Assembly (NCBI GenBank): GCA_030704615.1
Contig: CM060734.1
Coordinates: 26,164,001 to 26,228,000 of the forward strand
Length of the DNA: 64,000 nucleotides
Direction of reading: 5' to 3'
Source: Takakia lepidozioides
Taxonomy: Eukaryota > Plantae > Bryophyta
The notes beneath the pieces are model-generated. The model searched no databases. It was not told the origin of the DNA and was given only the letters and a program-made list of their open reading frames with translations. A program made the position numbers and the translations under genes. This document shows positions 1 to 64,000 of this stretch, one piece after another; within the stretch, counting starts at the first letter, position 1, and the number at the start of each line of letters is the position of its first letter.

Positions 1-527
1 CCGAACCTAGTCGTGTACAGCAGATTTTAGACGAGGCAAACCTCAAGAAAATGAAGATGAGGGAGGAGGCAGCAGCTATTAGAGCCCGTCAGACTCGTAG
101 ATTTGTCTTGGATTCTGCTGAGGAAAGTGGGGGAGAAGAGGCAGAAGATTCCCAGGAGGTGAGGTGGACAGTTCCCCAAGGAGATCACGGAATTTTTTAG
201 AGACATAGTGGAACTGATGCATCACAGAACTCGGAGGATGGAGAGGATGAGGGGGAAGGCGGGACAAGTTCCTCGGAGGGTGTAGGAGAGTAGTGCCCAT
301 TCCGGCTATGACAGTTACGACACACTTGTATAGATGTGGCTTGCCACAAAATTTGCAATAAAATGTTGCATTTTATTGCTATGACGAGTCCACGGGTGCC
401 AAATTCCAACTTGATATGACCCTATTTCTGTGCCTCCTAACCCTATTTCCGTGGACAAACAATGGTCTGCTCATGTTTTTTTTTTTTTTCCGCTCATGCT
501 CATGCCGCTCATGAAATAACAACCCCC
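1..527 (+). mobile_element. Terminal segment of a second, inverted copy of the large ParB/MTase element (rest lies left of the window)
   Basis: 1-527 is the reverse complement of ~54007-54532 (e.g. ccgctcatgctcatgccgctcatgaaataacaaccccc vs gggggctgctatttcatgagcggcatgagcatgagcgg). Similarity stops abruptly after CCCCC at 527. Confidence 0.85.
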
Positions 528-529
528 TC

Positions 530-3500
530 TCTCCACCCACAATCTTGCCTACACTCTCCTACTGCTGCGCACTATTTATCCTACGTCAAATGAAAATTAG
601 TGTACAAATGGACCTCCCTGGATACCTTGACACTATATCACCGCTTGAACGTGCGGTACCTACAACACCTTCATACCTTATTCTGTCACCCGACAGCCTC
701 TTGTACCATTGACTGCGACCTCCCATGCTCACTCTTCCCCCACAACAAACAAGATTTTCTTCCTGAATTTTGGATAGCCCAAGCTGCCTCTATAATCCAA
801 ATGCTCAAGGCCTCCCAAACAACTAATGTGTGCACCCCACCAGGCACCTCCCCTCCCCCAACCTACCCCACCTCCCCCATCACCCGAGGCAGAACTAATA
901 CAACTCCGACCCACCCCCCTTGACCCTACATACTCGGATCCACCCCCACTTAACCCCACCCCACCAATGCCAACCATCCTGAAGCCTTCATCATCGAAGC
1001 GATACTCGGCATAAAAACTCAAACCTCAATTGATTCCTTCGGAGCTACATGTGTTGATACCTATTACCTATGTAAATGGGCTGGCTTCCCCACAGAAGAC
1101 AATACCTGACAAATCGAAGATGACCCTCTTTGGGTCACATGAAGATTGTGACCCAGCCCACAACCTTGACCTTCTAACCAAATTCCACAAAACAACCAAC
1201 ACCAACTATATCGCACACACTCATCAACATCATGTATCCCAAACCCAGCTGATAGACGCCCGTCACATTCACAAACCCATCGCTGCTCCAAAAATTCACA
1301 TACATATCACAAAATGCAACCCAAACAAAGATATTAAACACGGCGCTCCCATTACATGCACTAGCCACTTAACGTCCTACCTCTACACCCTTAATGGTAG
1401 ATATGTTGGATTAATTTCTAATGACATGCTAGCTTGGCTCTAGAAAAAATATTTTGCCTCCATACCCCACACAAATCAGTTACAAACTCCAAGACAAGAT
1501 TTTGCCACAGAGGTCTGCTGGCTTGTTGAATGGTATCTACGCGAAACCCCCTCCAAAAAACCCCGTACCCTTGACAAACTAACACAAGCCTATGCCCATT
1601 ATACCATCCCCCTAGACATTCTTAAGCTCCTCATCACTACATTCCTGCTCACACACGCATACTACTCTAGTCCGCTTACATGTCCCCCAGAGCTTTCATC
1701 TTTTGACAGCCCGCATCCTCGAGACTGTGTATTCGGTGCTTCCAGGACCGCCACGCAACATACTTGGTCCGGAAGGGGTCTGGCCCACCCGCCTCCCGGA
1801 CCCCTCACACAAAAAGCACTCCAATGGCGGGCAGCTAGGTCATGAGCCCAGCCCTATGAGCTTGGGAGCTGGGCTCACGCTTTATGCAATAAGCGTGAAC
1901 CCAGACTTCATTTGCATGACGTGGCATGAGCGTTCTTCACGCCACGTAAGCGTGAGTGTCTGCCATGTCAACAGATGTCAGAAGACATTTGGCGAAAGAA
2001 AGGGTGCATATACCCGAGGTACCTATAACTGTGGGAATAGGCATTTACAGTATGCCGACTTATGCTGCATATTCCAAACAAACCGACAATGAAAACAGAC
2101 TCCATGACTGCAATGTTGTGCAGTCTGCCAACTTAAGCTGCATATTGCAAATAAGCCGACAATGAAAAGAGACCCGTCCAGGTTCCCTTCCCTTCCTCTT
2201 TCCTTTGCCTCTCCCTCACCTGCAAATCATTTCTTGCCTTTCAAGGGAGTGTTCTGAGCCGGTTGCTCCTTTTCGTTGAGGACGCGAAGTTTACGTTCGT
2301 GGATATCAAGGTCGGAGTGAGGAGCAATCGCAGCTGCATTCTCACTGAGCCTTCTCAACTTGATCTCTTGAAGGGGGTGTCAGAAGCAGGACAGTCCAAC
2401 TACCAGCCACAGTCAAGGAGGTGGTCTGGGCCCAATCAGCCAATATCCCAGCTGTGAACATTGTCACGCTGGGTTCAGCCAATTGTCAATGAAGTCTAGG
2501 TCTTTGTCCAAGTATTTGCCAGGCAAAAGAACATGTTTCATATACCTACAAGCTAGAGAAGGTCACATAAGCACAACTGAGGGAGATCCAGTAGGGGCAT
2601 GAAAATGGCAACACTGCGTACATGCGTCCCCTAAGCACGAACACAAGAACGACCCCTACAAGTGGTGTGTGTTACCGTATACCACTTTCGGTGGCATGTG
2701 CATTTGGGAAAATGACACACTGCAGAGATGTCCTTGCACAGTATACACACAAGGAAATCCCTCTTTGAATGGCACTTTCGTGCAAGGGAAAAAAAAAAAA
2801 AAAAAAAAAAATTGCGTGTGTGGGATGGGCAGATTGCAAAGAAGTCGTGCACAAAAGAATATCCCCTGAAAGTGGTGTGCGTTGACGTGGCATTTACGTG
2901 GGAAAAAAAAAAAAAAAATGTGGGATGAGCAGACTGCTGAGAAGTCGTGCACAGAAGAGTGAATCCCCTGACAGTGACAGTGACGCACACCAATTTCAGT
3001 GGCAAGTGCCTGTGGTGTATGGACACACGTCAAAGCATATTCTCCCACATTATGCACACTCGAAAATCCACTAAAAGTGGTGTGCGTCACCGCACACCAC
3101 TCAAACGCAGACCACTTTTGAGTGGTATGTGCAGTTGTGGCAGGTGTAGTTGTGGTAGTGGAAAATGGTGTGAGTCAACTCCCACCATTTCCAAGTAACA
3201 ACTTAGGCAAACATAGACCAAATAATGTAAGATATACCTGTATTTTGGAAGAAGAACTTGGGAGTAACAATCCTGAAGATGTCAATCCTGCTACACCTGC
3301 GGGCGTCCATTTCCCCTGAAGTGTTGTGCCACAAAAACCGAGTCCTTAGCTTCTTGCCAGGCATTTCAGACTTCGAAGGTGGGATGGATGATAAAGGTGA
3401 AGTCTGCAATGACTGTAAAGGGCAATTCATTCCGCGGAAATAAGAACATCCCACGGAAATACGTCCTGTATGTTCGAAATTAACATATGACGTGGCGTGA

Positions 3501-4140
3501 GCTTTGCTGGGCTCACAGGCTCATGCTTGCAGGTTCATGATCTAGCATTTCCCCACTCCAATGGGCGCGCTTTGTGGCCCACTTCTCCCCCTCGGATGTC
3601 ACCATCCTCATTCTCACACAACAAAGGTCACCTAATCACCCACACCCCCTCCTCCAACTTCCCCCGAATGTAACACCATTAGCAGCCATTGAACCAAACC
3701 AGCTCCGTTATATGTACAACCCACCATTTCCTAAATACCTCCGCCACAAGGAACCTACCCTAACCCTAATACTGCTTGTCCAAAATACCCCCCTTATCTC
3801 CATATCCCCAGACCTTCCCACTCACCTTAATCACCTACTCTCCGGCACCTTTGGTATGACAGTCACCACTTACCCGCCGCACCTTTACCCCCCACCCCCT
3901 CCCCCCCCCCTCCCCCCCCCTCCCCCCCCCTCTAGATCATCTGCCAGACCAAAACTGAACAAAGCCTGGATTAAGGCACTCCCGCGCCCAATCACCCCAC
4001 ATGACGTTACTCCCTACGGTGCCCCAACGCTCTACCATGGGAATACTTCCCCCAAATATCCCCCAATCCACTCACACTATACGGACGGCTCCCTCTCCGG
4101 CTTCCGTGCTGGATATGGCGTCTACCAAACCACCCCAACA
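530..4140 (+). mobile_element. Degraded retroelement (probably non-LTR) pol segment with a PCIF1-like MTase region followed by RNase H, interrupted by a TIR element
   Basis: One frame runs 1030-1827 (stop at 1441) and resumes at ~3556-4140. It contains YYSSPLTC..FDSPHPRDCVFGA..WSGRGLAHPP (1660-1794) and the RNase H start YTDGS..AGYGVY (~4078-4125). C/A-rich strand bias. Confidence 0.6.
1826..3554. mobile_element. Non-autonomous TIR DNA transposon (~1.7 kb; MULE- or hAT-like)
   Basis: Imperfect ~23-bp TIRs (ggcgggcagctaggtcatgagcc / ggttcatgatctagcatttcccc). Flanking duplication (c)actccaat at 1817-1825 and 3554-3562 (8-9 bp). Removing it restores the host frame (..QKALQW|ARFVAHF..). Confidence 0.75.
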
Positions 4141-4727
4141 CTCTGGATGATACTAAATAGCATGTGCATCATCCGTCTTTTGACCCCTAATACGGATATT
4201 GCCTTTTGCCAATACCAGTCTACGGAGGGTGTTGAACTAAGTATTGCAAGTGTTAATACTAAGGGTTTAGGTTCTTAACTTCTAGTATTACAAAAATAGA
4301 TACCAGCCGGGTCGGTTCTTTAATACCCTAGTTAATACTTGGGTTGATACCCGGCATGACCCTATATACCAGTCCAACACTATTCCCGACAACCTTATAC
4401 TGGATGAACGTACGGACTCATGAACTCTCTCTGCCGTGACCGTGTTGACAGTTTCGCCCATATGGGAAGTGGGTAGTTTCCCTCGTCCATCCATTGTGGC
4501 GTCCAATAAGACTTCCATAAAGGGGCTTTGGTATTGCCTATCATCCACAATATCGCTGACAACTTCCATAAAAATTTTCAAAAATAAAATAAAATAAAAG
4601 AGAAACACCTGGGTGCGACAACTCACAAATGGTGACAAATGGCGAGGACTGCGCTTACCCAACGAGTTTAAGGCAAGCCTGAGAGGTGGTGGGGCCTGCT
4701 GGCCGGGGCTCCGGCAGACTACCAGTC

Positions 4728-5145
4728 ATATATATCTCTCATAGGGAAGGTGGAACACCCAATCATATATATCTCCTATAGGGAAGGTGGGGAGTGTTCC
4801 ATACCCCCTGTTCCCTCCTCATGCTCCCCACCTTTAGGACCATGTTCCCAAACATTCTCCAATTTTGCTCCCCTGTTCCCGCTCCTTGATCCTTGTTCCC
4901 CATTAGGACAGGGGAGCGAACGGGGACTGGGAACACGGGAGCAAGCCGCATCCCATAAGGGAAGGAGGGGACCGGGGACCAGGAACAGAGGAGCGAGGCG
5001 TTTTCCACAGGGCGAGGAGGGGAGCAGGGACTGGGAACAGGGGAGCCAGACATTTTCCACGGCGCGAGGAGAGGACCAGGGAGTGAGCCATTTTCCACGG
5101 CGCGAGGCGGGGACCGGGGACTAGGAACAGGGGAGCGGAGCGAGG
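4728..5145. repeat. Short GC-rich tandem and inverted repeat cluster
   Basis: Duplicated atatatctc..atagggaaggtgg, and several gggactgggaacag-type units with inverted ccctgttccc counterparts at 4806-4900. Confidence 0.5.
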
Positions 5146-6610
5146 ATCTTGGACTTAGAATTATTTTGGAGATAAAAAGAAATACAGTAGTAGTCACTCA
5201 TGCATCCAATTACTCAATGTGCATTGATTACAGCATTTTAAACCTCAGACTTGCCACTGGCCTGCATGCCACCGCACTACCATCCGCTTCTTGTCAAACA
5301 TTTGAACTTTTAATGCTTTATCCTGGAATACAGGCTAGCAGGTGAGAGGGGCAGATGAGAGGGGAGCAAGGGGGAGTGGGGATTTCACAGCGCGCCCCGC
5401 CGGAACGTCGCCGGTACGGCCATCCCCCACGACCGTCCTGGCAAGGCTCCCACGCTTGCATTCAACTCGTTGGGTAAGCGTAGTCTAAGCGTAGTGAGAG
5501 GAAAAAATGACCTCTTCCAAAGTAACCTTGCCGTGAAGGCTTTTGCATGGGACACCGCTAAAGGGAAGGGGAGAAGACCATACCACAGCCATCAAGGTAG
5601 TAGGATTTGTCCCCAGAATCATCTGGGTGGCACTGAGTGCACTATCCAACTGAGCTACCAACTGTTGGTACATAATTCACTTTACAGAAAAATTATTGAC
5701 CTTCACTAGAAAGTATGATAAATATAGGGAAACTTTATAACCATAGTATCTTTTTCTTTTTTTGAAAAGGTAAACACCCAAGCTCACAAATCAGGCCCCT
5801 AATTTTCAGGAGAGGAGGAAAAACCCTCCTTCAGAGTACCCTCGCCTTGAGGCACCAACACAAGGCTCAGGGAACACTGCACAAAGGAAGGGGAAGAAGA
5901 TTACAGCGCACGTAACAACCTGCTCTAGATTTTCCTTTGTATTTTTTAGGGCAATTTGAAGAAGAACTTTCCCACCAGTGGGCGGGAGATTCAGTGCATG
6001 GAACCAGTGGTCCCATTGGGGGCGGGAGCATGGAACGGGTGGTTCCAATTCTGGAACCCCGGTTGCCATAGGAAGATTTGTGGAACACAATCTTGTCCCT
6101 GGGATGAGATACCATCTAGGGTTGATGTGGAGCCAGCTAGTCAGAGGGTGGAACCACATGAGCCGATTTTATGCAGCAGAAAGTTCCTGCCCATGGACTC
6201 CCCGCCGTTTGCAGGTATGCCCTGGGGCAACGGGCGGAAAGTCGTCGGGCAGGAACTTTCCACTATACACAACTATCTGGGCTGAACCCAGCCCTGATAC
6301 CTGGTGACAATGCTTTAATTAGTGAAAAAATACTACTTAATTATCCATTCCTTGCTTCAAGAATCGAAAACCCAAAACCCAATCTCTTTATCCATTATTT
6401 GTTTGTCATGTTCTCCAAGGAAAAAAATTAAGAATTAAAAAGGGAAAAAGGTTGGCCAGTAAATTGAAGTTTAAAACAATATTTTATGGGGTGAAAACCA
6501 AATCTGTGTGGAAAATTAACTGAATTCAAATCGAAAAAGTCAAACATGGTACAATGAAAAAGCTGTGGCATGTTGTCGCCTCCGAGCTGCTGTGTGAAGG
6601 CCCGTGTACC

Positions 6611-9600
6611 TTAAATGATGGTTCCATCCGGGATGACAGCATCCTTGATTATTGTTACAATGCCACTCTTGATGAAATATCCATCTGTTTCCCTTGCTAT
6701 TTCCTGGACGTCATCTTTGTTTACAATCTGAACAAACACCCATCACAATCCAGGAGACTTCTGCTCAGTACACGTACTTCCATTGACTTGCAACATCAGG
6801 CATGACCAGTTGCAGGAGTTCGACGCCACTATCTGGTCAAGCCAAAACAACGGTGGCTCCCACAGCCAAGATTCTCCATTTCCCCACCAAAAATTACTCC
6901 GTTTGATACTTGCTTTCAAGTACACCCATCAGATATTTCCAGTTAATACTTTGCCTCTTCGGCGTGAAGGTAATGGGCTTCCAATGGACACGAGAGTTGC
7001 TCTCTTGCAGCCTCTCATTTTTGCTAAGAACAGACCGTCCTTCACTTTCTAATGATTTGGGATTTGAGGATTCTAGACAGCGTGAGACATGCATGCGAAA
7101 AGCCTATACCTTTACATTTTTGCCAATCCGTGCATTCTTATCAACAATAGCTCTCTTCACCACTGAATTTTTCCCAATGCCAATGGGTATGCCACCTGAG
7201 GACAACAACTCGCTCCGTTGCTCATCCGTCTGGCACCCACCAACGTGAAGACAAATTAATGAGTAGCAATTACATGCAGATATAGCAAATCAGTTACAAT
7301 CTTCAATCACTACAAGAAAGCATCCCATTGTGTTTATCACACCCTCACACAAAAGCAAATGAGAACGAATGATTGTGTAATCGTGGAAAGAAAAGGTTGC
7401 AATCAGGTTACACAAACTCTCAAAAGTCCATTGAACAGTAAATGTCTCTATAATGTCAAGCAAGTACTTGCCAAAGTTGGAGTGCCAAGGTCCATCAACA
7501 TCCATCTGGGGTGTGATCACCTTGTAACAAGAAGACTAGAACCTTACACAGGGGAAACGGACAGACCAGTAGCTTTCTAGGGGGGAAATCAGAGGAAAGG
7601 AGGCCTTAAGCCACAGTTCCCAGGGATTTTCCCATATACCAAGAGGATTATGAGTACGAAGTTGACCATGGAAGATAACTACAAAGTTGGTCACCTAAAC
7701 AATTAATATATCAATGTGAGAGCCTAGTAAACTAACTCACACTTTTGAGACGTTACCAGAGATAGATAGTCACATCAAAGGTAAGGAAGAGCTTTCAAAT
7801 ATTGAAAACATAGGCACCAGGGCAAAATATCAAGGGAAAACACATGGAAGAACAAACAACTCATCGCAGGCATACTGAGTTTCAGAAAGGACAGAAGAGA
7901 GCGAGTAAGAGACAACCTAACTAACATAAGTGGAATGAAAACAGCTCCCCACAAAGATTATGCAAACAATATCCCATTCTTTCTGTGTGATATACTCTCA
8001 AAATAGCAGTTGTGCCAACACGAACCTCATAGTAATCAGCACCCATGAGAAGTGCATCTTGAATAACTGCACCTTCACCCACCCATGAGCGCAGTCCTAC
8101 CACCGAGTGAAAGATCTTGCAATTCTGCACAGGAAGATATATTTCAACTTCAAGCATATTTTGAGGTACACTGCGGGGTTCTAATTTTGAGATCAATATC
8201 TCATTTCACAAGTTAGGGGAGAAATAAAAGGGGAAACTGTAAATTTAACCACATTCACAAAATGCCTCCTCATCTTAGTCTTTAGGCGAATATCGCCTCT
8301 TGTGTAATAAGGATACAAACCAATAGTTGGCATACTCTGCTTCTGTAACTTACACATACATTTGAAGTTCATTTAATGCTGCATACTGCTCACCATTGCA
8401 CCAAAACCAAATGACTACTTCACAAGAACCTGCATTCAACTTCTGTACGACCTAGGTCAAAGATAGATCAAAATAAACCTACCTTGATGACACACCCTTC
8501 ACCGATAACACTGTCAGTAACGTCAGCATCCAAAATCTTGGACGGGGGCAGGAAGCGAGCCTGTGTGTAGATTGGGGCAGACCTGTCATAGAAACTGTTC
8601 CCCCGACATCCATACATCATAGGACTTCATTAGCAGAGTGAAATCGTTCCAAAATGAAAAGCCATAGGTATAAAGCCCAGTAAACTGGTGAGTATAAAGC
8701 CTAGTAAAACTCCCCACTGACTTTGTCAGATCCTGAGAGAGGGTGCAGACATACTGATTTCGTGTCGACAAGGGAAGACTCAGCTAACACATAGTTCTAG
8801 CATTTAGTCATAGGAAACACCAGACCAACACACAGACAGGAAGAAGAAGAGAGGTAGAATGTATTCATAAGACATTGTTTGCCGTAGCAGAGAGGGGGAG
8901 AGACAACTAACATAGTAAAAATATAGTGAAATGAGAATCAATGCATCCTTTCTGACATCCTTCCTCCCTCCTGCTATAAGCCACATACATTGCGTACCTG
9001 AAGTCAGGAACAGGCTTCTTAGTGATGCCCAGGTTGGCATTGTAGAAGGCCTCAATGGTGCCTATGTCCTCCCAGTAGCCATCATACAGATATGCTTGTA
9101 CCTGCATCCATTCTACACTAATGATCAGACATATGAAGCAACTCAACAAGCACGGCATTGTTAGCCTCTATCCTTCCCTTACCCCCTTCCCGCTCAAACT
9201 AATGATGAGGTTGTCTTCATCTAGAAAGCCCTCCACACAAGCATCAATCTGCTGTGTGAGCTGCCCAGCGATTAGACCCCAACAGGATCAGGGCTTCAGG
9301 CTCAGCCTCGAGATTTTCAAAGTTGGCAAACAGAGGTGCAGGAATAATGTACTTGATGTTCCTGAAGAGGACTCAATGGTGAGAATACGTTGGACAATGC
9401 ATCAGAAAATGGATACTGCCTACGGACAGAGAGAATGTACTCATGAAATTCCCTGCGAATGTTGGCTTGCCATAGCCTTACGGCCATTGACCCTGTGAGA
9501 AACTAACCCTGCCGGAGGGAGGGAGAGAGGGAGAGAGAGAGAATGAGAATTTATAGCATCACAGAGGGCCACAAGGGCCATAGGACAAGGAAGAACAAAC

Positions 9601-12600
9601 AAAGAAACACTTCAGAATACAGCAAGTGTGGCTCAAAGATGAATGGCCTCAACAGGTAGGCCGCCAGAGTGAGAGAATGTACTCATAAGACGTTGTTTGC
9701 CGTAGCCTTGTGGCCATTGACCCCACGCCCAGTTTGAGCGGAACACAAAGGGACAGAACCTACCTTTGTCAGGGGCTGATGCCAGTAGTAAGACGTACCT
9801 TGGAATAAACAATTGATCCGGGTTTTCCAGATATCCTCTAGAAATCCCTTTACACAAGAATCAACCTGCTGTGTGTGGTTTGCCCAATAACTAGGTCCCA
9901 AAAGTGCCTGGGCTGCCAGAGTGAGAGAATGTACTCATAAGACGTTGTTTGCCGTAGCCTAGTGGCCTTGACCCCGCGCTCAGTTTGAACGGAACACACA
10001 GGGACAGAACCTACCTCTGTCAGGGGCTGACGTCGGTAGTAGGACTTACCTCGGTAAAGAACATTGATCCGGGTTTTCCAGATATCCTCTAGAAATCCCT
10101 TCACACAAGCATCAATCTGCTGTGTGTGGTTTGCCCAGTAACTAGGCCCCAGAAGGGCCTGGGCTTTTGGCTCAGCCTCGAGACTTTCAAAGTTGGTAAA
10201 CATAGGTACAGGCACAATTCCCTTGATAGATTTGAGGAGAGCGTCTCTCTGGTGAGAGTACCCTGGACAGTGTATCAGGAAATGAATATTGTCTTCGGGT
10301 TGCCCACACAACGGGCAATTGCACTCTCCCTTTCCTCTCTTTTGTTTACTGTTCAAAGGTAGGCTTCCTGCACTGAGTTTAAATTTCAGTCTGGTGCGAT
10401 AGTGGGTAGACCCTTGAGGTCATCCATGATATCCTCCCCCATGTCACAGACTGAAACAGGTTCAGGGAAGTCTTCTGCCTAACTTCATTTTCATCGGACA
10501 ATTTTCTGGTAACAGACATGGCTTTAGACACTACAGTCTCTAAGTCAGATTTATCCAGCAAGGTCAAGACTTGCGGGTCCAGATTCAGATCCTTCACAAT
10601 CTCTCTACTCTCTTCTGCCAGGACTTAGCCTATTTGACAGGGCAGTCTTGTTCCCAAGATATAGAGTCGTTTAACTTAGGATATCTGGTGTTGGACATGT
10701 GTTGCAACTGACCCCACCATCTGACCTTCAATTCATCTCGTCGGGAGCTTAAGGAAGGGATGCCAAACTCACCCGGAACAGCCACATTGGCTGTTTTGGA
10801 GCATGCTGACATGCACTCCTTAAGCACCCCCACTTGAATGGATTCTAGAGACTTAGCCTGGTTGGATTTATCAACCCATATAGCAGATCCGTACTCCAAG
10901 GCAGGTCTAATAACGCGGCAAAGCAAGGTTTTCTCGACCTCTTAATCCCTCTGCAGTGGAAAAATTTAGTGAGACTCAGCGCTTTGCCCTTGCCAGTTTG
11001 AACAACTTTCTGGATATGTGCATCCCAGTTACAGTTGGAGGAAAACTCAACGCCCAGGTATGTGTAGGAAGAGAGGACTGGAATCTCTTGGCTACCCCAC
11101 TGCCACTTAAGATCACCTCCTCCCTCTCCTCTGTCGTTGAATGCCACCACTGCACATTTACTGACATTAGCCTCTAGCCCCCAAAGATCAAAGTATCTCT
11201 TCGCGCAATCAATCAATTCCTGGAGGTTGGAAGGAGTCTCCCCTATGCCTGCGAAGTCATCCGCAAACATAAGGGCTGGGATGGTGGCATCACCCACCCT
11301 TAACCCAAATCCCTCACGTTCCACATCCTCGAGGAGTTGATTGATGAAAACATTGAAGAGCAGAGGGGAGAGGGTACATCCTTGAGCTACACCTTGGTCT
11401 ATGTCAAAGAAGTTAGACTTCTGTCCATTAACAGTGACACAGCTTTTGGTGTGAGCATACAAATTATGGACAACTCTCCACATTTTTCCCTTGATTGCTT
11501 CGGTGTCCATTAGGAGGTCTTCCGAACCTAGTCGTGTACAGCAGATTTTAGAAAATGAAGATGAGGGAGGAGGCAGCAGCTATTAGAGCCCGTCAGGCTC
11601 GTAGATTTGTCTTGGATTCTGCTGAGGAAAGTGGGGGAGAAGAGGCAGAAGATTTCCAGGAGGTGAGGTGGACAGTCCCCCAAGGAGAGGACGGTATTTT
11701 TGAGAGGCATAGTGGAACTGATGCATCTCAGAGCTCAGAGGATGGGGGGGATGAGGGGGATGAGGAGGAAGGTGGGGCAAGTTCAGTCTTCCAGATAAGG
11801 TTAAAGAGGAGAACTAGGGCCTCTATCACGGGATCGCCACCGTGCTTGATAAGCTCGTTGACTATGCCATCAGGACCACCTGCTTTATATCCATTTAGAT
11901 GTTCAATTGCTTCCACAATCTCAGAAGAACTAATGGGAGCGTTGTAGGCCTTTGAAATATACTCCAGTTCATCAGGGCTGTTTTGAATCATAGGAACAGT
12001 TTTACCAACTGTCCTTCCATTCGTCAGAGGACCCCTCACTGTTAGACCTAGAAGTTCTGCCAAGGATACTGTAGTGGGTTTCAAAGGTTTTGACAATGTC
12101 AACCGATGAAGTTACCACTGCACCCTTAGTAGTCTTCAGCGCTTGTACTTGCTGACAGCTTTTCGGCTTGTACAAACATTGAAGGGCCAACCAGAATCTC
12201 TTGCCATTACCACTATGGTGGTTTGAGTTTATTTAACTGTATAACTTGTCCCAGTATGATTTCTTCTGAGCCCTTACAAGCTGATTGATATCTTTACGGA
12301 TCTGGTAGTACCTCGCCCACAAATCTTTGTTGGTTTTCAAATTGCAGCACTCTTTTTAACGTACTCGTCTCTCAGCTATCTTGGGTTTAATCTCATTGGT
12401 CCACCAATTAACAGCTCTACCGCAGACAATTAGTTTCCTCCCAATGAGTGCCAGAGTGAGAGACAGACCTTCATTCCAATCTTTGTGGCTCCAGGGATGA
12501 CTTCACTTCCGAAGTCGTTTGCTTCAGGAAAATCATTACGCAGTAAGCTGATCATAGCCTCCTTGCTCACCACATAGATACCCATGCTTGCAATATATGG

Positions 12601-15600
12601 CATCTCCTTGGCCCTGTCTGCATCCAATCCCAACACCGTCGTGTCCACCTGCTCCATTGATAACAGAAAAGCACATGGCTGTTGTCAAGATGCATCTAAC
12701 AGAACTCTAAACCACGACCGTCATTGCCTAGGGACAAATGTATAGTGTGGGCTGACAAGGTAAGGTCTTTAATGATGCTCAATTGTATGAGGCAATCGGG
12801 TTGTAATAGTAATGAGCCTTAGTGGCTCTCATGATGTTTTATTTCTTCAACATGCCCTCCTCCATCAAGCCTGACAAGTGTTACCCAGCCCAAAGGAATA
12901 GCTCATCTTTGGCATATTGGCAGCATGTAGACAATTTCTTCACTTACCAAAACCCGTCTACCAACTGCAAAGAATGCAACACTCTTCAATTCACCTTAGC
13001 ACTGAAAGTTGTGGCTAATGTGGCCCAATTCACAGCCTGGACCTTGCCAACATGAACAGGGAAACCCAGGATGAGAGACAATATCTCATCATTTTCCATG
13101 CAATATATAAGCTGTGCTTGGCACATGCACAAATTGGTGCAATGCTGATATCTTGGTCAGACATTGCCTCAATCCACCAGTTTCTCTACCTCCCTCTCTT
13201 GAAGTCCCTTTGTTAATTTGTCTCAGGCTCTCTGAAGTTTGGTGAACTGGGTCACCAAACTTATTGGTCAGCACTTGTGAAGTGCAGATAGATGACTGCC
13301 TCATCCTTACCATTTTCCGCAGCATGCTCTTTTGTTGGAAAACCAACCTACACAGAGTATTCCACACAGTATACACATGACATCAAATTAAACCGTAACT
13401 TTAATCGTTAGAGGTGATGAGGGTAGATTGAAGCCTTTTCCCCCTCCCCAGGTATAAGATTGTAATGCACCTTCATAGCTCTGAGGGCATTCCCTTGTGG
13501 TTTCTCTGCAAACTCCACAATGCGCCCCTTGTCATTGATCTTCATCAATCCAAAGGCAGTGGCTCGTGCTTCATCCATAGGCAATGCTGCCACAGTAATA
13601 TCAGCATTCGTTTCCCGGTGAACCTGGATAAATTTCTGGTAGTCCATACGATACAAATGGTCCCCAGCCAACACCACAAACTCCAAGACTTGTGCCTCCT
13701 CGAACAGCCACAAATACTGCCTCACTGCATCAGCTGTCCCCTGCAATGAAACCAATCATCATCCTATGTAAGTACATAATAACAACTCCATAGTCTAATA
13801 GTGTGGTCAATCACAAATTCTCAGACCATCAACTTCATCATGTGTGAAGTGACAAGCTGCAACCACTCCCCACTGACTTCATCAGCTCCCCACAGTGGGT
13901 GCAGATCTTATATTATACTAGATTCAAATTCCTGGGCATACCATTGTACAAGTCTTCATACTGACTTTCTTGTCAGTAACAAGGTTTTGGCAAGAATGTT
14001 TTGATACCTGAAACCAGTTTGGGTTTTCAGGACTCTGCTGCGCAGCCAACACCTCCACAAAACCCTCATTCTTGTAGCCTCCCATGTTGCTTGCATATGC
14101 ACGTGACAGGTGGCGATTCAATGATGCTGAGTTGAATTGGGTGAGCACATAGATTTTGTTGATGTTACTGTTGATGCAGTTACTAACGGGGATATCAATC
14201 AACCGGTAGTTAGCACCCAATGGTACTGCAGGCTTTGCGCGCTTCTTTGTCAAAGGGTACAACCGAGTCCCAGCTCCACCTCCCAATATGATTCCCAATA
14301 CGCTCTGCCAATAGAACTACAGTTGTCAGCCAATTTGAAATAAGACGGCCATATTTGAGGCTGATCATTTACTAGACAGACCTTCAACCCAAGCACCTTT
14401 GAATTTCTGCAGCAAAGCTACATAAAAAAATTGCCAGATGTAACCTTATGCACATCTGGCTTGGCGTATGGAGTACATTCTGAGCACAGATGGGGCTGGG
14501 ACATGTTGTAAGGAAAAGGAATTCATAGGTTTTTGCACCCAACTTGAGCTTACAGCTTCTTTTCAGCTACGCACGGTCCCTTACACACTATGCCACTGTT
14601 GTTCTCAGGTACATCTCCATTTGAAAATCGGAACAGAAAAAGTGTTCAAATAGCTGAAATGTACCTTTCACTGCTATTTATACTGAAATACGATCTAGTT
14701 TTTGCTAGCAGTTCCATGCTGTGAGGACTGTCACCCTAGCTTTAAGGATGCTTATAAAATGAACATTCAAAATTCCACGAGATAACTCACTTGTTCCTGT
14801 CATGAAGAAGCCTTAAGAAAACTTGTTTTTCTTATCAAGGTAAGTCAGTTTCACAAGTCAGGCCACTACCACCTTCCAAATTATTCCAAGACACGGGTCA
14901 TGAGAAGACGACCCACGGGTGCCCAGACGAACTGGATGGGAGAGCTGCATTCTTGAACATTAATGCATTCATTTGGCTTTTCCGTGATGGTATCTTTGCC
15001 GCCCGCATTATATCTAAGTAGATATCTTTCAAGTGCACCATCAAAATCCCACTTCAAGTAAGTAATGGTGTCTGGTAATGCAGCTAGAACTCCTGGAATC
15101 TTTGAAGTCAACCATCCAATGCTTCAAGAAAAATTGAACACCTACACACTTTTTGAAGGTCTTAAAGACATATCACAGAAGATCTGCTTCGGCTTTCACA
15201 AACAGAATTTCAAGAATAAAGACACCATAACTCCATTCTACGAATCATACTACCAGGATCTCGATTCACTCACTTCTGTCTACATTTCTATCAAACACTA
15301 CCTGCATTCACCACCAAGATGACATCAAACCACGCGTAATTATTCCGATTTAAGGTTCAAGAATCCAAACCAAAAGACAAACCTAGTACGCCAAATCCAG
15401 ACCGGTGGACTTACCCGTCCAGCATCAGGGTCCAAGCAAGCTTCTCCGACGATCTGGGAGTCGGAGACAGCCCTGGGGGAGACAATAGCCCTTGAGTGTC
15501 GGCCCCAACCCCGTTCATTAAACGATGTGCATGCCACCCCCGTTCCCCGGACCGATGAAGCAATCGACCCCAAGTGTTTGCAACCACCTGCGAAAAATGC

Positions 15601-15699
15601 ACCTCTCCCTGTGGCACTGGCCACCGCTGAGCTCACTCCCCCTGGCGCATTCAGCCTGGCAGTGGAAGACGAAGCTGTTGCTGCCAACGTTCCGGCCAT
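6611..15699 (-). CDS. APS1: ADP-glucose pyrophosphorylase small subunit, plastid-targeted, 9 exons: 15699-15415, 14304-14008, 13740-13471, 12648-12469, 9101-8998, 8594-8483, 8124-8026, 7229-7110, 6727-6611 (1584 nt, 527 aa)
   Basis: Motifs [83 protein letters not shown] and C-terminal [11 protein letters not shown]. The N-terminus is transit-peptide-like and includes AVSDSQ..CLDPDA, typical of small subunits. All 8 introns are GT..AG and phase-consistent. Confidence 0.96.
9210..12420 (-). mobile_element. 5'-truncated, degraded LINE (RT plus C-terminal CCHC zinc finger) in AGPase intron 4, with extra tandem 3'-end copies
   Basis: ORF 10845-11510 has [19 protein letters not shown] and [14 protein letters not shown] occurs in 11728-12102 and [17 protein letters not shown] in 9850-10356. 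The 3'-end sequence is repeated near 9430-9500, 9670-9720 and 9925-9970. Confidence 0.9.
11495..11784 (+). repeat. ~290-bp fragment of the ParB/MTase element's last exon embedded in the LINE
   Basis: Matches 1-270 directly and ~54250-54555 as reverse complement ([29 protein letters not shown]). Confidence 0.9.
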
Positions 15700-15904
15700 G
15701 GCGTCCCGCAACAATGCAGGTGGGGTCAAACGATTCCAACAAACGAAAGGCCCTCAAACACAGCTGCAGCTGCGATGGAGCGGCACTCCAGCCCGAGACA
15801 ATGGCGATGGATTGCGCCCTGCCCGCACCAGCCCTCCACCGAGTACCCAGCTACGAGGACAAACAACGGCCCAGAGTGCCTGACTGCAGGGCGCTGCCCC
15901 GCCC

Positions 15905-16116
15905 TTACGCGTGTCCACCCATTCTGCCACGTCATCCGACCGCTGTGTCTCGAGTCTCGACCAGTGTTGTACTGGTATCAGTTTTAGGACCTACCAGACT
16001 GGTCCTGGTCAGCCCATTTTTTTTCATTTCATGTACAGCGACCATGTGGCTACAAACTGGTGGCGGAGAATGCGTACGTGGCGAACCAGCTGTTTTCCAC
16101 GTGGATTGTACGTGGC
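15905..16116 (-). promoter_or_regulatory. ABRE/G-box/CE3 cluster upstream of the AGPase start
   Basis: ACGCGTGTC (CE3-like) 15907-15915, GCCACGTCA 15926-15934, ACGTGGC at 16076-16082 and 16110-16116, CCACGTGG 16097-16104. All lie 200-420 bp upstream of the ATG. Confidence 0.55.
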
Positions 16117-16828
16117 TACAGCTACGCACCATACTGTCGCAATATGGCGACCATATATGACCAAGAAGACATTGCAAGAGCGACACATGTTCAAAGCAGG
16201 GCAGATAAACCTGGCTCCAAAGGCCCTTAGGCCCTGCCGCACCGGGCTGTTGGCGTAGAACACCTGCTAACACCTGCTAACGGTTAGCAGGCCCATTTTC
16301 ATAACAGTTGCTCCAACTAACAATATCCCTGCCGCACCAACATTTTAGCTTAACATGTTTTAAGTGCCTATTGTTAGTTTTAAACATGCGTTCGCCTGCC
16401 CCTGCCCGACTTCCTCTCGCCATTTTCTCGCGCCTGCTTCCTTTTCGCCATAGCCAAAGGAGCAACGACGAGACAGGATCACGAGCCAGGAGCACAATGC
16501 TGCACATTACTCGAGGCTTTCAATGGCGAATGGGAATGGCGATGGCAGAGAATGGCACGCGCAGCTGCCCAAAAACGGCGCGCCTGTTTAGATTTAGCAC
16601 TTGGGGGGGGGGGGGGGGGGGGGGGTAGTGCTAGATTCGCTCTAAAGTAGGAAGGAAGTTCTTAGGATAGATAACTATAGTTATGGCTAAAACATTTTAA
16701 ACATGTCAGTGCGGTTGCAATTTTCTATGTAGCAGTAGTTAGTAGGAGTGTAGCAGTCGATAGCAGGCTGGTGTGGTGGGGGCCTAAGTGGCTACCATAA
16801 AGGCCAATGTCATTAATCTGGCTCCATA

Positions 16829-17287
16829 CAGTCGACCCTAGATAATTGTTATTCCTATAGAGCAGAGAAATTATAACATATCTTTTATTTTTTATCACAT
16901 ATCAACCATTATGTTTTTTTTAAAAAGACTTTACCTCAACAATAGTTTTTGAGGGAGGTCAAAAACAATTGTTGAGGTAATATCTATTGTCGAAACCATT
17001 GAACAGGTAGCCCAGTGGTTGGGTGTTTGTGCCTTGCCTGTGCATAACCTAGGTGATCCTGGGTTCAATCCTTCAACATGTGCCTTGAGACCGTCCATTG
17101 GGCCCTCGATGGCCTGTGTGTTGAGCAGTAGGCTCTGGAAATGCATTGGATGTTAAAGAAACTTTATCTTTATCTTATGTTCATGTTATATTGTTGTTTT
17201 CAAGTGTAAATTTTTAGAGAGCCAAGATTTCATAACATTAAGGGTAACATAACAAAAAAGCATTTAACATTTATCCAGGGTCGACTG
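16829..17287. mobile_element. Tc1/mariner-type MITE
   Basis: TIRs cagtcgaccctagataattgtt / aacatttatccagggtcgactg with TA target duplication at 16827-16828 and 17288-17289. Confidence 0.85.
17007..17075 (+). other. tRNA-derived (SINE-head-like) segment with Pol III A and B boxes
   Basis: ggtagcccagtggtt (A box-like) followed by gggttcaatcc (B box). No convincing cloverleaf. Confidence 0.45.
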
Positions 17288-18749
17288 TAGCCTACTTTGG
17301 ATGGGACACATGGCAATAATGGATTTTTTTAAATGTTTTTTTAATAAAAAGGGGACGGAGGCCCTTGTACTCAAATTAAATATATATATTGCGTCTTGGG
17401 CCCAAAAGGCACTAAGTTGCAAATGTGAAAAACTCTATCCGAACCTGCAGAGACAATAGTGATGCCTCTTGCAATCTGAACATACAAGGGGGAACTAATA
17501 CTAAGCTACCAGGTCCAAAACAGACTGTCTAGGCAACATGCCCCAATGAAAATTGCCCCAATACCAAATGTCAACGTTGATATTTTCACTACACTTGCAG
17601 AGATGATGGAAACAAAAGGGCTCTTGAATATGCCCTCTAGCACAAAAGGAACTCTGTAAATCTAAGCATAGACACCATAACGGCCACGGAGCCACGATCC
17701 TAGTGCGATCCAGCGGCCACCTCCGCGCATTGAAGCTCCCCCGCATCCTTGAAGTCCCTCCCAATAAACAAGTGCACACTAAACGAACCTGGCGATGCAC
17801 ATGAACTCAAGGCACAACATAGTAGGCGATGAACTCAAAGTGACAGCCGCCGCGCAGTGGCGACGACCACCCCCTCCAGCCCTAATATGCTTGGCGAACG
17901 GACGGCCCTGGGCGGAGCACGTGGCGAGATCCCCCACAGCTACCACGCCAACAGGCGCCGGCCGTTGGATGGCGGGTGCCACAGGAGCCGGTTCCCAGGC
18001 GCCAACGGGTGGTTCCTTTGGTGCTTTATGGTGACACTCTGCCAGGGAGCGCGCGCTTTCCGGCTTTTTTTTTTCGTTTTTTCCCCTGTTATTTACAAGG
18101 GCGTGTCGCAGCCCACAAAGTTCAAGTGTTTTTTGGCTTTATTTCGCCTAAAAAATATGGGCTGGTCCTGGTACCATACGTATTGCAAAACTTCATACCA
18201 GTTTGGTCTATATAGTAATAGATGTATTTTTTTTTCCAGATACTAGTATGAGTATGAGTATCATGACCACAATACCAGCTGGTATGAGATATCAACTCTG
18301 GTATCATTCCAAAGCCATCATTGAATAACAAGTTTATCAAATAGCTAGTATCAAGTGAAAAAAAATACAATACAATAAAATATATATATATACATAAGTA
18401 CAAATATGTAGGCATATGTACACATAAAGTAGTATAGACACACACCAGAGTAAATGAGGAAGACGCGGGGAAGTACTGGTATTGTGGCTGGTATGGAAAA
18501 AACTGATACCAGCCTGGTCCTGGTATATGACCAAGTATTCTCCCAAATGATACCAGACTAGTCTGGTATCTAATACTAGTGCATATACCAGTGCACATAC
18601 CAAGCAATACCCTATATACCAGTACAACACTGGTCTCGATCCCTCCTTCTGCCACCTCCTGCGGCTCCCTTAAATAAATAATTACTGTAATATCAATATA
18701 TCAAGCGAGACGTTTGTTTTGTTTTGTTTTGTTTTGTAGCGTTAAGGTG

Positions 18750-20520
18750 ATGGTGTAGCGAGATGTAGCTCCGCGTTTTGCGGTGTGTGGAGTGCAAGGA
18801 CTTCAAATTTTTTCAAGCCTGGCCTCGTCTGAGCTTCATGCTCCTCTCCTTACTCCTCCCCTCTTCCCCCCTCCGCCTCCGTGTGGTAATCATTCTCCCT
18901 CTACGTCCTTCGGCTTAGCCTCTATTGAAGCTGAGCCTCCTCCCCCTACCTTGGGTGTATCGAATTGTATGGATGATTCCCAGTGCTCTATAGCCTCCCT
19001 GTTGCCCCCCTCACCCCTTCGTCCTTCGCTATCATCCTTGTAGGGCTCGGTTCCTCGCTCTTGAGCTACAGGCGGCGCGCTGTTATGGCTTAAGAGTGTG
19101 GTCTCACCTTAATGGCTTTGCCAGCACCCTTTTCACCCCAGTAAAGAGCCGGCCTGCTCTTCGGTGCTTGGGTAGTGGTGCGCAGAGCTGAGTTTGGCGG
19201 TTCTCTCAACCGCTCGAGGTTCTTGTCGCCTGGGTGACGGCTCACGTCGATTCGAGTTATTGTTCCGACTTGTTGTCCCCTAGATCTTGAGTGCTAGGCC
19301 TTGTCCCCCTCTATATAGCAGGTCCTGCTTTCTCCCCAGCTCCTCCTCTCCCAGGATCAGTCTTATTGTCCATCTTGTTGCTTGGTAGCTCCCAGCGTAG
19401 GAAGAACGGTGGTTCTGGAATGAGAGGGAAAGGCCCTTGGGCTGCGTCAGAAGGCTCGCTCCTGGATAAAGGTCCGGAGCCCCTGAACGGCCCTGCCAGA
19501 TTGGCAATTGTCCCCTGGACTGATCCAGATGTCTCGTGTGAAGATGATGTGCAGCAAGTCCTTTCTCTTAACATGGAATTTGACAAGTCCCAGTCTCGCA
19601 AATATATCTCAGCATGGGATTCTGGCTCATTTCCCTGGGAGAGTCCATGAGAGACAGTGGATATGTAAATGGATTATTGAGCACTTGGGGGCGGAAGGTG
19701 GTCACAACACCATTTATGTCACTCCATGGGACGTGGATTCTATACGGTTCTTTTCAGTTCCAAGGAGGATGCTTCCAAGGCCCTTGCTACAAAGCTGCCT
19801 ATGTCAAGGTTTAAGGTTAACCTATTCCCTTGGTCCCCAGACTGGGGGCATAAGAATGGGATCACCTTTAAGCCAAGGGTCATAGCCTTTCCATATCTTC
19901 CAGATAACTATCTTGCCTCCCTTCCTGAGATTGGTACTCATTTTGGTCCCTTCATAGACTCTTTGAATGTATCAGTCCTAGGAGATGGAGCCCCCCTTTG
20001 TGTGGTCAAGGATAGCTCAGCAAATGAGTCTGCTAGGGAGGGGGGATTCCAAAGGTGGTCGTCATGATGCCAGAAGGCTCAGTGGTGGGAAAGAACATCA
20101 AGCTCCCTACTCTAGATGGGCCTTACATCTCTGTTTTGTCTAAAGAAAAGACCCTAAGTGTGATTTGTTTTGCATGTACCGGCAAAGGACATGTCAAGTC
20201 TGACTGCCCGCATGTTGGGAAAGGCAAGGCACCCAGGCGATCGGAGACTGTAGACTCAGCTCATCCAGCGATGAAGTCGGCAGTGGGGGCGGGGCTGCTT
20301 CATTCTCCTCGTCCATCGCAGATGCAAAGCAATCTGGCGGCCTCAGCGTCTCCCTCCTCGGCAGGTAGATCGCTCAAACACAAGCGCCTGTGTTCTCCAG
20401 GGGTGACCTCCCCGGCAGGTCAAAAGCTGGTCCTGCTACCCCGGACAGGTAGAAGCCCCCCTCCACTGGACTATCTGCCGGCCACTTTTCCTTTCTGTAA
20501 CTACTTGGATGCTCTGGAGA
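18750..20520 (+). mobile_element. Degraded L1-type LINE 5' region/ORF1 (DUF4283-like plus CCHC knuckle)
   Basis: Frameshifted ORFs with MGRGFYTVLFSSKEDASKAL..LFPWSPDW and ICFACTGKGHVKSDCP. Confidence 0.7.
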
Positions 20521-22254
20521 CTCCAATCATCAACTTGGCGACCAATTGCCTAGCACTTAGATCCTTGGTGACTTTATCAAAGCTGGAATTGTACCAGATG
20601 TAATTCTGAACATTCCCCTGGTGTACATCTACGTCAAATGTGAGCATGGCAACCCTAAAAAAGGCACAATAAAGGTCCACTGTGACATCAACAAAGCTGC
20701 AATTGTACCACTCTAAACACTGCCTTGGTGGATATGTATGTCAAGGCAGCCCTGGAAGTGGATGTCACTTTGAGTGACATGGTAGCTAGCACCACCATTC
20801 TCTGGAACTACAAGTTCTTGAATTCAATCTCGAAATGATTTCTGATGTTCTCTTGACATGTCCACGATAGTGCTGGACCTAGCTGCACAGTAGATTTTCC
20901 TTACTCAATGACTTCATTTCTTCCTAAAGACGGTGAATGACTGACAATAAAGGACAGTAAAGGACAATACAACCTGATCATTTTTGACATATCGATCAGT
21001 GAAACCACAGGTCTACTATATCCTTTCAAACTTCGAAAGGATTGTCAGTTCAAAGCACACACCACTTCTGGGTGGGGATCATCATGTCATTCGAGATAAG
21101 ACTCACCAAGGTTCTCTAGAAGTTATCTGATGCATGTAGATGTCAACATTGTCTCCTGACAGTGGATGCCTGCTATGACTTAGGTGATTATATCAAACAA
21201 CTCCCACAAAGGCAACAACATGCAACTGGATTATGTCGACCTTCCACTGTTGGCCATGTGAGCCTTCCAAGGCGAGCAATCTTTGAGAGTGCCCATGATA
21301 GTTTGATATGATAAATAAATATATGATTCACATTCTTTCCCTCCACAAAACCATGCCAGGAAACAGTACTATGCTGGTCATAAGCTAAAAAACTTTACAT
21401 ACCTGTTTGTAATGAGAGCATTTAAGTAATTGTCGGCTCCCTTTATTTGCACATGATGGGTGTAATTTGCTAGATGTCCCATTAACATTTCCACCTCCAT
21501 GTGATTTACATAGCGCAAAGTCTTGGTGCCAATTTGCATCACTGGCTGGGTTACTGGCCCTTTATCGGTTTCACAGCTGGCACTAGAGGTGGCATTCATA
21601 ATGCCAGTATCGATGCGCCACAGCCATTATTACCAACAAATGAAAACTCGAATCCAACCCTCCTCGGGCCTCCGAGGTACCTAGGGTACCCTAGGTACCC
21701 TGCGGTACCTTTTCCTTTAAACTCCTGGTGTCCTATGGACACCTTTTTCTTAGAGGGCCCACCCCCCGAGAGGGGGCAGTAGCCATGAGGCAAAGTGGCT
21801 CTTAGTTACGTCGGCTTTGGCCGGAGTCTTCTCTCTCTCTAGGATCACACAGTGAGGGCACTTGGCAATTTAGAGTTAGGAATTGTATAGCAATGAGATA
21901 TCGCAACTACAACAGGACGTTGCATCCGTCTCTCTCCTCCTTCGCATACTCACCTCCGTGTACTCCCCGTCCATGCGCCCAAGAAGTGATCCGTCTTCCA
22001 TAGCTAGTCCCTATTTTCTACCCGCAAGCTATTCTAACCGTCTAACTAACTGTTACTACTCTAACCGTCGGTCACGTCAGCACGATCTGTACTGCTGTTC
22101 CCTATGTTGATGATGTACCGCGTTCCCATTCCCCTCCTGTGATATCAGCATCATGTGACCTGTGTGAGGTTGTGTGGAGCTGTGACCGCTCAGTAATGAG
22201 GATCACAACTGTTGTACCCCGTACCTGTGATTGTCTGTGCTGTCATAGCCCGTG

Positions 22255-22400
22255 CGGACCTGTGTCTCTCCTGCCCTGAGGTCTATGCGAGTCTGTGACT
22301 GCCGCACAGTAAGACCTGTGTGGGCCTGTGTCTGCCACACCTTCAGACCTGTGTGGGCCTGTGTCTGCCACACCTTCAGACCTGTGTGGGCCTGTGTTGA
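22255..22400. repeat. 33-bp tandem repeat (3-4 copies)
   Basis: agacctgtgtgggcctgtgtctgccacaccttc starting near 22312, 22345 and 22378 (last one partial), with degenerate copies upstream. Confidence 0.85.
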
Positions 22401-22489
22401 CTCATGGCAACAAAGCCATGTGTGCGCAAAACTAAGGGTATCCCACAGAACCCATAAATCGTTTAAGTCCCAGACAACCCTGTAACAGC

Positions 22490-23125
22490 CACTGCTAACC
22501 TTAACCATGAATCACAAAACTTGGTGATAAATTATGATTAGGTGCTCCGTAAGTGCCCATAAATCCTTAGGTCAATCAGAGCTAAAAGCCATTTCCAAAC
22601 GCCATCTTTGTGGAGTCGTCGTATAGGAAGTTCGCTGCTTCCTTGGAAAAACATTCTAATGGTGATGCCCCTGGAGTTCCTGACCCTACCACTTGATCAT
22701 AAAACCTTGGAAGTCACCTCCAACTACCCTTTGCACCGTCGGCTTGGCCACGCTTCTGTTATTTTAGTGTGGATAGCAGATGCAGAGGTTTGCTTATTGG
22801 CTTCTCAAGTGAGGGTTTTCAAAAGGTTGCGTATGGGCCATGGTTCACGGGGATCTGGTATAGGGTATATTAGCCAAAATGGGTGGGTGTGCGCTATGTA
22901 TATAGGGTCATTGGTGGGGTCAAGAGGGGGTTCGTCGGCACCTTCCTGGGCAAAGAGGTTGGCAGCCTCGTTTCCCCGAATACTTGTGTGTGAACGGACT
23001 TTGAGAAAATGAATGGGTTGGTTGATGGAGATAACCAAGTTGGCTATGGCTGCTATGTGATTACGGTCACAGTGGTGAAGGTGAGAGGATGGGTGTGTGA
23101 TCCTACTGGATAAGCAAAGAGGGAG
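22490..23125 (-). mobile_element. Retroelement RNase H C-terminal fragment
   Basis: IHFLKVRSHTSIRGNEAANLFAQEG matches the RNase H KV.sH.g..GNE.AD.lA motif. Confidence 0.7.
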
Positions 23126-23499
23126 AAAAGACAGATCACAACCCTTCCTTACAGTCGCCCTTGTATAGTTCAAACAGTTCCAAGTCGCTGCTATTTGTAC
23201 CGAGTTGGTAGCTTACTACGTTGTCTCTGCAACTTCCTATTGTCGTTTTGACGCCAGAGTCTTGCTCGATGCTCGTCTAGACTTTATCTAAATTCCTAAG
23301 TGCTTCACCAGCGGTTCCCAAATAACTAACAAGTTGTTATGTTTTGGCAGTACAATGCCGAAACTGCCTGGCTAAGGATAAAAAAAACGATCCGAAAATA
23401 AAATTGTACCCATTTATGCATCTACAAGCGCAAGGCAAGAAGACTTGTTTGCTCCGCGCGGTGTCAACGTGAGCGCTGGAAATAGTCCAGCCAGGAACA

Positions 23500-25350
23500 G
23501 GAACAGGGGGCGACAAGGGAGCACGAGGGCATCAGCGCGAGACAGCACCGGAAAGCGACAACTTCAACGGATGATTGCAATGAAATAATGGGAAAAAGAA
23601 CAGAGGCAAAGGCAGCAACCCCGAAACCAAGAGCTTTCGATCGGGAACTCAAGAAGCTGGAAAAGAAGGGTTTCCGGCCGTAATATGCAGCGTCGTGCGA
23701 CGGCCACATCCAAGTACATAGAAATGGCAGACCGTGATTGGCAAATCAAAGTCGGATTGGACAAGTTCTTTCGGGCAGTAGATTGGAAGAAGGCGGATAA
23801 TGTGGAAGTCGTGAGGCTGATAGACTCATACAATGATGACCTCAAAATAGTGACATGGAGGGATCAGCTTTGGATCAGATTGCCGCCCATACTTCCCCAC
23901 CCCAGGAGAAGGATTCAAGCTCAAGCAAGGATGCTTCAACTATTTAGAAGCACCAAACAAAATCCACGAGATGAGAATGGAGGTGCTGTCGGAAGTCCTC
24001 TAGTGCAAGCAAACACTTCACCTCATCCAGCTCGCACTGATGAAGTGCATAATAATGGCGGAGACTGAGGAGGTAAATTGGGCAAGGGTACTATTCGAGG
24101 GCCTCCAGAGGGGCATGAGGGAGGTCGTGAACAAGAAAATAGAACCCGGGAAGCACATCACTCTTCGTTGGGGTCCCCTCATACAACACTTGTTTAAGCG
24201 GTGGAACGAGATGCCTGCGACGGAATGGGCGGAATTGGGGCTTACGCCCAGTTCGGGAGGGGTACTTCTGCAGGGTAACAAACCGAGGTAGGGGATTAAC
24301 CTCAGCGACGACGAGCAGGGTGATGAGGATGCCACGGGCGGTAAGAGACCCATGGAAGACGAGAGGGATCCAGACGCGTCAACTGACGAGGATGATGAGG
24401 AGGGCTCCCCTCAGTTGCAAGGGCGGGCCAAGTTTCAAAGAAGAAACAACGGGGGAGAGAGAGTAGTAATGAGGGTGGAGGAAGAGGATGCCTTCCGGAC
24501 TCTCAAAGTTCGGACCAAACGAAGGCAGGAAGCAAGGGCTCCACCCTCCACGAGCTCCCCACCTACGGGAACGATAGCGCAGACCTTTGAAAACAGGTGC
24601 TGGCGCTACAACTGTATCGAGCCCAGCTGGAGGAGTTAGAATCGGTCAAGGAAGAATTAAAGAAGTTAGGACAGGACCACCAACGACTGACAAAGAGTCA
24701 GCAAATTCACGTGCAGAAGGGTACCAGCGCCCAGCGGGGGCTAGAGAAAGCCAAACTGGACTTAGCTGAATCCAGGAGGGCAACGGTGCAGACAATTGAG
24801 GGACATGAGAAGACAATTAGGGACCAAAAGCACTAATTAGAGACACTACGGGCCCAACTATGGGAAAAAGACCAGGCACTGAAGCTAGCTCGCGATGAGG
24901 CCACAAACTACAAAGAGCGGTATCAGAAGGAGAAGGAACAACGAGAGGACTACGGCGCTAGAGCAAAGGAGGCATACAGGGCCCTACGATGGTCCAATAA
25001 CACGGTGGCCATTTTGCAGAGAGATATGGCAAATTGGAGGACGTGGGCCATCGAGTTTTGGCCGTGCACAGGGCCAAGGATGTCGCAAGGGGAGAGGGTA
25101 GAGAAGTACCAACGGAAAGGCTAAAGATGGAGTAGCAATTCGAAGAGTGGGCTAGAACATACGTGGAGTCAATCGCCTCCGAAGCTCAGGCGTATAAACT
25201 CACTCTGGAAAGGCTCTACGAGGAACTAGGGATAAGCATGGAGGACGTCTTCTCTCTAACGGACAAGAAACTTTGCCAGAGAAGGATGGGAATCATCCGC
25301 TACTAGGAAGAGAAGGCTAAAGAGCTAATCCGCGACGTGTATGTCCGCTT
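23500..25350 (+). pseudogene. Frameshifted coiled-coil/acidic accessory ORF of an unidentified mobile element
   Basis: Chain of overlapping purine-rich ORFs (23685-24068, 24040-24291, 24352-24639, 24597-24836) with NWARVLFEGL and heptad-like LEELESVKEELKKL. A (TA)n tract follows. Confidence 0.35.
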
Positions 25351-25556
25351 GAGCTCTTTCTCGTATGGCTGGGAATAGCAGTCCCCCGGTTTCCATGTCC
25401 ATCGCCGTCCGCGTTCTAGGATGGTAACAAACTCCCCCCTTCTGGTGTTTCACACGAGGGGTACCATAGAACTAAGACCTTTCAGGTCCCCCCCCCCGCC
25501 ATTTCTCCCGCGATAGAAAGTGGTACCCATTGTAATTTACGCTCCCTTCGGGAGGC

Positions 25557-25558
<2 letters not shown>

Positions 25559-25589
<31 letters not shown>
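25559..25589. repeat. (TA)n microsatellite at an element junction
   Basis: Run of TA dinucleotides. Confidence 0.95.
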
Positions 25590-25592
<3 letters not shown>

Positions 25593-25599
25593 CATAGGC

Positions 25600-27520
25600 T
25601 CTCTTGAGCAACTTGGGTGGTGCAAGATTGGTCCACCCAACCTAGGTCTATGTGTCCGTCACCCCACTACAGCTGCATCCAATAATACAGCTGGTCCAAT
25701 CATGACCGGATTTGATGTACACTGGCCATAACCCTAGCCCAAGAATCCCCCATGAGAGGAACATTCTCCAGGATGTAAGCTGGAGGTTGCACTTGCCTCA
25801 CTAGCAAGTCACGCAACACTCGCAACATCTCCCAGAACAGATGCGATCTTGCATCATGCAAACCATTACCATGACATGTGAGAGAATGTCCTTGCAGGCA
25901 AAACCACCCTGCTATCACCAAGTCAATGGGACCATGCCGGTCCATATCTTCTGCCTCCAGCATGGTAATGTCTGCTGGCAAGGCCTTTTGGTACCCTTGA
26001 ATTGCTGAGAAGGGCAACAATTCAGGATACTGGTGTGCGAGCAAGGCAATATGGCGCATGGAAACACGCCAAGCAATCTCATCCTTCTTCACATAAAAGT
26101 ACTTGCATACTGGGATCCGTGCTTACAACACTCCTGCAAGCCCAGTGCTCATGCCTCGAAACAAGTCTAGCAAATAAATCCCTGAGTCAGGGGTTTGCCA
26201 TGTAACGGGCACTATATCCAAAGGTGCTAACCGAGGAGGTCCAGGTGAAGCTGCTGAACTCCCCTCACTCACCGATGGGAAGGCCTCCTGCCATGTTTGC
26301 TGCACACACTGACCTATTACCTGATGCAGATTCCCAACTGTACCCACAGTGGGCTATGAACATGCACATGAGGAAGCAACTCAGCCTTGTATGCCAATTG
26401 CCTCTCCTCACCAGGTGGTGGGATATCCTTCGCATGCCTATTGCCCTCCAAGAGCTCACCATCCCAAGCCACCACACCTGAGAATGCAGCCAATGTGGGT
26501 CTCATATTCATATGATCCACGGCTATATTCCCAATAAACCGCACCAGGAGCAGTGCACGTCGGCCATCCCCTGACTGCCATCCCGACCTATAGGACGTTG
26601 TTTCCTCCCAGAAATCAAGAGTGAAACCCATAGGGTACAACACAGCCCTATCAACAAGCACATCGTACGACATTGCATCCGTAATAATGGCTTTTGTTCT
26701 CATGACTGAGCCATGTGTAGGATGATCTGACTGCAATCGAATGAAGATCGAGCTCATGGCGTGTGATCCCTCGTGCCTGCTCTGAACCACCTAGAGACAT
26801 CTGAATCTGGAAAGGGCAAGGCTCCAAATCTGCCTTTGTAAGGCCCAAGCCTGCAATTGCCGCCCTCCCCAATATCAATGGTTGAGCTCTCGAATCCAAC
26901 AAGACACGCAGTGGCAGTTGGGCCACCCAACTGAGAACAAATTTTTTTGGTTATCCACCAAGACTATTCCAGGAGTCACCATAGCGTGCTCGATAGCTGA
27001 CCTTGCTGGTAACTCTTGCAACCTTGCAGTTGCTGTCTGCCATGGCGCAGCTATGGCTGTCTTTACCTTTGGATCCACAACATCATGCATAGACTGCACC
27101 TTATTTGCTATCCCCACAGACAATGCTGAAGCATCACCATTCTCACATAGTGTAGCTGTCAGTCTTCACTGCACAGCTAGCCGAATCCTCGGCATTGTAA
27201 TTGTCATTGCAGAAAACAATGGAGCCTGGCAAATTGCCATAGCCGCCCCAACAATGTACTAGTTGTACCTTATGCATTGACATCCCCCAAGCCATGCCAG
27301 CTATCTCCAATGGCACTCTTGGCTCTACCTCTGACACACTTGGGCGAGCCGGCACCATCGATGGTGTGATTGGCACTGTCTTGGCCAACGTGAAAGACTG
27401 GGGAAGCCTTGTCTGTCGACTTGTTTCCCCTCTCTGTGGATCAAAATCCACATCCGCTCCCCTTGGCTTAGGAGCACGAATTGCTGCTTGAGTGACAGCA
27501 GCTACAGAGTCCACATGCAA
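25600..27520 (-). mobile_element. Older, degraded copy of the protease-DNMT retroelement
   Basis: Fragments VLLDSRAQP, LLDLFRGMSTG, IDLVIAGWFCLQGHS and YILENVP, colinear with 49660-51570 but with many frameshifts. Confidence 0.85.
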
Positions 27521-29309
27521 TGGTCCTGCAAGTGCACAGATTGCAAAGTTCACTGTATGGATGAATAAATTCATACATGGATGAATAAGTTCACATATTG
27601 TCTTGCTTGTTGGACTTGGTTCGAGTGCAATCTGCCATAGCTTGACAAGCTACTGAGCTGGTTAGGTATACATCGGGGCGCCGATGCAGCTCAAAGGAAA
27701 GAGGGAGCGGTGATGGCGGTTTCATAAATGATCGGTGATTGATGATAAAAGGGTCTAAGACGACTGAGAACCTGCATTTTGCTTAAGGGTAGACCCGGCT
27801 TATCCATTATAGTGGGAGAGAGTGCCTCAGAGTTATGAGGATGTAGTGAGGTTTATCTAGCAATGGGGGCGGCAAGAGCTGAATGTCATGAGGCCTGGAG
27901 GTGAGCAATTGTTACTCGAGCAGCAGCAGCGGTGACGACATGAGCAAGGTGGTGGCTGCAGCGACGGACAGCTCGACAACATGGGGGGGGGAATATAGGC
28001 TGAGAAGATCTGCAGTAAGACATAGTATTTAGTCATCGTATTGGAGACTAGCGATTCTTCTTCTTTTTGCTACGACTTGGAGCAGAACATGCAAGTTGGA
28101 GAGATAGCTTTGCAATGGCCTTAGGGGGGTGGTGAATGAAGCTGTGACAGAGTGAATTCAAACCAGATGGAGTCCTATGTAGAAAGAGCTGGTGTGTCTG
28201 CATTCTGGCTTTGTGAGAAGTGTATTCATTGTTGGTAGTGGTGTAGATGTTGCAACCTTTGTGACAATGAGGTCTATTGTATATGAGCTACAGTTTGTCT
28301 TGTTTCAGTAGAACTAAGTCAATTCGTTGTAGTAATGACCACAATGGAGGGGATGTTGAGTAGGTAGGATTTATGGCTCATTGTAGTCATTGGGGTTTAT
28401 GTTGGAATGTTGCATGTGGTAACGTTTGTATTTAGTTTGCTGCAGAGTATGGTGGTCATAGCAGGTAGGCCAAGGATTCCTGTGATGACATGTTGCACAC
28501 ACAAGGCCAACATGATGGGCTCAATGTATTTGCATAGCATATAGGCTGTAGTAAAATTGGTGTAAGGTATTGTGTTTGCAAACACAACTTGCGGCTGTGA
28601 GAAGAGAACATGGGATGGGAGAGAGACCTGAAAATGCACATCATAAAGTGGCTGGGAGCATGCTGAAGTAAGAAAGAGGAAAGACCATGAGATGTTTGCA
28701 GGGTTCTGGAGTAATTGTTCATTAAAAAAAAAACCTGCTGGGATGTTGAACTGACTGAATTTCACTAAGTTAGAGAGATAGGCAGAACAAGAAGAGTTGT
28801 GAACCTGCCATGTATGTCTGCCTTGTCATGATGTAAGGAAGAGAACAGGGGATGGGAGAATGATCACATCTGCATTCATGATCTGGAAAGAGGGGCTGCA
28901 TACTCAAATAAGCTAAGAGAAACACCCAGAGATGTCTGCAGTCATACTCTGTTAGAACTGAGACCAAACAAAGGAGTGTTGTCAAGCTGGGATCATCATG
29001 AATGTATCTAGAACTGAGGAAGAAAAGTTATAATGAGCAAGCCATAGCTGCATACTTCCTAGTGGAGACACTAACCCAACAATTGTGATGGTGTCTTTTG
29101 TGATGAGCACATGACTGACCATGTTGGCTATGCAATCATCAAACATATTGGTAACAATCTGAGAAGTATAAGGGGTAGACAAATTACTTTTATATGGCTT
29201 ATCTTTATCTTCTCTTCCGCTGTGGTGGGGGTAAGTCTGCACTACTCTGGTCATAATCAATTTGTAAGTAACACTACCTAGGCTTTTAGGCCATTTCTTT
29301 TCACCCTAC

Positions 29310-29690
29310 AATGGGGTCCTCCACAAACCCAACATGACACACCCGCCTGTTGCTGACCTGAGAATGAAGGGAGAGACCTCTGCATCTGAGTTCCTCTCTG
29401 ACCTTCACTGGGCTTCGTCTGAGCCCCCTTGTTGCCTTGAGCGCGTTGGGGTGGTTGTTGTTGTTGGCTAGGAGCATCACCCCGTAGTGACTCCTTACCA
29501 AACCCCACCATAACCACCCGCTTCTCCACCATATTGAGCTTTATCCGCTCTGCTAGCAAAAACACATTTACTAAGATGGGTTGGTCCATTTGTAGGAGAG
29601 TTGCATCCCATACCAGAATTGGACTGCCTGAGCTTCCGTAACCCCTTGGGTTACATTTATCAAGCGCCTCAAGCAAGTCTAAGCCTCCTG
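29310..29690 (-). mobile_element. Gag fragment of the same retroelement family
   Basis: Near-identical to ~51980-52371 with an internal deletion (NVFLLAERIKLNMV, CWVCGGPH). Confidence 0.85.
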
Positions 29691-30228
29691 TGGTGCAAAT
29701 TCTTGTGCCCTGTTTTTCATTTTCATTTTTGATGCACTTAAGGGTTAGTAGCCTGGGTGTGAGCACGAGGTGTGTGCGTAAGGGTAAGGCCTGATTGATG
29801 TTAGAGACTACCAGTTTGTCGAGCAGCTCCTGGTCCGGGGGTGAAATACCATTGATGTTATTGTGGTGGGGGGTGACAGTGATGAACCGCCCGTGAAGCT
29901 CAAACTCAGGCTTACTGTACCATTTAGTATAAATAGTAGGGTTTGTGCAGGTAATGTGCAACATACCTAGGTGCTTGGTTGTCTCCCAGAAAGCAATCTT
30001 GCAGAAATGGGTGTGCGTGATATTTCCGGGGCCAAAGAGGTTGTGCAGTTCGGTCAAGATGACTTGCTGTGGGTGCAACATGCTCAGATTCTTTGCCATT
30101 ATAATAAGCGCGTTACATTCGGCGATGGTATCTGCGTTGGCGCCACGAGTGCTTGCTTTGCCTTGCTTTCTAGTCCTTATGCGCGGTTTGATCATGAGCA
30201 CGTTGTCAATGGGAATACCTAGCTCCAT
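29690..30228 (-). mobile_element. Retroelement ORF1-like fragment (RRM-like)
   Basis: HNLFGPGNITHTHF..HLGMLHITCTNPTIYTKW..ELHGRFITVTPH; the strand bias continues into 27900-29260. Confidence 0.35.
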
Positions 30229-30231
30229 GAT

Positions 30232-31220
30232 TCAAGTTCGGGTGTCTCCTGTGACCAAATTGATAAAGCCATAGGAGGATTCAGGGTTAGGCTTAGTCAC
30301 GTGGAAAACACACATTACAACATACCCATTGTCAAGACAAGAGTGTCTTGCGGTGCTGGACGAGACGTCGTCCGACAACATTACGGGACCTTGAGGGAAC
30401 GTGCGAATATTCTTGTCAACTTGCCCTGAATCCTCTTCTCCGCCAAGTTGGTCATCAATTCGTTGTCTCACTGGACGGGTGCGAACATCTCCTTCCAGGT
30501 GTGAACCTCTCTCGAAGCAATGCAGGCGTGTCACGAAGGTTCTCTTGCAAGGCTGCTGCCCACTTCCGAGGATTCTTGATATGAAGGCCATCCGCATTAG
30601 CATTTCCTGTCTGTCCAGTCCCAAGCCCCACTGTTTCCCTTTCAAAAACTTGTTGTACCTGGATTGCTGCATGATTGACCTCACAATGTCCTCCGTTGTG
30701 GCAGTGATCAGTTTGTTTACTAGATGTGCCGCAGAGGAGGCACGCCATGAAGAATGCACTGATTCGGCCATGTTTGTTGTCGGCATGTCGGTGTCGGAGT
30801 CCAAACACAAATCCTTCAGATGCACATTCTCAGATTAGAAGCAAGTTACAAAGCATTGACAACCATAATATTGTTGGGGACGTGAAATCGTTCAACTCAC
30901 CTACCGCATATACTCGCCGATCTGTCCAAAACAGTAATGCCACCAAACAAGCCAACTGACCATTGCTCATTTTTATTTTTACAGCACCTGAAGTTGTCCA
31001 CCAAGCCCGTATACATGCAAACTCTGTCTCTGCATCATCCAAAGTGGGAGGATTCTTCCATGCAAGACACATGGAACGGTGGTCCTCTCTGAAAGCTGGT
31101 GCCACGAGTTTGGTTGTGTATTGCGACAAGCTCTGTAGAAAATGGAACCCCCCCGATACACCCTGTTGACTGTTGTCAATCGTTCCATGAGTGGGCTATT
31201 CCATTGGCCTATGCCCACAG
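30232..31220 (-). mobile_element. Mutator (MULE)-like transposase pseudogene
   Basis: FHFLQS (C.FH..Q-type motif, ~31133-31148), WW/LLFW helices and TTNMAESVHSSW (TnN.aES.h catalytic-Glu motif, ~30745-30782). Frameshifted. Confidence 0.65.
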
Positions 31221-31599
31221 AATGCTATAGAACTCGGAATCATAAATAGATATCATCATTCTTGGGTACCCAAGACGTCTATAGGATGGAATAGACCATA
31301 GTCTCATACGTAACATCGTACAGTTGTAAAGACAAATATATATTTTGATCATGAATGTCATAAATAAATTGCCATTGTAAATAATAAATTGCATATGCTT
31401 GAGCCTTACGCGTGTCATATCAACAAAATTGTTTGTGTACCATCTAACTGTTTATATGTTCGAATGTTCTATGTTGTGTAGAAAAGAAATAACTAGATGT
31501 TAACAAAAATTACAAAAGAAGTTTTTCAACAACCGTTTCACCACTCCAATTACTGTCTCTTTACGGTGGGATTCTTAATCACAAGAAGTTGGTTTAATA

Positions 31600-33125
31600 T
31601 CTTCCCCCTGCACTCTGTCCCCTGCCACCAAAAGTTATTACTCATCCCTCCGATGGTGCTGACCCCCCAATCCACTCCTCCGCTGCCTCGAGCAACTCCT
31701 GCACCCGACGGCTCATCAACATCACCATACCCTGAAATGCAAACGCACAATAACTCCGTCCCCCCCGCAGCTTCACAACCGCCGCCCCTGCATAAACATA
31801 AAGGTCATTCTTATGACCACCTGCTGGCCCAGCTGCCTCTCTCAATGCAGCTTCCCCCCCTTTGGCTATATTATCAGCCCACAAAGGCAAACTACCCCAG
31901 CAGGCACTCCCTCCAGCACCCCAAGTTTTTTCCTCTACTGCACCACTGCCCACTTTCTCTACGCAGGCCTTCACCCGCAATCCTACTATAGTGTAGTGCT
32001 CTCTCCACGCAGCTTTTCTTCGCCCTCTCCCTTCACAACAGACCCACGTATGTTTAGTCATAGAATTGGTAGCATCCAGAAGCGCTTTCGCAGTATACAT
32101 AAACAATCTAGGTCCAACCACAAACCTACGCACAGTTAAAACTCTCTTGCCTGTCCTCACTCCACCCACAGACCAGCCAGAGCCTCGAAATACCAGATGG
32201 ACAGAGATGCAGAAATGGTACACCAGATGGGGGAAGAAGAAGATATCAGTGACATGCACCTCTCCGAGGAGCAGTACTTTGCAACGGAACACGCTTACCA
32301 AACTCGCTCCAAGCAAAATCTGTCGTCTGCCACCCAGCGTCCAAGGAAACAAGACTCGGCTAAGCTACTCAAGTCATTCTCTCAGGCCCCGGATCAGCAC
32401 CTGCAGACTCAGCCAGCGGACCCACCAGCGATCAACCTGCGCACCAAACGCACCTCAAGCTCCTTCAACAACGACACAAGAAGCACTCATTCAGATTCCA
32501 AAAAAATCTGGGGTCTCGCAGCACAAAACTAGTATTGGCGACCCAATCAAGCCAGATTCCCCGCTACTTTGGATGGGTTATGCCACGCTCGAGCAGCATG
32601 CAGCCGATGCAGCACATCCCTTTGTCACAGAGGAACGCTCATCCTTCGAACTTCAAAGCCTCGGCCTGGCGGTCTCCGAAATCTATGAATTAAGGCATTG
32701 TCTCAAGGCCTTCCCCCATGTGCCGCAGCTCTACTTCCCTGCAATCGACCGGATGGACGCGAGGGCCAACTTTATCCACTGACCCAGCTGCCCAAGGGCA
32801 CTAAGGTCGACACACAGGTCTTCCCTCCTCACCCTACCATATAATGATTTGCTTTGATCGTGACACAGATCTTCCAAAAGAGCAGGCTCTTTACAGGGCG
32901 CGCAAACGTTTTGAGGACATGAAGATACCACTGGGAAACGTTCTCTACTCACCCATCACGGCATACACCAAGCACGGCAGCAGGACATGTTCAGGTCTCC
33001 TAAAGATCGAATTGCTCCACCCGGGCGTTGATGGCCTAGCGCTCCTAAAAGGTGATTGTGCCTTTGTCACATGTGGAGATGGCATCAGGTGCGCTGGTCC
33101 AGGGGAAAGTAGAGAAAGCATTTGA
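31600..33125 (+). mobile_element. Degraded retroelement ORF1-like region
   Basis: Broken Pro/Ser-rich ORFs followed by MICFDRDTDL..CSGLLKIELLHPGVDGLALLKG. C/A-rich strand. Confidence 0.35.
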
Positions 33126-33264
33126 TGTTAGTCCTCCGAAAATGAAGTTAGGCAGAAAAATTCCCTGAACTTGTTTCCAATCTGTGAGAATATGGGAGAG
33201 GCCATCATGGATGGCCTCAAGGGTTTATCCACCCTCGGCACTAGACTGAAAACTAAACTTAGGG

Positions 33265-34500
33265 CAGGAGCCTACCTTTGAACAACACCTGGTTGTCCAC
33301 CTCAGTATTGGAGCACCCTGGCACCTTTCTTACACCTTTGGCCTGCATCATTTCCCTCACCTTTGCTGTGTCAGCCCACCTGCCAGACAGCGTAGATGTT
33401 GATAGTAGCACGTAAATTGCAGCATATAAAGGCGATATTGTCTGGCTTCAAGCCTTCCTTTTGCATTCCTTCAAATAGTTGCAGGGCATTCCTATGACAA
33501 CCATGCTGGGCATATCCTGCGATCTTCCCATTCCGGGGACACCACATCTCGTTCGATCATATTGTCAAACACTCCCTTGCATCCTCAATGCACCCACATT
33601 TGGCATACATGACCACGAGGGTATTGTTCAGAATGACAATGGGTACAATTCCAGCTTTGACAATGTCACCATGGACCTCTTTGCCGTTTTCCAAAGCTGC
33701 CAGGCTTGTACATGCATTGCAAATGCACACGAACGTGATGTGGTCGGGCTTCACCCCTTCCCCCATTATTTGATCATAGATCTCCAAAGCTCCATCCCAC
33801 GTCCCTGCTGTGCATACCCTGCAAGCATCGCGTTCCACGACACCACATCTCGTTCAGGCAAAGTGTTGAAAACTCCCTTCGCATCCTTAATGCACCCACA
33901 TTTGGCATACATGTCCACCAGGGCAGTGTTCAGAATGACATCTGGTAGAATTCCAGCTTTGACAATGTCACCATGGACCTCTTTTCCCTTTTGCAGGGCT
34001 CCTAGGCTTGCACATGCATTGCAAACACCAACAAAATATGGTTGGACTTCACCCCTTCGCGCAGCATTTGCTCATAGGTCTCCAAAGCATTCCTACCACA
34101 CCCATGCTTGGTAAATCCTGCCAACATTGTATTCCACGTGATCAAAGATCGTTGAGGCACTCCTTTGAACACTTGGTGAGCATTTGTGATGCTCCCGCAC
34201 TTAACATACATAAACTGACAAGGGTGTTGAGGAGAAAAACACTTTGGTGAATCCACTTTGGATCATAATGTGAGTGTGCACTTGCTTTCCAGCTTGCAGA
34301 CCTTTCATCTTGATGCATTTAAGCAAGAGAGAGACATACGTATCTGAATCTGCTGAAATGCCTTCTTGGTTTAAAGTCTGTAGAGCCTCTGTCAGTCTAT
34401 CTGCCTCACAAAGCATCTTCATATGCCACATGAAAAGTATTCATTCCACAACTTCTCCTCATCTCTATTGCGTGTTCTTGGATACTTTCATGTTGTCACA
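33265..34500 (-). pseudogene. PLS-class PPR protein with E domain (organellar RNA-editing-factor type), frameshifted and internally deleted
   Basis: Repeats such as NTALVDMYAKCGCIKDA, DVVSWNAMLAGY and GVKPDHITFV. E-domain-like IYVLLS..GRWADTAKVREMMQAKGVRKVPGCS..EVDNQV at ~33270-33420. Several frameshifts. Confidence 0.85.
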
Positions 34501-36449
34501 TTGGTAGTATCATGTCAAAGTCACTCCAAACTAGATTCACTCAACCAGCTAACTTGCAGCATTCAACATAGAAATTTAGGGCCGATTCTGATAAGAAAGG
34601 AAAACAGGGTGAAATGTGTTGAAGCAGGTGCCTTGATTAGCAGTGCCGCATTTTATCAATTGTGCCGCTGTTGCTGCAGCTTCCAGTTGATCATCTACCC
34701 ATGAAGGTTTCTTGTAGCTATCCTTCTACAGGGAATCATAGGTAGCTGACAGTGACGGCCTAGATTTGTTCTAGCAAAGACCGCAACCCTAATTATCACA
34801 CTAGTTCCTATGCTGACTTGCGCTTCCAACAGGCATTCATCTTTTTGCCTCGATTGTTCCACCCTTGACTGCGGTCAGAAACATATTCATTCTAGAGCTT
34901 CTCCTCGTCTCTGTTATCCGCGTTTCGATACTTACTTGCTGCTACATCGGCAGTAACTTGTCAAAGTCACTCCAAATGACCACCACAGATCCACCCAACG
35001 AGCTAACTTACAGAATTCAATGTGCATCTCAGGGCCGAGTCTGATGAGAGGGCAAAATAGGCTGAAATAGGTCGGAGAAGAATCTCGTGTGTGCTGCTTG
35101 TGTCTGTATTCAGGTAATGTCGGATTGGTCTGTGAAGCAACATGAGTGATAGATGAGCTCTACCCAAACATGTTCAAGGATCAGGCTGGTGTCTTAACTG
35201 ACCAGTCTGACCAGAATTGTTCTCTAATTTGTTACAGGTAATTTCTCTTTGCTCTCTTCTTCAAGTGACCCGTCAGTTGGCAGTCACAACAGAGTTCATG
35301 TCATTGGGCAGTGACATCTTTGTGACAAACAGCTCAGCGTCCCAAATTTCTCTTTTGCAGCCTCCTCTGAGCATCCCCTACTCTTTGGTGGTGAGTGTTA
35401 ACGAACATACGCTATGAGTCAGAGTGAAACTAAGTTTATACTACAGGAGAAAAACAGGAGACAGTTAAAAAAAATAAGTTTTGATTCCTCAATGCAACAT
35501 ATATGTAATCAAGAATGGCGTTTTGGCTATGTATGCAGAATGTGCATGTATATTAGTTGTAGGACACTAAATACTTACAGGTTATCCATTACATTGCACA
35601 TGAATCAAGCAAGCAAAGCTCAGGGTACCTCCTCAGCTGTGGCATAAAATAGAGCAACAGAGGAGCTGCACTATTTGATTCCGCTTCTGCGTTGGCATCT
35701 TTTCTCAAGGTCCTCGGTGTGCACAATCCCTCTTTGAACTCAACTTTTCTAGGCTTGAATTCAGTTATAGTGGATAATACCGCCACATGACAGCTCTGGA
35801 GAGTTCGTGATACTAGGCTTACATGCCTGCGCTGGCAGCACCTTGTGGACTGCAACCAGCACTGGAAATGAAATGTGTCTGCAACATGAGCAGCCCCTTT
35901 TCGATCCCTTGATACTGTTGAAGACCGACCAAGAAAGGAGGAATCACAGGAGCGGCGCATCCAGCATGCACTCTGCCATCTCCTTCCCCGATTTCTCGCA
36001 CCTGGAAGGATTTTTCAAGCAATTTTAGGGTTTCTCTGTACAGACCACAAAATACAAAGCAGGGCTGGAAATAGTAAAATGGAAGTGGATGGCGAGCAAA
36101 GAAGGTTCATGTACCAGAATAGCAAAAGCCATATATTTATACATTCCTATTGCATTTTAAAGGAAACCTGGGAGCGACAGCCCCCTATATACTATATACT
36201 ATATACCATTCACTTATGGGTCTTCATTTATGAATAGTTTACATGTGTAAGATTCACTTATTGGTCTTATCCAATCAAGGTACATTCAGTTAGCATTTAA
36301 GTGGGGGAGGATTATGTGTTTCATGTAGGTATTATCTAATGGAAGTATATCAGGATCTTACTCATTTTTGGCACCAATGCGTGGTCTCTCCCTTATAGGG
36401 AGGAGCCAACAAACATCTTACTTCATATATTGACTAGGATAGCCTCTGC

Positions 36450-36960
36450 CCTTAGCCCAAGTGTCTAGTGTCATCTAAGTCCAAGTGCAATCCCCTATGT
36501 ATCCAAGTGCGTCTCCTATGTCGAGGCCCAAATGCGACCTCTAGGCCGTTGGCCCAAGTGTCAAGTGTCATCTAAGCCCAAGTGTGAATCTTCTATGTAT
36601 CCCAATGCGTCTCCTATGTCGAGGCCCAAGTGCAACCTCTAGGGTAGCATGTGCCATTGGCCCAAGTGTCCAGCGTCATGTAAGCCCAAGTGCAATCTCA
36701 TATGCATTCAAATGCGTCTCATGTGTCTAGGCTATGACCTCCAGGTAGCTTGTGTCGTTGGCCCAAGTGTCCAGTATCATCAAGTCCCAGTGCAATCCCT
36801 ATGTATCCAAATACGTCTCCTATGTCAAGAATGTGTGAAGAATTGAAATCTAAGCCCAAGTGTAATCTCCTATGTATCCAAGTGCTTCTCCCATGTAGAG
36901 GCCCAAGTGCAAGCTCCAGTGTCCAATGTCATCTAAGTCAAAGTGCAATCTCAAAGCCCA
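36450..36960. repeat. ~105-bp degenerate tandem repeat (about 5 units)
   Basis: Recurring gcccaagtgtc..gtcatctaagcccaagtgcaatc.ctatgtatccaa..gcgtctcctatgtcga. Confidence 0.8.
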
Positions 36961-37100
36961 CTTTGCTATTTTTGCAATCTCCGTTGTCGAGGCTTCATAT
37001 ATTGATATATCCACTTTGCTATTTTTCACGAATTTCCAGCGACCAAAAGCACTTGAAATTCAAATCTGCCACATGATGGGCCAATCATAGCTCCAGGAAA

Positions 37101-37534
37101 GCCCACTTTGCTATTTTTTTCGAATTTCTAACGACCCAAAGCACTTGAAATTCCACATCTCCCACACCGCGGGTCCAAAAATCATGAGACCAAGCCGGTG
37201 CACCCCTCCTCATCGAGGGCTTTCCGACGGCACCAAGCACCGGGGCTGGGCCCGCGGTTTGGGAGATCTCAACCACGCTACAAAACAAAACAAAACAAAC
37301 GACAAAACAAAACAAACTCTGAATCTAGGCGTTTGTTTTGTTTTGTTTTGTTTTGTAGCGTGGTTGAGATCTCCCAAACCGCGGGCCCAGCCCCGGTGCT
37401 TGGTGCCGTTGGAAAGCCCTTGATGAGGAGGGGTGCACCGGCTTGGTCTCATGATTTTTGGACCTGCGGTGTGGGAGATGTGGAATTTCAACTACTTTGG
37501 GTAGCTGGAAATTCACAAAAAATAGAAAGTGGGC
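37101..37534. repeat. Long inverted repeat (hairpin) with ~200-bp arms
   Basis: 37101-37300 is the reverse complement of ~37331-37534, with a short loop and (CAAAA)n/(GTTTT)n inner ends. Mirror ORFs 37145-37423(+) and 37210-37491(-) encode nearly the same peptide. Confidence 0.92.
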
Positions 37535-38714
37535 ATTCCTTGAGACAATGGTTGGAGCCTCGACAAGAGAGATATCAAGGGAAAGGTCTCCGGTTCAAAT
37601 CTGGTCGTAGGCTCTGTGGAAAAAAAATGATTAGATATGGCTTGCTTCATATATTGATGCACTTGGACCTAGATGACATTGGATATTGTGACACTCTTTT
37701 ATTTAATTTGACTAAAAGGCTGTCCCCTTTCCTATATATATACTAGGGTAGCCTGTGCCAATTGAAAGAAAAAAAAAATGTGAAGAACAAATATACAAGG
37801 AAAGAGAGACGGAGAAACCAACAGAAAACAAATGAGAACTTTTTCCCTTGCCCGTTTGATTTCAACAAGGAGGTTTGACTCAGTTGAGGTGCTTGGAAAT
37901 TGCTTAGGTTTGAATTGAACTGCTTGAAATTGCCTAGTCGTTTGCACTGGGAGAGCTTTCTGAGCTCAGGTGTTGAGAGGTGCAACTCTCACGCTTGACG
38001 CAGAGGGACTCAGCTACAGGGATAACCTAGATCAGCTGCCTGTTCTGGTTCGCAGTGCTGCCTCATGAGGTCACCGTGTATGGTCGGAGCTTCTTCAACT
38101 CTCTAGATAAAGTTCTGTCATCTCATGTATGTTGACAGTTGGATATATATGATCTAGCTAGTAGCTTGATCAGCACACCTTTTGTAGGGAGTGACGTCGC
38201 GGATCGATGATTGGATGCTTCTGACCCTGACAATCTCACTGGGCTGAAGTATTCTATACTGCAGAATGACAATTCCAGATCACCAATACAAATATACGAC
38301 AGCCAAGGTTATGAGGCTAATAGTCGACCATACTGCTGGTCCACTGAATGCCGCGGAGCTTTGCGTTGCCACACTGAAGTTCACTGCACACCATGAGATC
38401 AGCAGCAGTCATCGGAATATATTCACCAAACAATTCCTGAACCCTCGTGCGAGTACTGACTTAATGGGAAGCTCTCTCTCCCTACCACCAAAATATACCC
38501 ACCAAAGAGTTTTTCAAAATCCATCCGGCTATGGCATGGTCAGTAGAACTTTTTCACCCTTACTGCGGGCTCCTCTCCACTCCCCTACCCTTCTTACCAT
38601 CTTTTCCCCAGGCATGTAAGACATTGAGTGATCAGCTTCTCACCTATCCATTGTCTAAATTGACCACAACGAAGCCGAGGAAAGTGGTCAAGAGATCCGT
38701 TACCATATTTGGCT

Positions 38715-38960
38715 GAGGCGTCGTTGCAAGCAGCTTAACTGGTATCATTGAAAAAGGTAAGGTTGGCATTGTTGTTGAAACGAAACCCCTCGAAGATCCC
38801 CTGGATGCATTTGAGCTGACTCTGCATCTGCTTGTAGCATCCTCTTGTACAAAAGGCCTTAGCATCGCTTTTGGCCACTAATACCATACTGCCATTCTGC
38901 GTGAGGTTGCCATGAGGCACCTGGCATACAGCACTCTGTTGCAATCACCCACGAATGATC
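38715..38960 (-). CDS. Possible exon of a small Cys-rich plant protein
   Basis: C..NLTQNGSMVL..DAKAFCTRGCYKQMQSQLKCIQGIFEGFRFNNNA resembles the C..L..sG.l...FC.g.C......L.Ci..i...F.F.N.A pattern of a conserved plant family. Recalled pattern only. Confidence 0.4.
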
Positions 38961-41650
38961 AGAGAATATCCAATGCGGACTGGTCTCTAGGGACGTACGT
39001 ATGTTTCCCTTGGGGGCTGGATCATCAGGTGTAGAAGGACCAAATGTTGGGGTTTCTAGTTTCTACTGTTCATGATCAGCCTTTCAATGGATGTTTGCTG
39101 GGACATTTACATACATTAGAGTGATGCAATTTTGAAATTTATTGCTGAAATGTTTTCAATGTTTTCAAGGTCTTCTAGGTATTTCATTTCCTTCTATATA
39201 TTCCATTCTTCAAGTGTATATGGTTGATCTCTAGTTGGTCTCTCATCTTTGGGCAGTAGTCCTGACCCCTTTCCAAGCAGATCCATGGCATGCTCTCTTT
39301 TTACAAGGCAAAGAACCTGCAGGTCAGATCAGATAAAATTGAGAACCCAGCAAACTTGTCAAGATTGAAACTCTTAGAAATGGCAAATGTCACTGGTTTC
39401 TCCATGAGCTCCAGTCATCTATTTAAAAGGATTCCCTCACTTTGACAAAAACAAGACGGATTGTAACTTATTATATATAGCAGACAATAATTCAGGGTCT
39501 CTTTACAGGGGGTTGTAAGCCCAAAAACAAACAAGCCAATTCAGTTAGACAATGGCACATATGGTTTGGCCACAAGACACTACAAGAAACTTGACTCATG
39601 ATTGTTTCTTGACAGTTTTAAGTTATCTGCTACCTATAATGAGCAGATTTCTCGGAATGTAAGTTAGAACGTTAGAACAGATTACAAAAACCACTAGGTT
39701 GTCAGCAGCCGGGTTCTTACCTCGCTGGTCCATTCACTTCCTTCTATGGTTGATCTCTAGTTGGTCTCTCATCTAGACGGTCGCCCTGCATTTGTTCAGA
39801 TCCATGCATGTTAACTTCCCTTGCATTGTTGCTTCTTCTTGGAGACTAGAGTTCTTGTGGGGGCTCTCTTGTGCTGGCCAGTGGTGAAAGCTGCTTCAAT
39901 TTCATGTAAACTGCTCTTTTTTTGTACTCTTGTCCCAAGATCAATCTCGCCATGCCCTATCATTTCCAAGTATTCCCTTGCTGGGATAGGAAGGACCTTC
40001 CTACTGCACATGTCACTCACACAAATACCACAATGCACATTTGATGGTTAGACTAAATCACAACAGCGGAATGAAAAATGACGAGTACTGTAAGATTTCG
40101 ATATACCCTTTTTTACAGGTGTATAGAGGGCCACTGTCGGTGTCAGTGTCATTGTCGCTGGATACAAGCATCTTTGGAGCAAGATTTTCGTTGGATACAT
40201 GCATCTTTGGAGCAAGACTTCCTTTTACCACGGCTTGGTGCGTCTTTGTAGTGCTTATACTCCTTAAACCAATTATAAATGTCCTCTTCTTTCCAGTGCA
40301 TAGTAAGCATGCTCCCATTTTGCAGGAACAGGAGCCCCGCTAGTGTTGGCTCACGCTCGTGGATAAAGCGCTTGATGGCGTCTTGACCTTCCACATTATG
40401 CCGCAAACTCCTAGGCCTCTCCAACAATGATGTAATCCTTGGATCCTGTGCATTCTCAAACCACCCCCGAACCGCCTTGATGTTTTGATTGTACAGCCTC
40501 CATTGCGCTGGGTGATACAGCCTCAAATAGTCTCTTCCATATGGTGAATGGCGGTCCCCCTCCCCCTGACTTGAATTTCTCTTCTTCTTGAAGATCCTCT
40601 CATAGGATGGGCCATGGTCAATTCCCTCCACAGGCTTGGGATCATTCGTTGCATCTGCACAGCCAGGCCAACCAATTTGTTGCATCTGCTGTTGGGATGG
40701 GGCTGGAAGAACAGGCTGTATCATCAACCAAAAATAAATCTATCCCATTAACATGCACAGATTAAACTTAGAAATGTGGTTGGGAACAGTCTATTTAAAA
40801 CAATGGCACAAATATAAACACCAACCTCCATACTGAGATTGCAAGGCTGCTTCAGGCTTGAATGGCAAGTGCTGCACAGAGAGCTGCTGCAACGGTTGTT
40901 GCTGTTTTTTGAGCTCTTGCTGTTTCTGCTTTTGCTGTAACTCCTTCTGTTGCTGTTGGGATGGGGCTGGAGGAGGAGGGAGGGCCGCCTGCAATGTAGG
41001 GAAGTCTTGTCCTCTCCGCGCTACAGCCAAGTTTGCCACTGTTGAGCCCACATCTCCTGCTGCAAGGGAGGCAAACTTGGGTTGCAGGGATTGCCCACGA
41101 GGCTGTATGTACACATGACTTGATCTGAACCTCAAATCCACAGAAACAAAAGCAGAGCACCAGCAATTGGACCCCAACAGGGCCAGGGCTCATACCTAAT
41201 GGATCCAGCTCCTCTGTTGGATCAAGACTCTTGATCCACGATAGGAGCGCCTTGCGATGCCGAAAGATTTTAATGCCGAGTGACAGAAGCTCCTCAGCGT
41301 TGACTCAAGGAAATCAGCACCACTCACATCCTCCTCAATCGGCCTTTCGTAATAGTCATTGGTGCTCAGTAGTGAGCAGATGTGTTCGGCTAACTTCTGA
41401 GCTCCCCAGCTAGCAACCTCCATTTTACAATTAGCCTCCATAGCCAGGCCTCGAGAGCTTGACACTACCAGTGCTGCTGGCGCATGTGACTTTCTAATAC
41501 TCATGGTGGGAGCTGTAGTATCAAAATGAAAAACTGCTTGAGCTCCAGCAGAATTTGACAGGAAAATACTTTGGTAGCCAAAGATGCTAAAATTGCTTAA
41601 CAGGATACTGAGAAAAGCCAAAATAGGATAGAGTAAGCTTCCCGGTTCTC

Positions 41651-42125
41651 AAATCTAAAAAGCAGATGATTTCTCAACTACTGAACGGATAAAGATTCTA
41701 ACAAACACTACAAAAATCTCAAGACTCTGGCCATAGAGAATGATGTTCGAAAAAAATTCAACCTGTGGGCCCGAGCTCAACAATAGGAACTTGGTGATGT
41801 GGCTCAACTGCAGGAACTTGGTGATCTGGAATAATAGTTTGGACTGTTGGTGCTGCTACCGATTTCGAAATGCCAACTACATGGAACGTAAAGCACCATC
41901 AGATCAAGTCAGCAACCCAAATCAGAAAAGCAGATAATTGCTCAACTATTGAACGGATAAAGATTCTGAGAAACAATACAAAAATCTCAAGGGTCTAGCC
42001 AGAGAGAATGACGAAAAATTCAACCTGTGGGGAGCTCAACAACAGGAACTTGGTGATGAGGCTCAACAGCATGAACTTGGTGATCTGGAATAATAGTTTG
42101 GACTGTTCGTGCTGCTGCCAATTTC
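41651..42125. repeat. ~270-bp tandem duplication
   Basis: aaagcagat.att.ctcaacta.tgaacggataaagattct.. starts near 41659 and again near 41927. Confidence 0.8.
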
Positions 42126-43833
42126 CGTGGCTTCTGTGTTGGTACCGCCCTGCGTATTGCAATGGGTGGCAGGCCTAGCTCCTGCAATTTGACATTGTTT
42201 GCTCGAATCCTTGCCTCCCTCAATAGCAGATAATTGTTTGGAGGTGACTTCGGCATTATCCCTTTGCCCTTAGTAGCCTGTGAAACCTTCATGAGGATAT
42301 GATCTGGTTAGAAAGTGCAATGGGAAAGGAAAGAACTGATTATATTAGAGAACCCTTTGGAATAGTTGCATTTTTGTAGCCAGTGGATGACTGGCAAGGT
42401 TCTTACTACCAAAACAAGTATAAGGTGTACATGTCAAAAAACGCAGTTGCAGCTTAGTCTTCAAGCAAAATATTGGACCTACTGACAGTCACATTCACTT
42501 AAAATCCCCACCAGTTTCTTTGGGCAGCAACTAGTACTTGCTGAATACCTACACACCACGAGAACAAGAAAGCTATGCTACTGTCAGCTGGTGTGTACAT
42601 GTACTGGCTAAATTCCAGTATAAGTTCCAGCGTATATAAGACTGTCACATAGAAGATAATCATCCAGACACCCACTCTATTACAACTGCAGGCAATAGAC
42701 TGTACCATCTCACATTAACCATAAACTATGCCTCCTCGTCAGTTTCCATGAACCTCATTTCTAAGTGAGACAGCCACTTGATGAGGCGTACATGTCAAGA
42801 AATGCAGCTGCAGCTTAGTCTGCAATTAAGTGCAGGCTGACTCACCATGTCTACTTCGGTGAGCTTTGATCGCTCTCCAGATTGCTCCTTGCTTTGGAGC
42901 ACCAGCTATTAGCTGAATACCTACACGCCAGGAGAACCAGAAACCTACGCTACTGTTAGCTGATGTACATGTGCTGGATAAATCTAGCGTAAATACCCTA
43001 TGAAATAGAGGACTCCTTCCCTTTGCTGTAAATCTTTAGAGACAATGAGAGGAAGACAGCCAGTAGTTACACCAAGCATACAGGTATACCACCCTCCAGT
43101 ACACTAGATCAGACGTTTCTGAAAATGATTACAAAATGTAGAGACTTAAAGACAGGAATTGCATCAGAAAGGGCTGCATGAAGGAAAAAACAGTGAAAAC
43201 AAGGCGGCTGCAGGGAGGGGAGAATAAAGATTGAAGTTACATCAACGGACCTAGACAAAGCAAAACCATCGCATTACAGATGAAAAGAAGCATAATGAAA
43301 TCTTAGCTTTGATTTCAACCTTCATTTTAAGGCAAGTTGAAAAGACGAACATAGACCACTACACCACACAAATCTAAGGACGCAATAAGTTAAAATCACT
43401 TCTTCACGAGAGGAGATGCAGGAAAAGAACAACCATTCAAAAGCCCCCATATACAAACAATGAAATCAAGATAAAAATAAAAAATTCAACATAGACAACA
43501 AGGAAACAATTTCAAGGCTAGACTTACTTGATAAGTCTTCTCTGAGCATGATAAGGCAAATTGTCAAGAAGAGTATTTGGAAGAATGCTTACCCTTCCCT
43601 TTGCAGTAAGCAGTGGGACAGAAAAAGAATATGAGACAACAAGGACAGATGTTGTTGCAGTGAGGGAGTGAACCTGTGTTCTTCTTGTACAGTCCTCAAA
43701 ATCTCCAAGGTTTGTGAGTTCTTAACCTAAGTTCTTTAAATTTCTTGAAGTCTCTCTCAACTAAAAAATCAATAGCACCAAAAACAGACATGACAAGAAA
43801 AAAAATCATAAGTTCCTAAATGAACAAGACTAG

Positions 43834-43835
<2 letters not shown>

Positions 43836-43864
<29 letters not shown>
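43836..43864. repeat. (CT)n microsatellite
   Basis: Run of CT dinucleotides. Confidence 0.95.
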
Positions 43865-43867
<3 letters not shown>

Positions 43868-44689
43868 TGCCTAGCTATGAGAGATGAGAGAGGGAATATT
43901 CAACTATCAACCTTGTACTTCTCTAAAACCTGTCCACTGCTTCTGACAACAACAACCTTGGTCAGGTCTCCAAAGAAGATCAACTAGGGCTAGGCAGGTC
44001 CAATAGTGAACCTGAGGTTAAAGGCCTGCATGGAAGTGACAGTTTTCCTCAAAATGCCTAGAAACTTGAAGCTGCGAATAGCAAAAGAGAGTGCCAGACG
44101 AGGGAGAGAAGAGAGAGAAGAGAGGAGAGAGAAGAGCTGAAAAGAGACGAGAGATATCTGGATGAACGAATCTAATGGATGAATCATTAGATTCATCCAT
44201 CCAGTCCTTTACCACTTTAGGCTTTCTGCCAAGTGTGTTGAGTCTCCACTGATTCTCCTTACCTGCCTTACAACGTCCTTTGCAGCTTCAAGTGAGAAAT
44301 ACTCATTGTTTTTCTTATTGAGTCCCAGATGTCCTAGTCCAGAAGCAATACCAAACACCACCCTATGAGTACAGCCTATATCACAAGACTGCCATAGTCT
44401 GTTAAGCTCTTGAAAAATTCATATTTGTGCCTCTGGTTTGCGATCCTCAATTTGAAGGGTACTAACTTTGCATTAGAAAGTTAAAGGTTGCCACTTACCC
44501 CTATAAGTAAGTGGTCTTTTAGGTTTATAAATTGAGACTGTAAGCTTCTATGCTACTTAGATTTAACCAGTTCGGGTACATTGATAAATGCAAGGAAATG
44601 CAGATATGGCAAACCATCAAGCATCCATCTACAAACTTGTCATCAAGTTCTGAAAGCAACCCTTGCACAAAACCAAAGTAGTTTTTCCA

Positions 44690-45670
44690 CTTACCATAAG
44701 CTGGAGGATTTTGGATTGCAACTTGGAGCACGGAGAAGAAATCAGTGTACACCGCCCCTAACCCTGACAGCTGGCTCTCAAGTCAGCGAGCATGCTTAAT
44801 ACGACACTGTTAAACCTCAGAGCCATAGTTTGCAGAAAAGGCACACATGCCCCCATGCTGTGGGTATCTGCTGAGCTGTGAGGGGACACACCCCAGTGGT
44901 CCAAGACCAGCCACTCCAATCTTTCTGGCCCCAGGTTGTAGAGAAACTGCGACAACACATGGAGGCAATCTGAAATGACTCAACTTCAATTTCACACTTA
45001 CCAACTTCAGTCCACTGTTAGAAATCTGCACGCCCTACGAGGAAGATCTACATTTCAGAGCTGCATTTCTAGGTGTATACAATAAATCAGTAAGTAAACA
45101 CACAAGCTTGACAATGCACTTTTGTAGTATTATTCGAAGCCATTGAGAATACAGGATTTTACCCCAATCTGAGAAGATAGCGTTGACATAAGGAGGTCTT
45201 GAAACTCCGACGGTGTATACAGGCTGGGCAACTCGCTTTACAAAAACCCATAAATCCATTGACAAAATCGTCAGCCCCAGAGACGATGTAGAAGAGTGAC
45301 TGGGCAAAGAAATCACGGCTAGCCTCAGGCCCAAGCATCTCATAAATTTCTTCCTTTACTTTCAGGAAGGCCTCTATCTGCCATGAAAATGGAATAACTT
45401 CGCCCTGCCATCATTCATGAACATCATCCGTTAATCTTCTTGGAAAACTGACACGGTGAAATTTCCAACTCAGGCAAACATGCATTGAACGTCAACAAAG
45501 CCATTTACCACGTCACTGTCAAGACATAACCTAACAAACATACAGCGTCCAAGCCAGTGTAGTTGAGGATGCCCGTGGCCGCTGATGCAAAATTCACGCC
45601 CTGCAGTAGACGTTCACCTTTCGTTGCGGGATCAGCACTAAGGGCAAACCCAAGAACTCAGCAGCCTCGG
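44690..45670 (-). pseudogene. GDSL esterase/lipase gene fragments
   Basis: AEFLGLP..DPATKGERLLQGVNFASAATGILN (~45560-45665), LYNL/GARKIGVAGLGPLGCVPSQL (~44870-44945) and IQNPPAYG (~44695-44720). Frameshifted. Confidence 0.8.
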
Positions 45671-45865
45671 CCTGCTGCTCCAACTCATGAGCACGCTCTC
45701 GTTCACATAGATCATGCATCATCTTTTGACGTTTTTTCACTCTGTTGTTTTTCATTATTTGAATGCTCTCTGCGTACAAGAAGTAGCTCATCATAATAAC
45801 ACGGGCATTCTCGTCCCCAAGAACTTCATAGGCCTTTTGCAGCCTCACAAACTCAGCAGCTGCCA
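45670..45865 (-). pseudogene. DnaJ (DNAJC17-like) fragment fused upstream of the GDSL fragment
   Basis: AAAEFVRLQKAYEVLGDENAR (J-domain helix III/IV) and KKRQKMMHDLCERERA. Confidence 0.65.
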
Positions 45866-48176
45866 GCCAAGGACACACCACGCAGAAAACCTTGACAGTC
45901 ATTGTGAAGGTCAAAGAGGGAAACCACACAGTGGATCACCGACCACTCACGACAGTATCGGCAACGGCCTTGTAAAATTAAGGCACGTGGAAGCTGGAAG
46001 ATACGTTGAGGCGGTACGACGTTAGCCTTTGGGCGGCGCTCCCGCCCACTTTTCTCGTTCCAAATGATGTTGTGATTGGTCAGACATGATTTCATGTCAT
46101 GTGTGGTCTAGTAGTGTAGTGGTCTGTGAAGCTACCTTTATAATGTGTATGTGGGCATTTTCATGTGGGAGTACAGCCAAGGGGCCATAGTATTCACATT
46201 ACTTTAGAAGCATGAAACAGTGGTCTGATGAATAGTCGGGAAACTGTTGCAGGAGCTTTTGAGGTGTGCACGTACTCCACTGTTTCGTCAAAGTACCGGT
46301 GACCATTAAAGATATATCTCACAAAAGAGCAGTGCTAAGAATGTCTATAGGGGTTGTGGAAGGACAGTCTAGCTCATTTGAATAATCACATCTCAAATAG
46401 TCAAGTGTCACCATTTGAATGCACTCTTCATCTTACTGTTTGAGTGCTGATCTGTGGCTCGAGTAGTCAAGTGTCACCATTTAAATGCACTCTTCATCTT
46501 ACTGTTTGAGTGCTGATCTGTGGAAGTGGGCAAGCAGCTATTTGTGGATTCAGTAGCATTTTCGTGAGGGCTAGCAACGACACTTGCAGTGTTGGGTATT
46601 GGAGCATCGTTGGCAGGGAAAGCATATGGGCAAATTGGGCAGGCCTTCCAATCGACGTGTCATGTGTGGCTATGCTTATGGGTCTGAACCTGCTTGAGGT
46701 ATGTATTGTACCGCTCACAAATGAAGGCAACTTGGGAAGGTGGAAAGAGCAACGTGGTGCTGTAGAAGCCTTGGCACCAACAACCCCTTGATAGTAACTT
46801 GAGGTAGCAACAAGCACAAAGGTAACCTTGACTGATAAGTGGGGGGCTGTGGGCAATACCACCAGGAATTTTGTACATCAGATACATTACACTGGAGCAA
46901 CAAGAGAAACTGAATAAAAATTATGCATACAAGCTGGAGAGGTAAGATACAGCTTTTGCTTTCAATACTAATGAGGTCTTTTGGCAGATCAACTGCCTTC
47001 TTTCTTTGGCAACTTTGATGCGCGAGCTGCTACAGCTAGCCTTCCCTCAAGTATGAACTCAGTATCCTTGTTTGCAGTGTCCAGCATATTTTTGGTATTC
47101 TGCCAGTCTAGGAAGTAGTGCCTGAATTATAGTAAAACAGACCCCAATGAAAGTTGTATCATGCTCAAAAAGATGGTTCATTTTATTGGCAAGGTAGATT
47201 GGAGGAATTCTGCTCATTGTCAGACCCATTCTTTTTGAACCCCTGCCGTGCAAGAAACTTCAACCTCTGTGATGGCTGATGGGGGATAACAGGGACTGAC
47301 ATAGGGGTACTCTCAAACTGCAGGATCCACTTGTGGGGGGAACTCTCCTATTGGCATATACAATAGGCTATGTAGCACCACTTCCGGTTGCAGCCTCATT
47401 TGCTGGTGCCCTCTAGGTAAGATCTCTCTCTCATACACTTTCTTGCAATGTCAGAAAAATTGGTAAGATATATGTACCGTTCAAAGGAAGTAACCTTATT
47501 GTGATGTTGCTTTTGATTGATGCCTTGGTATAATATTTGTTGAGTAAGCAATCCAATTGGAAGGTGGGTAGATGAAGCTTGATCCCTTCCGTATCGCTTA
47601 AACTTTTTGGTGTTGTGGATGCAGCGGAGCGCTCTTGCTGGGAGGAGGGTTGTCTTCGTTCTTGACTCGCACCTTTCCAGAAACTTCCATGAGTATGATG
47701 AACATGAACATGTAGAAAGGTGGGTGATCATCATTACAATAGACCCTCATCATGCCCATGGAACTGCGAGGGTTCAACTTCCCATATACATCTGGAGATG
47801 GACCAGCCAGTGCACAGGTTAGGAATGCTATGCATGGCATAATTTGTTGGGTGGGAGTGGTCGTGAAATGCAGCCCTTTTACCTTGGGAAAATAACTGTT
47901 GGGAAAATGGCAAGATGGAAGAGAGGGATTGATTTCTGTGATGTGCGTGTGCGAGAGAGTCTTCTACAGAAATGATCCTTCAGTTTCCATGATTTGAGGA
48001 CCTGTCCCCACCTATATATTTCGCTCTCTAATGACTGTATCTATCACATCACAGAAGTCATGTGACCTTAGGTGATGGCTGCTACCCAGACTGCAAAATT
48101 CCTGGGGATGACTGCCTCTAAGAACGACCTCTGATCCCTTTTATTTGCTGAACAACTAGACCGGCCTTGAATATCT

Positions 48177-49007
48177 TTGGTAATCATACTGAGTGATACC
48201 ATGACAGAAGCTCAAGCTAAAAATGTAGTATATCGGTGCTCCTACAAGTGCATGCATTTCCCTCCCGAATTTGCGTGGGTGCCTGAAAGGACGTTCTACA
48301 ACCATGAGCAATGCTCAAAGGCAGGTAAGATCCATGCGACAGTGAGGAGGCTTCAAAGAGTACCGGAACCACCATCCACTCCAGTCCAAGATGTTGCACA
48401 AGTGCCCAACAGGCTGGGGCACATGATTGCAGATGCAGGGGTGCATCGAGAGGTGGTCGAAGAGGGTACGCCTGAAACAAGCTCTGGACAAAAATTTCCA
48501 TGCTATTGTGCAAGGTGCAAAGGGGCTCATATGTCAAAGAGGACTATATACAGGCATATGAATTCTGAAGACGTATTCGTGAATGAGGTGGAAGAGGAAG
48601 CCCTCACAACACCAGTTCTTGACCCTCAAAACAACACATCTTCAGAAGGTGTACATGGCCCTTCTTCTAGTGAGGAACATCCATCTTGCAAATTCGACCT
48701 TCAAGGGAGCATGTCCTCAGGTTCACCTAACCCTTCTTCTAATGAGGCACCTCCATCTTGTGAAGCACGAGCTTTAACCCTAGAAGAAGCCCTCACCAAC
48801 AGAATCGTAGAGCTCAGTAATCATCATGACTATGTAACCTCATCCATGTACACTGTATTCATGGAAATGACTATGAATCATCTCTCTCCTCTGGTGACAA
48901 TGGGTCCAATGTCAGGCTCCCAATTGTCCTCCGTAACTGCAACCTTAAGTCCAGTGGGCTTAGAGGTAGAGGACGCGTCTAGTGGTTGCTATGTTGCAAC
49001 CTCTTGA
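48177..49007 (+). CDS. ORF with a CxCxxC..H zinc motif, probably a transposon (CACTA-associated-like) N-terminal fragment
   Basis: FPCYCARCKGAHMSKRTIYRHM followed by low-complexity sequence. Confidence 0.4.
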   Translation: MVIILSDTMTEAQAKNVVYRCSYKCMHFPPEFAWVPERTFYNHEQCSKAGKIHATVRRLQRVPEPPSTPVQDVAQVPNRLGHMIADAGVHREVVEEGTPETSSGQKFPCYCARCKGAHMSKRTIYRHMNSEDVFVNEVEEEALTTPVLDPQNNTSSEGVHGPSSSEEHPSCKFDLQGSMSSGSPNPSSNEAPPSCEARALTLEEALTNRIVELSNHHDYVTSSMYTVFMEMTMNHLSPLVTMGPMSGSQLSSVTATLSPVGLEVEDASSGCYVATS

Positions 49008-49165
49008 GCAGTACTCCCTACCTACTCAGTCAGTGACAAGGCCTCATCCTGCCCCATCATCTCATCCTCAAGGACTTCCTCCACCTGAGAAAAATCCCCA
49101 ACCTCATCTATCACCGCCACCTTGGCTGCCAACTCCCTCTGAACCTCGAGCACCTCCCACGTGTG

Positions 49166-50240
49166 TCATGGATGCCTGCACACCGTGGTCCTCACATGCT
49201 CGCCCCCACTCACTGCCTGTACCGTCTCGGTAGGCAGAGAGACCATCGAGGGAAGTGTACTCCGCACTCTGCGTTGCTCAGCCATAGCCAAGCTGATAAT
49301 CCAGGTCAAGCAATTTAGATCCATTGTTTGCCCCAACTCCTGACGACGTGATGCCTCAGAAAGAGACGACACCGCCGTGGTACCAGTGGTAAAACCCATT
49401 GCCCGCTCACGCTCGTCAGCATTAGGCTCCACTAACTGCTGCAACTGAGCATCCTACAGGAGGCCAGGTCCACTATCCCGGAAAGCATGCGATCCTGGGA
49501 AGCTGAGCAGTGTAGGTAATGCTACTCGTGGTTGACCCACTTTGTTGACCACTGCCAAAGGCGAATGGTCATTGTGTCTTTCATGCTGAGACTACCTCCC
49601 TGTGTCCAGAATGCTATCCACTGTGAGAGGTGTTGGCCGCTGCACCCCATCAAATGCACGCTTTAGCAGTGCGGGTGGCATCAAGTTAGTCCACCATAGT
49701 CGTGGACGATAAGCCCGTGACCCCACTGTAGCTGCAACTAGCAACACTGCTGACCCAAGCCACGACCGGACTTGATGCACACTGGCCATCACCCTGTCCC
49801 GAGAATCGCCCATCAGTGGCACATTCTCCAAGATGTATGTTGGAGATACAGCTTGATGAAGCTGCAAGTGGCGCAAAACCCGCACCATCTCCCAAAATAG
49901 ACCCAACCTTGAGTCTCGCAATCCATTGCCATACCCGGCTTATGAATGCCCTTGGCAGGGCCAACCTACCACTACCAGATCAATGGAGCCAACCCGCTCC
50001 AAATCCTGCGCCCCCAGCAACGAAATGTCTACTGGCAAGGCCTGCTGATATCCACGAACTGCAGACACCGGCAACAACTCAGGGTACCGCTGTACCAACT
50101 GAGCAACATGGCGAAGTGAAATGCGTCGTGCAGTCTCATCCCTCTCCACATACAGGTAACGCCAAACTCGTACACCTGCCTGTAACATAACAGCCAATCC
50201 GGTGCTGATCCCGCCAAACAAGTCCAGAAGACAAATGCCT
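49166..50240 (-). pseudogene. C5-cytosine DNA methyltransferase domain, complete motif set, with in-frame stops
   Basis: Motif I LLDLFGGI, II YVERD, IV IDLVVVGWPCQG, VI ILENV, VIII RPRLWWTN, IX ERERAMGF..GTT, X RRQELGQTMD. Single frame, with stops at 49940, 49592 and ~49455. Confidence 0.88.
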
Positions 50241-53049
50241 TCATCCGGATACTGCCACACAATAGGTGTGGTGTCCAATGGAGACAACTGAGGTGGTCCT
50301 GGTGCAATCCCCGCACTCTCCTCCTCTCCTGACGGTACAAAAGCCTCCACCCAGGCTTGTTGTACCCGTTGATCAGCATCCTGCTGCATTATTTTGCTCG
50401 TGCCCCACAATGGAGTCTGAGCAACCATGGTAGGCAACTCCGCCATACCATACATGTCATCCTGCTCTCCCGGAGGTGGCACATCCTCTGAATGAGCGTT
50501 GCCCTCAAGCAACTCTCTAGGGCAACTCACTGCTGCTGTGAATGCTGCTAGTGTCGGCATCTTGCCTCGCTGGGCAACCGCAACTCCTCCTATGAACGTC
50601 ACAGGGAGCTGCACACGCCGGCCCTCCCCTGACTGCCATGCAGGCCTATAGGAAGCTGACTCCTCCCAAAAATCCAGGGTGAAGCCCATGGCGTACAACA
50701 CTGCCCCACCAACCAGGACATCGTATGAGACCGCGTCTGTCACAATGGCCTTGGCTCGCATTACTGAGCCATCTGTAGGGTGATCCAGCCATAGTCTGAT
50801 AGCCAACTCACGCCGTGTCATGCCCCGAGCCTGCTCTGATCCTCCTAGAGACGTCTGTATCTGGAAAGGACAAGGCTTCATATCCGCATCCGTGAGGCCC
50901 AAGCCTGCAATAGTAGCTCTACCCAGCATCAATGGCTGAGCTCCCGAGTCCAACAAGACCCGCAATGGCCGGTACCTCTTGCCTGCCGGTCCACTCAAAC
51001 AGAAAATGTCATCCTAGTTGTCTAACATGACAACTCCAGGTGTAACCATGGCGCGCTCAATGGCTGGCCTAGCTGGCAGCTCCAGCTTGCCATGGCGCTG
51101 CCGTGGCAGTCTTGACCCTCAAATCCGAGGATCCCTCGAGCACTACACCTCCCACTATCTCCGCAGAAGATGAAGTAACCTCCCCACTCTCACAGAGTGT
51201 AGCTGCTAGCCTGAACACCTCAGCTGGTCTTACCCCCGGCATCACAATCATGGTAGCCGAGAACAATGGAGCCTGGCATATAGATGTTGCCGCTCCTAGC
51301 AGCACACTAGCTACCGTAGCCTTGGCAACACTAGGTAGCGGTGCTACCCGTGTAGCTCTCCCCAATGGCATAGTAACCTCCGCCTCGGTAACAGTTGGGC
51401 GAGAACTAGGTGCCATGGATGGCGTCGACACTGTCTCCGCCAATGTGAATGACTGAGGAAGCCTAGCCTGACGGCTTGCCTCCCCACGCTGTGGATCCAA
51501 CTCCACCTCTGCTCAAGAACTCGTGCTGCACCTCGAGTCACGACTGCAGCAGACTCCACCTGCACTAGTGGTAGTGCTGCTCCGCACATGAATCCCATGC
51601 CTCCCATATCTCCTCCCTCAGGAGCAGGAGGTGGACCATCCGGCCTTGGAGGTGGTACCACCTGAGTTGTAGCCATGGCAGCGAGCCTATGCTCTAGCTA
51701 TTGAAGCCGGTTGGCCATGCCTTGGTCAACACCCTGACCTCCGCGTCCTTGGCCATGTTGAGCTTGCCCTTAGCCTACACCCCATGCCTGGCCACCTTGT
51801 CCTCTTTGGGCTGCTCCCCCTCGCCCCCGGCCACCATTGTTCCCTTGGAACTGGCCTGGGCGAAACTCGGGATGCAAACCATAACATTGGGCCTCTCCAT
51901 GCCTGTGCTTGCCACAATGCCCACACTGCAACTGTGCAGGCTGCCAGCCTTTTGCCTCCCTCTGGACAATCCTTTTTGACGTGGGGTCCTCCACATGTCC
52001 AACACACCACATCCGCCCGTTGTTGGCCTGCAAATGAAGGGAGAGACCCCTGCATCTGAGGTCCTCTCTGCCCTTCCCTGAGCTTCATCTGAGCCCCCTT
52101 GTTGCCTTGAGCACGTTGAGGTAGTGGTTGGCTAGGAGCACCACTACCCCGTGGTGTCTCCTTAGCAAATCCCACCATGACCACTCGTTCCTTCACCATG
52201 TTGAGCTCTATCCACTCTGCCAGCAAAAACACATTTGCTAAGGTGGGTTGGGCCACTTGTAGGAGAGTTGCATCCCACACCCTTCTCCTCAGCTCCTTGT
52301 TCAATATCCCATAGCAGAATTGGACTGCCTGAGCTTCCGTAACCCCTTGGGTTACATTTATCAAGCGCCTCATGCGAGTGAAAGCCTCCTGAAGCTCTCA
52401 GTAGGCTTCCGTTGGAACTCTTGCAAGCTCCGCAACTTCTCTGTCCTCACCCCTTGGTAGTTCCCTCTCAACTCTTCGAAGAACCCCACAACAGGGTTGA
52501 AGGCAGGCACGGGTACTGGTGCTGGTGCGGTAGTAGCTTGGGTGGACGTCGTAGCTACAGTACCACCAGTCCTACTAGTCCCACTGCTGCTTGCTGAAGC
52601 TGTCGGTGCAGCGGCAGGTGTAGCCACTGCCCTCGTGACTCTAGTGCCCGTAGTGATAGAGACATAGTCGGGTGACCAGTACATCCTCCACTCCTCGATC
52701 TCAACCTCATGCCCTCGCCTAAACTCATGGTAATCATCCATAGGCGGCCCCTCAAGGTGTTGAAACAGCCCCTTCCATGCCATGAAAGGTGTAAATAGTT
52801 GTGGATTGCGCATTTGCTGCAAATCACACCAACTATCAAACTCTTGGATAAAAACATCCAACTCGATGGTGCCCACCACCCCAGAGTACCTTCGTGGCCC
52901 CTTGGTAGCTCCATACATCTCCTCCATTGTGTCCCACAACAATGGCCACAGCCTGTCACTTCAAGAGCCATGCTCTATCTAGGCTTGAGGTTGAAACCCC
53001 AACTCAGAACACGCTCTACAAGTGTCGGACTGTCACATAAGAGCAGATC

Positions 53050-53460
53050 AGCCCCTTACCTTCTCTTCTAGTTCTCTAAAGCTTGAAAACAAAAGCCCAA
53101 TGGACTGAAGGCATGCTCCACACATGCCCCACTCTCACCACCAGAGAATCAGCCCATTTGCTTTCTTTCTTGCACCCACCAACCTGAAAATACACGCTTC
53201 AGCGGGCTGGAAGCATGCTCCACACATGCCCTACAGGGAAACCAGCCCCTTCCTTCCTTTCTTGCACTCCCAAAACTGAAAATACAAGCCTTCAACAGGC
53301 TGAAAGCATGCTCCACACATGCATTGCTCTCACATAAGGGAAGTCAGCCCTTCCCTCTTCCTTGCTTGCCCTCCAAGCTTGAAGATGGAAGCTTCAATGA
53401 GCTGAATACATGCTCCACACATGCAACCTCTTCACACAAGAGGTATCAGCCCCCTATCTT
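53050..53460. repeat. ~100-bp tandem repeat (4 units) in the retroelement leader
   Basis: catgctccacacatgc near 53112, 53214, 53307 and 53409, each followed by a cagccc motif. Confidence 0.8.
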
Positions 53461-54227
53461 GGTTCCTTAGCTCCTTGATGCTCTCTAAGACAAGACTAAG
53501 CACTCCACAGCCCTTGCCAAGCTCCTGAAACCCTAAGGCTTACATTTCCAGCCACAAGACACTCTTCTTGTGGTGCAAGAGCTCTTCTTCCAAGCTCTAA
53601 AACCCTAGGTGCACATTCCATGGCCTTGCTGCACCTCTTAGCTCCTGTTCCAGCCCTGCTCTTGCCATGACAAGAGCCCTCTCAATGCTGAAGCTTGAGA
53701 TTGAAACCCAATCTCAACATACTCCACAAAGTGCACTGATTTGCCCCAAGCCAAATCAGCCCTTTCGCTTGGTCTTGCAATCCTGCAGCATGGTGCTTTC
53801 ATCTCTGAAGCTGAAGATCGAATGCCAAGGTCTACCACCTTGTAACCCACATCGCCTCCACTTCTAACAACCAAGAGCTCCACGGTGCTCCTTGCATAAC
53901 AACCTCCACTCCAGGGCCTAAATCTGCCTTGACCCCTGGATTGACACTTGGGCCAATCCCAAATGTCAATATGTAAAAGCTAGCTATTTCCTAGCTAGTT
54001 TCACACGGGGGCTGCTATTTCATGAGCGGCATGAGCATGAGCGGAAAAAAAAAAAGCATGAGCAGACCATTGTGAGTCCACGGAAATAGGGTTAGGAGGC
54101 ACGGAAATAGGGTCATGTGAAGTTGGAATGTGGCACCAGTGGACTTGAAATGCAACATTTTATTGCAAATTTTGTGGCAAGCCACGTCTATACAAGTGTG
54201 TTCTAACTGTCATAGCCGGAATGGGCA

Positions 54228-57200
54228 CTACTCTCCTACACCCTCCGAGGAACTTGCCCCACCTTCTTCCTCATCCCCCTCATCCCCCTCATCCTCCGAG
54301 CTCTGTGATGCATCAGTTCCACTATGCCTCTCAAAAATCCCGTCCTCTCTTTGGGGGACTGTCCACCTCACCTCCTGGGAATCTTCTGCGTCTTCTCCCC
54401 CACTTTCCTCAGCAGAATCCAACACAAATCTACGAGCCCGACGGGCTCTAATAGCTGTTGCCTCCTCCCTCATCTTCATTTTCTTGAGGCTTGCCTCGTC
54501 TAAAATCTGCTGTACACGACTACGTTCGGAACACCTCCTAATGGACACCGAAGCAAGCCGGGCAGCATAAGTAGGAAGGATGTACTCCCTTTCTGGACTA
54601 GGCATGAAATCCCCCCTGGCAAAAAAAAGGCACGTTCCTCCTGCCCATGAACTCCGGTGTAGACGTCCCTCCGGGAGTACTTGGCATCCTACAGTAAGAA
54701 CAAATCCACTTGAAGAATGTCAATACCATCACAACCAGAAAGGGTTTTCAATGAAATAAGAGAGCGGAGGGAGGTGCCTCACAAAATCTGGAGGCAACTT
54801 ACAATGCCACCACTCACTCGTAAACCGGGGGCTCCTCGGCCTCGATCCCAACTTCCTCCCCCTGCTCCTTCTCGGATTTTTCCTCATCCTCCGAGGATGC
54901 CTCTTCCTCTTTCGGCAGACGTTCAGCCGCTGCAAATTCCGAGTTGTGGAGGGCAGTATCTGGCTCGAAGGCGAACACATGCCTGTCGGACAATGTCCCT
55001 GTCCACATTGAAGCACCTGAGGAACAAAGCGGGCGGTTAATAGCTTGCGGCATGCAATTGCAATGGGGCCAGGGGACAAACTAAGCACGTGAAGGCTTAC
55101 CCGTGCCGCATGTGAGGTCCAGAATCCGCCCTTGGACATCCGAGCACGTCTCCATGAGGGTCTGGATGAAAGCAGGGCTCCGGGTCCGGCTGTACCGCCA
55201 CGGTTTGCCTGTCTTTGTGTCCTTCGGCATACTAGAGTGGGGCACATAGTTGTAGAGGACATCGTAGGTTACAGGGTCCACAGCGGCATCAACAAGACGA
55301 CCGTCGTTGTGGAATTTGAACGTAGACCCTCTCTTCACAAAGCAATATGCCTCAAACACCAATGTCTGCACATCCAACAAAGAAGGGATCAATTCCAGGG
55401 TCTACTTAACATACACCACAATATGAAGTGAATGCAATAGATTGATAACTTACACTTTGGCCCTCTGTTCGCAACCCCTGCGTACTGATGCAGAACCATT
55501 TTCTGAGGAGGACCGGGGTGACACTTTTCGGTGTCCACCTTGCCACCGCATTCTCTGTGGTCTTCCCTCTCGTGGCAAGGACAACCACACATCCACCGTC
55601 ATCCAGAAGCATCCCCGCCAGCCCAAACCCGGCTTTCCAGTAGTCCTCAGTAAACCTGTTCCAGGTGGGCACACCATCCAGGCCCTCCAGCAGCTCCCCA
55701 TCTAGAATGTCGAGGAGAATCATGTCGCAAGCTCTCTCCACCTCAACCCCCCCCCGAGTGCTCTTGCAATTCGTGCTCACAGCCGTGAAGAATTCCATCA
55801 TGGCTTCAAAACCAGGGGTGTCTTTAGGCTCTGTACCGGCAGCCCTCTTCTTGGCTTTCCCCTTCTGCTCCGCCAGAGACTTGTTGTGTGCCACCTTCTT
55901 CGCCCTGGCAGCGAGAGCGTCAAGGAAGCTCTCATTGACGCATTGGATGATGGTTGGAGGTTCTAGCTTTGGCCTGTGCGTAAACGTCACCGCCGAATAC
56001 CGCCGTATAGGCTTGCCCTCAAATGCCAACTTCTTGGCAGAGCCAGTCCCACTCCGAACTGACTTGGGAACCCGGACGACCGGTGACTGGGTAGGAGCAA
56101 CAGCAGTCGCAGGACCTTGAACAAAATCGGCGTCGGAGTCACTCTCTTGGGTCCCCTCCTGCGCCTCCTCCGATGCCCCGATGGTTTTCTTCTTTTTGGG
56201 TGTTACTGCAGTCACCTGTTTCCTTGTCCTTTTCCTTTGACCTTTACTCTTCTCATGCAATTTCTCTTGAATTCCTGCCTGAGCAAGCTCTGCCGCTTTC
56301 CTGGAGTTCGCAAGCGCTTTTGCCTCTTTTGCACCCAACGGAGGCAGCGGAGCCCGGTTTCGTCGGAATTCAGCATCCAGCTTCAATTGAAACTCGGATG
56401 GGTCGAGCGAGCCGGGCGGAAGGTCCACATACCAAGGGCAATCACGCAAATGTTCCAGATGCCACTCCTTCACAATATCGTCAGTGTACATGGAGTCAGC
56501 CCCAGGGTTCCTCCATGCCAGGAAGAATGGTGGCTCGAAAGACAGATGACCTTTCTCCAAAAGGGAGAACTTACAGTACCTGCATTCATGAAAAACACAA
56601 TGAGGTCCGAAAATGGCTAAGTCCCTGAACGGCAATAGGCCCTACAACTGGAATATGGCGCCGAATTTCCACTTCAGGGCCACCCAGTCTAGGGACTTAG
56701 CCCGAAAATGGCTAAGTCCCTGAACGGCAATACGGCCTGGAACTGGAAAACGGCGCCGAATTTCCAGTTCAGAGCCAGCCAGTCTAGGGACTTAGCCCGA
56801 AAATGGCTAAGTCCCTGGACGGCAATAGGGCCTAGAACTGGAAAACGGCGCCGAATTTCCAGTTCCGGGCCAGCCACCCTAGGGACTTAGCCCGAAAATG
56901 GCTAAGTCCCTGGACAGCAATAGGGCCTAGAACTGGAAAACGGCGCCGAATTTCCAGTTCCTGGCCAGCCACCGTAGGGACTTAGACCGAAAATGGCTAA
57001 GTCCGTGGACGGCAATAGGGCCTGGAACTGGAATATGGCGCCGAATTTCCACTTCAGGGCCAGCCAGTCTAGGGACTTAGCCCGAAAATGGCTAAGTCCC
57101 TGAACGGCAATATGGCCTGGAACTGGAAAAGGGCGCCGAATTTCCAGTTCAGGGCCAGCCAGTCTAGGGACTTAGCCCGAAAATGGCTAAGTCCCTGGAC

Positions 57201-60200
57201 GGCAATAGGGCCTAGAACTGGAAAACGGCGCCGAATTTCCAGTTGCGGGCCAGCCACACTAGGGACTTAGGCCGAAAATGGCTAAGTCCCTGAACGGCAA
57301 TAGGGCCTAAAACTGGAATATGGCGCCGAATTTCCACTTCAGGGCCAGCCAGTCTAGGGACTTAGGCCGAAAATGGCTAAGTCCTTGAACGGCAATAGGG
57401 CCTGGAACTGGAAAATGGCGCCGAATTTCCAGTTCCGGGCCAGCCAGTCTAGGGACTTAGCCATTTTCGGAGCCCTGACTGGAAATTCGGCGCCATTTTC
57501 CCTAACACCACTTGAGGCCTCTAACATCCTGAAATGCCAGGACTTGAAAGAAAGGCAGCGCGTATGTACCTGTACAGAAGGCGCATTGCTGCTTTGTCCG
57601 CGTTCGGCTGGTCGGTGAACTCGTGGCTCCGGCGAGCATCTGCTATCTCCCGAAAGAATAGGTTGGTTTTGTAGAGCAGAAAGTACCTCGTCACATAGTC
57701 ACGTAGGCTCTCTGCTGCAGGAGATATCTCCATCTTGAACTGATGTGCTTGTGTGTCCAGCTGCTCTTGCGCATTCGTCGTCACCTGTGGAGATTGTCCA
57801 TCAGATCGCTTTCCTCAAAAAATACAATGAATCCACCCCCTACTAGAGTAGAAGCCCCAAACGAAGCGTGGGGAAGTACCTGAAACCACCATGTCATGCG
57901 GTTCATCCACATGTCGAATGTGGGGTCAGAGAGTTTGTCCGGTTTGGGGAAGCTCCACATGTCCCTGGTACTTTGGGAACCATTCCAGATTTGGAGCCAC
58001 CGGGTCTGTCCAACCACCCAGCATATTCGTAAGCGCCAAACACCACAAAAAGGAGTTGTTGCCACCACAATTTTGTTAAGAATGTATCACCTTTTCTGTT
58101 GCATCCACACAGGATGTGGCTAGATGATGGAGTTTCTCCAATGTCATCGTGGGCTTCAGAGCGCGAGAGTAGTGCTTCCCCACCTCCACCAGAAAGTCGG
58201 CACCAAGGGCGGGATCAGCTATGGCCACGTACTTTACCATCCGCGACTTGTACTTTATGCGGGCCCTCACCTCCGCAGCTTTGACATACGATTCGAGTTC
58301 CGGGAGGGTTGGATTCTTCTCCTCTGACTCCATGTAGAACCTCCGCGCATGTGCCAAATCCTGCTGTATTTTCGTCTGTCAAGAATGCGCACATAAGATT
58401 AGAAATCCTGCTCAACACAATTTCTTCTATTGGGGGAGGAGAGACAGATTAGCTCAACAAAACTGTCAGGAGCTTTACCCGAAATATGTAGTCCACCATG
58501 GCGTCGACGCTCAGCCTATACCAGGTTCTGTCTGCCTTTGCCTCCGACTTGCGCAGGAGGTCGGCACTGAGGGAATTGGCAAACTCTTGCACCCCCTGCT
58601 TCCCGACATCCTTCACTCGGAAGAGCATATGGGACAAGTTGGTGGCAATGAAGGCATTCTCAGTCACCCTGCAGTGCCACATTTCCATCAAACAATACTG
58701 AAATGGGAATTTTCATCATATATGAGGATTCGCAATGAAATGACTTCCAAATTCAAAGTCCAAAAGCGAGAGGGGTTGTAGCTTACGAGTTGATGTCGGC
58801 CATTGCAGCTTTGAGAAGACTGCGATCTTTGGGCCCCGCAACCTTCAGCACAACACAATCGACAGCGAAATGCCAATCGAGATCGTTGGGTGGGCTTGGG
58901 CAATGTGCTCCATCCATGCCAGGAGGCGATGATTGCCGTCCCACACGTAGAACATCTTACTGGACATGTGCTGGAAAAGAGGATCACTAGCAATCGATCT
59001 CTCGAACTCCTCATTTCGCGTTTGCCAATGGGGACCCCATTTGTCCACCTCATCGGAAGTGTGGGCACGGGAAGCTCCATGGTCGTTCTCAATGGAAACG
59101 TAAAAGGCGGCAGACCCCATTCGATATCCATCCCGGAAAGAGAATTTCAGCTTGTCGATATCGCCTGGGAGGGCAGGTCTCACCACCTGCAATGACACCA
59201 AGCGGCAAAGGGGAATTCGAAGCTTGGCCGGGTACACCATGCCCCCCAGCACCCTGCCAATGTTGCTGTGGGTTGCCTCCAACATCTTGGCAGCGGCCAA
59301 CTTCATATCCGCCTCAGACATGACGTCTGCTGCATAGGGATTTTCCGGCAGCCCACCAGGACCGCCAAATCCAGCCTGTATGCTCCGGGTTTGGGGCCTG
59401 GGGATGTCCGGGAGGATGTCATCCTGGTCAGAAACCTCCATGTCGTCCTCCTCAACAGGGTCAGCCACCTGCGAAACCACCTCCAGCACTCTCGTCGTCT
59501 CTACTGCCCTCTCCCTGGCTTCACCTCGAACTTGCACAATCCGTGCTCTTTCAGGTGTTCTTTCCTCTCCTCCACTCTCCACCGTATGGGTAATTGCGGG
59601 GGCTGCTCTTGCCCGCGATGGTCTAACCGGTGTGCTACTGCATCTCTGTGGTGTCTTGTAGGGATCCACCGTCTCTGTGGGTCCCTCGCTTACATTGGCA
59701 TCTGTCATTTGGGCACCCCTGGCCTCTTCAGCTGCCTTTTGTCTTTCCTCCTGGCTAGCATTCTGTCTCGTCTGTTCTTTTGCCCTCTCTTTTGCCCTCT
59801 CACGGGCTTTCTGTTTCTTACTAGGGCTAGCAGCAGGGGAGCCCTCCAGGACGACCACCTTTGATTGAGGCGAACTGACACCCTCGCGCGCACTGCTCAC
59901 TCCCCCCTCCGCAGCCCGTGACTGCTCTCTCGCCGGGGATTGCATGTGCTTAGCTTTCTTCTTTTTCTTTGCGTGGGCGGGCCCTACTGCATGTGCATGA
60001 ACAACCTCCATTGCCGGATCTGCTGTCCTCATGTTCTCACGCCCTTCACCTGCCATGCCGCCTGCACCAACCTCCCCAATGCCTACTCTGTCGTAATCTC
60101 GTTGCAAGTCCTCCCGTCCACCAACAAAAGGTTTAAGTTTGCCCTCTCGCCCCAAGTTGGGCGATTCAAACATGCGATGAGTTGGAGCTGTCGATGATAC

Positions 60201-60203
60201 CAC
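54228..60203 (-). CDS. Multi-exon gene: disordered N-terminus, ParB/Srx-like domain, helical region, beta-class N4C/N6A DNA methyltransferase-like domain, acidic tail (at least one frameshift near 58886; exon model partial)
   Basis: LRIPLCRL..VVRPAL..MFYVWDGNHRLLAW (~58915-59225); DMILLDILDG and LLDDGGCVVV (55580-55726); RSPAFIQTLMETCSDVQGRILDLTCGT|GASMWTGTLSDRHVFAFEPD, joined across a GT-AG intron at 55100-55017. Further gtaa donors near 58787 and 58478. Confidence 0.65.
56606..57500. repeat. Nine 95-bp tandem units, each with nested inverted repeats, probably intronic
   Basis: ccgaaaatggctaagtccct recurs at ~56607, 56702, 56797, 56892, 56987, 57082, 57177, 57272 and 57367. Each unit has ctaagtccct..agggacttag and aactggaa..ggcgcc..tttcca.tt. 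Confidence 0.95.
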
Positions 60204-61009
60204 CAGCGTGCCGGGCTCGTCGTCACTCTGTCATTGACAAAAATCGTGAAAACCAACATCGGTGCAAAAAGCAGCATCGCAACGAGCAGCGCAACCACCA
60301 TAGCAACAATCATGTAGCAAAAATGAAAACATAACAAGTTTAGGAAGTATGGAGAGCCATGCAACAACAATGAAAACAAATGCAACCATTGCCTAAGAAT
60401 GACATGCACAAACAGCCTTCTCCAGAGCTCCGGATTTGCACACGCATTGCAAACAATCTAAGGTTCACTCAACTATCTAAAGTTCACTCATACAGCAAAG
60501 CCAGGATGAAGATGCAAAAACAAAGCGAGGTAACAAAGCGAAAGCAAAAAATAAATCGAACAAACCGAAAGCAGAAGTGGCTTGCCTGAGAGTACTCGGC
60601 TTCAGTTGGCGCAGGTTGTGAGCAAGACACTGGAATCTCCTGCTGGAGCTTCAGTTTGGCCATGCGAGAGATTGGCCGTCGTCCGTAGTACAGAGCTTTC
60701 AACTTCCGCCGCGGTCTGGATGTGAGGTCTCTCTCAGGAGAGCCACGCCCTTCAGGCGGCATAAGTCCCAGCCAAAAAGATCTCCTTTTTTGGGGTACAT
60801 GCCTGGAATACCATGTTAAGCCAAGTTTAGCATGAGATTTAGGGTACGTGTCCAGGAAGCCATGCGTCGCCAGCCCGAATAATAACCGACGGCCGTCGAC
60901 ATTTATTGCCCAACTGCGCAATTAAATATCGGATGAAGCCCTCCATGTCGGATGAAAATCGACGTAAACAGTCCCGGAATTTCCAACGTACAGGTAATTC
61001 GGAGCGCTG

Positions 61010-63185
61010 CACGTTGGAATTCCGGCGACGGATTTCCATCCTGCAGGTAATTCGGAGCGCAGCAGGATGGATATCCGGCGCCGAATTTCCATCCGCGGAG
61101 GAAGGGCAGCGGTGGAAATTTCCCTCACGCAGGTAATTCGGAAGCCCGCGGATGGAAATCCGGCGCCGAATTTCCATCCGCGGAGGTAGGGCGGCGCTGG
61201 AAATTTCCCTCACGTAGGTAATTCGGAAGCGCGCGGATGGAAATCCGGCGCCGAATTTCCATCCGCGCAGGTAGGGCGGTGCGCCAAATTTCCCTCACGC
61301 AGGTAATTCGGAAGCCCGCGGATGGAAATCCGGCGCCGAATTTCCATCCGCGGAGGTAGGGCGGCGCTGGAAATTTCCCTCACGCAGGTAATTCGGAAGC
61401 GCGCGGATGGAAATCCGGCGCCGAATTTCCATCCGCGCAGGTAGGGCGGTGCGCCAAATTTCCCTCAAGCAGGTAATTCGGCGCCGAATTTCCATCCTGC
61501 AGGTAATTCGAATCCCGGATGAATGGAAATTCGGCGCCGAATTTCCATCCTGCAGGTAAGTCGGATCGGTGCCGTATGGATATTCGGCGCCGAATTTCCA
61601 TTCGCCATGTATTTCTGCGCGAGGAATTACCTTCGTGCAGGTAATTTCCATATAAGAATTACCTTCGTGCGGGTAATTCCCATATAAGAATTACCTTCGT
61701 GCAGGTAATTCCCAGATGAGAATTACCTTCGTGTAGGTAATTATGGACGAGGAATTAACATCGATTGGAATTACCTGCAGGAAGGTAATTCTCATCTGGG
61801 AATTACCTGCAGGAAGGTAATTCTTATATGGGAATTACCTGCACGAAGGTAATTCCTCACGCAGAAATACATGGCGAATGGAAATTCGGCGCCGAATATC
61901 CATACGGCACCGATCCGACTTACCTGCTGGATGGAAATTCGGCGCCGAATTTCCATCCATCCGAGATTCCACTTACCTGCTGGATGGAAATTCGGCGCCG
62001 AATTTCCATTCATCCGGGATTCGAATTACTTGCAGGATGGAAATTCGGCGCCGAATCTCCATCCATCCGGGATTCGAATTACCTTCAGGATGGAAATTCG
62101 GCGCCGAATCTCCATCCATCCGGGATTCCACTTACCTGCTAGATGGAAATTCGGCGCCGAATTTCCATTCATCCGGTATTCGAATTACCTGCAGGATGGA
62201 AATTCGGCGCCGAATCTCCATCCATCCGGGATTCCACTTACCTGCTGGATGGAAATTCGGCGCCGAATCTCCATCCATCCGGTTTCCACTTACCTGCTGG
62301 ATGGAAATTCGGCGCCGAATTTCCATTCATCCGGGATTCGAATTACCTGCAGGATGGAAATTCGGCGCCGAATCTCCATCCATCCGGGATTCCACTTACC
62401 TGCTGGATGGAAATTCGGCGCCGATTTCCATTCATCCGGTATTCGATTACCTGCAGGATGGAAATTCGGCGCCGAATCTCCATCCATCCGGGATTCCACT
62501 TACCTGTTGGATGGAATTCGGCGCCGAATCTCCATCCGGGGGATGGTCTCTGTCGGAGCGGTGCCGCCTCTCGCCGGCTCTGTTGGATATTCGGTGCCGA
62601 ATTCCGTCCGGGGGTTGAAATATGACGGCCAGGTGCCGACCTCTCCCTTCTCCCCGACTGCATTGGAACGGCCCCGAATTGAAATTCGGCGCCGTTTTTC
62701 CCATCGGTGGAGGTTTTTTATGTCGGCCAGTTTTCGGTCTGACCCCCCGACAAGACTTCCTTTGGGGGGCCCGGATGGAAATTCGGCGCCGAATCTCCGT
62801 CCAGGGGATTTTCTCTGTCGCACACTCGCGGCCTCTGCGCCGAGGCGACTTCATCCGGAAGTCCCCTGTTCGATATTCGGTGTCGAATTTCCGTCCGGGG
62901 GTTGAAATGTGACGGCCAAGTGCAGGCCACTCCCCCTCCCCGACTGCATCCGAACCGCCCCGGATGGAAATTCGGCGCCGTTTTTCCATCTGGGGATGTT
63001 TTTATGCCGTCCTGTTTTCGGCCTGACCCCCCGACACGACTCCCTTGGGGGGCCCGGATGGAAATTCGGCGCCGAATCTCCATCCAGGGGATGTTCTCTG
63101 TCGCACACACTCCGGCCTCTGCGCCCGAGGCGACTTCATTCGGGCTTCCTCTGTTGGATATTGGGTGCCGAATTTCCATTCGGGG
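61010..63185. repeat. Array of the 22-bp palindrome GGAAATTCGGCGCCGAATTTCC (>20 copies or variants), with large-scale mirror symmetry centred near 61760
   Basis: The palindrome recurs every ~59 bp (61930-62530) and ~89 bp (61070-61430). 61490-61740 is the inverse of 61790-62050. There are 30-bp aattacc..ggtaatt units at the centre and ~290-bp units at 62530-63185. Confidence 0.95.
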
Positions 63186-63467
63186 TAGTAATGTGACGGC
63201 ACGGTGCCGGCTTCTCCCCTTCAGCCGTCATCATCCGGACGGCCCCCCACTTTCTGACTGCATACCGTTGGCAGTTATTGCGCAAAGACGAGGGGCCGCA
63301 TTCCGGAGACAAGGTTCATTAACACTCTGACTGTGGATTTTTGAGATAGTTGGCTCCCTGGATTTGGATCAGGCTTCGTCGCTCGGACAAATCGGCATCG
63401 CATTCGTTCCCATCGCTGCACCCCCTTCTACAGGGAGCTTCTCCGCACGCCATCCTGGCAGTCTTGT

Positions 63468-63851
63468 GTGCACATCTCCCATGGCGGAAAACCCGAGCGC
63501 TACAGGTACTGCCCTCCTCACGAGCATAGAGCTTCATTTTCGTGCAGAGGGGACACCTGCCGGGTGATGGAGAAATATCTGTGCGTTCGATACCACCTGA
63601 AAACGGGGTCGGTTTTTTTGGAGGAGGAAAGGAAGGACTCAAACGGCCTTGTTGTCGAGAGTATTGTTGTGCTCCACGATGATTTCGGCGATGGCAGGGA
63701 ATGGCGAGTTCCACCATCGGACAGCGTCATATACAGGGCTGTTGGGGACTTCATTTGCCGCCCAAATGCACCGTCTATCCTGGCGCCTTCCACGAAACAA
63801 TCCGCGAATCAGAGAGTGGTACCTCAAAGAGAGAAGTCCGCAACGAAGTAA
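63468..63851 (+). CDS. Hypothetical ORF, divergent from the ParB/MTase gene
   Basis: Protein-like segment MEKYLCVRYHLKTGSVFLEEERKDSNGLVVESIVVLHDDFGDGREWRV. No recognised motif. Confidence 0.35.
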   Translation: MHISHGGKPERYRYCPPHEHRASFSCRGDTCRVMEKYLCVRYHLKTGSVFLEEERKDSNGLVVESIVVLHDDFGDGREWRVPPSDSVIYRAVGDFICRPNAPSILAPSTKQSANQRVVPQREKSATK

Positions 63852-64000
63852 ATCCAGAGCCGAACCCATCCATGAAGACGACCGAGAACCGGGTTGTCAC
63901 AACCTGTCCGACTCAGACGAGGTCATGGACGTTCCGAGGTCGTCCTGGAGATCAGGCAAGTCTCAAGGACGTCAGTGGAGGGGGAGTCATATTCAGCACG

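Follow-up and report, generated by a model that had tools for sequence, protein, structure and literature searches.

The data presented here make it likely that the gene on the minus strand of the analysed stretch of the Takakia lepidozioides genome (64,000 nucleotides, referred to as the window) is an accessory gene carried as cargo by a repeated land-plant DNA element, and that its product combines an N-terminal domain of the ParB/Srx fold, a central region and a C-terminal domain derived from a permuted N6A/N4C methyltransferase. A sequence-only reading of the same DNA had proposed an intron-containing ParB-methyltransferase fusion travelling on a mobile element, and had made this proposal depend on profile or structural matches to ParB/Srx and Rossmann methyltransferase folds; both folds are supported by the analyses described here.

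The gene extends from a putative start at 60173 to 54228 and consists of nine exons encoding approximately 1,417 amino acids, with GT..AG borders at all eight introns (Table 1). The start codon is uncertain: the first in-frame ATG is at 60173 and the open reading frame opens at 60203. The junctions of exons 2-5, which have introns of 103, 85 and 95 nt between them, are consistent with the relatives L002, P0001 and P0159. Four of the eight introns match spliced contigs of runs X1 and X2, which we take to be RNA as a guess only and which, being 2-7% diverged from the window copy, show the splicing of a paralogue. Specifically, intron 4 is absent from one X2 contig, and one X1 contig of 770 nt skips exactly the 88-nt intron at 55453-55366 and the 84-nt intron at 55100-55017, the latter being the GT-AG intron across which the last two parts of the methyltransferase had been read as joined. 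In L002 and L005, the stretch equivalent to LDLTCGTG/ASMWTGT (..DLTSSTGASLRASRASGRHFFGIEAD..) is unbroken in a single exon.

Table 1. Coordinates of the gene, its motifs and the surrounding element in the window
Feature	Position	Strand	Remarks
Second copy, 3' end	1-527	+	Opposite orientation; cut by the window start
Third copy, 290-bp fragment	11495-11784	+	Exon 9 region; adjoins a reverse-transcriptase ORF
Terminus of the repeated element (...CTCATGAAATAGCAGCCCCC)	54007-54026	-	Homology with the second copy stops sharply
3' untranslated tail	54007-54227	-	Common to the partial copy at 1-527
Exon 9	54228-54688	-	Conserved C-terminal tail; acceptor 54688 seen in X1
Exon 8	54803-55016	-	End of motif I; motif II VFAFEPD 54958-54978; helix EFAAAERL 54916-54939
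Exon 7	55101-55365	-	Motif X RSPAFIQTLMETCS 55141-55182; motif I ILDLTCGTG 55099-55125
Exon 6	55454-56579	-	W-R-N-P / C-P-W-Y-V-D region, low-complexity linker, motif IV equivalent, LLDDGGCVVV
LLDDGGCVVV	55580-55609	-	In exon 6
Motif IV equivalent DMILLDILDG	55697-55726	-	In exon 6
Intron 5	56580-57569	-	990 nt; spliced out in an X1 contig, joining exon 5 to exon 6
Tandem array in intron 5	56607-57462	-	95-bp x 9; ten copies of half-site GGAAATTCGGCGCC
Exons 2-5	58668-58479, 58375-58091, 58005-57880, 57784-57570	-	Central region; GT..AG at all junctions
Exon 1	58787-60173	-	Low-complexity N-terminus, then ParB/Srx-like domain ~59237-58787
One-base deletion in C run (frameshift)	58886-58888	-	Relative to the family consensus; base missing at 58887
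DGNHR, Box II-like G-x-x-R motif of the ParB/Srx fold	58926-58940	-	In ...IPLCRL...VWDGNHRLLAW
Upstream tandem arrays	60977-63246		Periods 53, 85, 94; 26 copies of GGAAATTCGGCGCCGAATTTCC at 61069-63177

Three differences interrupt the reading frame of the window copy. The frameshift suspected near 58886 corresponds to the base missing at 58887, one surplus base in the T8 run at 54621-54628 breaks the frame of exon 9, and exon 8 contains an in-frame TGA at 54814-54816, ahead of the observed donor. If all three are real, the window copy is a dead relic from which no full-length protein is made. We regard this scenario as possible but rather doubtful. In its favor, all three defects are found in the window sequence itself, and the element sits among nested retroelements. 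The contigs of the DNA runs X3 and X4 bear on it in both directions, since every contig covering 58887 carries the extra base that restores the frame, but these contigs are only ~99.2-99.5% identical to the window and possibly come from other copies or individuals. Against it, both indels are single-base differences in homopolymer length as is typical of assembly errors, and the surplus base in the T8 run is lacking in four of four runs. The TGA, in turn, would be bypassed by use of an alternative GTGAGT donor located after 54818 in the same phase, and the exons other than those with the frameshifts or the TGA have no stops. We suggest that the frameshift at 58887 may be copy-specific or an assembly error, and that the two homopolymer runs reflect either slight decay of the window copy or mis-assembly.

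The DGNHR motif of exon 1, which is preceded in the same exon by IPLCRL at 59199-59216 on the minus strand, has its G, N and H identical in at least 90% of 49 family members, and the ParB/Srx-like context originally ascribed to it is borne out by a confident structure model and the structural neighbours of this model. Alone, the ParB-like exon retrieves 392 of 1.84 billion proteins at E <= 1e-3, of which 131 reach E <= 1e-10, and this is far beyond chance. The AF2 model of the domain, built on an alignment of 49 sequences with P0001 as the lead (52% identical to the window exon), has a pLDDT of 91 and a pTM of 0.85. Comparison of this model with 48,161 chains using VIA-align yielded 15 matches at Z >= 2, and all eight at Z >= 5 are proteins of the ParB/Srx fold, i.e. 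KorB (8.2), PadC (7.5), SerK (7.3), Srx (6.5), SbnI (6.1), pNOB8 ParB (6.1), Atu1540 (6.0) and human Srx (5.4). Similarly, nearly all best Foldseek matches are ParB/Srx proteins, and the neighbours in the ESM Atlas are ParB_N/DndB clusters with TM scores of 0.50-0.62. Searches at the level of sequence count against this assignment: Pfam, including ParB_N (PF02195), had no match at E <= 1 for the window ParB exon or nine relatives, a PDB profile search with the ParB alignment had no ParB protein among its matches, and phmmer of window pieces against the PDB returned no ParB protein. In total, the structure comparisons in three libraries support a ParB/Srx fold for the N-terminal domain as modelled. 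A helix-turn-helix or other DNA-binding domain was detected neither by Pfam nor, in the central region, by atlas features.

In the C-terminal domain, the motif IV region is followed by motifs X, I and II at the C-terminus. This is the permuted order of the beta class that had been recognized from the letters alone, and each of the motifs was recovered on the minus strand. The same order is evident in alignments to Riccia, L002 and L005, and the order of secondary-structure elements in a low-confidence model agrees with it. The Pfam profile N6_N4_Mtase (PF01555) matches the Riccia paralogues P0168 and P0174 at 31.7 and 27.0 bits, respectively, against a cut-off of 26.7, with the P0174 match covering profile positions 16-217 of 221; P0157, P0184, P0159 and L002 score slightly under the threshold. 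The exons of the window missed this cut-off in searches in which each was used separately, whereas the Riccia or metagenome relatives represented whole domains. These exons are homologous to the Riccia and metagenome relatives that carry the methyltransferase matches: exon 7 finds L002 and L005 by tblastn with E values of 3e-9 and 2e-11, respectively, and the tail encoded by exon 9 aligns with the tails of Riccia P0174 and P0175 and with ORFs in L002 and L006. The W-R-N-P / C-P-W-Y-V-D region, located at 56423-56515 in exon 6, is conserved. Pfam searches with all ten exon ORFs of the window gave no credible family at E <= 1, two sub-threshold matches to unrelated families being the only ones, and when the 409-aa exon ORF was used in a word-indexed search of proteins, nothing was found, for which low-complexity words are probably to blame. 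When the PDB was searched with the family profile, the five best matches were CcrM, DpnA/M1.HpyAVI and M.RsrI. The AF2 model of the methyltransferase domain, which is based on a shallow, mostly Riccia alignment, has a pLDDT of 47 and is unfit for superposition; with this domain as the query, all 15 Foldseek matches at E <= 1e-3 are beta-class enzymes, with TM scores of 0.2-0.28 reflecting local similarity only. Together, these data support the descent of the C-terminal domain from beta-class N6_N4 methyltransferases.

Several Riccia members have the automatic UniRef name 'Trimethylguanosine synthase', and from these names only it might be argued that the C-terminal domain is an RNA cap methyltransferase similar to TGS1. 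We rejected this candidate and consider it almost negligible in probability: Pfam gave no match to the TGS1 family and PF01555 as the sole methyltransferase match, the position of the motif IV region ahead of X-I-II corresponds to the permuted beta arrangement, which differs from that of TGS1, and the best matches in the PDB and Foldseek searches are all beta-class DNA enzymes.

Descent from an enzyme is distinct from activity. Motif IV had been described as non-canonical, and it indeed reads DILD in the window as opposed to (D/S/N)-P-P-(Y/F/W), both prolines and the aromatic residue being absent; because of this replacement, amino-methylation by the window protein appears doubtful. Elsewhere, motif IV is DMPE in L002, DMLE in L005, D(L/M)P(S/T) in Riccia and D(V/L)PF in ferns. 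It is quite possible, if short of probable, that the architecture is as described here and that the methyltransferase-like domain has no catalytic activity. The protein would then function as a non-enzymatic site-specific DNA clamp or bridge that would aid transposition, pair the element ends or occlude host silencing factors, with SAM at most a bound ligand. The degeneration of motif IV in most lineages, with the domain outside this motif being conserved from liverwort to fern, is in line with such a function, and a published precedent exists in DIRS1, whose methyltransferase domains are borne by a transposon and inactive (PMC4738411). However, a putative SAM-binding motif I (G-x-G; LDLTCGTG) and the glutamate of motif II (VFAFE) are retained in the window and in all lineages, which is unexpected for a pure scaffold, and the ferns retain D-x-P-F.

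Exons follow the same order in Riccia sorocarpa, in Adiantum fragments, and in L001-L004 and L005, with plant-like metagenome contigs among these relatives. This collinearity of the ParB and methyltransferase halves in four independent lineages, the Riccia gene model P0159 of 1,207 aa and the spliced contig joining exon 5 to exon 6 support the view that both halves belong to a single gene, as the fusion hypothesis had it; among the contigs of runs X1-X4, none extends from the ParB exon into those encoding the methyltransferase.

The location of this gene on a mobile element, also part of the original proposal, is supported by the sharp terminus at 54007 and by multi-copy units in Riccia. The only other match of the terminus sequence in the window is at 508-527 on the plus strand; positions 54007-54529 and 527-1 are 89.6% identical, and the sequences flanking the two termini show no relationship. 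Neither the head-to-head partner nor the second terminus falls within the window, which stops at 64000. In Riccia, a 10.8-kb unit comprising the gene and divergent ORFs is present on two chromosomes (L006 and L007) with 97.5% identity, and in the metagenome contig L005, homologues of these divergent ORFs again precede the gene in divergent orientation. By language-model (atlas) features the partner ORFs in Riccia and L005 are MULE-like, an assignment for which Pfam gives no support. We suggest that in these relatives the element is probably a two-gene, Mutator-like transposon. Membership of the gene in the neighbouring Gypsy-like retroelement, whose gag is located at 51726-52942, was also considered and rejected, since a second gag copy at 29305-29672 has no ParB-methyltransferase gene upstream. 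It is very unlikely that we are dealing with a domesticated host gene family spread by segmental duplication instead of transposon cargo. The introns, the presumed spliced transcripts and the conservation of the domains across land-plant lineages would fit a host gene, but the sharp common terminus with its unrelated flanks, the fragmentary copies inside a single 64-kb window, the conserved head-to-head pairing with a MULE-like ORF and the occurrence in Riccia of at least 26 gene models, many of them truncated, on records of seven different lengths all argue against it.

The element also carries candidate binding sites. Within the window, the 22-bp palindrome GGAAATTCGGCGCCGAATTTCC, of which chance would give no copy, is confined to intron 5 and the region just upstream of the gene, and the 56 half-sites observed, as opposed to 0.01 expected by chance, are likewise all in intron 5 or upstream of the gene (Table 1). 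Palindrome arrays are also present in the Riccia unit, with the similar half-site ATTCCGGCG; inspection of the region preceding the gene in L005 and L001 revealed no clear arrays. Based on this arrangement, we suggest that the ParB-like part together with the central region may recognize the palindromes of its own element, and that this binding would bring the putative SAM-binding, methyltransferase-like domain onto element DNA, where it could mark this DNA or shield it from silencing by host cytosine methylation. Given DILD in motif IV, the protein would perhaps act without amino-methylation or with altered chemistry. In a stronger version of this model, intact family members would be active self-addressed epigenetic writers, in which a nucleotide-dependent clamp of the ParB type loads at the palindrome arrays of the element and carries an amino-methyltransferase that deposits 6mA or 4mC on the transposon; we consider this version unlikely.

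We regard the window gene as a new land-plant member of a type of cargo gene known from algal transposons. ParB-methyltransferase cargo genes were reported in 2025 in transposons of brown, red and green algae (PMC12477816), and the view that N4C/N6A methyltransferases of bacterial origin are rare in eukaryotes, on which the sequence-only reading relied, is therefore to be softened. The giant transposon Sola1-1_Ec32 of Ectocarpus encodes an accessory protein with ParB-like and N4C/N6A methyltransferase domains that was proposed to bind and epigenetically modify its own element, and similar proteins were cited for green and red algae (PMC12477816). As judged from the published description, the likeness consists in a single protein of ~1,100-1,400 aa that combines the two types of domain and is borne, in the case of the window gene probably, by a DNA transposon; in relatives of the window gene, the gene is transcribed opposite to a putative transposase. 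Unlike the gene of Sola1-1_Ec32, the window gene resides in a land plant, has a degenerate motif IV and carries one of its site arrays within an intron, and its relatives in Riccia and L005 are paired with a partner of Mutator-like, not Sola1, appearance. In the red alga Bostrychia moritziana, the PAG3 gene of Plavaka has adjacent inverted-repeat arrays (10.1101/2025.02.11.637652); there, PAG3 combines ParB with a 2OG-oxygenase and PAG2 an N6A-methylase with SET, whereas ParB and methyltransferase are part of one protein in the window.

Outside eukaryotes, fusions of a ParB-CTPase fold to an N6_N4 methyltransferase are described in phages and prophages (PMC12704722), as are ParB-Tls loci (PMC4738411). 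The phage fusions resemble the window gene in both folds and in their order, and are most likely the ultimate source of the module. At the sequence level, phage methylases gave weak tblastn matches only (E 0.006-0.04), and no direct link to a prokaryotic fusion was obtained. The prokaryotic proteins are compact and intronless with a canonical motif IV, unlike the window gene with its ~600 aa of linker and central region, eight introns and degenerate motif IV. Further beta-class amino-methyltransferases have been described in eukaryotes. MpDN4MT1a and MpDN4MT1b, the N4-cytosine DNA methyltransferases of Marchantia sperm (10.1101/2021.02.12.428880), are by description prokaryote-like beta-class domains in a bryophyte; they differ in having the canonical TSPPY and in being host genes with spermatid expression, with no ParB domain or transposon context reported. 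The horizontally acquired N4CMT of rotifers, which is demonstrably active (PMC8885841; structures 8s9m/8s9o), is among the Foldseek matches of the family, but is fused to a chromodomain and is not on a transposon.

Land plants are thought to be poor in adenine or N4-cytosine DNA methyltransferases (PMC4738411), and we found no paper on a ParB-methyltransferase cargo gene of a transposon in this group. The family described here, which is found in liverworts, ferns and the Takakia lepidozioides genome, extends the algal type of cargo to land plants, and its assignment corrects the misleading trimethylguanosine synthase names on dozens of Riccia gene models. It lends itself to experiments on whether a transposon manipulates its own chromatin, with the palindrome as a ready probe in binding assays. 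If self-addressed writing is true, it would antagonize silencing based on 5mC and would constitute a sequence-targeted, transposon-borne DNA-modification system in plants.

A sequence-only reading had recognised here an intron-containing gene fusing a ParB-like to an amino-methyltransferase half, and this observation is confirmed. Its structure is well resolved: across a chain of open exon-sized frames on the minus strand, found in the ORF listing and by direct reading, a nine-exon model was built from donor and acceptor sites, homologues and aligned run contigs, and the motifs quoted in that reading all lie on the minus strand where it placed them. The eight introns are all GT..AG with compatible phases; seven measure 84-118 nt and intron 5 measures 990 nt. 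Assuming that the first in-frame ATG is the start, which is uncertain, the predicted product has ~1,417 aa.

Exons of the ParB-methyltransferase gene (window positions; the question mark denotes the uncertain start)
Exon	Position	Strand
E1	60173?-58787	minus
E2	58668-58479	minus
E3	58375-58091	minus
E4	58005-57880	minus
E5	57784-57570	minus
E6	56579-55454	minus
E7	55365-55101	minus
E8	55016-54803	minus
E9	54688-54228	minus

In contigs of two same-organism public runs guessed to be RNA (X1 and X2), four introns of the gene are skipped exactly: one 770-nt contig skips two (55100-55017 and 55453-55366), intron 4 and the 990-nt intron 5 are likewise skipped in guessed-RNA contigs, and donor 54803 joined to 54688 is observed in run contigs. 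In two DNA runs (X3 and X4), introns are covered contiguously. The spliced contigs diverge 2-7% from the window and are therefore evidence for splicing of paralogues, not of the window copy itself; that they derive from retrocopies is unlikely because their coverage is restricted to exons. The proposed join of LDLTCGTG to ASMWTGT across an intron is borne out, and relatives independently carry this stretch in a single exon.

The window copy lacks a base in a C run at 58887, which is the frameshift previously placed near 58886, is one base too long in its T8 run (54621-54628), and contains an in-frame TGA (54814-54816) upstream of the observed donor. At 58887 every contig spanning the site has the frame-preserving length, as do all X1-X3 contigs and about half of the X4 depth at the T8 run, and the TGA could be bypassed via an in-phase GTGAGT donor after 54818. 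The frame-breaking defects represent either assembly error or copy-specific decay; identity between the DNA contigs and the window is only ~99.2-99.5%. In X4, summed contig depth at the 3' end of the gene (54228-54827) is 5-15x that of its middle, which may reflect many 5'-truncated copies, depth not being equal to copy number.

The ParB-like exon has no Pfam match and no PDB sequence match. An exhaustive phmmer search gave 392 relatives (131 at E<=1e-10), the closest from environmental metagenomes and the named ones belonging to Riccia sorocarpa, a liverwort, and Adiantum nelumboides, a fern. An alignment of 49 sequences defines a conserved domain, IPLCRL..VRP..L..F..GY..FYVS..W..W..N..FE..VWDGNHRL.AW..WH..V.C..L..AMH..N, that terminates at a conserved exon boundary, and AlphaFold2 modelled this alignment, led by a sequence 52% identical to the window, with pLDDT 91 and pTM 0.85. 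Foldseek against the PDB returned almost only sulfiredoxin, Noc, PadC, SerK, ParB, KorB and SbnI, at weak E-values (0.02 upward); exhaustive VIA-align of 48,161 chains gave only 15 matches with Z>=2, and all eight with Z>=5 are ParB/Srx-fold proteins (top Z 8.2); ESM Atlas neighbours belong to ParB_N, HTH_ParB and DndB clusters (TM 0.50-0.62). The agreement of three structure libraries makes the predicted ParB/Srx fold of the N-terminal half, suspected earlier from its motif context, a solid assignment; membership in the Pfam ParB sequence family is not solid.

For the methyltransferase-like half, PF01555 (N6_N4_Mtase) scores above the gathering threshold in the Riccia relatives P0168 (31.7 bits) and P0174 (27.0 bits, covering profile positions 16-217 of 221) and slightly under it in several other relatives and the metagenome locus L002. 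The five best PDB matches of the family profile are beta-class enzymes (CcrM, DpnA/M1.HpyAVI, M.RsrI; E 0.015-0.05), and weak phage tblastn matches are all DNA methylases. AlphaFold2 modelled this domain poorly (pLDDT 47); the model's Foldseek matches at E<=1e-3 are exclusively beta-class N6A/N4C enzymes, with low TM-scores, and are therefore counted only as local sequence-plus-structure similarity. Searched one by one, window exons 6, 7 and 8 align to methyltransferase-like relatives motif by motif: DMILLDILDG with DCLYLDLPTG (Riccia) and DFIFFDVPFG (fern), LLDDGGCVVV with ILDDRGCLII, RSPAFIQTLMETCS..ILDLTCGTG with GFVQTLLENFT..VIDFAGGWG, and VFAFEPD..EFAAAERL with FFGIEAD (L002). As judged from these alignments, the permuted beta-class order noted earlier is real, with both motif I and the glutamate of motif II retained. 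The catalytic tetrapeptide of motif IV, already flagged as non-canonical, departs from the canonical form in every lineage, D-x-P-F being kept only in ferns; given its degenerate form in the lineage of the window gene, true amino-methylation is doubtful there. The automatic UniRef name 'Trimethylguanosine synthase' for relatives is unsupported.

The arrangement of ParB exon, then central exons, then methyltransferase exons is found again at 30-50% identity in four JGI metagenome loci (L001-L004) and a 371-kb ENA contig (L005), and is shared by Riccia. A single L002 ORF spans the ParB domain and the exon 2 equivalent, a single 618-aa Riccia ORF connects the central region with the motif IV region, and an X1 contig links exon 5 to exon 6; no single transcript covering exons 1 to 9 was seen among the run contigs. 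Riccia has one full-length model, P0159 (1,207 aa), whose architecture is that of the window gene, and no fewer than 26 related models distributed over records of seven different lengths. The Riccia models P0187 (Profilin) and P0191 (heme peroxidase) include methyltransferase-like fragments and are probably chimeric annotations that combine pieces of transposons with host genes. The conserved tail exon (..YRLPEYAEKRAGFLAQ..SFVLDEASDDNEG..) lies at L006:13965-14282 (+) in the Riccia unit, downstream of the annotated stop of KAL3677308.1, a public model that is probably 3'-truncated.

The mobile-element context is supported as well. Homology to a second copy, which lies in the opposite orientation at window positions 1-527, stops abruptly where 54007 aligns with 527, with unrelated flanks beyond, and a third copy persists as a 290-bp fragment at 11495-11784. 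Two Riccia chromosomes share a 10.8-kb unit, 97.5% identical between them, that contains the gene and divergent ORFs, and L005 has homologues of these ORFs (32% identity) in the equivalent divergent position, which for the window gene would fall past 64000, outside the window. The divergent ORFs have no Pfam match and are similar to MULE transposases by language-model features.

Elsewhere in the window, an ORF not adjacent to the gene (30232-30825, minus strand; ...TTNMAESVHSSW...) matches at 30586-30816 the Riccia ORF paired with the ParB-methyltransferase gene (34% identity over 76 aa, E 9e-7); it is probably the decayed remnant of a MULE-like transposase. A reverse-transcriptase ORF (10845-11510, minus strand; RVT_1 E 2.5e-16) abuts the 290-bp gene tail fragment, suggesting insertion of a retroelement into an older copy. 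A Gypsy-like retroelement is present in two minus-strand copies (25883-29672 and 49160-52942), 70-87% identical in the gag region and 56-72% in the downstream ORF at the protein level; their gag ORFs have no Pfam match at E<=0.01, and the one just downstream of the gene (51726-52942) is an unrelated neighbour. At 53049-53452, between this gag ORF and the element terminus, lie diverged ~100 bp repeats (73% identity).

Directly upstream of the gene, the palindrome GGAAATTCGGCGCCGAATTTCC occurs in 26 copies at 61069-63177. Its half-site is found 56 times in the window versus 0.01 expected by chance, always in this upstream region or in an array (95-bp x 9) in intron 5. The Riccia unit (CM100801.1) has palindrome arrays of its own (L006:9096-9372 and L006:14652-15166), with ATTCCGGCGAGGCTCGCCGGAAT between the two genes and CCAGCGGACCCCGCTGG downstream of the gene, and their sequences differ from those in the window; upstream of the gene in L005 and L001, arrays of this kind were not found. 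The half-site of ATTCCGGCGAGGCTCGCCGGAAT nevertheless resembles that of the window (ATTCCGGCG versus ATTCGGCG), a hint that site and protein co-evolve.

Phages and prophages are enriched in fusions of the ParB-CTPase fold to N6_N4 methyltransferases (PMC12704722). In Ectocarpus, Sola1-1_Ec32 encodes, opposite its transposase, a 1,104-aa ParB-like and N4C/N6A methyltransferase protein, for which a role in binding and modifying the element that carries it has been proposed, and similar green and red algal proteins are cited (PMC12477816); in red-algal Plavaka elements a ParB-2OG-oxygenase gene adjoins inverted-repeat arrays (10.1101/2025.02.11.637652). Our literature search found no paper on a ParB-methyltransferase gene family in land plants, where a 2015 survey reported few N6A methyltransferases (PMC4738411). 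The active beta-class N4C enzymes of Marchantia carry TSPPY (10.1101/2021.02.12.428880), in contrast to the degenerate catalytic motif here. The earlier interpretation is supported by the ParB/Srx fold, permuted methyltransferase order, shared exon order and element terminus: the window gene, with site arrays upstream and inside an intron, resembles the algal accessory genes but resides in a land plant, and belongs to a class of accessory genes that has been recognised only recently, the ParB-methyltransferase genes borne by transposons. We suggest that the protein would bind the element's own sites and that such binding may confer epigenetic self-protection on the element.
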